Shown here piece after piece: positions 1 to 64,000 of a stretch of 64,000 nucleotides of DNA; position 1 is the first letter of the stretch, and every line of letters begins with the position of its first letter. Source of the DNA: a virus (Duplodnaviria > Caudoviricetes). Both the position numbers and the translations under genes were made by a program. The notes beneath the pieces are model-generated. The model saw only the letters and a program-made list of their open reading frames with translations. It had not been told where the DNA came from and did no database searches. The stretch spans positions 19,053-83,052 of the IMG/VR virus record IMGVR_UViG_2775507243_000004; one strand, given 5' to 3'.

Positions 1-46
1 AACAGAATCGCCCATGATGGCTCGGTCAATTCAAACCGAGGAAACC

Positions 47-1219
47 ATGAGCGATCAATTCCACCATGGTGTGCGCGTCATCGAGATTAACGAGGGTACG
101 CGCACCATTCAAACTATTAGCACCGCTGTCATTGGCTTGGTCTGCACGGCCCCCGATGCAGACGCAAAATTCTTCCCACTCAATCAGCCGGTGCTGATCA
201 CCAGCGTTCAAAAAGCTATTGGCAAAGCAGGCACTAAGGGAACGATGCTGCGCACGCTGAATGCCATCGCTAAACAAACTAATCCCATCATCGTGATGGT
301 GCGCGTCGAACAAGGCGCGGACGAAAAAGAAACCGAAAAGAACATCATCGGTGGCACCGATGAAACAGGCCGCTTCACCGGCCTTAAAGCCTTGCTCGCG
401 GCCAATAGCATCGTGCATGTAAAACCGCGCATTCTAGGCGTGCCAGGCTACGACACTTTGCTGGTCGCCAACGAGCTGGCAACCATTTGCCAGAAGCTAC
501 GCGCCTTTGCCTACATCAGCGCACGCGGCTGCAATAGCGTGGAAGAAGCGCTGGAGTATCGCGCCAACTTCGGCCAACGTGAGCTGATGCTGATCTGGCC
601 AGACTTTAAAAACCCGAACTGGTCGGGGCTGGATGATGAAGGCCTCGACTTAGCCGTCGCCTACGCCATCGGCTTACGCGCCAAGCTGGATAAGGACGTG
701 GGCTGGCATAAGACGCTTTCTAATGTGGTGATTAATGGCGTGACCGGCTTAAGCCAAGATGTGTTTTGGGATCTGCAAGACCCCGACACCGACGCGGGCC
801 TGCTCAATGGCAAAGATATCACCACCATCGTACGTGCCAAGGGCTTTGTGTTCTGGGGCAATCACACCCTTTCTGCTGATCCGCTGTTTCAATTTGAGAA
901 CTACACCCGCAGCGCCCAAGTCATCGCCGACACCATGGGCGAGGCGCATATGTGGGCTATCGATCAGCCGATGACGCCGAGCTTAGCCAAAGATATTTTA
1001 GAAGGGATTAATGCAAAGGGCCGCGCGTGGGTTTCAGCCGGTTACTTGATGGGCTTTAACGCTTGGCTGGATATCGAGGCCAACGGGAAAGAAGATCTGA
1101 AGGCGGGCAAGCTCACCATCGATTACGACTACACCCCCGTCCCGCCGCTGGAAAACCTAGAGCTGCGCCAGCGTATTACCGATAAATACCTAATGGAATT
1201 TGGCGCAAGCGTCGGCTAA
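47..1219 (+). CDS. Phage tail sheath protein (P2 gpFI-like)
   Basis: FHHGVRVIE N-terminus, KPRILGVPG, FWGNHT and DYDYTPVPPLENL motifs; ATG at 47 follows a GAGGA RBS. Confidence 0.95.
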   Translation: MSDQFHHGVRVIEINEGTRTIQTISTAVIGLVCTAPDADAKFFPLNQPVLITSVQKAIGKAGTKGTMLRTLNAIAKQTNPIIVMVRVEQGADEKETEKNIIGGTDETGRFTGLKALLAANSIVHVKPRILGVPGYDTLLVANELATICQKLRAFAYISARGCNSVEEALEYRANFGQRELMLIWPDFKNPNWSGLDDEGLDLAVAYAIGLRAKLDKDVGWHKTLSNVVINGVTGLSQDVFWDLQDPDTDAGLLNGKDITTIVRAKGFVFWGNHTLSADPLFQFENYTRSAQVIADTMGEAHMWAIDQPMTPSLAKDILEGINAKGRAWVSAGYLMGFNAWLDIEANGKEDLKAGKLTIDYDYTPVPPLENLELRQRITDKYLMEFGASVG

Positions 1220-1234
1220 TCAAGGGGAATCAAT

Positions 1235-1744
1235 ATGGCATTACCAAGCAAGCTCAAAGGCTTCAACGTCTTTATGGACGGGATTAATTTTGTGGGCAAA
1301 GTAAGCGAAGTCACCTTACCCAAGCTCAGCCGCAAAATGGAAGAGTATCGGGGCGGAGGCATGGGTGGCACGGTCGATATCGATCTGGGCCTTGAGAAGC
1401 TCGAAATGTCGGCCACCTACGGCGGCTTTATGCGCGAGATTTTTACGACGTTTGGCGCGGCCACACACGACGCCGTGCTGATTCGCTTTGCCGGTGGCTA
1501 TCAGCGGGAAGACTCAGAAGAAGTCGACGCAATCGAAGTCATCATGCGCGGTCGTCACAAAGAAATCGATATGGGCAGCGCCAAGCCTGGCGAAGATACC
1601 GAGTTCAAAGTATCTAGCTCACTTAGCTATTACAAGCTAACCCTTAACGGCAAAACGCAAGCTGAAATCGACACCGTAAACATGATCGAAATCATCGACG
1701 GCGTAGACCGCCTTGCCAAAATGCGCAGCGCCATTGGCCTGTAA
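1235..1744 (+). CDS. Phage major tail tube protein (P2 gpFII-like)
   Basis: MALPSKLK, EEYRGGGM and SYYKL motifs; follows sheath. Confidence 0.95.
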   Translation: MALPSKLKGFNVFMDGINFVGKVSEVTLPKLSRKMEEYRGGGMGGTVDIDLGLEKLEMSATYGGFMREIFTTFGAATHDAVLIRFAGGYQREDSEEVDAIEVIMRGRHKEIDMGSAKPGEDTEFKVSSSLSYYKLTLNGKTQAEIDTVNMIEIIDGVDRLAKMRSAIGL

Positions 1745-1762
1745 TTAAAAGGATTTAAAAAA

Positions 1763-2056
1763 ATGACTCACCCAAACACCGTAGAACTCGATACCCCACT
1801 GATTCGCGGCGATCAAACGATTAGTAACATTACCCTAATCAAACCCAAAAGCGGCGCATTGCGTGGCGTGAAGCTGGGCGACTTGCTGCAGATGGATGTG
1901 GAAGCCATCACCAAGGTATTGCCGCGTATTTCAGACCCTACGCTCACCGAGCAGGATGTCCGCAATTTAGACCCTGCCGACCTGCTGCAATTGGCAGGGA
2001 TTACCGCCGGTTTTTTATTGCCGAAGGACGCCAAGGTGGACTACCCGCAAGCGTAA
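1763..2056 (+). CDS. Tail assembly chaperone (P2 gpE-like)
   Basis: LDTPLIRG, KPKSGALRGV and LPRIS motifs; position between tube and tape measure. Confidence 0.9.
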   Translation: MTHPNTVELDTPLIRGDQTISNITLIKPKSGALRGVKLGDLLQMDVEAITKVLPRISDPTLTEQDVRNLDPADLLQLAGITAGFLLPKDAKVDYPQA

Positions 2057-2181
2057 ATTCAGCCATGGCCGATATCGCCATGGTATTTCATTGGCCCCCG
2101 GAGGCGATGGACAACATGACGGTATCGGAGTTGATGGAATGGCGCGAAGAAGCGCGCAAACGACACAACCCAGAAAAATAA
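2011..2181 (+). CDS. gpE' extension reached by -1 frameshift (MADIAMVFHWPP...WREEA)
   Basis: T-TTT-TTA slippery run at 2011-2017; the -1 frame is open from there to TAA at 2179-2181; peptide resembles P2 gpE'. Confidence 0.85.
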   Translation, partial: FFIAEGRQGGLPASVNSAMADIAMVFHWPPEAMDNMTVSELMEWREEARKRHNPEK

Positions 2182-2184
2182 TAA

Positions 2185-2898
2185 ATGATAAATAAACTCC
2201 ATCGCGGCGACAGCCTGCCCTTTTTAGAATCCCTCCCCGCCGCTCTGGTCGATGCGCTGATTACTGACCCGCCTTATGCCTCGGGCGGCTTACATATCGG
2301 CTCTAAAAGCCGCAGCACCTCTGATAAATATCAGAACGGCGGCACCGCTCGCAAATACCCCGAATTCACCGGCGATCACCGCGACCAACGCGCCCACCTG
2401 CGCTGGATGACGCTCTGGCTGTCTGAGTGCCTGCGCGTCATGAAAGACGGCGCGCCCATTTGCCTCTTTACCGACTGGCGACAATTGCCGCTGACCACCG
2501 ACGCCTTGCAAGTCGCGGGCTTTACTTGGCGCGGCATTGCCGTCTGGGACAAGGGCGAAGGCGTGCGGCCTCAGATGGGGCGCTTTAGAAATCAGGCGGA
2601 ATACATTGTGTGGGGCAGCAAAGGCCATATGCCAAACGAGCGTGATGTCGGCGTATTGCGCGGTGTTTACAAGGAAGTGGTCAAGCAAAAAGACAAGTTC
2701 CATGTCACCGGCAAGCCGACCGACTTAATGCGCGACCTCATCAAGATCTGCGAGCCTGGCGGTTTAATTCTTGATCCTTTCGCCGGATCAGGCTCCACCC
2801 TGCTTGCCGCTGAATTGGAAGGCTACGACTGGCTGGGCTGTGAGTTAAGCGAGGAATACAAAAATATTGCCTTAGAACGATTGGCACAGGAGCACTAA
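2185..2898 (+). CDS. N6/N4 DNA methyltransferase (beta-class motif order)
   Basis: TDPPY catalytic motif near N-terminus, HxTxKP, and LDPFAGSGST SAM-binding motif near C-terminus. Confidence 0.92.
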   Translation: MINKLHRGDSLPFLESLPAALVDALITDPPYASGGLHIGSKSRSTSDKYQNGGTARKYPEFTGDHRDQRAHLRWMTLWLSECLRVMKDGAPICLFTDWRQLPLTTDALQVAGFTWRGIAVWDKGEGVRPQMGRFRNQAEYIVWGSKGHMPNERDVGVLRGVYKEVVKQKDKFHVTGKPTDLMRDLIKICEPGGLILDPFAGSGSTLLAAELEGYDWLGCELSEEYKNIALERLAQEH

Positions 2899-5486
2899 TG
2901 AGCGCGGCGCGAAATTTACGACTAGAAGTGGTTTTAAAAGCGATAGATAAATTCACCGCGCCGTTTAAAGGGGTACTGAATCAAAGCAAGGCGGTATCAA
3001 AGCAAGTCAGCGCACTTAAAAACAAGATGAAAGACTTGGATAAAACCCAAGGCCATATCGATTCATTTAAAAAGCTCAGCCGAGATACCGCTCAATCTTC
3101 TCTGCAAATGAAAGCGGCACAGGAACGCGCCAGCGCACTAGGTAGAAGCCTAGCCGCCACCGCCAACCCCACTAAAAAAATGAGCGCGGAATTTAACCGC
3201 GCTAAAAAAGAAGCCGCAGAATTAGCGGCAAGGCACACTCAGCTTGTCAGCCGACAACAAAGCCTGCGCACGTCCTTAAATGCGGCGGGCGTCTCTACGC
3301 GTAATCTGTCCCAGCATCAGCGCGAACTCAGGCAAAACGCCGCCAGCACAACCGCTGCTCTGCAAAGAGAACAACAGCAGCTGGAACGCTTAGGCCGACA
3401 GATGCAGCGCCAACACGCGGCCAGAGCAACTTACGACCGAAGCATGAACGCCAGAAACAATCTGGCGGGAGCCGGTGCCGGTATGGCGATTGCGGGCGGC
3501 GGTGCGCTGTATGCGGCCAAGCGTGTGATGGCTCCAGGCTTAGACTTTGATGCGGAAATGTCCAGCGTACAGGCGCTCACCCGACTGGATAAAAACGGCC
3601 CCCAGCTCGCGGCCTTACGCAAACAGGCGCGAGAATTAGGCGCGGCCACCAGCTTTACCGCCAACGAAGCCGCACAGGGGCAAGGCTTTTTAGCGATGGC
3701 GGGCTTTGATCCGACCGCGATTCAAAAGGCCATGCCTGGCGTACTTGATTTAGCCAAGGCCGGACGGGTAGAACTGCCCGCCGCTGCCGATATGGCCTCT
3801 AATATTCTGACCGGCTTTAAGCTGAACGCTGAACAGATGGGCCGCGCGGGCGATGTACTGGTCGGCACTTTCACCCGCTCGAATGTCGATTTAAGAATGC
3901 TGGCCGAGTCGATGAAGTACGCCGCGCCGGTCGCTGCCAGTCTGGGCGTAGATCTGGAAACCGCCGCCGCGATGACCGGTAAGCTAGGTGACGCGGGGAT
4001 TCAAGCTAGTATGGGCGGCACGGCCTTACGCGCCATTATGTCCCGCCTAGCGGCTCCTCCCAAAATGGCCGCAGAAGCCATCAAAGAACTCGCCCTACAG
4101 ACCAAAGATGCAAAGGGCAATCTGCGCGACCTGCCGACGATCCTTGCTGAGCTGGAAGCCAAAACCAAAAACATGGGGAACGCCCAGCGGGCGGGATACT
4201 TTAAGCATATTGCGGGCGAAGAAGCTTTTAGTGCCTTGAGCGTGCTCACTGCACAAGCTGGTAGCGGCAAGCTGCAAGAACTAATTGCCACCCTCAGACA
4301 ATCCGCCGGTGAAGCCAGCGCCAATGCAAAGACCATGAGCGACAACGCGGCGGGCGATATCAAGACGCTGCAATCGGCTTGGGAAGATGTGGGCATTGAA
4401 ATGTTTGAAGGGAGCAATAGCCCTTTGCGCGAGCTGCTGCAAAATATCACCGACGTCATCCGAAAAGGGGGCGAATGGATGAAGGCCAACCCTCAACTCG
4501 CTGCCACCCTTGTCAAAGTCAGCGTATCGGCTGCCGCCATCGTGGCGATATTGGGCGGCTTAGCGCTATCCGCAGCGGCGCTATTAGGCCCGTTTGCCAT
4601 GATTAAATTTGCTTTAACGACGCTTAATATTCAAATAGGCATCGGCTCAGTCTTAGCCAGAGCGGCCACATGGAGCTATGGCCTGTTGACCGGCGCTCTA
4701 AGCATGGCCGGTAATGCCGCATTATTTATGGGCCGCGCCCTGCTGATGAATCCTATCGGCCTATTAGTCACGGGCATCGCCATTGCAGCCCTGTTGATTT
4801 ACAAATATTGGGAACCCATTAAGGCTTTCTTTAGCGGCCTATGGGATCAGATCAAAGCCGCCTTTCATGGTGGCATTGCAGGTATCGGCGCATTAATCCT
4901 GAATTGGTCGCCACTAGGTTTGTTTTACAGCGCCTTTGCAAAAGTCTTCAGCTGGTTTGGCCTGGAACTCCCCGCCACATTTACTGGCTATGGCCAGATG
5001 ATGGTCGACGGCTTATGGCAAGGGATCGCGGGCAAGTGGGACTGGTTAAAAGGGAAGTTTTACGAGCTGGCCAAAATGCTGCCCGAGCCGGTACAAAAGG
5101 CGCTCGATATCCACTCGCCCTCCCGCGTGTTTGCCCAGATCGGGCGGCATACCGTCGCGGGCTTGGATCAAGGTTTAAGCGATAGCCAGCAAGCGCCACT
5201 CGATACCATTAAAAACATGGCCCGCAAAATGGCGACCGCTGCCGGTGGCCTGATGATTGGCGGCACCAGCTTGGGGGCTATGGCCGACGTCAAGCTGGAT
5301 CAGCGCCCGCCCATGTATGCGCAAAGCAACTACGGCCAAAGCCCAGCGCCATCGATCCAGATCACGATCAACGCAGCGCCAGGGATGAACGAACAAACAC
5401 TGGCCCAGCTGGTCGCGCAAGAAATCGCCAAGGCCGAACGCCAGAAGCAGGTGCGTAGCCGATCACGCTTAGGAGATAGCGACTGA
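2898..5486 (+). CDS. Tail tape measure protein (P2 gpT-like)
   Basis: 862 aa Ala-rich coiled coil with FDAEMSSVQA...GFLAMAGF core and NWSPLGLF motif. Confidence 0.93.
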   Translation: MSAARNLRLEVVLKAIDKFTAPFKGVLNQSKAVSKQVSALKNKMKDLDKTQGHIDSFKKLSRDTAQSSLQMKAAQERASALGRSLAATANPTKKMSAEFNRAKKEAAELAARHTQLVSRQQSLRTSLNAAGVSTRNLSQHQRELRQNAASTTAALQREQQQLERLGRQMQRQHAARATYDRSMNARNNLAGAGAGMAIAGGGALYAAKRVMAPGLDFDAEMSSVQALTRLDKNGPQLAALRKQARELGAATSFTANEAAQGQGFLAMAGFDPTAIQKAMPGVLDLAKAGRVELPAAADMASNILTGFKLNAEQMGRAGDVLVGTFTRSNVDLRMLAESMKYAAPVAASLGVDLETAAAMTGKLGDAGIQASMGGTALRAIMSRLAAPPKMAAEAIKELALQTKDAKGNLRDLPTILAELEAKTKNMGNAQRAGYFKHIAGEEAFSALSVLTAQAGSGKLQELIATLRQSAGEASANAKTMSDNAAGDIKTLQSAWEDVGIEMFEGSNSPLRELLQNITDVIRKGGEWMKANPQLAATLVKVSVSAAAIVAILGGLALSAAALLGPFAMIKFALTTLNIQIGIGSVLARAATWSYGLLTGALSMAGNAALFMGRALLMNPIGLLVTGIAIAALLIYKYWEPIKAFFSGLWDQIKAAFHGGIAGIGALILNWSPLGLFYSAFAKVFSWFGLELPATFTGYGQMMVDGLWQGIAGKWDWLKGKFYELAKMLPEPVQKALDIHSPSRVFAQIGRHTVAGLDQGLSDSQQAPLDTIKNMARKMATAAGGLMIGGTSLGAMADVKLDQRPPMYAQSNYGQSPAPSIQITINAAPGMNEQTLAQLVAQEIAKAERQKQVRSRSRLGDSD

Positions 5487-5896
5487 TGATGATGGTTTTA
5501 GGCATGTTTGTATTTGAGCTATCCAGTGCACCTTACCAAACATTGGAGCAGTCCAAATCATGGCGGCACGCCAGCCAAACACGAATCGGCATCGGCCCCG
5601 CTAATCAGTTTTTAGGGCCAGATGCGGAAACCATCGCACTGAGTGGCGTGTTGTATGAAGAACTAAACGCGGGCGAGGTTTCTTTGTTGGCGCTGGACGA
5701 TATGGCCGACACAGGGGAAAAATATTTTTTAATTGAAGGCACCGGCTGGATTTATGGCGAATACGTCATCGAATCGATTAAAACCACCCGCACCTTGTTT
5801 TACAAAAACGGCTCAGCCCGCAAGATTGAATTTAACTTAAGCCTGAAGCGGATCACATCCGACCCTCTCGAAGCCATCATGGGCCTATTGCAATGA
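5486..5896 (+). CDS. Tail protein (P2 gpU-like)
   Basis: MMVLGMFVF, QFLGP, LIEGTG and RKIEFNLSLKR motifs. Confidence 0.92.
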   Translation: MMMVLGMFVFELSSAPYQTLEQSKSWRHASQTRIGIGPANQFLGPDAETIALSGVLYEELNAGEVSLLALDDMADTGEKYFLIEGTGWIYGEYVIESIKTTRTLFYKNGSARKIEFNLSLKRITSDPLEAIMGLLQ

Positions 5897-6948
5897 ATGA
5901 AGGCCATAAATCCCCGCGCTTTAAAATTTTAGTGGGCAGCAAGGATATTTCTAAGCTGGTCAACGATAGGCTGGTATCGGTTGGCCTGACAGACAATCGC
6001 GGCTTTGAAGCGGATCAGCTCGATATTACGCTGGACGATAGCGACGGCCTGCTAGAGATTCCGCCACGCGGTGCCGTGGTCAGTGTGTCGCTGGGCTGGT
6101 CTGATAGTGGCTTAGTCGATAAGGGCCAATATACGGTGGATGAAGTCGAACACAGCGGCGCACCGGATCAGCTCACCATCCGCGCCCGCAGTGCCGATTT
6201 ACGCGCGGGCTTGTCGGTTAAGAAAGAACGCTCCTGGCATCAAACCACCGTGGGCGCGATTGTTGAAACCATCGCCAAACAAAACAAGATCCAGCACCGG
6301 ATCGGGCAAGGCTTAGCCGGGCAAGCCATCAATCACATCGACCAAACCAGCGAAAGCGACGCCAGCTTTTTAAGCCGTATCGCTAAAATGTTTGATGCGA
6401 TTGCCACGGTAAAAGATAACAGCCTGCTGTTTATGAAAGCAGGCCAGGCCACCACGGCCAGCGGCAAGCCCTTGGGTAAAGTGCTGATTACGCGCCAATC
6501 AGGGGATAGTCATAGATTCGGTATTGCAGACCGGGGCGCATATAGCGGCGTGAAAGCCGCATGGCAAAACACCAAAACGGCCAAGAAAGAAACCACTACG
6601 GTAAAACGTAAGCCCAGAAAAAAAGCAGGCCCCGGGCAAGGTGAAGTCATCCAGGGCGCGGACGATAATGTCAAAACCCTAAGACACGTTTACGCCAGCA
6701 AAACCAACGCCGAACGGGCCGCAAAAGCAGAATGGGAAAAACTGCAGCGCGGCGTGGCTCAGTTCTCAATCTCCCTCGCCTATGGCCGCCCCGAACTCTT
6801 CCCCGAGCTACCCGCCAGCGTTTCAGGCTTTAAGCCCATTATCGATAAGCAAGACTGGATCATCAGCCGCGCCACGCATAGCCTGACAGATAGCGGCTAC
6901 ACCACGGCTTTGGAGCTGGAAGTAAAGGCTAGTGAGGTAGACGGGTAA
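5893..6948 (+). CDS. Late control / tail protein D (P2 gpD-like)
   Basis: TDNRGFEADQLDI, VDEVEHSGAPD and DQTSESDASFL motifs. Confidence 0.93.
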   Translation: MNEGHKSPRFKILVGSKDISKLVNDRLVSVGLTDNRGFEADQLDITLDDSDGLLEIPPRGAVVSVSLGWSDSGLVDKGQYTVDEVEHSGAPDQLTIRARSADLRAGLSVKKERSWHQTTVGAIVETIAKQNKIQHRIGQGLAGQAINHIDQTSESDASFLSRIAKMFDAIATVKDNSLLFMKAGQATTASGKPLGKVLITRQSGDSHRFGIADRGAYSGVKAAWQNTKTAKKETTTVKRKPRKKAGPGQGEVIQGADDNVKTLRHVYASKTNAERAAKAEWEKLQRGVAQFSISLAYGRPELFPELPASVSGFKPIIDKQDWIISRATHSLTDSGYTTALELEVKASEVDG

Positions 6949-6977
6949 AAACCAAGCTGGAACATAAGCCGAACATG

Positions 6978-6995
6978 TGCTATATGTGTATAGCA
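6978..6995. promoter_or_regulatory. Inverted repeat TGCTATA-N4-TATAGCA, probable toxin-antitoxin autoregulatory operator
   Basis: Perfect 7-bp inverted repeat about 20 bp upstream of the RHH antitoxin start. Confidence 0.6.
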
Positions 6996-7015
6996 AACTC
7001 TAAAGGACGAAAGCG

Positions 7016-7240
7016 ATGTTAGCAATCAGACTACCTGCCGAGATAGAAAGTCGCTTAGATTTTTTAGCGAAGAGTACCGGCAGGACTAAAACATTTTACG
7101 CCAAAGAGGCCATTCTTCAGCATCTGGATGATTTAGAAGACCTCTATCTGGCCGAACAACGCTTAAGTGCCATCCACTCTGGGCAAAGTAAAACCTATAG
7201 TTTAGAAGAAGTGGAGCGCAACCTTGGCTTGGCTGATTAA
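7016..7240 (+). CDS. Type II antitoxin, RelB/StbD-like ribbon-helix-helix
   Basis: MLAIRLP...LA..TGRTKTFY RHH N-terminus and acidic C-terminus; overlaps the toxin gene. Confidence 0.85.
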   Translation: MLAIRLPAEIESRLDFLAKSTGRTKTFYAKEAILQHLDDLEDLYLAEQRLSAIHSGQSKTYSLEEVERNLGLAD

Positions 7241-7493
7241 ACTGGATGAAGAAGCTCAGAAAGATCTAGCCAAACTAGATAAACAAGTAGCACGACGAAT
7301 TACGGCTTTTTTACGGGAGCGGGTAGCAACGCTAGAAGATCCACGCAGCATTGGTGAAGCCTTAAAAGGCTCTAAGCTCGGTGAATTCTGGAAGTACCGC
7401 GTGGGTGATTACCGACTTATCAGCAGCATAGAAGATGGCGCATTGCGCATACTGGTTGTGAAAATAGGTAATCGACGTGAAGTGTACAAATAG
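7224..7493 (+). CDS. Type II toxin, RelE/StbE family
   Basis: KDLAKLD, G..LKG, WKYRVGDYRLI and IGNRREVY motifs. Confidence 0.9.
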   Translation: MAWLIKLDEEAQKDLAKLDKQVARRITAFLRERVATLEDPRSIGEALKGSKLGEFWKYRVGDYRLISSIEDGALRILVVKIGNRREVYK

Positions 7494-7507
7494 CTTTAAA
7501 TCGAGCC

Positions 7508-7536
7508 AAGCCCCTTTTAAACAAAGGGGCTTTTTT
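7508..7536 (+). terminator. Rho-independent terminator after relE-like gene
   Basis: AAGCCCCTTT...AAAGGGGCTT stem followed by T tract. Confidence 0.8.
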
Positions 7537-7547
7537 ATGCCTGTAAC

Positions 7548-7799
7548 CTACACCGCTGCACTCGCATTAGGTGTCTGCACAAACGAATTAACTGGCGAGT
7601 GCATCCCTGCACAGTTTTCTATTTGCCTTCGTGAAGGAAGGTAATCTATGCCTACAGTAAGTCCAAGCAAAAATGCCAATACTAAACACACCGTATTAAG
7701 TAGCCATTTTGAAGCGGAAATATGAAAGTGTGCATGTTTAATCTTAATATCCTTACATGCAGTCATACCCGTGGAACCTAAGAATGTTCGATCTTTCAT
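7548..7799 (-). CDS. Small hypothetical protein with one transmembrane segment
   Basis: 83-aa ORF with hydrophobic stretch LLNTVCLVLAFLLGLTVGI. Confidence 0.45.
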   Translation of the reverse strand: MKDRTFLGSTGMTACKDIKIKHAHFHISASKWLLNTVCLVLAFLLGLTVGIDYLPSRRQIENCAGMHSPVNSFVQTPNASAAV

Positions 7800-7846
7800 T
7801 TTGAATTAGCCATAAAAAAACCCGCCACATTGCGGGTTCAATTAGC

Positions 7847-7884
7847 AAAAAAACAGCGTTCACAATATAAACGCTGTTTTTTTT
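7847..7884. terminator. Bidirectional terminator downstream of C repressor
   Basis: A7-CAGCGTT...AACGCTG-T tract hairpin. Confidence 0.7.
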
Positions 7885-7899
7885 AATGGCCGTTCACAT

Positions 7900-8301
7900 T
7901 CAAAATTTAAAAGTTTGATCACCATGAATGGTCAAATCACCCTCAATTACTTTGCCGACTCCCCCAACATATTTCTGCTGAACTACTACCTGCTTATCAA
8001 CGCCTGCATGGGCCATTGATAAAAGAGCAGTCCGCACCGACGGCGTCGCAGCACGTAAAGCAGAAATCATCTGTTGCTCTTCTGGAGACAAAAGACCTGC
8101 GGTACGTTCTCCCGTCACAATGTACTGAACATCCGCGCCTATATCAGAGAATGGTAATAGTACAGAAATGGGGGGATTAGTTTTATTTTTTTCGTAGCCA
8201 TAAAGAGAGTCAACTGAGATACCAAGCGCCTTTGCTGCTGCTTCTTGTGACAAACCAAGCCGCTTTCTTTCCTCTTTTAGGCGAGCAGAAACACCGACCA
8301 T
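7900..8301 (-). CDS. Prophage 1 immunity repressor (XRE helix-turn-helix, P2 C-like)
   Basis: RLKEERKRLGLSQ...YEKNKTNP...DVQYIVTGER; likely start 8301; divergent from early operon. Confidence 0.88.
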   Translation of the reverse strand: MVGVSARLKEERKRLGLSQEAAAKALGISVDSLYGYEKNKTNPPISVLLPFSDIGADVQYIVTGERTAGLLSPEEQQMISALRAATPSVRTALLSMAHAGVDKQVVVQQKYVGGVGKVIEGDLTIHGDQTFKF

Positions 8302-8315
8302 TCTCTGCTTTACGT

Positions 8316-8344
8316 TTGACAACCCCGAAGATGATACGGATAAT
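8316..8344 (+). promoter_or_regulatory. Early lytic promoter (Pe-like) TTGACA-N17-GATAAT
   Basis: Perfect -35, 17-bp spacer and 5/6 -10, upstream of the early operon. Confidence 0.7.
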
Positions 8345-8408
8345 CTATTCATAGATTCTAGCAAGTCTCTTAGTGTCACTCTAAACAGCCTTAATGGTAG
8401 CGCAAACA

Positions 8409-8675
8409 ATGGAAGAAAACGATTCAGGCGATCAAAGCATGCCTAGGGCACCACGCGGCATGCTCAGCCGCAGAGGGATAAATTTACGCCTCAAGGAAAT
8501 TGAACACCCTGTTGTGAGTGGCATCGCCAAGCAAGAATCAAGATCAGTCGCTTCTATGTGCCGGTTGCTCTTATTAGAGGGTTTGGCGTCTCGAGGTATA
8601 GAAGTCCCCGAGGAAGAACTAGAAAGCATCGAAGACGTAGCCTTAATCAGTACAGAACAAACGGTAATGGCTTAG
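8409..8675 (+). CDS. Putative RHH/Arc-like early regulator (Cox-position gene)
   Basis: INLRL...IAKQESRSVASMCRLLLLEGL RHH pattern; first gene of early operon. Confidence 0.6.
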   Translation: MEENDSGDQSMPRAPRGMLSRRGINLRLKEIEHPVVSGIAKQESRSVASMCRLLLLEGLASRGIEVPEEELESIEDVALISTEQTVMA

Positions 8676-8785
8676 TGCCTGCCTAAGTGCCCCTAAGAAA
8701 TATAAGCGTTTTACCCGACGAATGGTAGTCGTTTGTGGCTCTGCCTTTTGCTTTTGTAATTTTTGTTAGCTTTGGAGTAATCATC

Positions 8786-9043
8786 ATGGCCGTAGAAATT
8801 CGTTGTCCCGCTTGTGGCGGTAAAACATCTACACGCAATAGCATTCAATTGACTGCAAAGCTTAGAAGTGCAGAAATTGTGTGCCGAAACTGCAATAGAC
8901 CGAGCGATGTCATGATTGAAGTCACCAACAATTACAATGTAATAAAAGAAAAAAACCCACTCTTACACACCTACAAAATCGGCGACTGGCACAAAGAAAA
9001 AGCCGCTAATGACTCCGAAGAACAACTTCCCCTCGCGCTATAA
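8786..9043 (+). CDS. Ogr/Delta-like zinc-finger late activator
   Basis: CPACGG...TRNS...CRNC; GGAG RBS before ATG 8786. Confidence 0.75.
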   Translation: MAVEIRCPACGGKTSTRNSIQLTAKLRSAEIVCRNCNRPSDVMIEVTNNYNVIKEKNPLLHTYKIGDWHKEKAANDSEEQLPLAL

Positions 9044-9103
9044 CCCGAAGTAATTCCCCTTTTATCTAAGCCTTCCCGCGCCTGTTTAACAGCCGCAGGG
9101 GCT

Positions 9104-9586
9104 TTGTCACGTCTGGATAAAACAATGCCCGCTATTGCAGAGCAATTACCCCAGCCCTTTACGCCAAGAATCATCAATACATTGGAGCCTAAACGCTGCA
9201 ATGTAACGAAAATCAAAATGAGTCCGCGTGAATGTGCTGTCGCAATGGTCAGCGGCTATCCAGACATGCCCAAGAGTGAAAGCAAGCGAGAACGCCCCGC
9301 CTTTATCTATGCCGACGACGGCGAAGAAGTGCTCGCCACGCTCAAACCACAGCGCAAACCTTTGCCGGTATTGAATCAGGAAGAAAACCAAGAGCTGGCC
9401 GATTTATTAGCTTGGGCACAAAAAGCCGATACAGCGATCCATGCCCGCATGGCCCGCCTCAATCAGTTCGACTTGCCCCAAGAATCCGCCAAGCTCAAAC
9501 AGATGCGCGGCTTGCTGGGGTGCTTGATCGTAGAAGGTGAAACAACGCTACAAAACGCGTGGTATGCCAAGGCGACCGCGCAATGA
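9104..9586 (+). CDS. Hypothetical early protein
   Basis: ORF coupled by ATGA overlap to gpA; start uncertain. Confidence 0.6.
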   Translation: MSRLDKTMPAIAEQLPQPFTPRIINTLEPKRCNVTKIKMSPRECAVAMVSGYPDMPKSESKRERPAFIYADDGEEVLATLKPQRKPLPVLNQEENQELADLLAWAQKADTAIHARMARLNQFDLPQESAKLKQMRGLLGCLIVEGETTLQNAWYAKATAQ

Positions 9587-11490
9587 ATCCAAAATTCAAT
9601 TTGCAAGAATGGCTGGAAACCGCCACAGATAGCGAGTGCCGCGCCAAGGCTAAAGAATTTGCCGTCCGTTGCTCAAGTATCGAAGAGCCACTGGAGTTGC
9701 TAGAAATGGTGGTTTCGCGTGGCTGGATCGTACTACCCGAGCACGGCGTAAAACATCTTGACTACAAAAAAATGAAACCGGCCCAGCGCCGCTATGTGCT
9801 GGAGCTGGCCGCGCGAATCAAGTCAGATAAGTGGTGGAGTAAGCGCTTGCGTACGCTCGCCATCCGCGCCGCCGAAGCCCGCGCTTATTCCTACGGTATT
9901 GGCATGGGTAAGGATAAAGCGTATGTCAGCACTTGGAATTTAGAGCGGATGGTGATCCGCGCCCAGCAAGGCGCGGTGGCCATGGCCGAAGCGGTGGCTA
10001 TTTCGCCCGATGGTGAAGTCATCGATATGGCCGATGTGCTGGAAGGCAGTATGGCCAACGGCAAAAACAAGCGCACCGAGTTGATAGTTCGTACCAAGGG
10101 CATGGCCGAACGGGCTCAAGAACTAGGCTACCGCGCTTACGCCATTACCCTGACTGCGCCAGGCTGCTACCACCGCTGCACCAGCGTCGGCGAAAAGCCG
10201 CACTTAAAACTGATCCTCAATAAAAAATGGAATGGCTTTAGCCAGCAACAAACCGCCAGCTATTTGACTAAGTGCTGGGCGCAATGCCGTACCCAATTTA
10301 GCAAATCCGAAATTGATTTTATGGGGCTGCGCACTTTAGAGCCGCACAAAGACGGCACCCCGCACTGGCACTTAATCTTTTTTGTGAAGCCGCAAAACGC
10401 CAGCGAAGCTCTTAAGATCATCCGCGATAAATATCTACATGCCGAGAGTCAGGAGAAAAACGCCCAAAAAGTCCGCGTAAAGATCGACGCAATCAAGCCA
10501 CGCAAAGGCCAAGACATGGTTTACGCCGCCGTGGCCTATGCCATTGCCTACATCGCTAAAAATATCGATGGCTATAAAGTGGACGGCGATACCGAGGCGG
10601 GCATGAGTGCCATCAACGGCGCACAGCGTGCAACGGTCTGGGCACGTATTTTGGGCCGTCGTCAGTTCCAGATGTTTGGCACAGCGCCGGTCACGCCTTA
10701 CCGCGAATCCCGACGCGTGCGCAAAGACGCTGAAACCCTACTAGAAGAACTGATCGCGCAGGATAAAGAGCCGGCCATTGTCGAAGCCGCTAAGGGATTA
10801 ATCGACGGCAATCTAAAGCCCTGCATTACCGAAGCCATGAAGGCCATGAGATCAGGCCGTGCCGATGTACTCGCACCTCTCACCGCTTTACGCGATTTAC
10901 ACCTTGATGGCCAGATCGTTTGCCCTACCCGTATTTTGGGCAGCGCATGGGACGCCGCCGACAAGGGCGACTTTCGCGCCTATATGGTCGCCATGGAAAA
11001 CGACCCACTGGAGCTGGTAAAACGCGAACAAATCAACGGTTATGGCGAAGTGGTTGCAGTCATTTGCGGCGTAAAGAGCCAACGCGGCCAAGTGCTTACC
11101 CATAAGGAAGGCTGGAAAGTGCAGGGTGCCAAAGGCAAAGCGCGGCTGGGCAAAGCTTGCCACGCCCAAAAAGGCCCATTTAAGGGTGCATCACATATCG
11201 AATACAGCCCGCACGAAGTCGCAGAAATGAAACGCGCCCAAAAGCAGAAACAAGAGGCTGTGTTTTTAGGTGTGGCCTTTGCCGCTGAAGCGAAGCGCAA
11301 GCGTCGGGAGAGGGCGAAGCCTTCGACCCTAGGTCATGTGGCATTAACTGTTTCTTGCACTTTGGATCAGGCACTTAATGATAAAGGCATAAGAAGAGAA
11401 GAAGCCCCACCGGATCTAAGCGAGCGGGCCAGATTAAACGCCCAGAAGTACGGCGCTCAGGCTTATCTCGACGCCAAAAACAAAAATTAA
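9583..11490 (+). CDS. Rolling-circle replication endonuclease (P2 gpA-like)
   Basis: TLTAP..YH, EPHKDGTPHWH (HUH motif), YxxxY-IAKNIDG and RQFQMFG. Confidence 0.93.
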   Translation: MNPKFNLQEWLETATDSECRAKAKEFAVRCSSIEEPLELLEMVVSRGWIVLPEHGVKHLDYKKMKPAQRRYVLELAARIKSDKWWSKRLRTLAIRAAEARAYSYGIGMGKDKAYVSTWNLERMVIRAQQGAVAMAEAVAISPDGEVIDMADVLEGSMANGKNKRTELIVRTKGMAERAQELGYRAYAITLTAPGCYHRCTSVGEKPHLKLILNKKWNGFSQQQTASYLTKCWAQCRTQFSKSEIDFMGLRTLEPHKDGTPHWHLIFFVKPQNASEALKIIRDKYLHAESQEKNAQKVRVKIDAIKPRKGQDMVYAAVAYAIAYIAKNIDGYKVDGDTEAGMSAINGAQRATVWARILGRRQFQMFGTAPVTPYRESRRVRKDAETLLEELIAQDKEPAIVEAAKGLIDGNLKPCITEAMKAMRSGRADVLAPLTALRDLHLDGQIVCPTRILGSAWDAADKGDFRAYMVAMENDPLELVKREQINGYGEVVAVICGVKSQRGQVLTHKEGWKVQGAKGKARLGKACHAQKGPFKGASHIEYSPHEVAEMKRAQKQKQEAVFLGVAFAAEAKRKRRERAKPSTLGHVALTVSCTLDQALNDKGIRREEAPPDLSERARLNAQKYGAQAYLDAKNKN

Positions 11491-11571
11491 AGCACGACCA
11501 AGGCACTGCTACGCCTGCCGCATCTAACCCGACGTATGCAGCATTCATTGATCTAAATAGGAATCTGAACC

Positions 11572-11811
11572 ATGAGCGACAAGATAGACCAAGCCAGCGA
11601 TGTATCAGAGCTGATGCGCTGCAACGCCATAGCCGCCCACTTCGCCAGCGCAAAGCTAAACAAAGATAAAACCCCTCAGCCAAGCGGGGAATGCCGCTGG
11701 TGCAGCGCGGTCGCCGTCAATGATGCGGTGTTCTGCTGCGAGGAATGCGCCAAGGACTGGCAAGGGTATAACGCCACGAAGCAAAAAGCCCAGCGCATTG
11801 CAGGCAGATAA
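11572..11811 (+). CDS. DksA/TraR-like C4 zinc-finger protein
   Basis: MSDKIDQAS acidic N-terminus and CRWC...FCCEEC. Confidence 0.75.
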   Translation: MSDKIDQASDVSELMRCNAIAAHFASAKLNKDKTPQPSGECRWCSAVAVNDAVFCCEECAKDWQGYNATKQKAQRIAGR

Positions 11812-11985
11812 ATGGAAATAAAGCGGATATCCGAACTCACCGAGAGCGGCCACTACTGGTGGCGGGCTCACCCAAAGCAGGACTGGCAAGTTTTATATAT
11901 CGCCAACCCCGAAAGATTAACTTATGGCATGGCGAGCTTTGAATTCGTTGGACCAATACAGGAGCCAAAACATGAGCAGCATTAG
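11812..11985 (+). CDS. Small hypothetical protein (57 aa, MEIKRISELTESGHYWW...)
   Basis: Not in ORF track; starts immediately after upstream stop and overlaps xis. Confidence 0.6.
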   Translation: MEIKRISELTESGHYWWRAHPKQDWQVLYIANPERLTYGMASFEFVGPIQEPKHEQH

Positions 11986-12202
11986 AATTAATAAAGAAGA
12001 ACTCATCGAGCTAACAGGGAAGCAGCAAACATCAGCACAAGTAAAATGGTTTAAACAGCATTTAAATATCAATATTGCTTGTGATGCGAAAGGGCCAATC
12101 CTTAATCATGCAATTTACAGTGAACTATTAAAAAAACAATATGGCCTGATACCTGAAGCCCCCAATGCTGTTAAACGCCCACAAGTAATATTGAGAAACT
12201 AA
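11972..12202 (+). CDS. Putative excisionase (DUF4224-like)
   Basis: EELIELTGK...AQVKWF...GP pattern; GGAG RBS; coupled to integrase. Confidence 0.75.
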   Translation: MSSIRINKEELIELTGKQQTSAQVKWFKQHLNINIACDAKGPILNHAIYSELLKKQYGLIPEAPNAVKRPQVILRN

Positions 12203-13344
12203 TGACTCGAAAACGTGAGAAAAATAAGGGACTAACCAATAGCAGGATTTATATTAAAAATAATCGCTATTATTTTTTCTCTGCCAATTACACAATTAGC
12301 CCAATTGATGGGAAGGCAAGGCAGTGGCATAGCCTTTGCCTAGTTTCAGATGGTGAATTAAATGCAAGGCTTGCCGCGCAAAAAATAATTAGCCATAACA
12401 CTCAAACAGATGAAGAAGGCAACTTTCCTACCCACTTTAAAAACTATGCATCTTATGTCTTTAAAAAGCGAGCGAAAGAAGCCCCAAAAGATCTACCACG
12501 CTTGCTGATGCACGAAACAGCCAATAAGAATTTAAATGGTATATTTGAAACGATTGAAACCGCATTTCGCCAATTTAATATTGTTGATGTACTTCCTGTT
12601 GATATCGCCTCTTTTGTTGACCAGTGGGAAGGTAAAAGAATGGCGCAGGTGTATCAATCGAGGTTATCTGATTTTTTTAAATGGGCGTGTCGGAGAGGAT
12701 ACAGAGCAGAAAACCCATGCAGAGAAATATCCGTCGCCAAGCCGAAGAAACGAAGCCGCTATATCACCGACGATGAATTTAACGAGGTAAAAGAAGCGCT
12801 ATTGATGGGGCTAGATGGCCAGCCAACACGAAGTGGCAAAATGGTCAGTTGCTACGTGGATCTTTGTTTCTTGCTGTACCAGCGAACAACAGAAATAAGA
12901 TTGCTGCGCTGGGATCAAATCACATCCGAAGGAATTTTATTTACGCCGACCAAAACAGAAAAAAGCAGCGGTGCAAAAGTACAAGTTCCAATGACCCAAG
13001 CAGTACAGGATGTTTTAAGTAGAGCAAGACAAGCGTATCCAGAGCGCGAGATCAAATCAGAGTATGTAATCCACACTCATGATTTAAAGCCTTACACGAC
13101 TACAGGAATAGGCTCAGCGTGGAAACGTGCAGCGCAACGAGCAGGTGTTAGCAATGCAACGCTAAAAGACTTACGAGCAAAGGCAATGACCGATGCAAAG
13201 CGGGATGGCTATACAGTGAAGCAAATCAGTGTTGGCGGTGCGCATACTGATGAAGAAATGACCGAGAGCTACATCAAGCTCAGGGAAACACCAGTCAGCG
13301 AGGTAGTTCTCAAGCTACCAGTAAAAAAACAGCCCGAAAAATAG
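12202..13344 (+). CDS. int: Tyrosine recombinase / phage integrase
   Basis: QRTTEI (R), KT, KDLRAK, GAH and TESYI catalytic residues; next to att. Confidence 0.93.
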   Translation: MTRKREKNKGLTNSRIYIKNNRYYFFSANYTISPIDGKARQWHSLCLVSDGELNARLAAQKIISHNTQTDEEGNFPTHFKNYASYVFKKRAKEAPKDLPRLLMHETANKNLNGIFETIETAFRQFNIVDVLPVDIASFVDQWEGKRMAQVYQSRLSDFFKWACRRGYRAENPCREISVAKPKKRSRYITDDEFNEVKEALLMGLDGQPTRSGKMVSCYVDLCFLLYQRTTEIRLLRWDQITSEGILFTPTKTEKSSGAKVQVPMTQAVQDVLSRARQAYPEREIKSEYVIHTHDLKPYTTTGIGSAWKRAAQRAGVSNATLKDLRAKAMTDAKRDGYTVKQISVGGAHTDEEMTESYIKLRETPVSEVVLKLPVKKQPEK

Positions 13345-13390
13345 CCCGTAAGAATGCCGTTTTCTCTGCTTTTTTCCTCGCTTTGCGGGA

Positions 13391-13416
13391 TTATATTAGA
13401 ACATCTTCTAATATAA
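13391..13416. repeat. Perfect 11-bp inverted repeat TTATATTAGAA-N4-TTCTAATATAA (possible integrase arm site)
   Basis: Seen directly between integrase stop and att core. Confidence 0.55.
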
Positions 13417-13421
13417 CGGGC

Positions 13422-13459
13422 AAAACAAAAGGGCTAGCTTTCGCTAACCCTTTGTTTTT
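13422..13459 (-). terminator. Terminator downstream of tRNA-Pro 3' end (also usable by int)
   Basis: AAACAAAAGGGCTAGC-TTTC-GCTAACCCTTTGTTTT hairpin. Confidence 0.7.
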
Positions 13460-13461
13460 AT

Positions 13462-13506
13462 TGGTCGGAATGAGAGGATTCGAACCTCCGACCCCTTGCA
13501 CCCCAT
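13462..13506 (-). other. att core: 3' fragment of tRNA-Pro(GGG), anticodon loop to CCA
   Basis: Minus strand reads ATGGGGTGCAAGGGGTCGGAGGTTCGAATCCTCTCATTCCGACCA; D-arm and 5' acceptor strand are absent. Confidence 0.9.
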
Positions 13507-13613
13507 ACTTACAGATCACCACACAACCGCTTTAAAAACAATAAGTTACATCTTTACACTGCACAGACAAACCACCTAAAAGCCCTTGCAGAACACGATA
13601 ACAAGAAGGCTCC

Positions 13614-13682
13614 CGTACATTTTTCGTACATGAGAATATCCCAACAATCCCATCACGTTCAACTTTAAATATCAACTGATTA
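13614..13682 (+). promoter_or_regulatory. att arm: CGTACAT direct repeats (13614, 13625) and IHF consensus site (13670-13682)
   Basis: TATCAACTGATTA matches WATCAANNNNTTR exactly; tandem 7-mers are typical of integrase arm sites. Confidence 0.55.
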
Positions 13683-13897
13683 GCAAAAAAAAAACGGCTC
13701 TGCTGATTGAATAATGAGCAAAGCAAACAGTCTGAATTAACATCTGTAACAAGATCAATAAAAATTAAAGCAGTACCATAAAATAAGTAGAAAATGACCT
13801 GTGCTTGCTAACCGTTATATTTTTCAAACGAAACAATCAAATTAAGACAGCCACAGTATTGTGGTAAAAATATATAAAAAGCACGATCAGTAATACA

Positions 13898-15262
13898 TTA
13901 CTCTAAAATATTACCAAATATAATGCGAAGACTTTCATCTGATACGTCACGAGCATTTATTTTTTCTGCTGGTAACTCTAAAACATCTCTAATCTCTTGT
14001 AGTCTATTTTTCATTCGATCACCGACTGGAGAACGAATCAGCAATGGATCAACACATCCTAAGACTAACTCAAGAACTATATGCACAAGTACACTCTCAG
14101 ATGCTAATTCATCCAATTCAATACGAACACCACTAGGCAAATTTTTACCTAAAATTTCCAACAAGTATGGGCGAACATTATTAGCAATTTTTTTCAATTG
14201 ACCTAATAAATTTTCACCAATCACATCATCATCTAAAATCCAATTTTGAATGGCAATATGTGTTGGTAAATTGGAATTATTTCGTAATGTATTATTATTC
14301 ACAACAGGTTCCTTAGGAGAATTACAACTCTCAATCCAATTATCAATAGTAAAATCTAAAAAATTATTATTTTCAACCTCTTCATGGGAATAATTAGTCC
14401 TACAAAGTGTTTCATTTTTATACATTGAATATTTCTTCAATGCACGTAGCAATATAGGTGATTGAACGGCATCAAAATCAACTTTTGACAACGCTAATGT
14501 ATCTAAAAGCAATGAACTTGCCTCTAATGGTTTGATATTCTTTTCAATTAATTCAATTGATGCATATGAATTTTCACTAACAACTTTTGCAGCTTTTTCA
14601 AAATTTGTTTCATATAAATGCATGCATGTACTAATATGTCGTTGTATGCCTGGTTGTACCCCAAGCTCATTCGCGATGAATTGCTGTACCCCCCAGAAAG
14701 CAAACCAATTATATGGAACCCCAAGCCACAAATCATTTGAACGATTAATAACTGTCATCGACAATCGATTTTCATCCATACGAAGCATTACTTGTGTATT
14801 ACAAGGAATATCTCGTGATGAACTACTAATATCTTTCGCCGAATACATAGAAAGAACTACACGCCGACTAAAAGGTAGTTTCCTCAAATGTTCGATTGCA
14901 TCTTTAATTTGGTCAACGCCAAAATAACTCCTTAAACGAACCCCATAAGCACCATTCAGGGTTTCACCATCATCAGAGTATTGATCATAAGAAGGAAGAA
15001 TTTCTTGCAATGGAGCAAGCTTATTACTTCCAGTAAGTAACCATGCAGTTTCGACAAGTGCAAAAACAGGATTAATTGTCCTCCCTTGAAGAAAACAAAG
15101 TCGCTCACCTTGGTCGAGCTCAACACAAACATGACCTAGTTCAATACATGGACCAACCCTAGATTCAACCTTTGGAAGGTTGTTTTGAGTCGCAATATTT
15201 AAAAGCTGTAAATATGCCGCATTAGGAGAGAGTCCTCTTACTAAGATCACGGTAGTCTCCAC
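13898..15262 (-). CDS. Thymidylate synthase-fold enzyme (phage dUMP hydroxymethylase-like) with C-terminal extension
   Basis: INPVFALVETAWLLTG, YSDDG...GAYG.R, SRRVV, DIPC (catalytic Cys), RSNDLWLGVPYN and HLYE motifs. Confidence 0.85.
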   Translation of the reverse strand: METTVILVRGLSPNAAYLQLLNIATQNNLPKVESRVGPCIELGHVCVELDQGERLCFLQGRTINPVFALVETAWLLTGSNKLAPLQEILPSYDQYSDDGETLNGAYGVRLRSYFGVDQIKDAIEHLRKLPFSRRVVLSMYSAKDISSSSRDIPCNTQVMLRMDENRLSMTVINRSNDLWLGVPYNWFAFWGVQQFIANELGVQPGIQRHISTCMHLYETNFEKAAKVVSENSYASIELIEKNIKPLEASSLLLDTLALSKVDFDAVQSPILLRALKKYSMYKNETLCRTNYSHEEVENNNFLDFTIDNWIESCNSPKEPVVNNNTLRNNSNLPTHIAIQNWILDDDVIGENLLGQLKKIANNVRPYLLEILGKNLPSGVRIELDELASESVLVHIVLELVLGCVDPLLIRSPVGDRMKNRLQEIRDVLELPAEKINARDVSDESLRIIFGNILE

Positions 15263-15603
15263 TTAGAAAACTTATCACTGTTTTTTTTCATCTTTTCAAG
15301 ATAATTTGACTCAAGATCAATTCCTGTCTGGCCAGAAATTTTAACTAAATAAATAAATACATCAGTCAATTCTTCACTTAATAATGGCTTAGCAGTTTCG
15401 TAATCTAAATCACCACGTACTACTTTTTTTAAAATATTTGCATACTCTCCAATTTCACCGAGCATGCAAACAACTAAGTGCTCTAAATCCTGCACATTAG
15501 ATGATGTAATAGGCACATAAAATGGAACATTGCCTTGATGCTGCTTATCAAACTCTTTTTGAAGCTCAATTATTTTCTCTAAATCCATGTCACACCTATG
15601 CAT
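15247..15603 (-). CDS. MazG-like all-alpha NTP pyrophosphohydrolase
   Basis: GEIGEYAN..KK and EELTDVFIYL...GIDLE acidic motifs. Confidence 0.85.
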   Translation of the reverse strand: MHRCDMDLEKIIELQKEFDKQHQGNVPFYVPITSSNVQDLEHLVVCMLGEIGEYANILKKVVRGDLDYETAKPLLSEELTDVFIYLVKISGQTGIDLESNYLEKMKKNSDKFSKWRLP

Positions 15604-16492
15604 TTAAATTAGAGATTAAATTATCGATACTTTTTTGGTAAATTAATGTCGCATCAGCAATTGCCGTTCCATGAGATCTTTTTTTCCTTAATTGTTCTAA
15701 ATCACGAGCAGCTTCAATTGCGCCCTCCAACCTTTCAAGAGTCAATTGAGAGGTCAATTTTGGATCTAGTTCAGTCCCTTTTAACCCTGCCTCTAAAGCT
15801 TCTTTCAAGCTAAGCAGTGGAGCGGCAGAAACAACCGTTACAGACTCTTTAAGTTCATTAAGCATCTTACTTAAAATACTTAATGGGTTAACCTCATTTG
15901 TAAAATATCGAAGTAAGCTTAGGCTGCTTAAAGTTTCTAGACGTGGACGCACCAGAGAAGAAGAACTACTGTTGTAATATGCACGGAAAGCAAAAATAGT
16001 TAACTTTACTATTTTTAGATGAGGAATCCCCGCATAAATGTCAGCTAATGTTTGACGAATTTCTTCTAAATTAACTTTCAAAAAATTACAAACTTCTAAC
16101 GATCTAAAATAACAAGTACAATATAATACATCGTCTTCAATTTGACATTGTAAAATCATAAATGAAGGGATTGGTTTATCATCTTTACCAAGTTCAACAA
16201 TCTGCTCTTGTGAAATCAAAGAATAAAGAGCTCGATTACTTGATGAGTTTCTTTTTAGATCCTCAATAATATATTCTACCCCATCACCATAATATTGAGC
16301 ATGAGTGAAATACAAATCTGGAGGACACTTTTTAGAACGCCACTTTGCTGCAACGTTCTCAACATCTAGCATCACGAATCCAGCAAGAGCTGCTGTTTTA
16401 CACTCAAAGTTCAAAATCCAATTAAATTTCGCCCCGTGTTCCAATTGAACTTTGGCTTGCGCATGTAAGTCATACAAGCTAATTTCACTCAT
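15596..16492 (-). CDS. Degenerate thymidylate synthase-fold protein
   Basis: SNRALYSL, PIPSF (PC replaced by PS), LYCTCYFRSLEV....VN, in register with TS motifs. Confidence 0.6.
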   Translation of the reverse strand: MSEISLYDLHAQAKVQLEHGAKFNWILNFECKTAALAGFVMLDVENVAAKWRSKKCPPDLYFTHAQYYGDGVEYIIEDLKRNSSSNRALYSLISQEQIVELGKDDKPIPSFMILQCQIEDDVLYCTCYFRSLEVCNFLKVNLEEIRQTLADIYAGIPHLKIVKLTIFAFRAYYNSSSSSLVRPRLETLSSLSLLRYFTNEVNPLSILSKMLNELKESVTVVSAAPLLSLKEALEAGLKGTELDPKLTSQLTLERLEGAIEAARDLEQLRKKRSHGTAIADATLIYQKSIDNLISNLNA

Positions 16493-17108
16493 ACAATAGC
16501 TTTAATTGCTGCATTACTATTTTATGAATATAATTAGGGTCAAGAGTCGCATCCAAAATTAATTTCTTTCCTTTATATTCAGACATTACTCTCTCATAAT
16601 TCTCAGAAACTATTTTTAATTTATCAGCTTTCTCATAGCTATCAAGAATTGGACGATTACCTAAACGTCGTACAGACTCGTCTACTGGATTACGCAAATA
16701 CACAACCAGATCAGGATCTGGAAAGTCTTTATTCAGACGCTGTACAAGTTCCCAGTCAGAATCCTGAGTACAATGATATGCAAAAGATGAAAAATAATAG
16801 CGGGTACTAATCACTGAAAAGCCACGACTCATCATCTGAGTGACACCATCAGTGTCATTATATAAATGATCAAATCTGTCGGCAGAAAACAAATATGCCA
16901 TTTGATGATCAAAATGTTGAGCATTTTCTTGGAACTTCACACGCCCTTTAAATGCTTGCCGAATCATATTCCCAACAGGACCAGATGATGGCTCACTCGT
17001 CAGCATCACCTTATACCCTGAGGTCAAATAGGCTTTTTCAAGCATTGACGCTTGTGTGGATGTACCAGAACCATCCAAACCTTCAAAAACAATAAATTGT
17101 GGCTTCAA
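16485..17108 (-). CDS. dTMP kinase-like protein
   Basis: FIVFEGLDGSGTSTQ P-loop, TSEPS.GP, LFSADR..H, RY..SS.AY and PDLVVYL; TTG start with AGGTG RBS. Confidence 0.88.
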   Translation of the reverse strand: MKPQFIVFEGLDGSGTSTQASMLEKAYLTSGYKVMLTSEPSSGPVGNMIRQAFKGRVKFQENAQHFDHQMAYLFSADRFDHLYNDTDGVTQMMSRGFSVISTRYYFSSFAYHCTQDSDWELVQRLNKDFPDPDLVVYLRNPVDESVRRLGNRPILDSYEKADKLKIVSENYERVMSEYKGKKLILDATLDPNYIHKIVMQQLKLLYE

Positions 17109-17126
17109 TCTAATTACACCTAAACG

Positions 17127-17948
17127 TTATTTAATATCAACCAGACCCGTACTAGAATCTAGCGTTAAACCATAATATTTAATTTCTTTAATTTCCTGAT
17201 CATCGCAATTATAAATAGCCACGCTATTTATATACCCTGGTGTTAAATAACTCATGGATCCAACACCAGATATTTTCATCCCCCGAGCTCCGAGGCGACA
17301 ACTTAATCGAGCATGCTGATGTCCATGCAACAGGGCAGAAAATCCATAGTCATCCAACAAAGAAAGCACACTGTAAGCATTTCTTGTTGTAGAACTATCC
17401 TCATCTTCAACCGGAATAAAATGATGGTGAGCAATGGCAATTCTAAACCGATGAGAAGTCTTTTCAGGGCAATGTTCTTCAAGCAACGCTTTCACTTTCA
17501 CTAGATCAACTTTACCCATTTTGTGATCTAAATGATATGAAGTATTCATCAACAAAAAATCTACGTCATCACTCTTAATGAAGCATGCACCGCTATTATT
17601 AAACCGACACTGAGTATCATTTCGAATGCCAGCACTCCACGCATCAAAAAGCGAAAATCCAAGCCTCCCTCCACTTTTAATAAGATCATGATTTCCAGGA
17701 CAAACAAGAACATTTCTGAGATTAAAACCATTTTTAATTATGGCAGACCTAATGATTTCTTGCGCCTCAGCATACCCATCAGGACTACCCTTGAAAGTTA
17801 CATCACCTGAGATAACGAGAAACGACCCAATTTTGTTCTCAACAACGCCTAAAAGTGAATCTAAAGCAATCTTGATGTCACTACTTTTCTGATGAGCGAG
17901 AGGATTTCCAAAATGGAGATCGGAAATGTGTACAATATCAAACTTCAT
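17127..17948 (-). CDS. Calcineurin-like metallophosphoesterase
   Basis: All five motifs present: SDLH, SGD, PGNHD, HHH, HGHQH. Confidence 0.92.
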   Translation of the reverse strand: MKFDIVHISDLHFGNPLAHQKSSDIKIALDSLLGVVENKIGSFLVISGDVTFKGSPDGYAEAQEIIRSAIIKNGFNLRNVLVCPGNHDLIKSGGRLGFSLFDAWSAGIRNDTQCRFNNSGACFIKSDDVDFLLMNTSYHLDHKMGKVDLVKVKALLEEHCPEKTSHRFRIAIAHHHFIPVEDEDSSTTRNAYSVLSLLDDYGFSALLHGHQHARLSCRLGARGMKISGVGSMSYLTPGYINSVAIYNCDDQEIKEIKYYGLTLDSSTGLVDIK

Positions 17949-18123
17949 TATGCCAACATGAGTGTAATAGTAAGCAGCAGTATACCTAGCCTAGAATTAT
18001 TAGGGAGGTGCAACAGACAAGAAGTAAGTACTAAATCAATTATTAACACCTCACAATGCAAACCATTACTTACTTTGCATACCTTGATTTTTATTACTTC
18101 ACGTATCACCCACTATACTTCTC

Positions 18124-18275
18124 CCTAAAATAGCCAGCCCAGCGTCCCGCCTTCCCGTTGGTAATCACGAGTTTCTTGCAACTAACAATTGATGCTAACT
18201 CCCCCCGACCCAAGCAATTGTGGATAACGCCGGCCATGGCCAAGCCTTGATCAAACTCGAAAAGTACACCGTCCC
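18124..18275 (-). pseudogene. Degraded, internally deleted remnant of a dam-like methyltransferase 3' end
   Basis: 18231-18272 nearly matches 19916-19957 of the intact dam-like gene; 18124-18180 matches its last codons (LVITN...LF*). Confidence 0.7.
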
Positions 18276-18292
18276 CTTGTTTTTTTCACGCT

Positions 18293-19591
18293 CTACTGCC
18301 CACTCTCCGCCTCAACCCACAACCCCGGAAACAGGTACCTGAATAGCTTAATGGGAAATGCCAGCTTATAAGGGGCATGCAGTGATTCTGATTTCAGAAT
18401 ACCCAGGGTGGTCAGGTCTTTAATCACTCTGGATTGTGTGCGGTCAGAATCACCGCCCAGCATGGCTTTAAAATCTTGTTTAGGCATCTGGCCTGCATGC
18501 AGCAGATATTTTAATGGCAGCAGACTATTTAATTTGAGCAAATTGGGTGTTTCCGCTGAAACAGATTCTGCCATCAGCATTTTATGCAGCCGCTCTTCAA
18601 AGCCTGTCAATTCCAGCATTTGATTCATAAAGCTCACCTGATCAAGGCAGGTATCGAGCATAAAGTCGATAAATTGAATAAAGTGCTTTTCAGATAAATT
18701 ACCGCGCCCGTCCTGATCCCCTTCCCGCGGTAAATCAGCCCGAGCCAGCACCTCGTTATAGCGGGCGTGATTTCGCGCCAACCCTCTCATCGGCGACCAG
18801 ATCCCCTTGGTCAGCCCCAAGGCATGAAGGCCAGAATGGGTATGCAAACGGATAGTGCGCCCATTCCCATCGCCAAAGGGATGAATCCAGGCCAGCCTGT
18901 GATGCGCCGCCAAAATAGCAATCACGGCGCGCTCTCCCCTCAGCTCAAAGCGATAGCCATTATGGAACTCGTCCATAAACGCCGGCAGATAATCTTTGCT
19001 GGGCGGGATATGCAATCCCACCTGAACATCATGTTTACGCAATTGGCCTGGGGTCACCTCTTCATTCCAAGCAGAGCCATCCTGATGAACCCCACGCGCC
19101 ATGCGATCCTCCAGACTCAGATGCTGATACATCGCGTGATGTAAAGAACGAATAAATTCAGAACCAAAAAAAAGCCCCCCGGCAGGCAGAACACCCGGTG
19201 AGCCAATAGTGCCCTCTGCCCACACTTCAGCCTGCATACAAGCTAAAGCCGCCCGCTGCTTCTGCGCCTCATCCGGCCGGGCAGAGAAATCCTTGCTCAT
19301 GGCCTGCGCAATCAACAACGGGGTTGTATGCTGCCCCTCAATCTTATTGGTGTAATAAGAATTCATCGGCCGCAACGCCTCGCGCAGAATCTCTGCAATA
19401 CCCTGCGGGCAATGCTGCTGATAGGATGAATAGATCAGCGCCGAAGCCTTCTCTGATAGCGCCTCCATCTGAGGCGTGCCTTGGCGTGGCAGCAAGGGAG
19501 ACATTGAAAACGGGGAGGTGTACAAGCTCGGCATAGGGCAACAATCCTGCGATGATCTTTGGCGTAAACTTTGGCTATTTTTAAAAAACAC
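18293..19591 (-). CDS. Fic family protein (class II-like) with C-terminal winged helix
   Basis: HPFGDGNGRTIR Fic motif and N-terminal TNKIEG inhibitory motif; true start may be downstream. Confidence 0.9.
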   Translation of the reverse strand: MFFKNSQSLRQRSSQDCCPMPSLYTSPFSMSPLLPRQGTPQMEALSEKASALIYSSYQQHCPQGIAEILREALRPMNSYYTNKIEGQHTTPLLIAQAMSKDFSARPDEAQKQRAALACMQAEVWAEGTIGSPGVLPAGGLFFGSEFIRSLHHAMYQHLSLEDRMARGVHQDGSAWNEEVTPGQLRKHDVQVGLHIPPSKDYLPAFMDEFHNGYRFELRGERAVIAILAAHHRLAWIHPFGDGNGRTIRLHTHSGLHALGLTKGIWSPMRGLARNHARYNEVLARADLPREGDQDGRGNLSEKHFIQFIDFMLDTCLDQVSFMNQMLELTGFEERLHKMLMAESVSAETPNLLKLNSLLPLKYLLHAGQMPKQDFKAMLGGDSDRTQSRVIKDLTTLGILKSESLHAPYKLAFPIKLFRYLFPGLWVEAESGQ

Positions 19592-19712
19592 CTAACTATA
19601 GGTTTTATAACATATAATGATGCTAAAAACATCACATAAAAGCTAAATATTGGCGAAAATTTTGGCAGAAATAGTTACCTTAGTGCTTTAAGCAAAATAC
19701 TCTTTTAGCTAT

Positions 19713-20513
19713 TCAAAATAGTCCCCCCAAGTCCCCCGCATCCCAATTGGTAATCACCAGCTCTTTGCTGCTGGCAATCTGGCCTTGCTTACCATTATTG
19801 CCGTTGCTGTACTTGATGCTCAGCCCCTGCATGGTGAGGCCTTCGAAGGCTTGCCGGATGTCAGCGTGGTCGTTGATGCTGACCATTACCCTGCCCTGGC
19901 AATTGCGCATAAAGTCGGCCATGGCCAAGTATTGATCAAACTCGAACGGCACACCGTAGCCTTCGGTTTGCCAGTACGGCGGATCGCAATAAAAGAAGGT
20001 ATGGGCGCGATCGTAGCGGCGCATGCAATCCAGCCAGCTGAGGTTTTCTACCGCGGTACCAGCTAGGCGCAGGTGGGCAGAGGAGATATTTTCTTCGATG
20101 CGGCACAGATTAACGATCGGGGCCGTGGTGGCCGTGCCAAATGACTGGCCATTGACCTTGCCGCCAAAGGCATGCTGCTGCAGATAAAAGAACCGCGCTG
20201 CACGTTGAATATCGGTCAGCGTTTCTGAGCGCGTATCTTGCAGCCATTTAAAGACTTGGCGCGAGGACAGCGCCCACTTAAATTGCCGGACAAACTCTTC
20301 CATATGGTTTTGCACCACGCGGTAGAGATTGACCAAGTCGCCATTGATATCATTAATGATTTCAACCGGCGCAGGCACCGGTCTTAAGAAATACAGCGCC
20401 CCGCCGCCACAAAATACTTCTACATAGCACTCGTGAGGGGGAAACAACGCAAGCAGCTTATCCGCAAGGCGGCGTTTACCGCCCATCCAGGGAATGATTG
20501 GGGATGTTGACAT
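19713..20513 (-). CDS. Phage DNA adenine methyltransferase (D12/Dam-like)
   Basis: PWMGGK, YVEVFCGGG, INDINGDL and YCDPPY motifs. Confidence 0.93.
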   Translation of the reverse strand: MSTSPIIPWMGGKRRLADKLLALFPPHECYVEVFCGGGALYFLRPVPAPVEIINDINGDLVNLYRVVQNHMEEFVRQFKWALSSRQVFKWLQDTRSETLTDIQRAARFFYLQQHAFGGKVNGQSFGTATTAPIVNLCRIEENISSAHLRLAGTAVENLSWLDCMRRYDRAHTFFYCDPPYWQTEGYGVPFEFDQYLAMADFMRNCQGRVMVSINDHADIRQAFEGLTMQGLSIKYSNGNNGKQGQIASSKELVITNWDAGDLGGLF

Positions 20514-20670
20514 AGAAAGCTCCGGCCAAAGACCCGCTGATAGGGTCTGATTGGAGGCTCGGGGCCTTCAGATAATTGAATGCACCGCAACGCGGACATT
20601 TGATGGATAGCTCTAAATACCGACCCTCTGCGAGCTTTTTATGGCATTGGGCACAACGAATATTTTGCAT
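20476..20670 (-). CDS. Mu Com-like zinc-finger regulator
   Basis: IRCAQCHKKLA...IKCPRCGAFN; overlaps the methyltransferase start, as com does mom in Mu. Confidence 0.85.
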   Translation of the reverse strand: MQNIRCAQCHKKLAEGRYLELSIKCPRCGAFNYLKAPSLQSDPISGSLAGAFYVNIPNHSLDGR

Positions 20671-20680
20671 TACCCATTAT

Positions 20681-20694
20681 AGAACGATCGTTCT
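20681..20694. promoter_or_regulatory. Palindrome AGAACGATCGTTCT, candidate non-canonical LexA box for com-dam
   Basis: 10 bp upstream of com ATG; same core as the box before umuD. Confidence 0.7.
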
Positions 20695-20782
20695 GTTTGT
20701 TCCATGTTTTAAATACTTAATTTAGCCTCAAACAATAAACACTCAACTGGCCATTTTTTATCCCTAAAGGCTGCGAAAAGGG

Positions 20783-20965
20783 TTATCCACCATAACTAGG
20801 TTCATATTTAGCACGGCCCGTACTCCCTGGCTTAGTAATCCTGTTCAAGTGCGCACACTGAGGACACCAACTTCTATGCAACACCCGGCTTGGCGGAGCC
20901 TGCCAAATATGCCCGCGATGACACTGCCATGGCATTGGTCTGCCCTTTTCATGTCTGGTGGTCAT
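20783..20965 (-). pseudogene. Zinc-ribbon (treble-clef) domain fragment
   Basis: WQCHRGHIWQA...WCPQC; only 60 aa, looks like the C-terminal end of a larger protein. Confidence 0.5.
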
Positions 20966-21002
20966 TCGTCATATTTCTCTTTACCTCCCGCCTGACTGCA
21001 CT

Positions 21003-21028
21003 CAAAATAGAACGATCGTTCTATTTTG
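21003..21028. promoter_or_regulatory. Perfect 26-bp palindrome CAAAATAGAACGATCGTTCTATTTTG, candidate LexA box for umuDC
   Basis: Directly upstream of umuD; GAAC-N4-GTTC core. Confidence 0.78.
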
Positions 21029-21040
21029 GTGATACCCCCA

Positions 21041-21484
21041 ATGGTTAATCTTCATACGGCTGATTGGCCTGTTTATCGCTGTGCTGGTTCGGCCCATCGT
21101 ATTCCTCTGGCGTATTGCGATACACCGATTCATGCGGGATTCCCAAGCCCCGCCGAGGGCTATCTCGATGATTATCTAAGCCTTGATGAGCATCTAATTC
21201 ACGATAAAGCCTCGACGGTCTTACTGCGTACTACAGGCGATTCGATGATAGACGCCCATATTTGTGATGGGGATATATTGATTGTGGATCGTGGCAGGCA
21301 GGCTGTTTCGGGCGATATTGTGGTAGCGTCTTTGGAGGGTGAATTCACCTTAAAGCGCTTGATTATCCGTGGCTCACAGTTGATTCTGCAGCCGGCAAAT
21401 GCTTTGTTTTCGCCTATTGTGGTGAGCCCAGGGCAAGAGCTAGAGATCTTTGGGGTGGTATCGGGTATTGCGAGGCGGCTTTGA
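21041..21484 (+). CDS. umuD: DNA polymerase V accessory subunit UmuD
   Basis: AGFPSPA cleavage site, GDSM serine and TLKR lysine of the S24 peptidase. Confidence 0.93.
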
Positions 21485-22755
21485 TGTTGCGGCAGATGGC
21501 ATTGGTGGATTGCAATAATTTCTACGCGTCCTGTGAGCGGGTATTTCAGCCCAAATTACGCACGCGCCCCATTGTGGTGTTGTCGAACAATGATGGCTGT
21601 GTGGTCGCACGTAGTGCGGAAAGTAAGGCCTTGGGTATTCCTATGGGCGTGCCGCTGTATCAGATCCGTGATTTGATTAAAGAGCATGGCGTGGTGGTTA
21701 GATCGAGTAATTACGCGCTGTATGGGGATTTAAGCCGTAGGGTGATGACAATTTTAGGCCGCTATTCTCCGCAGCAAGAAGTCTATTCAATCGATGAGAG
21801 TTTTTTAGATTTAAGCGGCTTTGCCAATGTCACGCAATACAGCCAGCAAATACGCCGTGATGTAAAGCAGCGTACGGGTATTCTGGTGAGTGTGGGGATT
21901 GCACCTAGTAAAACACTGGCTAAGCTTTGCAATCATGTGGCGAAGAAGATCCAGCCCTGGGCGGCAACAGGTGTTTGTAATCTGCATGAGATTGAGCCAT
22001 CTGCGCTTAAAGACTTACTGCAAAGTCTGCCTGTAGGTGAAGTATGGGGGATTGGTCCACGCTTGGCCCGCAAGCTGGAGTTTGATGGCATTTGCACGGT
22101 GTATGACTTGAAGTGTGCACCGGCCAGCCAAATGCGCAGCCGTTACAGCGTATTGATGGAGCAGATCATTCGCGAGTTAAATGGTGAGGCCTGCTTGGAG
22201 CTGGATGAGGTGCCGGTAGCTAAACTGCAAATTATGTCTAGCCGCTCGTTTGGAAGTAAAACAGGGCTGCAGAGTGAGATTCAGGCCGCCGTTGCTTTGC
22301 ATGTAAGCACGGCAGCAGAAAAGCTACGCCATCAGCAATCGCTGGCCAGCCAGTTGATGGTGTTTATTCGCACCAATCCATTTAGTGAGCGTGATTTACC
22401 GATGCGTCGCTCTATTGTGATGCAGCTGGCTAATCCAACAGATGACACTTTATTGCTACAAAGCGCTGCGATGGCAGGCTTGCAGCAAATCTTTGTGCCG
22501 GGCTACCCCTATCAAAAAGCGGGGGTGATGCTGGATGGTATACAAGCAAAAGCTGCGCAACAGATGGATCTATTTGCAGAAGCCGCCAGCCCGCAGCGGG
22601 AGAAATTAATGGCGGCAATGGATACGATCAATCAGCGCTTTGGTCGCCATACCCTGCGTAGCGCCGCAGAGTTGATGAGCCACGCCAGCCAGATGAATCA
22701 GCATCATCGATCACCACGCTATACAACTTGCTGGGAGGAGTTGTTGAGTATTTAA
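21481..22755 (+). CDS. umuC: Y-family DNA polymerase V subunit UmuC
   Basis: [26 protein letters not shown] and SPRYTT motifs. Confidence 0.95.
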
Positions 22756-23087
22756 TCAGGCATTCTTCTAAAAACAATGTTTTCATTGTGTCTAATGACA
22801 ATTTGAACGTCTGTAGTGGCAAGCTCGAGTAGCATGCCACTTAGATTGTAAGAAAATTGCACCTCGCCTTTTCCCCTGAACTTTATGTAATGAGATACTG
22901 AGTCAAATAGCGGAGTGATCTCGTGCCTATCAATATCAACAATATTTTCAATGCCAACGGATTTGATACTCGTTAAATCCATGCTGATTGAATCTTTAGA
23001 CGAAAAAACCAAAACTCCATCTGAGTTAGTAAAGACATCCATCGAGTCATCAGGGGTTATTTTGATAGGTTTTTCATTGTTTGCCAT
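22752..23087 (-). CDS. Hypothetical protein, last gene of the T6SS cargo run
   Basis: 111-aa ORF convergent with umuC; no motif recognised. Confidence 0.55.
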
Positions 23088-23161
23088 AAAAAATTCTTTT
23101 GTAGTTGATGCAGCTTTTTTTAAACTAGTTTGCTAATCATGGGCAACAGCAGCACTGCGGC

Positions 23162-24268
23162 TTATTTTTTTGGCAGTAATGGCTCCCCCCACTCTGCACG
23201 GATTTCTGGAGGGAATGGGGCTTCGAATGCGGTTTTATGCGAAAGCCAATTAAAGGTGCCCCAGAGTAAATACAAGGGTCCAAAGATAGGGAAAAACAAA
23301 AAGGAGATCACCACAAAAATAGGATGGTCCTGATTCCACTTTTTTATTTTTGGGCCATATGGGCCAATACACCCCATAGATTGCCACCAACTATTAGGGG
23401 CAGCTTCGGCTAAAGTTTCGCCAACAGGCAAGGCCGGACCGTTTTCTTCCATATAGGCATGCAGATACGCCCATGATGCCCGAACGGAATGTTCACTCAT
23501 GACCAGTGGATTACCAATCGTAAAGAAATCAACAAAGTCTGGCATTGCCTCATGCTTTAGCATTTGATCCCATGCTTTATCATGGTCACTTTTGGCGACT
23601 TGTTTTTGTGCAAAATCAGGATCTTTAATTCCCACACCTAGGGAGTGAACCGTCGATGGTAATTGCCCCAACATAACAACTTTTGAAACATAAACAAATA
23701 TTAATGAATTCCAATCGTATTCAATAATCACTGTTGGCCAAGCATACAATGGATTGCGTTTTTTAAAACTTTTTCTTATATAATCAATAAGCCCGGGTGT
23801 GTCACGAAAAACTCTATAAACTTTTTGCTTTTTCTTATCAAAAATTAAGCTATCGTTTTTAAGAGAAAACATATCAGCTCTAAGCTGATAAAGCCCAATA
23901 TGAAGTGCATAAAACACACCCAAGCCACTAAGAGTCATAAAAACAAATTTAAATAAAAAAGTGAATAATCCTTCTATTTCTAATTCAAAAAAGCAGACAT
24001 ACAATGCGTATGACATTAGGGGTAAGCCCCCAAAAAAGACAAGTAGCGAAAATAAGGTGACCAAGCCTCTTTGATAATGAGTTGTACTCGCCAGCTCGAT
24101 GGCCTCTGGGTAAATCGTTTTAACGCCGTTCAAGCTGCTACCTTTGCACCGCGCAGTCGTTTCTTTACTTAGGTATGCTGCAATATCAATGCTAGATACA
24201 TCAATAATGGCGGAAGGGTATTCGCCCTTTAATAGGCGATAGGCTGTTGTTGAGGCAGTTGGAGTCAT
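23162..24268 (-). CDS. Putative T6SS immunity membrane protein copy 2 (DUF6708-like)
   Basis: Two N-terminal TM helices, FDKKKQKVY, EYDW, WAYLHAYME.GP and a C-terminal TM; paralog of 24368-25504. Confidence 0.75.
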   Translation of the reverse strand: MTPTASTTAYRLLKGEYPSAIIDVSSIDIAAYLSKETTARCKGSSLNGVKTIYPEAIELASTTHYQRGLVTLFSLLVFFGGLPLMSYALYVCFFELEIEGLFTFLFKFVFMTLSGLGVFYALHIGLYQLRADMFSLKNDSLIFDKKKQKVYRVFRDTPGLIDYIRKSFKKRNPLYAWPTVIIEYDWNSLIFVYVSKVVMLGQLPSTVHSLGVGIKDPDFAQKQVAKSDHDKAWDQMLKHEAMPDFVDFFTIGNPLVMSEHSVRASWAYLHAYMEENGPALPVGETLAEAAPNSWWQSMGCIGPYGPKIKKWNQDHPIFVVISFLFFPIFGPLYLLWGTFNWLSHKTAFEAPFPPEIRAEWGEPLLPKK

Positions 24269-24367
24269 AAGCTTTTAATTTTTTAGATGGGATTGAATGA
24301 TTAATCTATTTGCTATGATTCCCACTTCACCCGCGGCTATCGCACAAGGCAATAGCCGCGTTAAGGC

Positions 24368-25504
24368 TTATTTTTTGGGCAGTACTGGCTCTCCCCACTC
24401 TGCACGGATTTCTGGGGGGAATGGGGCTTCGAATGCGGTTTTATGCGAAAGCCAATTAAAGGTTCCCCAGAGTAAATACAATGGTCCAAAGATAGGGAAA
24501 AACAAAAAGGACATCACCACAAAAATAGGATGGTCTTGATTCCACTTTTTTATATTTGGACCATATGGGCCAATACACCCCATAGATTGCCACCAACTAT
24601 TAGGGGCGGCCTCAGCTAAAGACTCACCAACAGGCAAGGCTGGGCCGTTTTCTTCCATATAGGCATGCAGATAGGCCCATAATGCCTGCACAGAATATTC
24701 ACTCATGACCAGTGGATTACCAATGGTAAAGAAACCAACAAAGTCTGGTATTGCCTCGTGCTTTAGCATTTGATCCCAGGCTTTATCATGGTCACTTTTT
24801 GCGACTTGTTTTTGTGCAAAATCAGGATCTTTAATCCCCACCCCCAGGGTGTGAACCGTTGATGGTAATTGCCCCAACATCACAACTTTTGAAACATAAA
24901 CAAAGATTAAAGAATCCCAATCGTATTCAACAATCACGGTAGGCCAAGCATAAAATGGATTACGTTTTTTTAAGCTGTTTCTAACGTAATCGATAAGGCC
25001 AGGTATGTTTCTAAAAACACGGTAAACTTTTTTCTTTTTCCTATCAAAAAACAAGCTGTCGTTTTTAAGTGAAAACATATCGACTCTAAGTTGATAAATG
25101 CCGAGATGAAATGAGAAAAATACACTTAAAATACAGATTGTCAGCCCAAAACTCACCATTAGGAAAAGCACCACATCTAGATCAGAGATTGCTGCTGAAA
25201 ACAACAATAGTCCAATATAAGTGCCATATAACATTACGGGAAAAAAACCAAAAATAACAAGCATTGCAAACACAGTTAAAAGGCCACGCTGATAATGAGT
25301 AGTACTGGCCAACTCGATGGCAGCTGGATAGATCGTTTTAACTTCGCTCAGCGTACTGCCACTTTGCCGCGTGGTTGTTTTCTTATTCAGATACGTGACA
25401 ATGCCCAAGCTGGATGCATTGATCATTGCTGGCGGGTATTCACCTTGCAGTACACGATAAGCAGTGGTGGTTGCCGTATTTAATGTCATTTTTAATAAGC
25501 TCAC
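24368..25504 (-). CDS. Putative T6SS immunity membrane protein copy 1 (DUF6708-like)
   Basis: Same architecture; overlaps the effector stop codon. Confidence 0.78.
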   Translation of the reverse strand: MSLLKMTLNTATTTAYRVLQGEYPPAMINASSLGIVTYLNKKTTTRQSGSTLSEVKTIYPAAIELASTTHYQRGLLTVFAMLVIFGFFPVMLYGTYIGLLLFSAAISDLDVVLFLMVSFGLTICILSVFFSFHLGIYQLRVDMFSLKNDSLFFDRKKKKVYRVFRNIPGLIDYVRNSLKKRNPFYAWPTVIVEYDWDSLIFVYVSKVVMLGQLPSTVHTLGVGIKDPDFAQKQVAKSDHDKAWDQMLKHEAIPDFVGFFTIGNPLVMSEYSVQALWAYLHAYMEENGPALPVGESLAEAAPNSWWQSMGCIGPYGPNIKKWNQDHPIFVVMSFLFFPIFGPLYLLWGTFNWLSHKTAFEAPFPPEIRAEWGEPVLPKK

Positions 25505-28365
25505 AGATATTTAATCGAGGCGGGTGCAGATTTATTTACGGGCGAAGGTTTTTTTTCTTCATATTTAATTTGAGGTTCAGATTCAGATTGGCGGCTCTTT
25601 TTTAAAGCCTTAAATAAAGCTTTTTCTTCTTCTGCCGATGTACTAAACCTATTTTCTTTACCAAAATAGCAATCTTCGGCCCAATCCTGTAGCGCGGTGG
25701 GTGTTAGCATTGCAGAGCCAGAATATACAAGTACACCTAGCCCCATTAAAACCAAGGCCCAGCCGGTTAAGCTCATACCCAAAATAGCAATCCCACCCTC
25801 TGTGGCCACAGCTGTAGCAGAAACAATCTCCCCTGTTCCTAGCCATGTAGCAACTATTTCTGTTGTTGCCGCAATACCAGCAACTCCACCTGCACCATAT
25901 AATGCACCAGTAAGGAACCAAGAAGCAGCTAATTTATTGTTGTGTTTATAGTTTTCCCCAGCAAAAACAAAAGCCTGCGCACTATCCACCAGCAAAGCCC
26001 CCCAGCCCGCATAGCCCCCTACGGCTTTTAAAACCATAGTAAGAGCACCATGCTTTGCAAATTGCGCCGCAGCAATACCTGCTATATCCCCAGTTGCCCC
26101 AACCGTCCCAGAGCCATTACTGGCAATCCCAAACCAAGCATCGCGCAAAGCTTTTTGATCTTCTGGGCTGGCAGCAGCTAAAGATTGAAGGCTGCCATTT
26201 AAGCCCAGCATTTGCAGGGATAAAAAGCCGATGGCAATGCGGCCTTCTGCCTTGATAAAGACCGCTTTACTACCACGCCAGCTGTTTTCTTTTAAGTTAT
26301 ATAAGGCTTCTTTGGCCGTCTCTGCCACGTGCCTTTGCTGCGCAAACATTTTGCCAAAATCCTCTGCCGATACTTTTTGTATCCCCTCTAAGCCTTGTGC
26401 GGTTAAATTGAGTTTCGAGACTTTGAGGGATACTTTTTCAGCGTCTTTTAGGGCCGTGGCGCTTTGTGTAGCTTGCTTCAGCTTATCGGTATCGGTGAGT
26501 ACATGCAGCTCAATCAAGCTTTGCTTGCGCATGCTATTTATCAGTTTTTTACTTGGCGTGTAACGCTTACTAGCAAGTAATGCAATCGCCTCATCAAAAG
26601 GCAAGAACACACTGACTAATAGGGGCCGAGGCTTGATCTTGGTTTTATTAAGCACACCAGCCAGAATATGCTCCATATTCTGGCCAAGCAAAGTCATGCC
26701 CAGTAGCTTACCTTCTATTACTTTAAAGCTACTGTGCTCGCTTGCGTAGCCAACCGCCCCGCCAATTAGCGCTGTAGAAACGCCCTGATGAAAGCCAAAG
26801 ACCGCCTCATTCAGCCAGCTAAACTTAGGGCTAAGCTGTGGCATAAGTAAATCTTTGAGCAGATTATAGGTTTTGGCCTGATTATCTTCGGCCACATATT
26901 CAAACAGCGATTTTTGATTAGAAAGCTGTGCGCGCAGCATCACTGCATCCTGCTCACTAATTTTTTTGATTGCCTGTTTATATGCAAGCTCAGCGCTGCT
27001 AGGGCCTAGGCTGCCCCCGCCGTAAACATGAAAAGCCTCCTCGCTATAGCAAGCCCCCGCACTATGGTGGGTTTGCTTAGGATCGTTCGGGTCATTTTCA
27101 TCAAAATGCAGGGCAAAACAATCAGTCACGTTTTTTTGAGAGGCAGCGACGTAATCATCATCGTATGAGGTGATGATCTGATCCATCTCAGCCATTTTTT
27201 TATCATACTCGAGCATAAACTGTGCACGTTTTGGCTCATCAAAAAAAGTACTTAGTTTTGCCCAGTCTGTTTGGGTGCGCTCATTAGCCTTCGTCTTACG
27301 AAGTGCATCATCTTCCAGCTGATAAACCTCTCCCATACTTGCTGGTGTAACAGGCTGCCCCGCATGAGTTGGCTTCCATACTGTGTCTTTTAGGCTAGGT
27401 CGAAAAGAGGGGTTAAGTTTGTTTTTGTCATATAGCGCTTTGTTCATTGAGCCTATACGTCTTTGTGCCCCATCGAATAAGGTGGTTCCAGTCTTCTTAT
27501 AATGATCATCACCGATGCATTTCTTTAAACCAATAAGCAAGCCTGAGCATAAGACACCCCGACTGTAAGGGACGGCAACTTCACTCTTCCTCACCAGCGC
27601 ACGCATGCGCAAGTGATTGAGCTCGGCAGAAACCGCAACTGGGTCTGGTAGGGCAAACACAAGGCCTTTATCTTTGGTCTTGGTGTGCATATTGCCCAAT
27701 TGCTGCATATGGCCATTCAGTTGATCAAGCGCATCTACTCCGCCTTTAAAGGGGAAGTAGGGCTCCGCATCTTTGCCCGGGCTTACATTGCGCAGCGCAT
27801 ATTCAGCAACAAATTTCCCTGGGCTTTCTGCCTTGGCAACAAATGCATTATCTGGTGCTTTTCCGCTATCTAAGTAGGCTTTAACATCAAGGCATTGCAT
27901 GACTTTGGGATTGGCTTGATTGGCTTTTTTTAGCTTGTCATTCCATAAGTTGGCGCTATACGCCAGCCATATTTTCCCCGTTTTATGCGCTTGGGGAATC
28001 GTCAGCAAACGCACTTTATGCAAATGGCCGGATTTATTACAAGAAAAAGGCTCTGCTAAATAAAAGGAGGGATGTGAGGCAGAGTAAAGCGCCCCTTCTG
28101 GCGTAATCCGGTAAATATCCCAGCCATCTTTTTTGCCTGCTGGCGGGGTTTCATAAAACACATATAAATAGCCCCGGCGCAGGGTTCGCAGTACATAGCG
28201 CGATTGCTTAGGCGTAGCAAGCTGAGCCGCTTTTTGCGCAATGGCGTGCGAAAGCAGCTTTGCACTGCCGGATGGCTGTAAATCTGCTTTATTCGCAATC
28301 ACTGAGGGGCGCACCAATAGAATAGGCAGTCCACTTTTTTCACACGCTCTACAGGTATCTGTCAT
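25501..28365 (-). CDS. T6SS effector, BTH_I2691/VasX-like N-terminus with hydrophobic pore-forming-type C-terminus
   Basis: CRAC..GLPIL.VR, YVLRTLRRGYLYVF and LPDPVA...ELN; several Gly/Ala-rich TM segments; ends LQDWAEDCYFG. Confidence 0.8.
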   Translation of the reverse strand: MTDTCRACEKSGLPILLVRPSVIANKADLQPSGSAKLLSHAIAQKAAQLATPKQSRYVLRTLRRGYLYVFYETPPAGKKDGWDIYRITPEGALYSASHPSFYLAEPFSCNKSGHLHKVRLLTIPQAHKTGKIWLAYSANLWNDKLKKANQANPKVMQCLDVKAYLDSGKAPDNAFVAKAESPGKFVAEYALRNVSPGKDAEPYFPFKGGVDALDQLNGHMQQLGNMHTKTKDKGLVFALPDPVAVSAELNHLRMRALVRKSEVAVPYSRGVLCSGLLIGLKKCIGDDHYKKTGTTLFDGAQRRIGSMNKALYDKNKLNPSFRPSLKDTVWKPTHAGQPVTPASMGEVYQLEDDALRKTKANERTQTDWAKLSTFFDEPKRAQFMLEYDKKMAEMDQIITSYDDDYVAASQKNVTDCFALHFDENDPNDPKQTHHSAGACYSEEAFHVYGGGSLGPSSAELAYKQAIKKISEQDAVMLRAQLSNQKSLFEYVAEDNQAKTYNLLKDLLMPQLSPKFSWLNEAVFGFHQGVSTALIGGAVGYASEHSSFKVIEGKLLGMTLLGQNMEHILAGVLNKTKIKPRPLLVSVFLPFDEAIALLASKRYTPSKKLINSMRKQSLIELHVLTDTDKLKQATQSATALKDAEKVSLKVSKLNLTAQGLEGIQKVSAEDFGKMFAQQRHVAETAKEALYNLKENSWRGSKAVFIKAEGRIAIGFLSLQMLGLNGSLQSLAAASPEDQKALRDAWFGIASNGSGTVGATGDIAGIAAAQFAKHGALTMVLKAVGGYAGWGALLVDSAQAFVFAGENYKHNNKLAASWFLTGALYGAGGVAGIAATTEIVATWLGTGEIVSATAVATEGGIAILGMSLTGWALVLMGLGVLVYSGSAMLTPTALQDWAEDCYFGKENRFSTSAEEEKALFKALKKSRQSESEPQIKYEEKKPSPVNKSAPASIKYL

Positions 28366-29357
28366 TGGTTTTCTTTTTGTGGTGAGTGCAGCATGATCTG
28401 ATCCCACTGGCTTGCTGTGATTTCAGCCAAGGCGGTATTCAAAGGCGTTTGAGTTTCTTTGGCGTTTTTAAAAATTGCGCTCATGGATGGGTGCTGCCAA
28501 AACTGCGGATATCGATCCGCATAGAGGGCAAAGGCCACTTGATCATCGATTTGCGGCCAGCCCAATTCCCTAGCCGTTTTAACCCATAGCCGTCCATTTA
28601 AAAACATCTGGGCATAGGGGGCTGATCGCGTGGCATACCATTGCGCTAAAGTACGGTTAATTGCCTCAGCATCGAGGATGGCTTCTGCTTCATGGGGCTT
28701 TAATGTCAGCGTTGCCTGGCTGCCCCTAGTGCTTTGTAGATGAGTGACTCTGCCGTCAATCGATAATAAATACCAGTTAGCAACAGGCCCAAGCCACAGA
28801 CTGATGCGCTCTTCACCCAGCAGCGCTAAAAGTAAGGGCAATGTTCTGGGGTCAGCTGCTCTTAAATAACGCTTACCTGTTTGCCCCTTTATTCTTTGCT
28901 GCATCATTCTGGCCAGCCATGCGGCCAACTCTTCACTACTCGCATGGCTTTGTAGCCAAGCGCATACAGGTAGCCCGCCAAAGCCTCTATCTAGCAGTGC
29001 CAGATTATTTTCTAAGGCAATCTGAATAGACTCTGCAAATAAAGGGTCTTCTTTGCCCTGCAATTGCACTAAATAGGGCAATTGAGCATAAGGCAAAGGC
29101 GGCTCGTTAAAAGTCAGCATGGTGATGCTTCGCCCGTCCCACGCTGCTGTGCGGGAGTCTTGCAGAGTAGGCGTGTTTTCTGGCGGCGCAGCATCTGGCC
29201 CGCCATCCAAGGGGCGTGGCTCGCCCAACATGGGATCAATCAGCAGATAAAAAGCGCCGTCTTGTTTTGATGATCCAATTTGTGCTGCCAGCTGCATAAT
29301 ATGAGTCGGTTCTATAGCCAGTGGAGGCCATGGGTCAAACAGTGCTGTGCTTTGCAT
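28362..29357 (-). CDS. T6SS effector chaperone/adaptor (DUF4123)
   Basis: YLLID, LPYLVQL, WLQS, YLRAADPR and LGPV..W; lies between vgrG and effector. Confidence 0.82.
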   Translation of the reverse strand: MQSTALFDPWPPLAIEPTHIMQLAAQIGSSKQDGAFYLLIDPMLGEPRPLDGGPDAAPPENTPTLQDSRTAAWDGRSITMLTFNEPPLPYAQLPYLVQLQGKEDPLFAESIQIALENNLALLDRGFGGLPVCAWLQSHASSEELAAWLARMMQQRIKGQTGKRYLRAADPRTLPLLLALLGEERISLWLGPVANWYLLSIDGRVTHLQSTRGSQATLTLKPHEAEAILDAEAINRTLAQWYATRSAPYAQMFLNGRLWVKTARELGWPQIDDQVAFALYADRYPQFWQHPSMSAIFKNAKETQTPLNTALAEITASQWDQIMLHSPQKENQ

Positions 29358-29374
29358 TAATTTTGGCCTGTGTA

Positions 29375-32020
29375 TCAAAGAACGGCTGCGCCACCCGCAG
29401 CGGCATCTTTCATTTTTTGTGAACAATCCTTGGCTTTAACAAAGGGCACAAATTGGGGTGTTAAGCTCGCTGGGCCGCTCATATCGTGATTAGCGCCTTT
29501 CACCGTGACAGTGCCGGGGCAATGAATCTCGATATTGCCGCCTTTTAGCCGGATATACCCGCCACCAGCCGTAACTAAAACTTCATCTTTAGCCGAAATA
29601 CTGAGCAGCCCCTTGCAAGCAGTTACTTTCAGGTCTTTATCACCAGTGATTTCGATATCGTCGCTCTGCGCTTGCAACTGGATTTTGCCTTTGGCTGCGA
29701 TCAGTTTTAAAGCGACTTTGTCTTTTACCCCAGCTACAAACAAGCTGATGTTCTGGCGGACGTTGTGAATCCAGCGGCGGCCAGAAGTTTGGTTGGTGTC
29801 TCTTTGGGCGACCAGATCTAAGTTGGTGCCTGCGGTAAGAGTTTGGCTTTGCGGGCTGGTGATAGCCACGCCGTCTTCACCGTGCAGCAGGATAATATTC
29901 TGCTGGCCCGCTTGTTTTTCGGACTGGCTTTTACCGTCTTTATCCGTATTCGTGCCTGCTTCTAGGCTTTTACTGGCGTGGATATGATGGTGCAAATGGC
30001 CTTGGATGTTTTTATCACCCGCGCTATTGTCCGGATTGATTGTTTTATTGTCTTCGCCAGTTTCTATGGTGTCTGCAAGCTGGTTGGTCGCTGTTTCACC
30101 TAGGCTTTGTGCAAGCGCCAAGGCCGATTCAAGCTGGCTTTGCGCGGGGCTGTGGTCGAGCTGTTTACCGGATGCACCGCCTTTGGCTTCGGTGCTGATC
30201 AGCAAGCCATTGGCGCGGATTGCGCCTTGATTATCTGTGCGTAATTCAAACCCTTCACCGCGTGGCTCACCTTTGCCGTCGGTGCGCGGATGGATTAAAT
30301 AGCCAAGATTGAGCTGGGTTTTGCCGTGTTCGCTCGATAGCTTGGTGCGCACTTCACCCTTAGTATCGTCAAACAGCAGCTCGCCGTATTGGCCACCTTC
30401 ATGCTCTTTGGTTTTGATGCCGGATAACGTTTTGTTTGCAGGTAAGACGCCTGCGCTGCTTAAGGTGGGCACGGAATGGCTTCCGTTATAGACAGCGCCA
30501 GTGACTACGGGGCGGTCGATGTCTCCCTCTATAAAGCTGACGGTTACTTCTTGCCCGATACGCGGGATAAACTGATGCCCCCAGCCTGCGCCTGCCGATG
30601 GCGCGGCGACGCGTATCCAGCAGGAGGACTTGTCATCTAGGTTGGCGCCAAACTCCGGGTGCTCGGCAGCACGCTGCCAGTGAAATTGCACCTTTATCCG
30701 CCCTTGCTCGTCGGTATGGACTTCGGAGCCGGCAGGGCCAACCACCGTGGCAGTTTGCAATCCAAGACTGGTGGGCTTGGTAAATTCTTGCTCACCAAGA
30801 TGGCTAAGCACAGGCTGGCCGCGTCTTTGGGCGGTGAAATCGGCTTGGTAAGGCGCGTTACCTTTACCCGAAGTGGCAAGCAGGCTTGGGGCAACTAAGC
30901 CAAGTTGCTGGGTTAGATCCACCGGCAAATTATTATTGGCGGTGAATTGAAGCGCGGTGACGGCAAATTCGCGCTGCTCGGCGCTATCCCATTCGTGGGC
31001 GGGGTGATCTTCTAAGCAAAACCATTGCCCGGCTTGCAAGCTACGTAATGTGCCGGAGCCGCTAAATGATTTCTTTTGCCCGTCTAAAGCGTCCTGGCGC
31101 AGCTTGGCATCGTGGTTGAGCTGGTCTAAATCGCTGGCGTAGTAATGCGCTTGTGGGTCGTAATATTCGAAGCTGGATTGGATTTGCTGCCCGCCATCGC
31201 CTTGATCAACCGTGCTATCGCTTAGGCTATGGCTGGTGCTGCTGGCTTTGTAATCAAAGCTGGCAAGGGAAACTGAGCTGCTACCAATTTGCCGCTGAGT
31301 ATTCCATGTGGTGAGCGAATCACTTTCTTCTGTGGCGTCCGAGCGGTGGAATCTCACCGCACTTTCTGCAGCTTCGGGTAGGGCAAAGGCGTCATCAAAT
31401 ACAATAAGTTGAACCTGAGGCGTGTCTCCGGCCAAATGCTCGAAGCGCCATACCAAGCCGCTTTCTTTCATTAAGCGGCACAAAAACGCAAAATCGTCTT
31501 CTCGGTATTGCAAGCAATAAGAGCGCGGCGGGTATTCGCCTGATAATTTAAAATCCAGCGTTTGTACCGAAGCAAATACAGGGTTTTTGGCCTGATGCTC
31601 GGCCAGTACCTGTTTCACAATATCGGGGGCGGATAAATCCTGAAAAACGCGAGAAGTGCGGCGGTATCTGAGCAGCGCAAAAGGTGGCTCTACGGTGATG
31701 GAATATTTAGCGAAGCCGCCATCCGAGCCTAAAAGCTGCGCCTGCGAGATTACACCACAGCGCTCAATCTCATCGCCATTGGCATCTGCCACAGATAAAA
31801 CAATCGGCAGGCCAAGCAGCGATTTAAGCTCTAAAGCCCCATCGGGTGACAAGCAATCGATCTGATAACGGTAAGCCTGATTAATCCCCTCGCTGCCCGT
31901 CACACGCTGAGGTAAAAGCTGCTCGCCCCACGCTGCGCCATCGCCCAATTGGAGAGAGATAAGACGCTGCTCTTGACTAAACGCAGAGGCAAAGGAAGCA
32001 AGCAGATCACTAAGATTCAT
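29375..32020 (-). CDS. vgrG: Type VI secretion spike VgrG with C-terminal DUF2345-like domain
   Basis: SRVFQD, YCLQYREDDFAF, QTATVVGP...HTDEQGRIKVQFHW, PRIGQEV...GDIDRP and GEGFELRTD motifs. Confidence 0.95.
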   Translation of the reverse strand: MNLSDLLASFASAFSQEQRLISLQLGDGAAWGEQLLPQRVTGSEGINQAYRYQIDCLSPDGALELKSLLGLPIVLSVADANGDEIERCGVISQAQLLGSDGGFAKYSITVEPPFALLRYRRTSRVFQDLSAPDIVKQVLAEHQAKNPVFASVQTLDFKLSGEYPPRSYCLQYREDDFAFLCRLMKESGLVWRFEHLAGDTPQVQLIVFDDAFALPEAAESAVRFHRSDATEESDSLTTWNTQRQIGSSSVSLASFDYKASSTSHSLSDSTVDQGDGGQQIQSSFEYYDPQAHYYASDLDQLNHDAKLRQDALDGQKKSFSGSGTLRSLQAGQWFCLEDHPAHEWDSAEQREFAVTALQFTANNNLPVDLTQQLGLVAPSLLATSGKGNAPYQADFTAQRRGQPVLSHLGEQEFTKPTSLGLQTATVVGPAGSEVHTDEQGRIKVQFHWQRAAEHPEFGANLDDKSSCWIRVAAPSAGAGWGHQFIPRIGQEVTVSFIEGDIDRPVVTGAVYNGSHSVPTLSSAGVLPANKTLSGIKTKEHEGGQYGELLFDDTKGEVRTKLSSEHGKTQLNLGYLIHPRTDGKGEPRGEGFELRTDNQGAIRANGLLISTEAKGGASGKQLDHSPAQSQLESALALAQSLGETATNQLADTIETGEDNKTINPDNSAGDKNIQGHLHHHIHASKSLEAGTNTDKDGKSQSEKQAGQQNIILLHGEDGVAITSPQSQTLTAGTNLDLVAQRDTNQTSGRRWIHNVRQNISLFVAGVKDKVALKLIAAKGKIQLQAQSDDIEITGDKDLKVTACKGLLSISAKDEVLVTAGGGYIRLKGGNIEIHCPGTVTVKGANHDMSGPASLTPQFVPFVKAKDCSQKMKDAAAGGAAVL

Positions 32021-32210
32021 AATAAATCAACGAGGTATGGCGACCGCAAAATATTACACGAAGCTTTAACCTACCTGTTTTATGATTTACCCTGTTTGTG
32101 TATATTCACTAATTCATCAGCCAGTCAACGTAAGTAAAATACCGTACGGACTAAAAACAGGTGTGTAAAGCTTCAAATAAAGTAGAGTAACGGGGCGTTT
32201 TTTTAACCAT

Positions 32211-32453
32211 TTATAAAGCCCAATCAATCACCCCATCATGCCTAATCCGGCAATCATGATAAATGGCAGCCCATTCGGTCATGGTTTGCAGGACATCCCC
32301 GGCAGATCCGTCAGTCAGCGGCGGCAGCTCTGAGGGGCAGCGCACCAGCAGGCTGGCTTGCGGCATGGCCTTTGGCGGCGGCATTGATGAGCAAGCGCCC
32401 AGCAGCAGGCAAGCACTCACGGCTATAGATCGTGCTATTGGTTTTAATTTCAC
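32211..32453 (-). CDS. o-spanin (Rz1-like lipoprotein)
   Basis: Lipobox LLGAC, Pro-rich, C..LP, YHDC..RH; overlaps i-spanin. Confidence 0.8.
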   Translation of the reverse strand: MKLKPIARSIAVSACLLLGACSSMPPPKAMPQASLLVRCPSELPPLTDGSAGDVLQTMTEWAAIYHDCRIRHDGVIDWAL

Positions 32454-32670
32454 GGATGACTCCTCGGTCGATAATGCGTTCTGTAATTTTCAGCGCGGCC
32501 AGGCGCCCTTCTACGGCTGAAGCAATGGCCTCGCTTTTTGCCTGAGTTTTAACTGCCGCGCTGATGGCGGCTTTTTGAGCGACTAATTCCAGCGCATCCT
32601 GCCGCCAGCCATTCACCAGCCAGCCCGCGCCAAAACCCAGCGCGGCAGCAATGATCGTGGCCCGTATCAT
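32311..32670 (-). CDS. i-spanin (Rz-like)
   Basis: N-terminal TM ending GWLVNGWR then coiled coil; start 32670 overlaps endolysin stop. Confidence 0.75.
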   Translation of the reverse strand: MIRATIIAAALGFGAGWLVNGWRQDALELVAQKAAISAAVKTQAKSEAIASAVEGRLAALKITERIIDRGVIREIKTNSTIYSRECLPAAGRLLINAAAKGHAASQPAGALPLRAAAAD

Positions 32671-33134
32671 GAGGTTTGCTCGCACAAAGCCCGCTCTGCA
32701 GCGCGGCGGCGAACCAGCCCGGGGAGTTTTTCTCCGCCGGCGTAGACCCATTTACTCAGCTCTGCACATGCGCCCGCTGTATCGCCGGCATTGAGTTCTT
32801 TAAGCAAGCTTGAGCGGCAGAACTTCCCTCCCCCAACATTAAAGGTAAAAGAGGCAAAAGCACCGCGTTGATTGGCAGTGAGCGGCACGGTGACGCAAGC
32901 ATCGATCGCTCGGTTGGCCGTCAGCAGATCCGCGATCAGTAAGTCTTTGCAGGCATCCGAACTTTTCTTTTGCCCCAGCTTGACCTCTGCCCCAGTATGG
33001 CCCCAGCAGATGGTTGGAATGCCAACCGGATCCGAGTACGCCGCGGTGCGCAGCCCTTCAAAGTGCATCACCACCGGCGTGGCCAGCCCGATGGCCGCCG
33101 CCACCGCAGCACTGATGATTTTCTTATTCATCAT
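32667..33134 (-). CDS. Endolysin, GH24 lysozyme with SAR-like N-terminus
   Basis: FEG...AY.D..GIPTIC.GHT catalytic pattern, LPGLVRRR and Ala-rich N-terminal helix. Confidence 0.92.
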   Translation of the reverse strand: MMNKKIISAAVAAAIGLATPVVMHFEGLRTAAYSDPVGIPTICWGHTGAEVKLGQKKSSDACKDLLIADLLTANRAIDACVTVPLTANQRGAFASFTFNVGGGKFCRSSLLKELNAGDTAGACAELSKWVYAGGEKLPGLVRRRAAERALCEQTS

Positions 33135-33339
33135 TCGCTTTCTCCTCTTTATTTCCACGTTTACGCAGCACGCGCCAGTACTTGAGCGCAAGTAAGCCAA
33201 TCTGCAATACGAGATAAAGCAAGGTCACCAGCTGGATCAGTTCATCCATGCTCCATGAGCCCACCGCCGAAATGCTGAGGGTGAATCCTGTTCTAATGCC
33301 GACGCTGCCGATATCGTCTTTCAACATGTTTTGATCCAT
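33124..33339 (-). CDS. Putative holin
   Basis: Small TM protein with basic C-terminus directly upstream of endolysin. Confidence 0.7.
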   Translation of the reverse strand: MDQNMLKDDIGSVGIRTGFTLSISAVGSWSMDELIQLVTLLYLVLQIGLLALKYWRVLRKRGNKEEKANDE

Positions 33340-33362
33340 AAAAAAACCCGCTCGAGGCGGGT
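33340..33362 (-). terminator. Terminator between tail and lysis genes
   Basis: ACCCGCC-TCG-AGCGGGT followed by T tract on minus strand. Confidence 0.65.
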
Positions 33363-33407
33363 GTGGTTTCTTCAATAAAAGGGGCTTTATGCGCGTAAAC
33401 GGCTTTT

Positions 33408-34472
33408 TTATGCGGTGATTGAGACCAGTTTCTTAGCGGGCTTTTTCTTCTTCGCGGGTTTTCTGGATTTCTTAAGCTGGGCTTTGCTGATCACCAGCTC
33501 TAGACTGCTGGACCAGCCATTGGCACTAAAATCATGGGTAATCGTATCCACTACCCACTGGCCATCTACCCCCAGCTTCACGCCTGACAGGCTGATTTTA
33601 CGTTCGGCCACGATATCTGCCCTGCCTGCCAGATCCAGCGTTAAGGTGCCGGTGGAGCGGTTATTTCGCTCTAACGCCCCTTTTGCGCTTGCCCCCGCCC
33701 TACCTGTGCTGGGCACAGAATGGCGAGCGGCCCGCACAGGCGCAGAAGGATTGTCTTTGTCCGGCACAATGATTTCCAGCGTTTTACCGGTCTTTTTGTT
33801 ATGGCTTTTAACGGCAACGCCGCCCGACTCATTCCGGTCTGAAAGGGTGTAGCGCCAGCTTTTAATATCGGCCCTGTGTAACACCAGCAGCGGAATCGCT
33901 TTGCCACTCACGCTTTTAGTCTGCCCGCCACGCGGAACGACCAGCAGTTTTCCGGCTTTGACGGAGGCGGTGGCGTCGTACTGTCTCGCAATCCGCGTAA
34001 TAAAGTGGATATCCGATTCATTCACCTGATCCAGCCGCTCTACCCTGGCCTTCATCGTGCACACCGGCGTCAGCTTATTACGCTGCGCAATCTCTTTGAC
34101 CACCTGAGCGAGGGTGACGTTTTCCCATGCATGGCGGCGCACCGCTTTTACCGTGCCGGATAAATCCGCAGGCCGGCCACGCAGGGTAATTTGTTGTGGC
34201 GGGCCGCTGGATTCCACTTCATCAATCCGATAGCTGCCCAGCGTTGTCAGCCCTGTTTCCTGATAGCCCAACGAAATCTGCAGCCGTGCACCTCGCGCCG
34301 GCAATGCCACTGCGCCATCCCGATCATCCAGCGAAATCTCCGCCTCATCACTCTCCATCCCCGCTTTATCTGTAATCCGGATACTGAGCAGCCGATCCGA
34401 CAACAGGGCCGTAATATCACGCCCAGTGGCCTGGCCTGCAGCCGTGGCTACAATTTTAAAGATGGGTTGCAT
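33408..34472 (-). CDS. Late control / tail protein D
   Basis: TDKAGMESDE, IDEVESSGPP and DQVNESDIHFITR motifs. Confidence 0.92.
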   Translation of the reverse strand: MQPIFKIVATAAGQATGRDITALLSDRLLSIRITDKAGMESDEAEISLDDRDGAVALPARGARLQISLGYQETGLTTLGSYRIDEVESSGPPQQITLRGRPADLSGTVKAVRRHAWENVTLAQVVKEIAQRNKLTPVCTMKARVERLDQVNESDIHFITRIARQYDATASVKAGKLLVVPRGGQTKSVSGKAIPLLVLHRADIKSWRYTLSDRNESGGVAVKSHNKKTGKTLEIIVPDKDNPSAPVRAARHSVPSTGRAGASAKGALERNNRSTGTLTLDLAGRADIVAERKISLSGVKLGVDGQWVVDTITHDFSANGWSSSLELVISKAQLKKSRKPAKKKKPAKKLVSITA

Positions 34473-34475
34473 GCT

Positions 34476-34682
34476 CTACTCCCAAAGCGTAATGGTTTCG
34501 CGCATCGGCGCAGCTAAATCAGGAAAATGGATCATGACGCCCGAGGGATAAGGTTGTTTGATCGCAGCCAGCCCGTGATTGCGGGCCAGCACCGCTTCGA
34601 CCGTGCCTTTCACATGGCCGTAAACGGCATAGCACAGGCGATCGAGCAGGTCGCCATCACACGTTCTGATAGTCTTCGCCAT
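34476..34682 (-). CDS. Tail protein X (P2 gpX-like)
   Basis: RT.DGD.LD.LC...YG...VEAVL.RN.GLA...ITLW; start 34682. Confidence 0.9.
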   Translation of the reverse strand: MAKTIRTCDGDLLDRLCYAVYGHVKGTVEAVLARNHGLAAIKQPYPSGVMIHFPDLAAPMRETITLWE

Positions 34683-35487
34683 AGCGTTTAAACTCCATAT
34701 TAAAAGTCTGTTTACGCGGTGCACCATCGGTAAAGAGAAACTCCTGATCCTCTTCAATGTGAGTGATGTACCAGCGTCCAAATGATTGCCCATAGCCCGT
34801 TGTCAGCGTGACGGGTTTCAATGCGCTGGCGATCTCACGTAAGGTATCGAGATGCCCCGTCCCCTGCTGCGCCAAATAGATCACGCCATTAATTTTGATG
34901 GTTTCACCGCCTTTAGAAACCGCTTGCTCAGCCGGCGTGCGGGTCAGCCGCTCTTGTGACTGAATACCGTACTGGCTGGACCGGCTCAGGCGATCAAATG
35001 CGGCCTGCCCCAGCGCGAAACGAAAGATCCGGCCTTTTTCAGCGGCGATTTCTAATAAAAAGCCTTTGGCAATCGGGGTCTCATCCCGACGAATTCCTTC
35101 ATCAAATAAAACATCACGCGCACGAATAGCGCCATTAACGCCAGCAGAACGCATATCCAGCACGCCCCCCATCGATTTCTTTAAGGCGCCATGGCTCAAA
35201 TCCAGCCATGCACCGGCTTCACGCAACGCCTGGCTGGTGCTGCGGGTAATATCTTGCACAGCGAGCTGAAGCACACCAGCGGAACGACTCACCGCACGGG
35301 CATTGGGGCCATCCAGCAGTTCCCCCGCACTGGCAATCAACCCCACCGCTTTTTGAGTGAGCTCGGCCGCAGTTCTGGTGTCTTTGATTGCCACAGAGAT
35401 ATCCCGCGGCAATATCCGCATATTGGCGACAGCAGCAGACCGGCCAGCCACTTGGGTGGCAACCTGAAGTAAGGGCATAAAATCCAT
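34657..35487 (-). CDS. Tail protein, gpU-like with N-terminal extension
   Basis: AAFDRLSR, QERLTR.PA.Q, LTTGYG..FGRW and PRKQTF motifs. Confidence 0.85.
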   Translation of the reverse strand: MDFMPLLQVATQVAGRSAAVANMRILPRDISVAIKDTRTAAELTQKAVGLIASAGELLDGPNARAVSRSAGVLQLAVQDITRSTSQALREAGAWLDLSHGALKKSMGGVLDMRSAGVNGAIRARDVLFDEGIRRDETPIAKGFLLEIAAEKGRIFRFALGQAAFDRLSRSSQYGIQSQERLTRTPAEQAVSKGGETIKINGVIYLAQQGTGHLDTLREIASALKPVTLTTGYGQSFGRWYITHIEEDQEFLFTDGAPRKQTFNMEFKRYGEDYQNV

Positions 35488-35489
35488 AA

Positions 35490-38400
35490 TCAGCCTATTG
35501 GGTCATACATGGCAGAGCGGCTGGCCTGTTGCTGCCAGCCATCAAAAATGCGCTTCAAATGCGGGGCGATTTCAGCGGCAATCTGCTGCGGGTTTTTAAC
35601 ATCGCCCTTTACCGTCACCTGAATCGTGGGCTGAAAGGTAAAGACCTGACTGGGAATGACTTTAGGTTCAGGCTTCACAACCGGAGGGACAATGACCGGC
35701 GGTGCAACAGGTGGCACAGGGACAGTAGGAGCAGGCGGTTTTGCTTCCTCTTTACCCGCAATCGCCTTACCAATCAGCGCGCCGATTTTTTCACCGCCCA
35801 ACGCGCCTATGGCCCCGCCCAGCAAGCCACCAATCGCAGTCCCTATACCCGGCGCAATCATGGTGCCGATCACGGCCCCCATTTTGGCACCTGCCAGCCC
35901 CCCTCCTAATGAGCCTGCAGCCCCGCCATAGCCTTCGCCTTTCTCCGGCGCTGTCTTGGCGTTTTTGTAAGTGTCATAGGCCGTATAGCCAGCACCGGCT
36001 ACCGACAAAGCCGCACCGCCCACCTTGCCCAAGACTTTGCTGCCGGTTTTAAATGCCTGGCCTATCTTGGCTAATTTGCCAACCCGCTCCACGGCAGGCA
36101 GAGGCCCCAGCGCAGGTCTTACCCGACCTGCACCGCGCCCACGCCTTCGGCGTGATCGCTCGCGGCCCCCTCCGGATCGATCGGCGCCTTCCCCTGAAAG
36201 ATCAAGACCGCCCCCTGTCGGCAGATTTGTGACAAAGACTTCTTGCACACCGCCCGCGTCCCCACCTTGCCCGCCTTCTTCTCCCTGTCCACCCCGTAAG
36301 ACGCCCACGGCATCATCTAAAAAGCCACCTACCGCCGAACCAATGCCTGGCGCAATCATTTCGCCAAGGGTGGCGCCAATTTTGAGGCCATCGGGTGGAT
36401 CACTTGCCTGCGCTTTTTGCTCCCCTGCATGCAGTGCAGCTTCGGGGGCGTGCTCTCCATTTTTGTAATTGCCATAAGCGGATGCTCCTAAGGTCCCCAG
36501 CGCCATGACTGATCCGCCAAAGCGGCTCACCAAACGCCCGCCCGCCTTAAATGCGCGGCCGATTTTGGCCCGCTTTCCTGTCCGTACGGGCCCTTCTGCT
36601 TGCGGTGCATCAGGGCTGGTAGACGATGTGGCGCCACCTACTGACGGCCTGCGGCTTGATCCGCCCAAAGACCCGCCCGGCCAATTGGTCACAAAGACCT
36701 GCTGTACACCGACCTCTGCGTGACCAGCCCCGCCTGCGGCGCTGCCCTCACTCCCTGCACCGGGCAAACGCAGGCCCATTTTTTCCAGCGACTTACCAAC
36801 CAGCCAAGTACCCGCACCTGCGGCGACCCGTTTTAGCGCAACCAACCCCACACCAATGCCAGCCGCTAAGGCAGTCAGTGCAATTGCCGGATTATTTGCC
36901 GTGATCGTTGTGCCAAACTTCAACACTTGCGCCGCCGTATCCGCCACAAAGTCTGTCACCGGGCGAATCGCATCGCCAATCGTCACCATGGCCGCCGTAA
37001 ATTCACTGGCGACCACATCCCATTTACGGTTTGAGGTTTCATCCCGTTTGGATTTATCGGTATCGAGTTTTTTAATCCCGTCGGTATTTTGAATTTTGAT
37101 CAGATCATCTTTAATTTGCTGACCATATTTAATCTGTGCCAGTGCGGCAGAACGCGCCTGCATATCACTGAGCACTTCCCCCAGCCCTGCCGCCTGCATA
37201 TAGGCCGAGAGCGCTTCTTCTTCGGCTTTTTTATCTCCGCTGGCGTTTTTAATCCGGGCTTTGATATCCGCCAGCTTTTTAGCTCGGGTTGCATCGCCAC
37301 TGGTGGCTAGGTTTTCGGTCAGACGCATAAAGGCCGCGACCGGCCCATCGCCATGGGCACGCATGGTGGCTTCCATCGAGCCTTGCAGATCGATCCCTGC
37401 ATCTGCAAATTTCTTATTGGAATCCGGCGCGATGATTTTAGAGAGTAAGTTTTTAAAGTTATTGGCCGCGCTGTCGGCATTACCCGTCAGCTTAATCTGC
37501 GCTTGCAAGCTGGCAGCGATATAACGCACGGCCTCCGGACCTTGCATCCCCATGCTGCCCACCGTGGCCAGCAGCTCCGGCATAAACTTGGCCATCTTGT
37601 CGGATTCAAAAGCCCCGATGTCACCGGCCACCGCAATCTGGCCCATGACTTTTTCCATCTCAGCCTGATTCACGCCGTTTTGCTGTAATGAGTAAATCAG
37701 TTGCGCAGCATCGCCGGATTCCATCTTTTGACCGATGGTGAGCTTGCCCAGCAAATCGCTATAGCCCACCGCTTCACGCCAGTCCATGCCTTGAGTAACA
37801 AGCCCATTCACAGAAGCGGCCAGATCACTCTGGGCCATTTTTTGCCGTTTGGCGGCAGCGCGGATCGCCCCGTCCAGCTCTTTTTCTCCGCCTTGTCCGG
37901 CAATGCCGGCTTTTATGGCGATATCACGGATTTCGGCCTGATAGTCGCCAGCTATTTTGGTCGGAATAGCCGCCGTAGCCAGCCCAAGCCCTGCGATACG
38001 GCCCAGCTTCACGCCCGAGTCCATTTGCGTTTTGCCCGCTTCCTGCAAGGCTAAACCACGGCTGGTGCGGCCCAGGCGAATGTATTCTCGGTCCAGCTTA
38101 TCAACCGCAACGCCCGCTTGTCTGAGCTGCCCAATATGCGTATCCAGGCGACGGCGCAGGCCACCATCTGCCACCGCGCGCTGAGAAGTCGCCACGTCCC
38201 GCATGCTGGAGCCTAATGCCGTACTGGCTTGCCTTGCGCCACCTAAAGCTTGCGTCTGCTGCTTTAATTCATTTTTACTGGCATGCAAAGCCGCACGCTT
38301 TGCTTCAAACGCTTGCTTGGCCCGTTTTGCTTCTTGCTGGGTTTTTTCCAGTTCATGGGATAGCTTACTTTCTGCAGCAGTTGCATCTTTACTTGCCGCA

Positions 38401-38948
38401 ATCTGCGCCCTTTTTTCAGCAAGCAGTGCCTTTTGCCCTTTGGCCGCCAGCAGTGCGGCCTGGTACTCTGCTTTTAGCGCCAGCACTTCTCCACTTGGGC
38501 CGGTTTTATCTTTGCGGGCGTGCAGCCAGGTGTTTTTCTTTGCCTCAGCTGCCGACTGAGTCAGCTTCAGTGAGCGGCTCAGCGCGGTGTGTTCTGCCTC
38601 AAGTACAGATACATCCGCCTTGCCCGCCGTGCCCTTACGCATCGTCGCCAGCTGTTTCGCCATGCCGCCGACCCGATCGGTCGCGCCTTTCCAGTCTTTT
38701 TCAAGGCCGGTGACTTCTGAGCGTAAGGTGCGAACACCATCCAAGCCAATCCGGCGTGAGGCGCGATCAGCCTGCTCCATACTGCGCTGCAGGCGCTGGG
38801 TCTCTCCCACCAGCGATTGCAAGCCCTTGGTATTGGCGAGCTTTCCCTGTAAACCCTCGACCGAGCGCTGGGTTTTAGTGATCGCAGAACCAAAGGTCGA
38901 TGAGACAGCGCCGCCGATCACAATGCCGATGGCCAGATCTCTAGACAT
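35490..38948 (-). CDS. Tail tape measure protein
   Basis: 1152 aa; IGIVIGGAVS N-terminus, coiled coil, G.FE..KMAKF.PEL core and Gly-rich C-terminus. Confidence 0.92.
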   Translation of the reverse strand: MSRDLAIGIVIGGAVSSTFGSAITKTQRSVEGLQGKLANTKGLQSLVGETQRLQRSMEQADRASRRIGLDGVRTLRSEVTGLEKDWKGATDRVGGMAKQLATMRKGTAGKADVSVLEAEHTALSRSLKLTQSAAEAKKNTWLHARKDKTGPSGEVLALKAEYQAALLAAKGQKALLAEKRAQIAASKDATAAESKLSHELEKTQQEAKRAKQAFEAKRAALHASKNELKQQTQALGGARQASTALGSSMRDVATSQRAVADGGLRRRLDTHIGQLRQAGVAVDKLDREYIRLGRTSRGLALQEAGKTQMDSGVKLGRIAGLGLATAAIPTKIAGDYQAEIRDIAIKAGIAGQGGEKELDGAIRAAAKRQKMAQSDLAASVNGLVTQGMDWREAVGYSDLLGKLTIGQKMESGDAAQLIYSLQQNGVNQAEMEKVMGQIAVAGDIGAFESDKMAKFMPELLATVGSMGMQGPEAVRYIAASLQAQIKLTGNADSAANNFKNLLSKIIAPDSNKKFADAGIDLQGSMEATMRAHGDGPVAAFMRLTENLATSGDATRAKKLADIKARIKNASGDKKAEEEALSAYMQAAGLGEVLSDMQARSAALAQIKYGQQIKDDLIKIQNTDGIKKLDTDKSKRDETSNRKWDVVASEFTAAMVTIGDAIRPVTDFVADTAAQVLKFGTTITANNPAIALTALAAGIGVGLVALKRVAAGAGTWLVGKSLEKMGLRLPGAGSEGSAAGGAGHAEVGVQQVFVTNWPGGSLGGSSRRPSVGGATSSTSPDAPQAEGPVRTGKRAKIGRAFKAGGRLVSRFGGSVMALGTLGASAYGNYKNGEHAPEAALHAGEQKAQASDPPDGLKIGATLGEMIAPGIGSAVGGFLDDAVGVLRGGQGEEGGQGGDAGGVQEVFVTNLPTGGGLDLSGEGADRSGGGRERSRRRRGRGAGRVRPALGPLPAVERVGKLAKIGQAFKTGSKVLGKVGGAALSVAGAGYTAYDTYKNAKTAPEKGEGYGGAAGSLGGGLAGAKMGAVIGTMIAPGIGTAIGGLLGGAIGALGGEKIGALIGKAIAGKEEAKPPAPTVPVPPVAPPVIVPPVVKPEPKVIPSQVFTFQPTIQVTVKGDVKNPQQIAAEIAPHLKRIFDGWQQQASRSAMYDPIG

Positions 38949-38977
38949 AACAGCCTCCTATAAAAAAACAGCGGGCC

Positions 38978-39124
38978 TCAGCCCGCTTCATCACGATTCA
39001 GCCAGTGCCCGATCTCGCTAACCGGCACACTGCGTACCGTCTCACGCGACCAGCCCAGCTCACGCGCCAGCCGTCTGGCTAACGGCCACCACTCATGGCT
39101 CCCTATCATCGCTAAGTAAACGAA
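38978..39124 (-). CDS. gpE'-like extension in the +1 frame of the tail chaperone
   Basis: +1 frame open from TTT-CGT to TGA at 38978-38980, encoding WWPLARRLARELGWSRETVRSVPVSEIGHWL. Confidence 0.55.
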   Translation of the reverse strand, partial: FVYLAMIGSHEWWPLARRLARELGWSRETVRSVPVSEIGHWLNRDEAG

Positions 39125-39350
39125 AATAAGCGTCCTGCAGCTTTTTGTAATCGCGCAAGGTCAGCTGCCGCAGATCATTGGGCGCACAATCGCACAGCCG
39201 CGCAAACATCAGCTGTTCCCGCTCCGCATCGCTTTTGCCCAAGACCTGCACATCGAGTTGATCGCCCACCGTCGGCTCACGTAGCTGCAGCTGATTCACC
39301 AGCACATCGTTTAATTTAATGGCGGTGCTTAACTTAATCATTTCTTGCAT
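39093..39350 (-). CDS. Tail assembly chaperone
   Basis: LREPTVGD, FARLC and DYKKLQDAYFRL; between tube and tape measure. Confidence 0.85.
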   Translation of the reverse strand: MQEMIKLSTAIKLNDVLVNQLQLREPTVGDQLDVQVLGKSDAEREQLMFARLCDCAPNDLRQLTLRDYKKLQDAYFRLLSDDREP

Positions 39351-39391
39351 GATGGTTTCCTGATCGGCCCGCCGTGTGCGGGCCTTTGTGA

Positions 39392-39895
39392 TTAAAGGCC
39401 GATTGCGGCGCGCTCTGCGGCCAGCTCGTCATTGCCATTGATAATGCGGATTGCGTTGACCGGATCAATTTCAAAGATCACCCGGTTATCCACTTCCAGC
39501 TTGTAATAGCTCAGGCTGGCGCTGTACTTGGTTTCGCTTTTGTCCCCCGGCTTCCAGCTACCGGAATCCACTTCGGTCAGCAGGCCTCGCCAAGTCACGA
39601 TCACCGCCATCACTGCGCCTTTCTGATCCGTGAATGCCCCCCGAAAATTGCCGGCAAACAAGGTGCTGTCAGCAATCCCGAAGAAAGTCAGCGCTTCTGG
39701 GCTGACGCCGGCCAGCGTAAAACCGCACTCCAGTTTTTCCAGTCCCATGGGCATATCGACTTCGGCATCCATCCCACCGGCCCGATAGGCATCTGTTTTG
39801 CGTTTTAACTTGGGCAGCGTAATTTCCATCACCCTGGCGGCAAAGCCACGGCCATCGAGAAACATATTTAAATTGGTAAGAACTTGAGGAATCAT
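39392..39895 (-). CDS. Major tail tube protein
   Basis: LPKLKRKT..YRAGGMD, WKPGDK and YYKLEVD motifs. Confidence 0.93.
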   Translation of the reverse strand: MIPQVLTNLNMFLDGRGFAARVMEITLPKLKRKTDAYRAGGMDAEVDMPMGLEKLECGFTLAGVSPEALTFFGIADSTLFAGNFRGAFTDQKGAVMAVIVTWRGLLTEVDSGSWKPGDKSETKYSASLSYYKLEVDNRVIFEIDPVNAIRIINGNDELAAERAAIGL

Positions 39896-39907
39896 CGTGT
39901 GCGCTCC

Positions 39908-41083
39908 TTAGCGGCCGAAGTCGAGGACTTCGGTGATCCATTGATTGGTCACTTCCACCTGGAAGACAGGGTTTTCAGCGGGCGGTACATCGGTAAAGCG
40001 GATGGTCCAATAAATACGTCCCTGCTCGATTGCGCTGGCGGTGTTTTTATCCGGGTCCGGAAACACTTCAAAATTAATCACCGCCCCCAGCGCTTTAAGG
40101 TCGCGCATAAAAGCATCCAAGCCATCAGTCACATCTTTGACATAGGTTTTGGTAATTCCGCGATCCACCGCCCATTGATGGCCTTTGAGAATTGCATCCA
40201 TCACCATATCCACGGTGCGCACCCGGGTGACAAAGCTCCACTTTGGATCCGCCGACAAGGTACGGTTACCCCAGAGGCGAAAGCCGCCTTCGCGAATAAT
40301 GGTGGTGATATGCGCTTCATTCAGCAGATTGGCGCGGCAGGTGGCATCGCCATAAAGATATTCAATCGGGCGCTTGGTCCCCAGCACTTCGCTGAATTCG
40401 GTATTAGACGGGCTGGCCCAGAAACCGACACTGGCATCCTGACGGGCAAACAAACCCGCAGTGGCCGCCGATGCGGGTGCATCGGCTTCGGCGCTCAGCT
40501 TGCTATCCCAAACCCGCAGGCCCGGATCCACCACATAGGAGCGCTTGCTGCCCAGATTTTTAACAAACGCCAGCGCCGCTTCATCGTCGGTATTGGGGCC
40601 GTCAATGATGGCGATCGCCCGCAGCTTATCGGCCAGTGAAACCATGGCAGAGGCCACGGCCGCACTGCTGCTGTGGCCCGGCGCCACAATCAGCCGCGGG
40701 GATTGATTGGTTTTAGATTTTGCATCCAGCAAAGCCTGTAAACCGGTGCGCTTACCCTTGGCATCAACGCCACCAATAATGGCGCTGGTCAGCTGTGCCG
40801 GCGTTTCAGCGGTTTGGCTGACGCCAACCGCTACCACTACGGCAGCAGCCTGGGCGTAGATTTCTTTGAGACGCTTAGCCATGGCGCTCTCTTCGCCAAA
40901 CTGCGCTACGCCTTCCCGTAAATTGGTAATCAAAATGGGGGTATCTGCCGCAGCCAAACCCGCACCCGGTGTAAATGTATCGACAATGCCAATAATCGAT
41001 GAAGACGGCAGCGCAATGACGCGCGGCCCTGTATCCACCAGCGTAACCGTCACGCCATGGAAAAAACCACCTGTTCCGGCCAT
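39908..41083 (-). CDS. Tail sheath protein
   Basis: FFHGVTV, GFWASPSN, LWGNRT and DVPPAEN motifs. Confidence 0.94.
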   Translation of the reverse strand: MAGTGGFFHGVTVTLVDTGPRVIALPSSSIIGIVDTFTPGAGLAAADTPILITNLREGVAQFGEESAMAKRLKEIYAQAAAVVVAVGVSQTAETPAQLTSAIIGGVDAKGKRTGLQALLDAKSKTNQSPRLIVAPGHSSSAAVASAMVSLADKLRAIAIIDGPNTDDEAALAFVKNLGSKRSYVVDPGLRVWDSKLSAEADAPASAATAGLFARQDASVGFWASPSNTEFSEVLGTKRPIEYLYGDATCRANLLNEAHITTIIREGGFRLWGNRTLSADPKWSFVTRVRTVDMVMDAILKGHQWAVDRGITKTYVKDVTDGLDAFMRDLKALGAVINFEVFPDPDKNTASAIEQGRIYWTIRFTDVPPAENPVFQVEVTNQWITEVLDFGR

Positions 41084-41160
41084 AGGGCCTCCTGAAAATA
41101 GGCGAAAAAAAACCGCCTTAGGGCGGGTGAAATAAATAAAAAACTTATTAAAAAATGATT

Positions 41161-42513
41161 CTAAATAGGCTTAACCACAACGATCGCTGTGCCATCATTT
41201 AATACTTTGCGCACCTGGCCAATGGCCTGGCGATAGTCACCTGGCACTTGATCAATGTCGGCAGATGAGACCCAGCGGCCAGAAATACCTGCCCCCTTCG
41301 TAACTGGCAGCAGATAATCACCTAACTTTGCACCAGCCAGCAGTACCGGCACTTTGCCGCAATATGCAATCCGGTCAACATTGGCGCGGGCCGCCTCTAA
41401 TTTAGCGTCCCAGACCGCCAGTTCCGCTTCATAGTCCTGCACCGCTTTGGCCTGTCTTAAATTTTCAGCCTCTAATAAACATGCATGTTCAGCCTGCTCA
41501 CTCAGCCAGAGAAGGTGGTCCTCGTGATATTCACTGATTGCAGAATGAAACATATTGATATCACCATCAAACTGATCTGGTGCCGGACTTTGGGGTTCCA
41601 TGCGTAACGCTGGCAGCTCAGGCACTGGTCGTTCTTGAGGTTTAAGGCCAACCACATTTTCATCTCCCCATGAATCACCACCGACAATGCTTGGATTGGT
41701 AGATTTAATGGCGAATGTGACTGCCTTAGAAAATTGATCCGTAATTAAACCACCCGCATCAAAACCAATAATCTGACCGGCCAATACAGGCGCACATGTA
41801 GCAGCTTTATACTCATATTCGGCATAATCTGCGCCACTGGCATTAAGCGTTCCCCCCGCATTCAAAGAGCGCCCTGTCACTGAGTTTTTACCTAAAAGTA
41901 CCCCTGCATTTGCAGCATTAATCCCCAGGGCGGTTACGGCTCTGAATTCAGCGGTTACATTGGAGCCCGCACCAAAGACTTGCGCAACGGCAACGCCTTC
42001 TGGCACCGACTTATAAAGCACATGGCAGGATGCTGAACCTATTCCTAATAATAAGTTGCCAGCTTGATCCAATCGCATAGCCATGGGTGCATCTGCAACG
42101 CCATCAGCAGTGCCATTAGAGGTATAAAAAACTAAATCTCCGTCATTGCCACCACTCCCCATATTGACACGAGCAGAACGAATACCAGCTCCTCGGCCAA
42201 GATTTCTCGCGGAAGCATTAATGCCAAATGTCAATTCAGCGTAATCACCTAAATTAGTCCCCCGTGTCAGATAAACACCTCCCCGCCCTGCCCCTGTAAT
42301 CAGCTGTTCGCTGTTTAATTTTTTAAAGGCTCCATCTGCAGCATTACTTAGCCCGATTAGGCAAGCATCCAGCGTACTGTTTGTGATGGTTTTTCCCTCT
42401 ACTACTTTGGCTTTGGCAATAGCCACGACCTGATCCATCCGATCATTCACGCTACCCGTCAGGGCGGTTGTGGCCGTAACTAAATCCGCAACTTGAGACT
42501 CAAGCGTCGACAT
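41161..42513 (-). CDS. Tail fibre/spike with C-terminal intramolecular-chaperone-like (peptidase G2-type) domain
   Basis: MSTLESQVADLV N-terminus, GADYAE and IAYCGKVPV motifs; tail fibre position. Confidence 0.72.
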   Translation of the reverse strand: MSTLESQVADLVTATTALTGSVNDRMDQVVAIAKAKVVEGKTITNSTLDACLIGLSNAADGAFKKLNSEQLITGAGRGGVYLTRGTNLGDYAELTFGINASARNLGRGAGIRSARVNMGSGGNDGDLVFYTSNGTADGVADAPMAMRLDQAGNLLLGIGSASCHVLYKSVPEGVAVAQVFGAGSNVTAEFRAVTALGINAANAGVLLGKNSVTGRSLNAGGTLNASGADYAEYEYKAATCAPVLAGQIIGFDAGGLITDQFSKAVTFAIKSTNPSIVGGDSWGDENVVGLKPQERPVPELPALRMEPQSPAPDQFDGDINMFHSAISEYHEDHLLWLSEQAEHACLLEAENLRQAKAVQDYEAELAVWDAKLEAARANVDRIAYCGKVPVLLAGAKLGDYLLPVTKGAGISGRWVSSADIDQVPGDYRQAIGQVRKVLNDGTAIVVVKPI

Positions 42514-42522
42514 ATTTAATCC

Positions 42523-43020
42523 TTATAGTTTTGTTTGAATAAGCATGTGCTGGGTTCGAATTAGCCCAGCGGCAAATTGGGTTAGTTCTTTAGCCAGCAT
42601 CAGATTGATTGGCGCATTCATTGAAATAATATTGATACTGTCCGCCGGCACAGCACTCAGCGCTAAGTCATAAGCAAGCAGGTGCTTTTGCCCTGCTTTG
42701 TTGTAAACCAAAGGGGTATCCGGATGGCTCCATACCGCGATCAAAATACCCGTATCCGAAATAAACCCCACCTCTCGAATCCAGAAGTCCTCGTTGCTGT
42801 CGAGCAGGGTGTTGACATGAATTTGCGTCGGGCCGACTTTCTCGCCCCCTGTGAGCGTGCGGCGGGCACGTTCGTTTTTTAAGGCTATTTGTGTGCGGTC
42901 AGGGCGATAAGCAGCATCGCCCACGGCAATGGCCGCGATCTTTATATCAAGGCCGGTGCTGCTGGCATTAAAACAAGCAGCCAGCCCCGCATCCGTCATC
43001 AGCGGAATAAGCGCACTCAT
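42523..43020 (-). CDS. Tail-collar / fibre attachment protein
   Basis: TDAGLAA, IAVGD..Y and FWIREVG motifs. Confidence 0.8.
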   Translation of the reverse strand: MSALIPLMTDAGLAACFNASSTGLDIKIAAIAVGDAAYRPDRTQIALKNERARRTLTGGEKVGPTQIHVNTLLDSNEDFWIREVGFISDTGILIAVWSHPDTPLVYNKAGQKHLLAYDLALSAVPADSINIISMNAPINLMLAKELTQFAAGLIRTQHMLIQTKL

Positions 43021-43646
43021 TGAATCTCCATCGCGATGCGAGTCAGGGTAAAAAAACAGGAGGCACTGGCAAGCGCCATTTCCTGCGTAAAAGCGAGCGG
43101 CGCCGCCTTAATATCAGCGCCAAAACGGCTGAGGGTTGTGAGATCGGCCCTGCTGGCCAAGGCCAGCGACTGATTAAATTGTGACCCCGTGATCAGCTCG
43201 TAATAACTACGAACAGGCTTAAGCTCATCGACCAGTGTTTTAATTTGCTGATATGTTTCTGGGCTCAGCGGCGCACCACCATCACGATTCTCATTGGCCC
43301 AGGCCATGAGCGAAAAACTATGCGGACTCCCTTTGGGCGATGTTTGCCACCACTCGATCAAATCCACATTGATATTAAGCGCCGCCAGCGCCCCTTTAAC
43401 CGCGCCGACGGTGCCCTTAATCCGATGCGTTGGCAGCGAATTAGCAATCAAATCACGCTGCATTTGTTCGGTAATGGCCAGCTCCCACCCTTCAACAGAT
43501 GCCCCCCATGCAAGTAAGGGCAAAAAGGGCACGGGGCAGAATTTAGCCGCCCCCAGGCAGGCAATGGGTGAGGGGTCCAGCTCTGAACAACAAGCACTTG
43601 ATAAGGCCAGCTCAAGCGATGTGGCATTGGGAGGCAGTAAGCTCAT
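43017..43646 (-). CDS. Tail protein I (P2 gpI-like)
   Basis: SLLPPNAT.LE, LP.LAW, H..KGT, EWWQ and KPVRS motifs. Confidence 0.92.
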   Translation of the reverse strand: MSLLPPNATSLELALSSACCSELDPSPIACLGAAKFCPVPFLPLLAWGASVEGWELAITEQMQRDLIANSLPTHRIKGTVGAVKGALAALNINVDLIEWWQTSPKGSPHSFSLMAWANENRDGGAPLSPETYQQIKTLVDELKPVRSYYELITGSQFNQSLALASRADLTTLSRFGADIKAAPLAFTQEMALASASCFFTLTRIAMEIQ

Positions 43647-44608
43647 ATCGCCTCCAGCGTAATGCCCTCACACTGAGGAAAATGCCGTGCGTCACAAGTG
43701 ATATCAGCCCCCGGCTCAGCCAGCGTGACACGGCGAACCCCAGCAATATGCAAGGCAGCAAAAATGGCCGAGCGTGACAAAGTACCGCCCAGTTTTCTGG
43801 CGCTCTTCAGCGCGATTTCCAGCCTGTCTTTTGCCTCTGCCAGCACAGACTGTGATGCAGGGCCATTTTCCAGCTCAATCTGTGCCGCCACCTTAAACCC
43901 GATCCTGCTGCCTGGCTGTACTCTGGGCCGGTCAGTCAGCGGCCTTACATCATCAGCAGAGAGTGCGGTTTGCACGGCGGCCGTTAAAACAGAACCATCA
44001 ATATCGGGTGCATGTGGTAAAACCGTGACCGAAACATCCCCCGGTAAAGGCAACAACAAACCCGCATCATAAGTACAAGCCAAAACAAGGCTATCCGCTG
44101 GCAACTGATGGCGCAGCTCATCACTGATCGCTACCGCCATAAACACGGGGGCATCAATGGACACATCCGCAATCTGTGCCGACGCGCTCAAACTATGAAA
44201 TAAATAAGCTCCGCGTGAACCGGCCACCGATAAACCTTCCAGCGCCATCTGGCAGCGATAACGCAGACGCTCATCTTCTTCATAAACAGCCTCAAGTGGC
44301 GGCTCTGCATCCGGATTGGCGGGCGTCATCAACAGCCGGCTAACGCCATAATCGGCGGCCTTATTGTCCAAATCGGTGCCCCGCGCATACGCCAGCATGG
44401 TGGACACAGCCGCATCATTCACCCAGGCCCGCAGCATCAGCTCCTGATAGGCCGATAATTCCAGCAGTTTTACTACTGGGTCGCTTTCTAGCACCGCGCT
44501 CCAATCGGGATAAATCGCCTTAAACTGCGCCAGCTTACGGGCATAGATCGCCTCAAAATCTAGCGTTTCCAGCAACTGTGGCGGCGGGAGTTGGCTTAAA
44601 TCGATCAT
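43643..44608 (-). CDS. Baseplate assembly protein J
   Basis: IDLSQLPPP, ESDP..KLLE, SVAGS.GAY and VRPLTD motifs. Confidence 0.94.
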   Translation of the reverse strand: MIDLSQLPPPQLLETLDFEAIYARKLAQFKAIYPDWSAVLESDPVVKLLELSAYQELMLRAWVNDAAVSTMLAYARGTDLDNKAADYGVSRLLMTPANPDAEPPLEAVYEEDERLRYRCQMALEGLSVAGSRGAYLFHSLSASAQIADVSIDAPVFMAVAISDELRHQLPADSLVLACTYDAGLLLPLPGDVSVTVLPHAPDIDGSVLTAAVQTALSADDVRPLTDRPRVQPGSRIGFKVAAQIELENGPASQSVLAEAKDRLEIALKSARKLGGTLSRSAIFAALHIAGVRRVTLAEPGADITCDARHFPQCEGITLEAI

Positions 44609-44931
44609 GCGGTCACCTCCAGCAACATGCTGTCGCCCAGATAAATCCCTGAAATTTTCATATTCACCCTGCCATCAATCACAGAAATAATCGTGACCTT
44701 GCTGACTTTAATCCGCGGCTCCCAGCGCACTAGATTGCGGGCGATCTCCGCTTGCGCCGCTGCAATCCAGCCCGCATTGACCGGCAAATCCACCATGCGT
44801 GGTAAATGGCTGCCATATTCTGGCCGCTCCCTGCGGCTGCCCAAGGGCGTGGTCAAAATATCGGCAATGGATTGAGCCAGATGAGCAGAGCCAGACATGA
44901 GCTGCCCTGTTGTGCGATCCATGCCCATCAT
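44605..44931 (-). CDS. Baseplate wedge protein W (gp25-like)
   Basis: HL.QSI.DILTTPLGSR..RPEYGS and WEPR motifs. Confidence 0.93.
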   Translation of the reverse strand: MMGMDRTTGQLMSGSAHLAQSIADILTTPLGSRRERPEYGSHLPRMVDLPVNAGWIAAAQAEIARNLVRWEPRIKVSKVTIISVIDGRVNMKISGIYLGDSMLLEVTA

Positions 44932-44935
44932 CGGA

Positions 44936-45139
44936 TTAAGCCTCGCTGGCAGGCGGCAGGATCAAACGCTCAAAGTCTAGGCGCTGATCCAGATGAGCAA
45001 TCAGTACATCATCGTCGCTACTGATGGCGCGATTGATCACCGCAAACGAGCGGCCATCATCAAGAAGAATCGTTCGGGATCGAAAAGCCTTATCCGTAAA
45101 GGAAACGGGCTGAATCGGTGTATTACTGGGCTTAGCCAT
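44936..45139 (-). CDS. Small phage hypothetical protein
   Basis: GGAGG RBS; F.DK.F.SRT pattern; within the baseplate run. Confidence 0.7.
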   Translation of the reverse strand: MAKPSNTPIQPVSFTDKAFRSRTILLDDGRSFAVINRAISSDDDVLIAHLDQRLDFERLILPPASEA

Positions 45140-45296
45140 ATTGGCCTCCTGCAGATGTAAAAACGCCCCAGAGCCGTGAAGCGCTGGGGCGTAAAAAAGG
45201 AAACATTTTTTATAAAACTTGTAAAATCTAATTTATCTTATTTAATTAAGGCATATTAAATCCTACAAACATGCCTCACCGATAAGAGATCATATT

Positions 45297-45965
45297 TTGG
45301 AACCAATTGAATTAAATACAAACAATGGTACCATGCACATTGAAGGTTTTCCTGACGCAGTAAGAGTTATCAAACTAACTGGCGAAAAATCTAAACGCTT
45401 ATCTCATCTTAGTTTGCACAAAATGGATTTACTCTTTGCAGAAAGTTATTTCAATGCAGTGACATACTCCTATGAGGATTCAGGACTTATTCAAGAGTCA
45501 CTTTGGCGCTCTGCAATAATCTTCTACATAAAATGTTTTGGTAACTCCAAAAGCAGAGGTCCACTTTCTGCAGAGCGTATTTACAGAAATAACCCACCCG
45601 CCTTAAAAACACATAAAGAATTCAAACATCTGCGCGACAAGCACTTTATTCATGATGAAAACTCATTTTCGCAAAGTCATACAGGGGCCATAATAGCTAG
45701 CAAAGACAAGCCCTATAAAATAGAAAAAATAATTTCCACATCGACAGAGGCTGTCACTCTCAACAATGGCTTCTACAACAATTTAAGATTATTAATTAAC
45801 CACACAATGAATTGGGTAAATATAGAATATGAAAATATTTGTAATGATTTAACTATAGAACTAGAAAAAGAAAGTTATGAATCACTTTTAAAATATCCAG
45901 AAATACAAATTAGAGCACCATCGATTGATACAATTTCTCAGACGAGAGCCGATAACCATTCATAA
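45297..45965 (+). CDS. AT-rich moron, possible HEPN-like RNase
   Basis: Opposite strand to late operon, AT-rich; LRDKHFIH resembles the HEPN Rx4-6H motif. Confidence 0.6.
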   Translation: MEPIELNTNNGTMHIEGFPDAVRVIKLTGEKSKRLSHLSLHKMDLLFAESYFNAVTYSYEDSGLIQESLWRSAIIFYIKCFGNSKSRGPLSAERIYRNNPPALKTHKEFKHLRDKHFIHDENSFSQSHTGAIIASKDKPYKIEKIISTSTEAVTLNNGFYNNLRLLINHTMNWVNIEYENICNDLTIELEKESYESLLKYPEIQIRAPSIDTISQTRADNHS

Positions 45966-46004
45966 CTATTAATTTTAACTTCCTTAAAAAAAAATAGCAT
46001 CCAT

Positions 46005-46622
46005 TCAAACCGCCTCACTCGTCATCTGCCCATCGCCCTGCTCCCTGTGTGCGTGTTTCATCAGGCTAATATCTCCCGCGCTCACGTCGCCTTTGGCTTC
46101 AATTGCACCACCAAAGCTGGCTTTCGCGCCGCCATTAGCCAGATGATTAATAGCCGCGCCTACCGTCAAATTCTGGGTCACGATGACATTATCGGCATCA
46201 AGGGTAATGGTGGTGGCTTTAACCGTGACGCTCTCTGCCGCATTCACAGTCACGGCTTTACAGCCATTGATCAGGGCGGCGCCAGCGGTGAAGTCATACT
46301 CTATTTTGCAACCATCGGGCATCTGCCACGCCACCACATTGGCTCGCCCGTCATGGCCCAGCGCATCGGTGTAAAAACCCACCAGCGCAAAACCATTGTC
46401 TGGCTCCCCGGATGGATTCAGCATTAATGCTTGCTCGCCCACCGAAGGCAGGCGCCAGTGCCGTGCTTTACCCGCAGCTAAACCCAGCCAAGGAATCCAA
46501 CTTGATACCCAACCATCTGAGGCGATTCGCACTCTGGCCTTGCCCGCATCAACAGCAGATACCACGCCAGGAATCAGCAAGCCAGACAACATGCGGTCTA
46601 ATTCTGATATCTCATAACGCAT
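46005..46622 (-). CDS. Baseplate spike protein V
   Basis: W.PW....AG...WR.PSVGEQ...PSG, IEYD and SLMKHAH C-terminus. Confidence 0.92.
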   Translation of the reverse strand: MRYEISELDRMLSGLLIPGVVSAVDAGKARVRIASDGWVSSWIPWLGLAAGKARHWRLPSVGEQALMLNPSGEPDNGFALVGFYTDALGHDGRANVVAWQMPDGCKIEYDFTAGAALINGCKAVTVNAAESVTVKATTITLDADNVIVTQNLTVGAAINHLANGGAKASFGGAIEAKGDVSAGDISLMKHAHREQGDGQMTSEAV

Positions 46623-46633
46623 CGCGTTCTGCC

Positions 46634-47134
46634 CTATAGATCTTGCGGTTTCAAATAGGCATCAGCGGGTTCTTGCCTGTTGTCATCATAAGGTGACAAC
46701 TCGCCCAACTCTGGAATCGGCCATTCTTCTACGTCTCCCACATGAAGCTCGTGCTCAAAGGTCACGCACCAGACCAGATATCCTTCTAGTTCGCCTTTAA
46801 ATCCATCCGGGGCAACGCTTTGAATCCGCGCCAAACCCACTGGCTGGCCCCAAGTTTTAAAATGAATGGCTGCGGCCAAGCGGCAAACTAACTGCCGGAT
46901 ATGTAACTCGGCATCGGCGCGGGTTGGATCCATCACCAGCCGCGCTTCAAAGCGGGCAATTAAAGACAACTCGCCATTCCCTGGCTGAGTGCCATCACTA
47001 AATTCAGCCAGCTCGATCAGCAGTAAAGGTAAGCTGACCCGCCCTTCTAAATCCGGATAGGTCAGTACTTCCATCTTCGGAAAAACGCCCTGTAGCTGCT
47101 GTTCGATAGCCCGGTGCAAATCAGCAATATCCAT
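46634..47134 (-). CDS. Putative tail completion/terminator protein
   Basis: Position between gpZ-like and gpV; WG.PV and Y.VW.V.F patterns. Confidence 0.65.
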   Translation of the reverse strand: MDIADLHRAIEQQLQGVFPKMEVLTYPDLEGRVSLPLLLIELAEFSDGTQPGNGELSLIARFEARLVMDPTRADAELHIRQLVCRLAAAIHFKTWGQPVGLARIQSVAPDGFKGELEGYLVWCVTFEHELHVGDVEEWPIPELGELSPYDDNRQEPADAYLKPQDL

Positions 47135-47685
47135 CAGCGCGCCCTCCCGGACAGCTTATGCAGCTCATAATTTAATTCCTGCTGCATCAGGGTCTGCAAG
47201 CGGCCGGGTATCAAACCCGAAACTCTGGAAAAAGCCGTATTAGCCATCAGATCTACCTCCACCTTTGCCCGCTTGATCGGCAGGCGGGCCTTTGAGGTGC
47301 GCTGATACAACTTGCCGTTAAACCGTGAATTTTTAGAGGGCGTAAACGCGGCTTCAAAATGCCATGACTTCACCCGATAGCCTCTCGCGGTTTTAATAGG
47401 TTTACCCAGCTCATCCGCATTCAGGGCCGAAATCCCAAACCAGATTTTGACGGCTGGCCCACCATCGCTGCCTTCCCGCCATTGTTTGTCGTAGATCCGG
47501 ACACGATGCACAATCATCTTGCGGCGGATCCCGCCGTCTTTCAGCTCCCGCAGCAAATGCGTGCGCGTCCACAAAGCGGTTTTTCGGACCGCCCGTTTCG
47601 TCGCACGCTCCAGCGCATGAAGACTCAGCCCAGAAGCCAAGGCTTTGATCGATGCATCATCAAAATCGATCTTGATATCAATCAT
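47134..47685 (-). CDS. Minor tail protein Z-like
   Basis: Basic protein with RAVRKTA.W and RLPI motifs; lambda gpZ position. Confidence 0.65.
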   Translation of the reverse strand: MIDIKIDFDDASIKALASGLSLHALERATKRAVRKTALWTRTHLLRELKDGGIRRKMIVHRVRIYDKQWREGSDGGPAVKIWFGISALNADELGKPIKTARGYRVKSWHFEAAFTPSKNSRFNGKLYQRTSKARLPIKRAKVEVDLMANTAFSRVSGLIPGRLQTLMQQELNYELHKLSGRAR

Positions 47686-47977
47686 AAATCCCCCTTAGCA
47701 CCAGTACCGTCAGCCCGCTGCCATCAGGCTCCAGATTCACGACGCTGTATTCCCCCTGTCCCGCCACACTGACACGGCTGTTTTTAATCACGCCATGGGC
47801 TCGCTCGTCTCGCACCACAAAATGCGGCTCGCGCAGGCCGGTATTTAATTTGCCGATCATGGGCTGCAGCCAAGGCGCAGCAAACATGCCTTGCGCCGGC
47901 TGCCCGTCAATCAGCGCTTGGTCTCCCAGCGAATCAAAAACAGCCGTATCCATTTCTGCAATCAGATCGCGAAACAT
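47678..47977 (-). CDS. Head-tail joining protein (gpFII-like)
   Basis: EPDGSGLT.L motif; downstream of capsid. Confidence 0.75.
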   Translation of the reverse strand: MFRDLIAEMDTAVFDSLGDQALIDGQPAQGMFAAPWLQPMIGKLNTGLREPHFVVRDERAHGVIKNSRVSVAGQGEYSVVNLEPDGSGLTVLVLRGIYD

Positions 47978-47980
47978 GGC

Positions 47981-48976
47981 TTACACCTTGAGTTTGATCA
48001 CCGCACCGGGCCGAGTGCAGAGATTGAGTGGATTAGATTGTGATTCCATATCAATGCCCTTGCCGTGGAGCATGGTTTCTTGTGAGGTGTAATACGGCAG
48101 GCCATTGGTGTTCACGGTTTCGATATGATCAGCTGGCGCAAAGCGCGTTACAAATAGCTCAGTTACACCTTCCGGTACGGCATAGGCTTCGTCATCACCG
48201 ACAAAGGCCTTACCACCTACTTTGCCGCGATAACGCTCAAAGACGCAGCCGCCAAACTCAATCACTTCCCGCGGCTCGCCACGCAATGCGGCAGCCAGCT
48301 CACTGTTTAAATAAGTGGCTTCAAACGAATCATTGGAGAGCAATGCAGCCCAGAAATTTTTACCGCAAAACACCCGCACCCCTGTATGCGTCAGGGCACC
48401 AAGCGCATCCTCGATCGCCTCATGAATTTCAAGGCACTTACTGCGTAAATGCATATCCGGCTTAGCCAGATCCATCGTAATCACGACCTGTTTAATACCA
48501 AACCGGTCATATAAATTAAGCAGCGGCGTCTTGCCATCCGCATCCAGAATCACACCCTTGATAGCGCCAATGCGGTGAAACTCAATCGTGGCATCCAACT
48601 GGCGGCGATGTTTAGCTAGGCGCTTGGAGACAAGGTTTTGCACCGATTCCATTTCGGTCTCGCTACCAAATGAGCGCAAGCCTTGCACCTCATCAGCACG
48701 AATACTGGAGCGCTGTGGCAGGTGAATCGTATTAAACGGGATCAGCTGACGCTTGGTTCCGCCAACCACTTGCCCAGGTGCGCCGCGCTCACCGGCTGAC
48801 ACCAGCGCCAGCGTATCGCCGTCTTTTTCAATCTGCACCGTGGTCGTAGTGATGCCTTCTTCTTCAAACAGACCCAGCGTCCCGATACGCCCAGGCACAT
48901 GCGGCATGCTATTAATTGCCGCGGTCAGTGTGGACATAGAAAATGCGCCGTCGTTAAAAATATCGATGCTAGCCAT
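47981..48976 (-). CDS. Major capsid protein (lambda gpE-like)
   Basis: FS...LTAAIN, LGLF.E.G, T.E.HRIGA and QSNPL...TRP motifs. Confidence 0.93.
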   Translation of the reverse strand: MASIDIFNDGAFSMSTLTAAINSMPHVPGRIGTLGLFEEEGITTTTVQIEKDGDTLALVSAGERGAPGQVVGGTKRQLIPFNTIHLPQRSSIRADEVQGLRSFGSETEMESVQNLVSKRLAKHRRQLDATIEFHRIGAIKGVILDADGKTPLLNLYDRFGIKQVVITMDLAKPDMHLRSKCLEIHEAIEDALGALTHTGVRVFCGKNFWAALLSNDSFEATYLNSELAAALRGEPREVIEFGGCVFERYRGKVGGKAFVGDDEAYAVPEGVTELFVTRFAPADHIETVNTNGLPYYTSQETMLHGKGIDMESQSNPLNLCTRPGAVIKLKV

Positions 48977-49041
48977 ATAGCGGCTTCCTTAAATGAAAAA
49001 ACCCAGCAGCGCTGGGTTATGGGTAGAGGGGGAGATCGGCC

Positions 49042-49389
49042 TTAGCGGACGATAATGTTCAGTTCAGCCAGTTGCGCCGTGACCTGCGCATCTAAACCGG
49101 TCAATTCAGCCGCACTGACCTCGGCCAGCCGGGCCGTGATCGTCACTTGCAAAGGCGCTTCGCGCGCTCCTGCCGGCGCATACAAAATGGCGCTGGCTTT
49201 AACCACCGCCTTACTGCCTTCAGCCGGTGCGGCATAGGCCGAATAGAGCAGTGTTTTGTCATCAAAAGAGAGAATCTGCCCAGAAGGCAAAGCAGGCCCA
49301 GCGGCCAGTTGCGCCAGATCGGCGCTCAGCGTACCCACGGTTGACAGTAAATACTGACCCGCGCGGGCCTTTTGAGTAATGACGTTCAT
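49042..49389 (-). CDS. Head decoration protein (lambda gpD-like)
   Basis: G.IL, A.AIL, RLAEV and IIVR end; between protease and capsid. Confidence 0.75.
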   Translation of the reverse strand: MNVITQKARAGQYLLSTVGTLSADLAQLAAGPALPSGQILSFDDKTLLYSAYAAPAEGSKAVVKASAILYAPAGAREAPLQVTITARLAEVSAAELTGLDAQVTAQLAELNIIVR

Positions 49390-50537
49390 GATAAACCTCG
49401 GATCGTGATGGGATTAACCGCCGGAGAGCGGCGCTGTGCATAAATACTGTGGGCATTCGGGCCACTGTTCACCGGTTTGGCGGGTGTTTCATCAGGTGGA
49501 GTCGCATCCAGCTCTTCCCCCGCCGCCGTCACCAATTTGTTAAATAAGCGCTCCCGCGCCGCATCGATGCTGATCCCTGCGGCAATCAGACTGGCCGCCA
49601 TTTCTGGCAACTTGGCCGTCAGCGTCATATCGCGAATGGCGATCGCTTCATTCACGCTGCTCCGTACCGCCTGCTCGTTGGCCAGCGCCGAAACAGCCAC
49701 CACCCGCATCACGGCGACACTGGGCAATTGAGCGCTATTACATAACTCAGCCGCCAGTGCAGCCATGGCCACGGTATCAACCGGTTGAATCACCGGCGCG
49801 GGCTCAGGGGGTAAATCAGGCGGCACGATCTCTGCCGAATCCTTTAGCGCAGCCATCAATGCCACCGGCGCATTACCGATCCGGCCCACCGCCGCAGTCA
49901 TTGCTGCACTGGCCTGCATATTGACGGTCGGTGCAATCTCATCAGCAAAGCCCAGCGCAAGCGACTCCTGCGCGGTCAACCATGTGGTTTCATTCATCAT
50001 TTTGGACAGCGTTTCAACATCCACCCCACTGGCTTTCACACGGTAGCAAGCAATCAGGCATTGCTTGGCCTGATCCATAAAATCAGCCACCGCCCGCAAA
50101 TCACCCGATTCCCCCATCGCCACCGTTGCTGGGTTATGGATCATCAGCATGGCGTTGTCTGGCATCACCACTTTATGAGCGCCCATTGCAATTACACTGG
50201 CAATACTGGCGGCAAGGCCATCAATACGAGCCGTAACGCGCTCACCCATGCGGCGCAGCACGTTATGAATGGCAAGACCATCCCATACATCGCCACCGAT
50301 GCTGTTAATCGCCACCACCACCGGCCGCTTGCCATCATCGACCGCATTCAGATCACGGATAAAATCAGCAGCACGAATGCCCCAGTCACCGATCTGGTCG
50401 TATAAAAACACTTCGATCGGTGCATCGGGCTTGCCTTCCGCCGCATTGCGAATGCTGTACCAGCTGCTGCCACTGCCATCACCCGCAGATGCGGCACTAT
50501 TCATCAGCCGCGGAGCGTTATTTTTCATCTTCATCAT
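49386..50537 (-). CDS. ClpP-like head maturation protease with scaffold region
   Basis: INSIGGDV, GLAASIAS, MIHNP and ETTW motifs; start at 50537 or 50534. Confidence 0.92.
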   Translation of the reverse strand: MMKMKNNAPRLMNSAASAGDGSGSSWYSIRNAAEGKPDAPIEVFLYDQIGDWGIRAADFIRDLNAVDDGKRPVVVAINSIGGDVWDGLAIHNVLRRMGERVTARIDGLAASIASVIAMGAHKVVMPDNAMLMIHNPATVAMGESGDLRAVADFMDQAKQCLIACYRVKASGVDVETLSKMMNETTWLTAQESLALGFADEIAPTVNMQASAAMTAAVGRIGNAPVALMAALKDSAEIVPPDLPPEPAPVIQPVDTVAMAALAAELCNSAQLPSVAVMRVVAVSALANEQAVRSSVNEAIAIRDMTLTAKLPEMAASLIAAGISIDAARERLFNKLVTAAGEELDATPPDETPAKPVNSGPNAHSIYAQRRSPAVNPITIRGLS

Positions 50538-51987
50538 TTTCCTTTGGAGATCCGTCTGCTGCCTCGACAAGGCGGGCATCAGAATCAAAATGCAGATTCA
50601 TCCGGTCTGCCCGGGCGTTGTCTTCTTCGATCTCACGATCGATCGTTTCAGGGTCTTCACCGCGTTTAAGAATGACGGCAGAGCGACTGGTAAACCCAGC
50701 CCGCACCAGTTTTTGATCGGCCTGCACATCCTGTACCGGGTGCAGATACGGCCAGCCTTGCGGCACCCAATTAGTCCGGCGATAAACACGCGGATTATTG
50801 GCATAGCCCGGCAACACAATCGCCCCCGACAGCACCGCCATATCCATCCAGGCATTACGAGTGGGCCTGCACAACTGATGCACAAAAACACCGTGCTGCC
50901 GTTGCTCCACCCTTCGGCGAAATTCATTCAAAATGACGCGCATCACTCGGTCACTGATATTGCGTAAGTCGCCGGAGAGCAGCTCATAAGGCAAGCCAAT
51001 CCCAGCCGCGACCGCAGCCAGTTGCTGGCGCATAAATTCGTCATAGTTATTGCCAGCATCCGGCGGTTTAGAAAACGCCACCTCTTCGCCCGGCTCCAGC
51101 TCCTGCATCGTGCCGGGCTCTAAACCCACCATCGAAAAGCCCTGCGTTTCAGTGGTCTGCATCCCGGGGAACATTGCGCCTTCCGGACTGGGCTTGCTGA
51201 TAAAACCAGCAAACAGATTGGCCACCTCTTGCCGGAACAACACTGCATCATCGAATTCATCCAGCGTTTTCATGCGCAGCAAAACGGGTGCCAGATGCGG
51301 CACACCCCGCAGCTGCCCCGGTCGGGTGGGTTCAAAGATATGCAGAATCTGACTGGCCTCGATGCGGATCAGATCGTTATAAACACCCTGACCCCGCTCG
51401 CCTGGATGGCTGCGATACATCCAATAGGCAATACGCTGGCCAGTTTGATTAAATTCAATCCCTTGCCGAATATCGTTGCCATTGGGCGCCTTGCCATTTT
51501 TGTCATGCGGGATAAACTCCGGTTCCAAAATCTGGATCTGCAAAGGCACGGCCAATCCTTCTTTCAGGCTACGCGGCCGCAGGCGCACAAAACACTCGCC
51601 AGACTCAAACATCGAGCGGGCCGCCAACAGCTGCTGGCCATAAAAATCCAGCTGGCCGTCAGCATCCGATTCCTCGCACCAATCGCCCCATAAATCCTGT
51701 AATTCACGGCGAATAGTCGCGTCTGAATGCTTAGGCATCGGCACAATGCCAGTGCCGATATGATTACTGCCCAGCTTATCCAGTGCCGTGGCGGCGTAAG
51801 GATCATTACGAACCGCCGCCCTGCTGCGATTTCGCAGTGTTTGTAAACCAGCACTGCCGGTGCTGACCGGACCGTTGCCGCCGGGTTGCCAGTTGGCCGC
51901 CCGGCGCCCTTGCCCTGCGCCGTCATAACTGTTTTTTAAACGCGCCGGCAAGATAAACCCCTTAGAAGCCAGTGCTGAATAAGCCAT
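50518..51987 (-). CDS. Portal protein, lambda family
   Basis: YDGA, LRNRSR, GECF, RPGQLRGVP and PYELLSGD motifs. Confidence 0.94.
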   Translation of the reverse strand: MAYSALASKGFILPARLKNSYDGAGQGRRAANWQPGGNGPVSTGSAGLQTLRNRSRAAVRNDPYAATALDKLGSNHIGTGIVPMPKHSDATIRRELQDLWGDWCEESDADGQLDFYGQQLLAARSMFESGECFVRLRPRSLKEGLAVPLQIQILEPEFIPHDKNGKAPNGNDIRQGIEFNQTGQRIAYWMYRSHPGERGQGVYNDLIRIEASQILHIFEPTRPGQLRGVPHLAPVLLRMKTLDEFDDAVLFRQEVANLFAGFISKPSPEGAMFPGMQTTETQGFSMVGLEPGTMQELEPGEEVAFSKPPDAGNNYDEFMRQQLAAVAAGIGLPYELLSGDLRNISDRVMRVILNEFRRRVEQRQHGVFVHQLCRPTRNAWMDMAVLSGAIVLPGYANNPRVYRRTNWVPQGWPYLHPVQDVQADQKLVRAGFTSRSAVILKRGEDPETIDREIEEDNARADRMNLHFDSDARLVEAADGSPKENDEDEK

Positions 51988-52196
51988 CAGATCCCCTTTC
52001 CGGCATGAAACATCCGGTGCTGACGCGTTTTAGCATGGCCCGCTTGTACTGACAGATCACTGATCGCGAGATGCCTCGCCGCAATCAGCTCAGAAATATT
52101 GCGGTATTCAACCCGGCGGTCTGCGTACTGAATCACCCGCTCGCCCCGGGCGATGGCTTTATTGATTGCGTCCAGATCTTGCTGAGTAAATGCCAT
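51987..52196 (-). CDS. Head-tail joining protein gpW-like
   Basis: AIARGE..IQY.DRRVEYR motif. Confidence 0.85.
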   Translation of the reverse strand: MAFTQQDLDAINKAIARGERVIQYADRRVEYRNISELIAARHLAISDLSVQAGHAKTRQHRMFHAGKGI

Positions 52197-52197
52197 A

Positions 52198-54147
52198 TTA
52201 ACGTCGCTTCAAATAGCCAGAGCGCGCCACCCGGCGAGCTGCAATGGGAGGGTCAGAAACAAAAGACCCCGCAGTTGCGGGGTCTCGTCGGGGTGATGCG
52301 TGGGCTTGCGCCGGCTTGGGCTCATCAAATAAGCCTGTTTGCGCGTAGCGCATCTTCAGCACATTCCAATCGGCCTGCTGAAAACGGTGCAAGCCCATGT
52401 AATGCGCCATCGCTAAGCTGTATACGGTTAAATCCAGCACCTCATTGCGGTCTGATTTGGCCTTGGTCCAGTCGGTGATTTCACGGCCTTTAATAAAGCG
52501 CCGGATTTTGCGCTCTACCGTCAGCTGATCGTAGAACTCAGCCGGTAGATCTTTACTAAAGTGCTGCGCGCCCGGCCCGTCGAGTAGTTTAAAACGGTTA
52601 TAAAGCCAGTCTTTAGCGGTGTCGGTTCCGATCATCCACAGCTCACAACCGCCTTTATCGGTGGTTCCCCGCCAAGTGACATCGACCTTGCTGGCCCGCG
52701 CCGCCAGAATCGGCCGGCCTCGTTTGCTCTCGCCCTTAATCGCCAGCACATGGCGATAACGGCGCAGCCGGCAGAACTGATAAACCTCCTGCGTGTGATG
52801 GCCACCGGTATCGATGGCCGTCGCAGAAATCCCCATGCTCTGGCCATGCGGGTGAATAAATTCTTTTTTTAATTCTTCATCCAGCATTTCCCATGAGCGC
52901 TCTTCGGCCGGATCACACATCATCACCCGATGATCGATGGTCCAGCTTTCCAGCCCTTCGCCCCAGCCTTTAATCAGCAGCTCCAAGCGGTTGGCCTGCA
53001 CGTCAACAGAGGCCGTCAGGATCAACACGCCCAGCGGAAGACTACGCAAAGCGTAGTCCTCGGCCCGCGCCATCAGCTCACTGCCTCGGGTGCGCTCTTG
53101 CGCGTTATCCCAAACCTGTGCCAGCCGCGTATTGTAAAAAACCTGCATCGGCTCCGGGTCTCCCCGCTGTAATGCAATGGCGGCTTTTTCATATTGCTTC
53201 AGTAATGAGCCCCAAGACACCCAACCGAGCGGCATATTTAAAGCATTAATCTGAAAGGATTCGGTTTCCCCGTCTCCTGCCGCACCGGCCCGCCACTCAC
53301 CAGCAGGGAGCATTGCTGTTTTATGGTGCTCATCAATCAGACAACCGCTGGCAGTACACACATAGTGGGCCTCGCTGTGCTCGCTATTCCAGCGCAGCTG
53401 CTCAAACACCAGCGTCTGAAACTCGCCGCAATGCGGGCAGCCCACATAAAATCGCTGCTGAGTGCCTTCCAAATACAGATCATTAATCCGGCTGGAGCCT
53501 TCAAGCGTGGGCGAACTGGAATAATAAATCTTGGCGTTACGGCCAAAGGTACTGGTCCGCGCCTCGGCCAGATCAACCGGGTCGCCTTCTTCGTTTACAT
53601 TGCGCTCCCAGCGATCAATCTCATCGCCGTATAAATAACGCGCACTGACTTCGGCCAGATTGGCGGCCGAGCCCGCGGTGGTAATCATCAAAGTGCCGCC
53701 GGAAAATTCTTTGGTATCGATGGTATTGCGGCTGTCGCGGCTACGTGGGGAGGCGACTTTTTCGCGCAGCACGGGAATAGCATCGATGTTTTTACCGATG
53801 CGCCCAGACAAACGCTTTGCCAGATTTAAGGACGGCTCCAGCGCCAGAATATTGCTGGGCGCCATATGGATTACCGCGCACATCCAGTTTAAAAACACCT
53901 GCGTCTTCAGCATCTGCGAAGCGCCCATCACCACCACCCGGCGGCAAGGATGCGTCGGAGATAACACCCGCATCACCTGCTGCGCATACGGCGTGCGACG
54001 GGTTAAATACTTGCCCGGCTCAGCGGCGCCCGAATCGGTGGGGATCCGCTGATACTGGTCGGCCCATTCATCAATCCATAAGGCCGGATCAGGCATCAGG
54101 CCTGCGGCAAAGCCATCCAGATAAGTGGTAAATCCGTCTGCATACAT
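52198..54147 (-). CDS. Terminase large subunit (lambda gpA family)
   Basis: SQMLKT Walker A, YGDEIDRW, SSPT, VDVQ, IDTGG and RNE.LD motifs. Confidence 0.95.
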   Translation of the reverse strand: MYADGFTTYLDGFAAGLMPDPALWIDEWADQYQRIPTDSGAAEPGKYLTRRTPYAQQVMRVLSPTHPCRRVVVMGASQMLKTQVFLNWMCAVIHMAPSNILALEPSLNLAKRLSGRIGKNIDAIPVLREKVASPRSRDSRNTIDTKEFSGGTLMITTAGSAANLAEVSARYLYGDEIDRWERNVNEEGDPVDLAEARTSTFGRNAKIYYSSSPTLEGSSRINDLYLEGTQQRFYVGCPHCGEFQTLVFEQLRWNSEHSEAHYVCTASGCLIDEHHKTAMLPAGEWRAGAAGDGETESFQINALNMPLGWVSWGSLLKQYEKAAIALQRGDPEPMQVFYNTRLAQVWDNAQERTRGSELMARAEDYALRSLPLGVLILTASVDVQANRLELLIKGWGEGLESWTIDHRVMMCDPAEERSWEMLDEELKKEFIHPHGQSMGISATAIDTGGHHTQEVYQFCRLRRYRHVLAIKGESKRGRPILAARASKVDVTWRGTTDKGGCELWMIGTDTAKDWLYNRFKLLDGPGAQHFSKDLPAEFYDQLTVERKIRRFIKGREITDWTKAKSDRNEVLDLTVYSLAMAHYMGLHRFQQADWNVLKMRYAQTGLFDEPKPAQAHASPRRDPATAGSFVSDPPIAARRVARSGYLKRR

Positions 54148-54157
54148 CGTGGGGTCC

Positions 54158-54748
54158 TTAGTTCATGGCGCGATCCATATCGTCTTTGCCCAATTTAGAA
54201 ACGTCTTCCAGCGTCTGACGTAAACGCTCGGTTAACAGCTGCTCAAGCGCCCACGGATCAGTGATCGCTGCTAGATCAGACGAGATTTGTTTGGGTACAC
54301 CCAGCAAGGTATCGCGCAAAAGGCGGCCATAGCGGTGGGCCGCATCGAGCACCGCCTGCCGGTCCACCGTCTGCTGGCAGACACGCTCGTATTCCACCTT
54401 AGCCAGTTTGGCCAGATAGCCTTCACGGCTGGTACGGGCTTCCTGAAAGTCGGTAAACATCAGTTCGCCAGACAAAGGCACTGCAGCGGCTTTAACCGGC
54501 AGAACCGGCCTGTCGGCGTGGACTTCGTTATACACATCGCGCTGAATCCGCGCCTGCTCATGCCGTTGCCGCACGCCCTCTTTTGCGGGGTCGATGGTTT
54601 TACCGATCAGCACCAGAGTAGCGGCACCATCGACTTTCTTACCATCGGGGGAAAGAATTAAACGGCCTGTTTTTAACAGCTTGGTCACATAGCTGGGCGA
54701 CCAGCCTTGCGAATCCGCAAAGGCCTTCTTGCTCAGATATGGGTCCAT
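54158..54748 (-). CDS. Terminase small subunit
   Basis: N-terminal wHTH (SKKAFA...SPSYVTKL..GRL) and coiled coil; upstream of terL. Confidence 0.85.
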   Translation of the reverse strand: MDPYLSKKAFADSQGWSPSYVTKLLKTGRLILSPDGKKVDGAATLVLIGKTIDPAKEGVRQRHEQARIQRDVYNEVHADRPVLPVKAAAVPLSGELMFTDFQEARTSREGYLAKLAKVEYERVCQQTVDRQAVLDAAHRYGRLLRDTLLGVPKQISSDLAAITDPWALEQLLTERLRQTLEDVSKLGKDDMDRAMN

Positions 54749-54750
54749 GC

Positions 54751-54885
54751 TTTCACCGGTTATTTTAGGATTTCACTCGATTTCACCTGAGGTGAAATTT
54801 CACTAACTTCACCCGACAGCCACTAAAAAGAAGCTGCGAGTCCAAGGCCCCGTACTGCCTCGGAAAGTGCCAGGGTCCCCGGCGG
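54751..54885 (-). other. Probable cos packaging region with repeated TTTCAC/GTGAAA motifs
   Basis: Directly upstream of terS; TTTCAC at 54751, 54771, 54781 and 54798, GTGAAA at 54792, GC-rich GGGGACCCTGGC segment. Confidence 0.5.
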
Positions 54886-55084
54886 GGAATCTCAGAATCG
54901 TATGAAAGGTCAAGGTGCTTGGCTCGTAGCCAGATCACCTCCTTCGAGGCTTAATAAAACAAGTGAACGGCATGGCCACCAAATAAAAAAGCCCAGCCGA
55001 TGGGCTGAGCTTTGGTGGCTGATCCACTTTGAACATATTAGGCTAACAATCAATAAAACGATTTAAAAACCCTATTAAAAAAAT

Positions 55085-56386
55085 TCAACCGTTATTAAAT
55101 TCATATTTTCTAGCAATATATTTAGCAGAGTTTTCAATGTAAGGAAAAACTGTGCTTTCATTAATATTCAAAAGATCAAGTTCTTGCAAAATACTATTTT
55201 CCTTTGAAACTCTAATTCTAAAAATTACAATATCATCAGCCCCTGTCTCTGCCAAAATAGCCTCAGAACCAAACAATAAAAAAGCACCGGATTGAGAGTA
55301 TATTCTATCATTACTTCTTTTACTTTCCACACAAACAACTTTCCGCAAATCTTCTGGAACAATTTCATTTTTAAAAAATGACTTTTCTTTACGAATAAAA
55401 TGAACAAGCCTTTTGACTTGATCTTGTTTATTAAACTCATCAACATCAGAAATATTGTATTTTATATCTTCTTTTTCTTCATGAGTAAGCCTAACAAGGT
55501 TGGCAATACAGCTAACTGTATCTGAATCAAAGTGTTTCACTTCCTTCTTAGGAATAGTAAACACAATAACCTCACCCCCCTCACTGTTCCCCATTGACTT
55601 ACAAGCAAAATACAGCGCAATCAATGGATTTGAAGTTATATCAAAAAGCCTTGTCGGCAGGGAGTAATGCTGCATTCTAACCAATCGATCTATTGTAGAT
55701 TCATCAGAAGCAAAATCTGCCGAGTTTGAAACAATTAGTTCTCTATAGAGGGCATCTTCATCTTTCAAATACATATAGTCACCCTTATCATTCTTTCTGA
55801 ACAAAGATGGCTCTAACTTATATTTATCACGATTAGAGTGTCCTCGATAGAAAACAGAAAATTCTTTTCCCGCTTTACATTTCAGTATTTCCTCTATAAA
55901 ACTCTGTACTGTTTTCACCTCTAATACTTTACTATTGCCCACTTCACTAGGGCCAGCTTCATCTTTAGGAAAATCATACGAACCAATAAATTTATTTTCT
56001 TTTAAAATAGAAATTAAATCTTTATCTTTAACCGCCCAATGAGTACGATTATTTTCCCACTTTCTAATATCCAAATCAAATGCAATATTATTTACAGACA
56101 AAAAATCTATCGCAACTACTTCATTATTCAATTCAAATGAAATTTCTATACTTTTAGCAGTCTTTATTATGTTACTTATCCTGCCAACTCGAACAGGCCC
56201 TTCCGTTCCACGTTCATACATAAACAGACATGGAAAAGATTTTAACCTTTTAATTTCATCGTCACTTAGCAAGCTAAATTGTTTGGCAACCTCTTCATTT
56301 GTATGCTCAAGAAAGCGACTCCTATCATATGTATAAGTACCTGAATCCCAAGCATTATCCTCAGCGGTCACTAATAAATTATACAT
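55085..56386 (-). CDS. FRG domain protein with N-terminal extra domain (AT-rich moron)
   Basis: FYRGH, LEPSLFR, MQHYSLPTRLFDITSNPLIALYFAC and RI.SQSG.F motifs. Confidence 0.88.
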   Translation of the reverse strand: MYNLLVTAEDNAWDSGTYTYDRSRFLEHTNEEVAKQFSLLSDDEIKRLKSFPCLFMYERGTEGPVRVGRISNIIKTAKSIEISFELNNEVVAIDFLSVNNIAFDLDIRKWENNRTHWAVKDKDLISILKENKFIGSYDFPKDEAGPSEVGNSKVLEVKTVQSFIEEILKCKAGKEFSVFYRGHSNRDKYKLEPSLFRKNDKGDYMYLKDEDALYRELIVSNSADFASDESTIDRLVRMQHYSLPTRLFDITSNPLIALYFACKSMGNSEGGEVIVFTIPKKEVKHFDSDTVSCIANLVRLTHEEKEDIKYNISDVDEFNKQDQVKRLVHFIRKEKSFFKNEIVPEDLRKVVCVESKRSNDRIYSQSGAFLLFGSEAILAETGADDIVIFRIRVSKENSILQELDLLNINESTVFPYIENSAKYIARKYEFNNG

Positions 56387-56603
56387 GCTGTACTTCCTCA
56401 AATTAACGACATCTTCTTGACAAGAATAAATGTATTTATCCTAATTTATTAGAAATAATACAGCATATTCATAAAGCATATGAATATCTATAACTTAGCT
56501 TCATCGTTATCGTTTTTTTCGACTACAAACCTTGTTATGCTTGACTTGCTCACCAGTGCTGCTTATCCATTCCCGAATAACCGAAGACTTAAAACAAAAA
56601 TAA

Positions 56604-56694
56604 AACCCATTGGGCTGACGGCCAGCACTAAAACGCATTCAAGCTGAATGCATACGATTGGGGATCTGGGGGCTGGCCATCAGGCCGATGGGTT
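56604..56694 (-). other. Long structured hairpin (23-bp imperfect stem with nested hairpin) followed by a T-rich tract
   Basis: AACCCATCGGCCTGATGGCCAGC pairs with GCTGGCCGTCAGCCCAATGGGTT; inner GCATTC/GAATGC. Confidence 0.5.
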
Positions 56695-56707
56695 CAAACG
56701 GCGGGCA

Positions 56708-56738
56708 ACAAAAAAGCCCCGATTTCTCAGGGCTTTGT
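56708..56738 (-). terminator. tR'-like terminator downstream of late promoter
   Basis: AAAGCCCTGAGAAATCGGGGCTTTTTTG on minus strand. Confidence 0.75.
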
Positions 56739-56752
56739 ATTTTGTAGGCGTG

Positions 56753-56799
56753 ATTGTATCCGCTGAAAACATGGTAGTTTTGTCCGGAACTAAAGTCAA
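56753..56799 (-). promoter_or_regulatory. pR'-like late promoter TTGACT-N17-TACCAT with downstream -10-like element TACAAT
   Basis: -35 at 56794-56799, -10 at 56771-56776, TACAAT at 56753-56758, then terminator. Confidence 0.7.
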
Positions 56800-57299
56800 G
56801 CAGAGATCATTGTAAGTTCATTACGACACGCCAATAGCTCTCTGCACTGCTCCTCAATAGTGGCGTATGCCTTCGTCGCAAGCAGCTCCAGTTGCATGAC
56901 GTATTTCTGCTCATACTCATTAGCGCGGGTACGGCCAACACCATGAAGAGCCGCGACTTGACGGCAAGTTGGCACTCCACAACCCGTGGCCCACTTACGA
57001 ATAAGCGCTTGGTTTGTAGTTAAACCAAACCTCCCGCCAATGACCCCTGCCAAATAAATCATTTCTGTATCTCGCTGCAGATGTAACGCCCATAAAGCGG
57101 CCCTTTCTTCTACACACAACCTGCCCACCTTAGCCAACACCATCGCGGCCTGATAGCGCTGGTCCTCCATACTCATGGCACCAAAGCCTGCACCAGTCTG
57201 CTCACCATAAGTCGCAATTTTAATGCCTGCCGAGCACTCAATTTGAAACGCCCAAGCCAGTAAAGATTTAATATTTTTGAATTGCATTATTGTCCCCAA
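56796..57299 (-). CDS. Putative late antiterminator (Q-like)
   Basis: Last early gene; C-terminal HTH-like segment; immediately followed by pR'/tR' architecture. Confidence 0.62.
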   Translation of the reverse strand: MGTIMQFKNIKSLLAWAFQIECSAGIKIATYGEQTGAGFGAMSMEDQRYQAAMVLAKVGRLCVEERAALWALHLQRDTEMIYLAGVIGGRFGLTTNQALIRKWATGCGVPTCRQVAALHGVGRTRANEYEQKYVMQLELLATKAYATIEEQCRELLACRNELTMISA

Positions 57300-57357
57300 T
57301 CATTCCCCGAGGCTCTTAGCCCGATCATTGTCAGGCTTTATTTTTGGTACTGCGTAC

Positions 57358-57945
57358 TTAAGCGACGATCATTTGCGCTCTTAATGCAGCCATGGCTTCA
57401 TCCCTGGCAAACCTTGTGGCCCGCTGAAAGATCTTTACCGGTTCTGCTGCCGGAATAGCCGGGCAATGTTCTGCTTCCAGCCGCCGGGCATAAACCTCAA
57501 TCCAGCGCACCTTGGTTTTACTTCGGTAAAAGGCAGAGCGCAGCGTGGTAAAGCCAAAATCAAATGCCGCCCAATATAATTCCGGGCTGCTCCAACTGGC
57601 CATCAATGGATCAGGTGATTGCGCATTGCGCTTAGCTTCTTCAAAAGCAATCGCATAATCTGTTTCAGGTCTGCACATTGCCGCCAGCTCCCCCAAGCTG
57701 GGCGGTAATGATTCGGCCTTTAACTGGCCACGCAAACGATCCAAAGCCAGCCGCATCCATTGCCACTTGATGCCTTCGGCGTACAAATAGGCGGCGGCTT
57801 CATCTTGCCAGGCGATTACGGCAGACTCATCCGAAAACAAAGCCTGCCATCTGGCACCATACATTGCGGCCAAGCGCTGGCGTAAGACGATTACCGGCAC
57901 AAAACCATCTGCCCCGGCCGGGCGATTCCATGCATTTTTGCTCAT
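57358..57945 (-). CDS. Replication protein P-like
   Basis: YGARW, W, PPSL.EL..MC, AF.EA and W..P..YWAA patterns. Confidence 0.6.
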   Translation of the reverse strand: MSKNAWNRPAGADGFVPVIVLRQRLAAMYGARWQALFSDESAVIAWQDEAAAYLYAEGIKWQWMRLALDRLRGQLKAESLPPSLGELAAMCRPETDYAIAFEEAKRNAQSPDPLMASWSSPELYWAAFDFGFTTLRSAFYRSKTKVRWIEVYARRLEAEHCPAIPAAEPVKIFQRATRFARDEAMAALRAQMIVA

Positions 57946-57946
57946 C

Positions 57947-58762
57947 TCATTCCCCTAAGCCTAATTGCCGGCCCAAGCCTAATTCTCTGGCCCGCAGGAT
58001 TAAGCTACTTGGCACTTCTTCGTGCAGGCCGCGTAAAGCCAAGACAGCCGAAGTGATTTGCACCATGCCTGCCTGCTTAGCCGTTTCGGCAATCTGATGC
58101 GGCCATGATTTAGCATTGCGTAAGCCACTAATCGCCAATTTAAGCTGAGCCGCTTTCTCATTAGCCTGTGCCTTAGTCATCATGCGTTTGGCAGGCGGTG
58201 GCAATAGCACTTGGGTACTGGCATCTGGAATGGTGCGGTTACTATCCCGCTCTGCATCCATCCACGCGGCCACCCATTTGGCTTTTAAGCGCCAAGGCTC
58301 CTGGATCAGCAAATCATTGCCGATACGTTGTGCAGCCCAAAAGGTGCGGTTATCAGGCCAGTTTTCTTCCAAATATTGGCGGCGGCGGCTCATCTGGGTA
58401 ATCGCCAGCTGCATCCGCACTTCTATATCGATCTCAACGGTTTGGCGGCACGCCACCTGAAACTTATCCAAATCTGGTGCTCCGTATAAAAACTTGGCGG
58501 CCATGCCGCGAGCAATCTCTTCCCCAGAAAATCCCGCCAGCTCTTCGGCCCACACCGTTTTGGCGTTCTCAATGCCGGTATCGCGCTCTTCGGTATTGCC
58601 ATCCATCAGCGTGACTTCAAAGCTTTCGCCAGAGCGAAATTTATCTACAAACTGGTTACCAAAACGCCCGTGCATCTTTCTGAAAATCTTCTCAACCCAA
58701 GCCAGTGGCAAGGCGTGGCTTTCAGTTAATCGTTGTGTATTCAGCGTTGACTGTACGTTCAT
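57947..58762 (-). CDS. Replication-region protein (second P-like paralog)
   Basis: IF.KM...FG..F, W.EEL, P.L.KF...CR, W and FWAA patterns similar to the downstream gene. Confidence 0.5.
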   Translation of the reverse strand: MNVQSTLNTQRLTESHALPLAWVEKIFRKMHGRFGNQFVDKFRSGESFEVTLMDGNTEERDTGIENAKTVWAEELAGFSGEEIARGMAAKFLYGAPDLDKFQVACRQTVEIDIEVRMQLAITQMSRRRQYLEENWPDNRTFWAAQRIGNDLLIQEPWRLKAKWVAAWMDAERDSNRTIPDASTQVLLPPPAKRMMTKAQANEKAAQLKLAISGLRNAKSWPHQIAETAKQAGMVQITSAVLALRGLHEEVPSSLILRARELGLGRQLGLGE

Positions 58763-59666
58763 GTCGGCCCTCCTCAAATGATCCAAAGATGGAGCGCACT
58801 GCAGGAGCGCGCCCTTTATGCCCGCCTTGGGCGAATGATTGTTTTGCTGACGGTTTTAAGCGTTGCTGCCGCATAATCGCCGCCAGATACAGCGGGCTGG
58901 TCGGCATGCCGACAATGGCTTTGGCCTGAAATAAAGCCTGATTAAACTCAGCCTGACTGGCTTGTTCGGCCAGCCAAGACTGGTACTGCACCATTGCCTT
59001 GGGGCTTTTTGCACTGGTCGCTGAAAAACCGGCTTTCATGGTGATCACCCGCCATTGCCAGATCTCGCTGGGTACTTCTGGAATCGATACATCAATTTTG
59101 TTGGCAGGCTCTGAATCATCTTTCGCACTGTGCTCACCCAACACTGTTTGAGATCGCATAGATGATGAAAAGAACTTAGAGGTTTTGGTTTTATGAACTG
59201 GTGAACTACTGATTATGTGCCGCTCCTCCCCGCCCATGCTTTGCCCTTCCTCAGCCCCAAACCCTTGCTGTATATGACTTTGCTCGGTCGGCGCTGCTCC
59301 TGCCATGCTCCTCCGATCCTCTACAGGACGAATGAAGCCGTTTGCGCTATACACGAGGAAAATTTTAAGGCATCGATAGTGCTCACCATGTTGTGAGTCA
59401 CGCTGAATTAGCCCCCCACGGGTCAGCTTATCCAGCAACTCGCGCACCTGGCGGGTGCTGTAATTCAAAGCTTTAGCGTGTGATCCGGCAGGCGGTAAAT
59501 AGCCCATCCGAGTGGCCAAGCCCCCCAAGGAAACCTTGCTAACCTCACCGGTTTCAAAGCTGGCCAGTGGCTTTAAATACATCAGAAACAAACGCTGGCA
59601 ATCCGGGCTAAGCCCTTCCAGCAGCTCCAGCTCAGTTTGCAGATAGGTATAAAACGCTTCCCTCAT
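58722..59666 (-). CDS. Putative replication initiator (O-position, wHTH N-terminus)
   Basis: Position after cII; N-terminal wHTH-like LD.L...GLI and low-complexity linker. Confidence 0.55.
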   Translation of the reverse strand: MREAFYTYLQTELELLEGLSPDCQRLFLMYLKPLASFETGEVSKVSLGGLATRMGYLPPAGSHAKALNYSTRQVRELLDKLTRGGLIQRDSQHGEHYRCLKIFLVYSANGFIRPVEDRRSMAGAAPTEQSHIQQGFGAEEGQSMGGEERHIISSSPVHKTKTSKFFSSSMRSQTVLGEHSAKDDSEPANKIDVSIPEVPSEIWQWRVITMKAGFSATSAKSPKAMVQYQSWLAEQASQAEFNQALFQAKAIVGMPTSPLYLAAIMRQQRLKPSAKQSFAQGGHKGRAPAVRSIFGSFEEGRHERTVNAEYTTIN

Positions 59667-60139
59667 ACCGCCTCTCTGTGTGCCGTACTACGAATCACGT
59701 TGATCATGGTTTGTAATTGATCCAAAGCCGCATCAAGCTCTGGCAGCTCACGGTGCTCCACCTTCCAATCCTCAAACACACCGGCCAGCGTCATTCCTGC
59801 CCGTGAGGTTTCGGTCATAAACTGCGCCAGCACCTTATTTGCCAGCTGCTGTGGACCATCTGCATGCAGCAAGCCACCCACTGAAACCGGCACCGCCACA
59901 TAACCGGCCAGCGCCGCAATCTGCTGCACCAGCGCCCCACACTTGGATTCTTCGACCAGGGAAAACAGGTGATTCGCCAGATACTGCTGCGAATGCAGAT
60001 TAGGATTAGCGCAATTGGCCACCGATGAAGTAGCGCGATCAATGATCTCGCTAAACCGGCGCACCCCCACTCGGGTCGTCGCCAGCTGCACCGCCTCATT
60101 CAAAGCCCGGTAGCGGTCGTTTAATAATTCAGGAGTCAT
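59663..60139 (-). CDS. CII-like phage regulatory protein
   Basis: N.ANPN, G...VP and D.KV...E patterns; position after cro. Confidence 0.65.
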   Translation of the reverse strand: MTPELLNDRYRALNEAVQLATTRVGVRRFSEIIDRATSSVANCANPNLHSQQYLANHLFSLVEESKCGALVQQIAALAGYVAVPVSVGGLLHADGPQQLANKVLAQFMTETSRAGMTLAGVFEDWKVEHRELPELDAALDQLQTMINVIRSTAHREAV

Positions 60140-60234
60140 GTTTAAACCTCTAAGTAATCTGGCCAGCTTTCTCTTATCGAAAGAGAAAGAATCCAGTTAC
60201 ATTACTCATTGGGGAGGCGCAGACGCGCCGGTAT

Positions 60235-60260
60235 AAAAAAGCCGATGGGGATCGGCAAAA
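60235..60260 (-). terminator. tR1-like terminator between cro and cII
   Basis: GCCGAT-CCCC-ATCGGC followed by T6 on minus strand. Confidence 0.65.
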
Positions 60261-60318
60261 CCATCCAATGGGGATTGGGTGGCAGAGTAAATAGATAAAC
60301 CAAGCATCCACATAAGCC

Positions 60319-60615
60319 TCATGCCCCCACTGCTATATGAATAAGGGCATGAGCTTCTGCGGCATGATGTGGTGATAAAACAGATTCCAAGAGCGGCTGG
60401 GTGCCGCGCAAATAAGCCCAATCCACATCGGGGCGCAACTCTTCACAAGTCACCGCACGATTAGATTCACGCTCAATAGCAATCGCTAGTTTTTCGCCCG
60501 AACTACGCGCGCCATATGCCACTTGTTGCAACATCCCCAATGAGGTGCCACAACTCTTTGCAAAGGCATTTCGCTCTGATTTTGGAATGGTGAGTATGTA
60601 AGCTCTAAGTTTCAT
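60319..60615 (-). CDS. Cro-like regulator (YdaS family)
   Basis: FA..CGTS.G.L.Q.AYG, LAIAIE...VTCEELRPDVDWAYLR. Confidence 0.88.
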   Translation of the reverse strand: MKLRAYILTIPKSERNAFAKSCGTSLGMLQQVAYGARSSGEKLAIAIERESNRAVTCEELRPDVDWAYLRGTQPLLESVLSPHHAAEAHALIHIAVGA

Positions 60616-60624
60616 GCCGACAAT

Positions 60625-60677
60625 ATAGCACATGCTATTTAAAATAGTATAGCAAACGTCAATTTATCATTTGCTAT
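60625..60677. promoter_or_regulatory. OR-like operators (consensus TAGCW-NN-TGCTA)
   Basis: ATAGCACATGCTAT at 60625, ATAGCAAACGTCAA at 60649 (weak), TTATCATTTGCTAT at 60664. Confidence 0.65.
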
Positions 60678-60697
60678 ACAAACACCAGAATACAGAT

Positions 60698-61399
60698 ATG
60701 GACATGAACGCAATCAGAGTTGCCAACCTCACCCGCCTTGCTAGTGCGGAAAAGAACAAAGCTACTTTCGCAAGAAAGTACGGGCTGGACCCGACTTATC
60801 TGTCGCAAATTCTGACTGGACATCGTTCTATCGGTGAAAAATCAGCACGCAGCATGGAAGAGAAGCTCAACTTGGCTCCGTTTACGCTCGATAAATCTGA
60901 AGAGCATGAATCCACCAAATTAAGCTTAAGACCCGTACAGACATGGGAAAATGAAGATGAGCTGGATCCATCTCTGTATGTATTTCTGCCTGCGCTAAAC
61001 ATCAAGTTATCCGCAGGGAGTGGAAATCTTATTTGGGAAGTTGACCAGAAAGGCCAAAAACAAGCGTTTACCGCCAAATGGGTTAAACGCATGAGCATAG
61101 ATCCAAGCTGTGCCGCAACAATGATTGCGGAAGGCAGTAGCATGGAGCCTCGGGTATTGGACGGGGATAGCCTTGTGGTGGATTACTGCCAGCAATCCAT
61201 CAGAGACGGCAAAGTCTATGCAATTACCATAGGTGAGGAATATTTCGTCAAGCGCCTATTTAAAGAAATAGATAACAGCCTGCGCATCGTGAGTGACAAT
61301 CCGGACAAGGCAAGATACCCAGACCGGCAAATCCCTCCCGAATTGACCCACCTTGTGAAAATCATAGGCAGAGTCGTCGCCATCAGCGGTTCCATGTAA
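60698..61399 (+). CDS. CI-like repressor (HTH plus S24 peptidase)
   Basis: YLSQIL.G.RSIGEK.AR HTH, SAG cleavage site, GSSMEP and VKRL. Confidence 0.93.
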   Translation: MDMNAIRVANLTRLASAEKNKATFARKYGLDPTYLSQILTGHRSIGEKSARSMEEKLNLAPFTLDKSEEHESTKLSLRPVQTWENEDELDPSLYVFLPALNIKLSAGSGNLIWEVDQKGQKQAFTAKWVKRMSIDPSCAATMIAEGSSMEPRVLDGDSLVVDYCQQSIRDGKVYAITIGEEYFVKRLFKEIDNSLRIVSDNPDKARYPDRQIPPELTHLVKIIGRVVAISGSM

Positions 61400-61451
61400 A
61401 CGGAAACGGCCAAATAAACGACTCCACCAGCCACTAAAAATATAAAGCAAG

Positions 61452-61473
61452 ACCTGCTTCGGCAGGTTTTTTT
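61452..61473 (+). terminator. Terminator after cI
   Basis: ACCTGC-TTCG-GCAGGT followed by T tract. Confidence 0.85.
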
Positions 61474-61492
61474 GTGCCCGTTAAAAATTAAT

Positions 61493-61531
61493 TTAGCTTT
61501 TGCTATTGTTTTAAACGTTAGCTTTTGCTAA
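61493..61531. promoter_or_regulatory. OL-like operators TTAGCTTTTGCTAT / TTAGCTTTTGCTAA
   Basis: Two copies at 61493 and 61518 matching the OR consensus. Confidence 0.65.
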
Positions 61532-61620
61532 ATTAATAACCAGAACATTAGCACAGTGTCCAGAGAGGACTAGCAAGACTGATTCCTCTCCATTGACCAC
61601 CTTCTGGCCGGGAGCCAACC

Positions 61621-61767
61621 ATGCAAGAAATCAGACTGAATTACGCAACACTCAGCGAGTCACTTGATGAATTAAGCACGTTAAAAGCAGCAGGCTGGAC
61701 CATGCGCTTTAGCAGCAATGGGGCTGAGATTATCGCTCGCAAGATAACTTCCCCACTCTCGAACTAA
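61621..61767 (+). CDS. Small early protein (48 aa, MQEIRLNYATL...)
   Basis: GGAG RBS and open frame; first gene after OL; not in ORF track. Confidence 0.55.
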   Translation: MQEIRLNYATLSESLDELSTLKAAGWTMRFSSNGAEIIARKITSPLSN

Positions 61768-61807
61768 CCCAACATATCGAAGTATAGACCTCAAAAAGAA
61801 GGCAAAA

Positions 61808-62140
61808 ATGATTACCGCCGATGACATTATGACCACCGACATTGCTGCTCATTTTTTAAAACTCACACCCAAAGCACTCCGGCGAAAAGCCAAAGCCGGC
61901 CAAGTACCAGCAACAATTATCACCGGCAAATGGCTCTTTAATAAAATTGATTTAATTGATTGGCTACGCCAAAACTCAACTAAGCAAAGAACACCAATCC
62001 TTTACCTGGAGCAAAAACCTTGTCTATCAAAAAGCGTGGCAACATCTGGTGGGCTCGATTCACACATGATGGCCAAGAAATACAGCGATCTTCTGGGACT
62101 GAAGACAAAGCCGCTGCACAAGAATGGCACGATCAACTAA
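61808..62140 (+). CDS. Excisionase-like HTH protein
   Basis: AAHFLKLTPKALRRKAK.G.VP....GKWLF...DL..WL; overlaps integrase. Confidence 0.8.
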   Translation: MITADDIMTTDIAAHFLKLTPKALRRKAKAGQVPATIITGKWLFNKIDLIDWLRQNSTKQRTPILYLEQKPCLSKSVATSGGLDSHMMAKKYSDLLGLKTKPLHKNGTIN

Positions 62141-63033
62141 AAGCCAGCCTATGGCGCCAGGACAAGCTTAAAGAGCGTCCGGCATACATTTGGGAACAAG
62201 CTGTTGAGCGTTGGCTTACAGAGCGCCTGGATAAGCCCACTGCCTATATTTGGAAGCTGCAACTGCGCTGGTTACACCCCCACCTATCGGGAATGAAGCT
62301 CACAGATATCGGGCAAGAAAAGATTAACCAGATCAGGTTGCTGAAACAAAAAGACACGGTAAATGGCAAAACAGAAGTTAAGCCAAGAACCGTCAATGCC
62401 ATTTTGAATTTAATACGCAGTATTTTACGTGCAGCCATCGAATGGGAATGGATCGACCGAGCCCCCGTATTCAAGCTGCTAGCCGAACCCACACGCCGCG
62501 TGCGCTATCTGTCGCAAGATGAAGAGCGGGCCTTACTCAATGAACTCCCATTGCACCTTAAGCAAATCTCAAGATTTGCACTAAGTACGGGCCTTAGAAT
62601 GAGTAATATTTTAACGCTGGAATGGTCACAGATAGATATAGCGCGGGAAACCGCATGGATCCACGCTGATCAGGCTAAAGCGAATAAAGCCATTTCAATC
62701 CCGCTTAATACGGATGCAATGGCAATTATTAATGAGCAACTGGGGAAGCACACCAGCCATGTATTTAGCTACAAAGATAAGCCAATACTAAGAGCCAATG
62801 GCAGAGCATGGCGAGAAGCAGTAAAGCGAGCCAACATCCATGACTTTAACTTCCACTGCCTACGCCACACATGGGCCAGCAGACTAATACAGGCTGGTGT
62901 TCCCACTCATGCGCTAATGGAGCTGGGCGGCTGGTCAGATATCGCAATGGTCAGAAAGTATGCTCACTTTGGGGCAGAGCATTTAAGGGAATATGCAGAT
63001 AAAATAGTAACGCAAAAAAACAACCTAGATTAA
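62020..63033 (+). CDS. int: Tyrosine recombinase / phage integrase
   Basis: TGLR, K, FHCLRHTWAS, LGGW and VRKYAH; TTG start with GGAG RBS. Confidence 0.94.
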   Translation: MSIKKRGNIWWARFTHDGQEIQRSSGTEDKAAAQEWHDQLKASLWRQDKLKERPAYIWEQAVERWLTERLDKPTAYIWKLQLRWLHPHLSGMKLTDIGQEKINQIRLLKQKDTVNGKTEVKPRTVNAILNLIRSILRAAIEWEWIDRAPVFKLLAEPTRRVRYLSQDEERALLNELPLHLKQISRFALSTGLRMSNILTLEWSQIDIARETAWIHADQAKANKAISIPLNTDAMAIINEQLGKHTSHVFSYKDKPILRANGRAWREAVKRANIHDFNFHCLRHTWASRLIQAGVPTHALMELGGWSDIAMVRKYAHFGAEHLREYADKIVTQKNNLD

Positions 63034-63052
63034 CTACTAATTGAAACTGTGC

Positions 63053-64000
63053 TCAATTAGTAGTTTCCCGCCATTTCAAGTATTTATTCTTTATTTCTGG
63101 CTTATTTTTAAAAATTGGAATTGTTAAATCATTATCAGAATTAACTATCCAACTATATATTACAAATGATCCACTTACTAAATTCTTTATCCTATGATCC
63201 GTTCCAATATTGTTTTTGCATGACTGCTTCCAGATAACGTTAACTGATCGAACAAAGGAAGAATGAATTTCAGATTGATCTATGTTATAAACAATAGTCC
63301 GAACACAGTTATTTAAAGCCTTTTTTTTAAATTCTTCTTCGTTTTCAGGAAAGAAAACAAAATCTATATCCACCCCACTGGTCATACTATTACTGCTTTC
63401 AACAACTGCTAAGTTTTGACTTGCGACCAAATTTTCTCCCATTTGCAAATTTTTAGCAGAAAATAGAAAAATAATTGCCTGCGGAAGAAACCCTACAAAT
63501 ACAAAAAAACTAACAAAGAAATCCATCTTAATTTTTTCAACGAAATAATTAATTAAGAATGGCGAGAAAGATATAGAAAAAAATACAACAAACAAAATAA
63601 CATATTTTATTTTTAAAAACTTTCTTTTTTCTTTACTTTTATATTTGTCTCTAAAAGAAATACATCCTTCACTCTCTAAATACTCCACATACTCCTGCCC
63701 AGCAGCAGCATATCTTTTTATCGCCTTTAATGAATTCCGCTGATTCAACAAATATGTAATTTCACTGAGCGTTGCCCCCTCTTTGCCTAAAATAACAGCT
63801 CCACCACTCTCAATAAGATAAGGGTGCAATGGGGAAAATGATTGAATATCGGCAAGAAACTCTTTCGCGAACTTATAATCATCACGACGCATTGGCTTCC
63901 AGCTTAAAGACGTGCCACGCCATATATTATAAATACTAAAAAGAACTCCCAGTATAGAAAAAAACTTAACTAAAACATCAAACCGAATAACATCAAGCAT
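63053..64000 (-). CDS. AT-rich hypothetical membrane protein (about 3 TM); may extend beyond window
   Basis: Hydrophobic segments at N-terminus and mid-protein; convergent with integrase. Confidence 0.65.
   Translation of the reverse strand: MLDVIRFDVLVKFFSILGVLFSIYNIWRGTSLSWKPMRRDDYKFAKEFLADIQSFSPLHPYLIESGGAVILGKEGATLSEITYLLNQRNSLKAIKRYAAAGQEYVEYLESEGCISFRDKYKSKEKRKFLKIKYVILFVVFFSISFSPFLINYFVEKIKMDFFVSFFVFVGFLPQAIIFLFSAKNLQMGENLVASQNLAVVESSNSMTSGVDIDFVFFPENEEEFKKKALNNCVRTIVYNIDQSEIHSSFVRSVNVIWKQSCKNNIGTDHRIKNLVSGSFVIYSWIVNSDNDLTIPIFKNKPEIKNKYLKWRETTN

What the first reader, a model, noticed from the sequence alone, without database searches (positions are those of the whole stretch)
13898..17948. 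Candidate novel nucleotide-modification defence system: phosphoesterase, dTMP kinase, degenerate TS, MazG, TS/hydroxymethylase
Seen: five co-oriented, AT-rich genes, tightly coupled (18-nt gap, then 8-, 8- and 16-nt overlaps), at the att-proximal cargo end of a prophage. All act or plausibly act on deoxynucleotides. No polymerase, glycosyltransferase or restriction nuclease is present. Known: MazG-like enzymes convert dNTP to dNMP, TS-fold enzymes modify C5 of dUMP/dCMP, and TMK phosphorylates dTMP-like substrates. I do not recognise this combination as a named system. Inference, three options: (a) it makes a modified dU nucleotide that poisons or marks invading phage DNA; (b) it forces dUTP/hmdUTP toward dTTP to sabotage uracil- or hmU-genome phages; (c) it makes a nucleotide second messenger, analogous to Kongming dITP signalling, with the phosphoesterase as effector or eraser.
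Basis: partly seen in the sequence, partly recalled or inferred. Interest (0 to 1): 0.92.

Follow-up and report, generated by a model that had tools for sequence, protein, structure and literature searches.

The report
Mobile thymidine-nucleotide remodelling cassette, likely antiphage
A five-gene block carried as prophage cargo, and found in the same form in many unrelated bacteria, seems built to strip the cell of thymidine nucleotides and make hydroxymethyl-uracil nucleotides instead, probably to stop infecting viruses, but nobody has tested it.

Summary
Five co-oriented, overlapping, AT-rich genes lie at window 13898-17948 (minus strand). They sit at the far cargo end of a 50.6-kb lambda-like prophage bounded by 48-bp tRNA-Pro repeats.

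The block is a conserved mobile unit. I recovered it in 17 genome loci, 73 metagenome loci, 1 viral contig, 2 E. coli plasmids and 5 of 5426 E. coli genomes. The invariant core is a calcineurin-like phosphoesterase, a thymidylate-synthase-fold protein without the catalytic Cys, and a MazG-like enzyme. In some relatives the first two are fused.

The long TS homologue carries the active-site signature of phage dUMP hydroxymethylases. The dTMP-kinase homologue has Thr in place of the P-loop Lys.

No PADLOC 2.0 system and no NCBIfam family above its cut-off matches, and my literature searches found no description.

Best reading (0.4): an anti-phage system that removes dTTP/dTMP and supplies 5-hydroxymethyl-dU nucleotides. 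Main rival (0.25): the dead TS is a nucleotide sensor that switches on dNTP depletion, as in PUA-Cal-HAD. No functional evidence exists, and the defence-neighbourhood signal has no control.

The parts
17127..17948 (-). PE: calcineurin-like metallophosphoesterase, 273 aa, with all metal motifs (DxH, GD, GNHD, HH, GHxH)
   Evidence: Pfam Metallophos 5.6e-13. NCBIfam DS9_1 anti-phage phosphoesterase 2e-24 and DS8 3.7e-11, both below their cut-offs. The PE domain of a natural PE-TSd fusion models closest to the Rv0805, GpdQ and SMPDL3A phosphodiesterases. Present in 34 of 34 sufficiently long loci.
16485..17108 (-). TMK: dTMP-kinase family protein, 207 aa, with an atypical P-loop EGLDGSGTST (Thr16 where Lys is expected)
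   Evidence: Pfam 1.3e-38; TIGR00041 149 bits against a cut-off of 83. P-loop residue across 65 TMK ORFs from 91 loci: Thr 51, Ser 2, Lys 7, truncated 5. The host Tmk has GAGKST.
15596..16492 (-). TSd: thymidylate-synthase-fold pseudoenzyme, 298 aa, with Ser110 in place of the catalytic Cys. It keeps R87, R130, E133 and N141, and has a C-terminal helical extension.
   Evidence: AF2 pLDDT 84.7. Foldseek hits TS, MilA, T4 dCMP hydroxymethylase and HY126 dCMP hydroxylase at about 3e-5. hhalign to the TSx family gives E 9.5e-6 and aligns S110 with C154. The motif PIPSF/PLPSF occurs in 76 of 81 ORFs where the pattern matched; 11 further ORFs had no match. The family has 289 representatives among 1.84 billion. 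Thirteen representatives are PE-TSd fusions.
15247..15603 (-). MazG-like all-alpha NTP pyrophosphohydrolase, 118 aa, with E50xxE53 and E77E78xxD81 retained
   Evidence: Pfam MazG 3.6e-4 (below cut-off) and PHROG MazG-like 1e-6. The best solved relative is dCTP pyrophosphatase 1 (DCTPP1) at 5.4e-5, with the metal-binding motifs aligned. Present in 34 of 34 long loci.
14312..15262 (-). TSx catalytic part (about residues 1-317; the likely true start is the GTG at 15250): TS-family enzyme with a dUMP hydroxymethylase signature (C154, D151 at C-3, N155, R174-S175-N176-D177, N185)
   Evidence: Pfam TS 7.3e-29. Best solved relative is MilA CMP hydroxymethylase at 2e-18. Best phage relatives are the TS homologues of PaMx11, M6-like and Bordetella phages. 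The motifs are shared with PaMx11 gp51 and differ from the host ThyA. Asp at C-3 in 53 of 53 ORFs with the motif; Asp169 plus Asn177 in 48 of 52.
13898..14311 (-). C-domain of TSx (about residues 318-454, plus the stop codon): helical domain of unknown function. It is fused here and encoded as a separate small gene in loci with a short TSx.
   Evidence: Alignment of long and short TSx forms. An HMM of this domain matches the small downstream ORFs end to end but weakly (1.6e-4 to 2e-3), and matches separate ORFs in further loci. No similarity to the TSd C-terminus and no usable Atlas match.
17949..18292 (-). 344-nt intergenic region upstream of PE, the presumed promoter region of the operon
   Evidence: Gap between the Fic-like gene and PE. 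The consensus scan found no promoter-like site in it, so the promoter is inferred only.
13459..13506 (.). 48-nt direct repeat of the tRNA-Pro(GGG) 3' end: the distal att junction of the lambda-like prophage that carries the cassette
   Evidence: The 24-nt core occurs exactly twice in the genome, here and in the tRNA at about window 64134-64210. Alignment shows 48 identical bases.

Best explanation
The cassette is a self-contained, horizontally mobile system that remodels the thymidine-nucleotide pool. It is carried here as prophage cargo and most likely serves as an anti-phage (anti-invader) defence.

Proposed working:
1. The MazG-like pyrophosphatase converts pyrimidine dNTPs, probably dTTP/dUTP, to the monophosphate.
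2. The calcineurin-like phosphoesterase degrades the thymidine mono- or diphosphate further. It is guided by the catalytically dead TS-fold protein, which supplies a uracil/thymine-nucleotide pocket.
3. The active TS homologue hydroxymethylates dUMP to 5-hydroxymethyl-dUMP.
4. The TMK-like protein phosphorylates that product.

The net effect is that replicating DNA is starved of T and/or built with hmU. This is the pre-replicative pathway of hmU phages turned against invaders.

Shown by sequence, fold or comparative genomics: the gene set, its conservation, the active-site signatures, the PE-TSd fusions and the mobile context.

Inferred: every substrate, the direction of flux, any regulation by infection, and the defence role itself.
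For: Conservation:
- All five genes occur in the same order in 15 of 17 genome loci, spanning at least 6 phyla by record titles.
- Among 34 loci with at least 2.6 kb downstream of MazG, the PE-TSd-MazG core is present in 34, TSx in 29 and TMK in 28.
- One 'core-only' locus has a different P-loop kinase immediately after MazG.

Mobility:
- Cassette GC is lower than flank GC in 17 of 17 genome loci.
- Not found in the 40 related genomes searched; one weak partial hit (E 2.7e-4) lay in another family.
- Here it lies at the att-distal cargo end of a prophage.
- In E. coli it is IS-flanked on the chromosome and also sits on IncHI1B plasmids.

Enzymology by sequence:
- TSx keeps Cys154, Arg174, Ser175, Asp177 and Asn185 (uracil-specific) and has Asp151 at the L143 position. 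PaMx11 gp51 shows the same pattern; the host ThyA does not.
- The rules linking these positions to substrate and product come from PMC13326640, sections 24 and 28.
- MazG keeps its metal motifs and is closest to DCTPP1. PE keeps all its metal motifs (translation; consensus).

Physical coupling of PE and TSd:
- 13 representatives of 569-588 aa are fusions, and an Atlas cluster of 69 members is the same fusion.
- The two genes are adjacent wherever TMK is not inserted between them.

Pathway logic: PMC8989533 (introduction passages) lists dUMP hydroxymethylase, dTTPase, dTMPase, dNMP kinase and dCMP deaminase as the phage route to hmU DNA. Four of these five roles map onto the cassette.

Defence link:
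- PE scores best against DS9_1 and DS8.
- Flanks elsewhere hold type I R-M components, type II MTases, CARF proteins, HNH nucleases, PDC-S08 and PDC-S12, integrases and resolvases.
- The neighbour in this window is a SoFic-like Fic protein.
- A TS-containing system was validated as defence in E. coli (PMC13092281, section 5 and the Fig. 3 legend).

The cassette is cellular rather than lytic-phage: TSd has 0 hits in 50,697 phage records and 1 locus in IMG/VR.
Against: - No functional data of any kind exist. No RNA run was listed.
- The TMK P-loop lysine is replaced by Thr in 51 of the 60 ORFs that show the motif. This would normally abolish kinase activity and would break step 4.
- The PE fold is closest to phosphodiesterases (Rv0805, GpdQ, SMPDL3A) rather than to 5'-nucleotidases, so the dTMPase role is a guess.
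- TSx is missing in 5 of 34 long loci, so hydroxymethylation is not essential to the core.
- No dCMP deaminase is present.
- If the system were constitutively active it would also put hmU into host DNA. No regulator or trigger is identified.
- Defence-gene neighbours were counted without a control set and only as family tallies. Many flanks are housekeeping genes.
- No PADLOC system or candidate matched beyond a weak TMK hit to PDC-M51B.
Confidence: 0.4

Rival explanations
1. Sensor-effector abortive-infection system. The dead TS-fold protein is a receptor, not a substrate holder. It binds a pyrimidine dNMP that signals infection, such as hm-dUMP or dTMP released when a phage degrades host DNA, or a phage-made nucleotide. 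Binding switches on the calcineurin-like phosphoesterase and MazG, which collapse the dNTP pool. TSx and the kinase would make the ligand, or would mark the host's own DNA with hmU so that its breakdown yields the ligand.
For: - The published PUA-Calcineurin-CE-HAD system works this way. It has a non-catalytic nucleotide-binding domain fused to a calcineurin-like effector and a second phosphohydrolase, and it is triggered by m6-dAMP. Rare variants use MazG, and some are linked to operons for modified bases (bioRxiv 10.64898/2026.01.15.699771, abstract and section 5).
- PE is most similar to the DS9_1 model.
- TSd is fused to PE in 13 representatives.
- TSd lost the nucleophile but keeps base- and phosphate-contacting residues.
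- PE-TSd-MazG is the invariant core, while TSx and TMK are dispensable.
- The PE fold is closest to small-molecule phosphodiesterases.
Against: - TSd ligand binding and allostery are pure inference.
- There is no PUA or HAD domain, and PE is below the DS9_1 cut-off (86 against 420 bits).
- A kinase is nearly always present, which a pure sensor-effector does not need.
- The model would require tolerated hmU in host DNA.
Confidence: 0.25
2. DNA modification for the mobile element's own benefit (anti-restriction). The prophage, plasmid or island expresses the cassette while it replicates or transfers. Its DNA then carries hmU instead of T and escapes restriction in the next host, as Mu Mom and the hmU phages do.
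For: - The enzyme set mirrors the phage pathway to hmU DNA.
- TSx is closest to the hydroxymethylases of phages with hmU-derived bases.
- The carriers are mobile elements: a prophage end here, an IMG/VR contig next to an integrase and a Dam methylase, and conjugative plasmids.
- The cassette is co-oriented with the prophage late genes.
Against: - TSd is absent from 50,697 sequenced phages and found once in IMG/VR.
- Many loci sit among housekeeping genes, and no phage structural family appeared among the 25 families listed for each flank set.
- It is separated from the late operon by the oppositely oriented umuDC genes and has its own 344-nt upstream region.
- Variants without TSx exist.
Confidence: 0.15
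3. Ordinary nucleotide metabolism or pool sanitation: a spare thymidylate synthesis and salvage set (TS plus TMK) with house-cleaning MazG and phosphatase, giving the host or element a metabolic advantage.
For: The TMK and TS family hits are clear. MazG and DCTPP1 enzymes are known house-cleaners (recalled). RefSeq names the E. coli copies simply thymidylate synthase, MazG and metallophosphoesterase.
Against: - The host already has ThyA and Tmk.
- TSx misses every ThyA equivalog cut-off and has the hydroxymethylase signature.
- One TS copy is catalytically dead, and the kinase lacks the P-loop Lys.
- The unit is rare, AT-rich and mobile.
Confidence: 0.08
4. Biosynthesis of a free toxic nucleoside or base, for example 5-hydroxymethyl-deoxyuridine, used against competitors. 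TSx would make hm-dUMP and PE-TSd would dephosphorylate it, in the manner of MilA- or BcmA-initiated antibiotic pathways.
For: The best solved relative of TSx is MilA, the first enzyme of mildiomycin synthesis. A TS-like pocket on the phosphoesterase could hold the TSx product.
Against: No exporter, glycosidase or tailoring enzyme is conserved next to the cassette. Variants lack TSx. The context is mobile-element and R-M rich.
Confidence: 0.05

Closest known systems
Pre-replicative 5-hydroxymethyl-dUTP pathway of hmU phages (SPO1, PhiW-14, M6, ViI, PaMx11), as summarised in PMC8989533
   Same: A TS-homologue dUMP hydroxymethylase with the same active-site signature as PaMx11 gp51. It is accompanied by an NTP pyrophosphatase, a phosphoesterase and a nucleotide kinase, which map to the dTTPase, dTMPase and dNMP kinase roles.
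   Different: - Cellular and mobile-element location; no hit for TSd in 50,697 phage records.
- No dCMP deaminase, DNA polymerase, 5-hmdU DNA kinase or aGPT-Pplase.
- An extra TS-fold pseudoenzyme coupled to the phosphoesterase.
- The kinase is of the cellular TMK family and lacks the P-loop Lys.
- The activities of MazG, PE and TMK are unverified.
PUA-Calcineurin-CE-HAD (DS-9-like) dNTP-depleting abortive-infection system (bioRxiv 10.64898/2026.01.15.699771)
   Same: A calcineurin-like phosphoesterase whose best family hit is DS9_1. A non-catalytic nucleotide-binding module is fused or adjacent to it, together with a second phosphohydrolase. MazG-bearing variants and links to modified-base operons are reported for that family.
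   Different: The binding module is a TS fold, not PUA. There is no HAD. The score is below the family cut-off. A hydroxymethylase and a kinase are added. No trigger, filament or pool data exist.
DefensePredictor validated E. coli system(s) with thymidylate synthase, dNMP kinase, 5-hmdU DNA kinase and NMAD domains (PMC13092281, Fig. 3 legend)
   Same: A TS homologue and a nucleotide kinase inside a bacterial operon that protects against phage.
   Different: - None of the five proteins hit a 5-hmdU DNA kinase or NMAD family.
- This cassette has PE, TSd and MazG instead.
- The paper states that MazG had not been validated.
- I saw text and legends only, not the figure or tables S6-S8, so the exact gene content of that system is unknown to me.
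Nucleotide-depletion defences (dCTP deaminase, dGTPase, AvcD); recalled, not read here
   Same: The idea of starving phage replication by destroying one dNTP.
   Different: Different enzymes and a different nucleotide (thymidine). This cassette also appears to make a substitute nucleotide.
T4 hydroxymethyl-dCTP pathway (gp56 dCTPase, gp42 dCMP hydroxymethylase, gp1 kinase); recalled
   Same: Pyrophosphatase plus TS-fold hydroxymethylase plus kinase logic. T4 dCMP hydroxymethylase is among the fold matches.
   Different: TSx has Asn, not Asp, at the N177 position in 48 of 52 ORFs, which implies uracil rather than cytosine. The setting is cellular.

Membership tests
Classical thymidylate synthase ThyA (dTMP-forming) | Catalytic Cys146 plus the dUMP-binding residues R166, S167, D169 and N177 | tested here: met
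   TSx has C154, R174, S175, D177 and N185, aligned to the host ThyA. For TSd the feature is not met, because the Cys is replaced by Ser110.
Classical thymidylate synthase ThyA (dTMP-forming) | Bulky hydrophobic residue at L143 (excludes water, so the product is methylated), and a score above the NCBIfam equivalog cut-offs | tested here: not met
   Asp151 occupies the C-3 position in 53 of 53 TSx ORFs with the motif. The rule comes from PMC13326640, section 24. The best NCBIfam TS score is 85 bits against a 174.55-bit cut-off.
dUMP hydroxymethylase of hmU phages | TS homologue with Cys, Asn at N177, Asp169 retained (not the D169N of 5-hydroxy synthases) and an acidic residue at L143 | tested here: met
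   Searches show the same D-x-P-C-N and N-R-S-N-D motifs as PaMx11 gp51. The product itself was not tested.
Phage pre-replicative hmdUTP pathway | dCMP deaminase, and encoding by a virus that replicates its own DNA | tested here: not met
   There is no deaminase or polymerase among the five genes. TSd has 0 hits in 50,697 phage records.
Phage pre-replicative hmdUTP pathway | dTTPase, dTMPase and hm-dUMP kinase activities | not testable with these tools
   Candidate proteins exist (MazG, PE plus TSd, TMK), but their substrates cannot be read from sequence.
dTMP kinase (TIGR00041) | Family score above the cut-off | tested here: met
   149.4 bits against a cut-off of 83.25.
dTMP kinase (TIGR00041) | Walker A lysine (G-x-x-G-x-G-K-S/T) | tested here: not met
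   The window protein has GSGTST. Across the loci the residue is Thr 51, Ser 2 and Lys 7 of 60 readable ORFs. The host Tmk has GAGKST.
PUA-Cal-HAD / DS-9 | Calcineurin-CE phosphoesterase scoring above the DS9_1 model cut-off | tested here: not met
   86.3 bits against a cut-off of 420. It is nonetheless the best NCBIfam hit of PE.
PUA-Cal-HAD / DS-9 | PUA-like sensor domain and HAD phosphatase partner | tested here: not met
   No PUA or HAD family hit in any of the five proteins.
Any PADLOC 2.0 system or candidate | Several components matching models of one system | tested here: not met
   The only matches are isolated weak hits: TMK to PDC-M51B and VakA, and the PE N-terminus to an effector model and PDC-S60. 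TSd, MazG and TSx have none.
Defence system in the operational sense | Protection against phage when expressed | not testable with these tools
   No experiment was possible. No RNA run was listed.

The most novel reading that the evidence does not exclude
A thymidylate-synthase fold has been recruited as an immune receptor. The Cys-less TS paralogue would bind hm-dUMP, the product of its active sister enzyme. This nucleotide appears only when hmU-marked host DNA is broken down by a phage. Binding would switch on a fused or partnered calcineurin-like phosphoesterase and MazG to collapse the dNTP pool. That would be a self-made 'damaged-self' nucleotide alarm, parallel to m6-dAMP sensing by PUA-Cal-HAD, and it would imply that some bacteria deliberately place hmU in their own DNA.
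Probability: 0.15. Interest if true: 0.9.

Novelty: new variant of a known kind. Interest (0 to 1): 0.72.

Why it matters
Defences that act on nucleotide pools are known for dCTP, dGTP and, through PUA-Cal-HAD, dNTPs in general. To my knowledge and in my searches, none targets thymidine nucleotides, and none uses a TS-fold pseudoenzyme.

If this cassette works as proposed, it would show three things:
- Bacteria and their mobile elements have captured the phage pathway for hmU DNA and turned it on invaders.
- There is a new ligand-binding role for one of the best-studied enzyme folds.
- There is a TMK family that has lost its Walker lysine yet stays under strong constraint (mean identity 58%).

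The system is small, about 4 kb. A close 4-gene variant already lives in E. coli. It can therefore be tested directly with standard phage panels and nucleotide LC-MS.

Tried and rejected
Nothing was folded, and heterodimer formation stays open.
- Expression evidence: no RNA holder was listed for the cassette.
- Rfam and ARAGORN on the window found nothing. The tRNA fragment is only a 48-nt repeat.
- The consensus promoter/terminator scan gave no more sites than shuffles and none in the upstream gap.
- hhalign of the TSd C-terminal helices against the TSx C-domain showed no similarity (probability 0.2%).
- The Atlas search of the C-domain gave no usable hit.
- A profile search of the TSd family against PDB sequences gave only chance-level hits, with TS at E about 0.5. 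The fold link rests on the model and on hhalign.
- Megablast of the cassette against E. coli genomes found no match. The E. coli variant was found only through protein search of plasmids.
- A plain thyA-complementing cassette is set aside for the reasons given under the metabolism rival.
- The NAR 2023 paper that defined Calcineurin-CE (doi 10.1093/nar/gkad879) is not held. I could not check whether it mentions a TS-like partner.
- Literature searches found no description of this gene set.

Full report
**1. What is in the window**

One search shows five minus-strand ORFs:
- PE, 17948-17127
- TMK, 17108-16485
- TSd, 16492-15596
- MazG, 15603-15247
- TSx, 15262-13898

The last junction is more likely a 4-nt GTGA overlap. 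A GTG at 15250 follows a GGAGA, relatives begin at that residue, and the Atlas record starts there. GC is 0.34-0.38 over the block, against about 0.5 on both sides.

**2. Where it sits**

An exact 48-nt copy of the 3' end of tRNA-Pro(GGG) lies at 13459-13506. The only other copy in the genome is the tRNA itself, about 134 nt beyond the window end.

The 50.6 kb between the two copies contain the following:
- next to the tRNA end, an integrase (62020-63033), an excisionase-like HTH protein, an S24 repressor and a lambda-type terminase, together with tail and lysis genes;
- at the far end, a run of cargo: a T6SS VgrG / DUF4123 / VasX-like / DUF6708 cluster, umuDC, a Dam-type methylase, a SoFic-like Fic protein, and last the cassette.

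The integrase just left of the repeat (12202-13344) belongs to a separate P2-like prophage (PHROG replication protein A and the tail genes upstream).

**3. The proteins**

PE is a calcineurin-like metallophosphoesterase with all metal motifs. Its best family hit is NCBIfam DS9_1, 'anti-phage phosphoesterase', at 2e-24 and 86 bits, against a cut-off of 420. DS8 comes next.

TMK is a clear member of the dTMP-kinase family. Its Walker A reads GSGTST, with Thr16 where the lysine should be. The host's own Tmk has GAGKST.

TSd has no Pfam hit:
- An AlphaFold model built from 22 relatives (pLDDT 84.7) matches thymidylate synthases, MilA, T4 dCMP hydroxymethylase and the phage HY126 dCMP hydroxylase.
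- Profile-profile comparison with the TSx family gives E 9.5e-6 and puts Ser110 on the catalytic Cys.
- Ser110, Arg87, Glu133 and Asn141 are invariant in the 22-sequence alignment.

MazG is closest to the dCTP pyrophosphatase DCTPP1, and the ExxE and EExxD motifs align.

TSx has a complete TS active site. Aligned to the host ThyA and to PaMx11 gp51, it shares Asp at C-3 (the L143 position), Pro-Cys-Asn and Asn-Arg-Ser-Asn-Asp with the phage enzyme. It keeps Asn at the N177 position.

PMC13326640 (sections 24 and 28 read) gives the rules for reading these positions:
- N177 versus Asp sets dUMP versus dCMP.
- An acidic residue at L143 goes with hydroxymethyl products.
- D169N marks 5-hydroxy synthases.

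By those rules TSx is a dUMP hydroxymethylase. PaMx11 gp51 sits beside the experimentally characterised hmU-hypermodification genes gp46-gp49 (PMC8989533 passages). The best solved relative of TSx is MilA CMP hydroxymethylase.

The last ~135 residues of TSx form a separate helical domain of unknown function (see section 4).

**4. Conservation**

The TSd family has at least 128 relatives in the 90% clusters and 289 representatives at E <= 1e-3 among 1.84 billion. Every name given by a source is 'hypothetical' apart from one 'thymidylate synthase'.

Pattern scans returned 17 loci in GTDB species genomes. Their titles span Pseudomonadota, Campylobacterota, Bacillota, Bacteroidota, Gemmatimonadota and Geobacter. 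Further scans returned 1 locus in IMG/VR and 73 in metagenomes. Some metagenome loci duplicate MAG loci (for example L065 = L012), so these are not all independent.

All five genes occur in window order in 15 of the 17 genome loci. L004 lacks TMK and L015 is rearranged.

Among 34 loci with at least 2.6 kb downstream of MazG:

| Architecture | Loci |
|---|---|
| PE-TMK-TSd-MazG-TSx | 24 |
| PE-TSd-MazG-TSx | 3 |
| PE-TSd-MazG-TMK-TSx | 2 |
| PE-TSd-MazG-(C-domain)-TMK, no TSx | 2 |
| PE-TSd-MazG only (two are near-duplicates) | 3 |

One of the three 'PE-TSd-MazG only' loci carries a different P-loop kinase directly after MazG.

The invariant core is thus PE-TSd-MazG. A kinase is nearly universal, and TSx is present in 29 of 34.

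Where TSx is short, a small gene usually follows it. That gene matches an HMM of the TSx C-domain weakly but end to end.

Thirteen representatives of 569-588 aa are PE-TSd fusions. The Atlas holds a 69-member cluster of the same fusion with TM 0.81 over the whole of TSd. A model of one fusion is confident (pLDDT 92.3, pTM 0.72). Its PE half is closest to Rv0805, GpdQ, SMPDL3A/B and Lmo2642, all phosphodiesterases; SbcD/Mre11 and 5'-nucleotidases rank lower.

Residue states across the loci:

| Protein | Position | Counts |
|---|---|---|
| TMK | P-loop Lys position | Thr 51, Ser 2, Lys 7, truncated 5; all 7 Lys cases are in the rearranged architecture |
| TSd | Nucleophile motif | PIPSF/PLPSF in 76 |
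| TSx | C-3 (L143 position) | Asp in 53 of 53 |
| TSx | D169 / N177 positions | Asp/Asn in 48, Asp/Asp in 3, other in 1 |

**5. Mobility and neighbours**

Cassette GC is below flank GC in 17 of 17 genome loci. The cassette was not found in 40 related genomes.

TSd has no hit in 50,697 phage records. The single IMG/VR locus has the whole cassette next to an integrase-like gene and a Dam methylase like the one in the window.

Two E. coli IncHI1B plasmids carry PE-TSd-MazG and a TSx split into two ORFs. Five of 5426 complete E. coli genomes carry the intact 4-gene form. In strain G3/10 it lies in an IS-rich island with a toxin-antitoxin pair and an AlbA-family protein. RefSeq names the genes metallophosphoesterase, hypothetical protein, MazG and thymidylate synthase.

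Flank tallies:
- First set, 126 ORFs from 16 loci: integrase domains in 3-4 members, IS transposases, a BrnA antitoxin, two HNH nucleases, one C5 methylase, PDC-S08 and PDC-S12. Many members are housekeeping genes.
- Second set, 150 ORFs from 17 metagenome loci: type I methylases (3-4 members), type I restriction (2) and specificity (2) subunits, type II methylases (3), CARF6 proteins (2), ResIII (3), Schlafen/AlbA_2 (2), integrases (4), resolvases (3), RepB (2) and one P2-type replication protein.

These are family tallies without a control set. They suggest a mobile, defence-rich neighbourhood but do not prove one.

**6. How it most likely works**

PMC8989533 describes how hmU phages replace T before replication. 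They use dUMP hydroxymethylase, dTTPase, dTMPase, a dNMP kinase and dCMP deaminase. Four of these roles map onto TSx, MazG, PE (with TSd) and TMK.

I therefore read the cassette as that pathway in cellular, mobile form. Because of its carriers, its neighbours and PE's kinship to DS-9/DS-8, I read its purpose as defence: remove thymidine nucleotides and offer hm-dU nucleotides to replicating invader DNA. Confidence is 0.4.

The weak points are:
- the Lys-less kinase;
- the phosphodiesterase-like fold of PE;
- the loci without TSx;
- the absence of any known trigger.

**7. The main rival (0.25)**

This rival comes from the PUA-Calcineurin-CE-HAD preprint (abstract, section 5 and passages read). 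In that system a non-catalytic nucleotide-binding domain fused to a calcineurin-like effector senses m6-dAMP released from degraded host DNA. It then drives dNTP depletion together with a second phosphohydrolase. MazG-bearing variants and links to modified-base operons are noted there.

Replacing PUA by the dead TS fold gives exactly the invariant core seen here. TSx and the kinase could then make the ligand, or could mark host DNA.

The other rivals are modification of the element's own DNA for anti-restriction (0.15), ordinary metabolism (0.08) and nucleoside-toxin synthesis (0.05).

**8. Comparison with what is known, and novelty**

No PADLOC 2.0 system or candidate matches. No NCBIfam 20.0 defence model passes its cut-off, and TSd, MazG and TSx hit none.

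DefensePredictor (PMC13092281; abstract, sections 5 and 7, and legends read) validated E. coli systems containing a TS, a dNMP kinase, a 5-hmdU DNA kinase, an NMAD domain and metallophosphatases. It states that MazG had not been validated. I could not see its figures or tables S6-S8. I therefore cannot rule out that a related operon is listed there.

The NAR 2023 Calcineurin-CE paper is not held.

Seven word searches found no description of this gene set.

I class it as a new variant of a known kind, namely nucleotide-pool defences built from phage-type nucleotide-modification enzymes. It has three unusual features: a TS-fold pseudoenzyme coupled to a calcineurin-like phosphoesterase, a conserved TMK without the Walker lysine, and a hydroxymethylase with an extra domain.

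**9. Verdict**

- Function is unproven.
- Interest is 0.72.

Noticed in passing
window 13459-13506, and just beyond the window end (about 64134-64210; L021 1487-1563): A 48-nt direct repeat of the tRNA-Pro(GGG) 3' end bounds a 50.6-kb lambda-like prophage. A P2-like prophage (tail genes, ogr-like gene, replication protein A, integrase 12202-13344) abuts the same repeat from the left, so two prophages sit in tandem at one tRNA site.
   Followed up: partly
window 23162-32020: A T6SS auxiliary cluster lies inside the repeat-bounded prophage element, between its lysis genes and umuDC. It comprises VgrG (881 aa), a DUF4123 adaptor, a VasX-N toxin-like protein (968 aa) and two DUF6708 proteins. This is unusual cargo for a lambda-like prophage.
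   Followed up: partly
window 18293-22755: Next to the cassette are a Fic protein matching PADLOC SoFic (1.3e-21), an orphan Dam-type methylase (MTase_II 2.5e-92) and umuD/umuC on the opposite strand. A close Dam homologue also neighbours the cassette on the one IMG/VR contig (L022 4362-5000).
   Followed up: partly
window 55085-56401 and 63053-64000: There are two more AT-rich genes in the prophage (33% and 31% GC). One is an FRG-domain protein. The other is a 315-aa ORF with no Pfam or PHROG hit, lying between the integrase and the tRNA. Both are probably further cargo.
   Followed up: no
window 17061-17063 (Thr16 of TMK); loci L003-L100: The Walker A lysine of the cassette's TMK is Thr in 51 ORFs and Ser in 2. 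It is Lys only in the 7 ORFs from the rearranged architecture. The protein is nevertheless the best conserved of the five (mean identity 58%). No explanation was found.
   Followed up: partly
L019 8196-9149, L060 2915-3901, L085 14128-15060: Three TSx homologues have Asp instead of Asn at the N177 position. By the published rule this would switch the substrate from dUMP to dCMP, so hm-dC-making variants may exist.
   Followed up: no
L025 10138-11072 (E. coli plasmid pEC2-4): On the IncHI1B plasmid the TSx homologue is split into two ORFs (192 and 123 aa), whereas the 99.8-99.9% identical chromosomal copies in five E. coli genomes are annotated as one intact gene. This may be a frameshift or a sequencing error in the plasmid record.
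   Followed up: no
L093 2336-2953: A locus that seemed to have only PE-TSd-MazG carries a different P-loop kinase (GTTGSGKS) directly after MazG. This suggests non-orthologous replacement of the kinase.
   Followed up: partly
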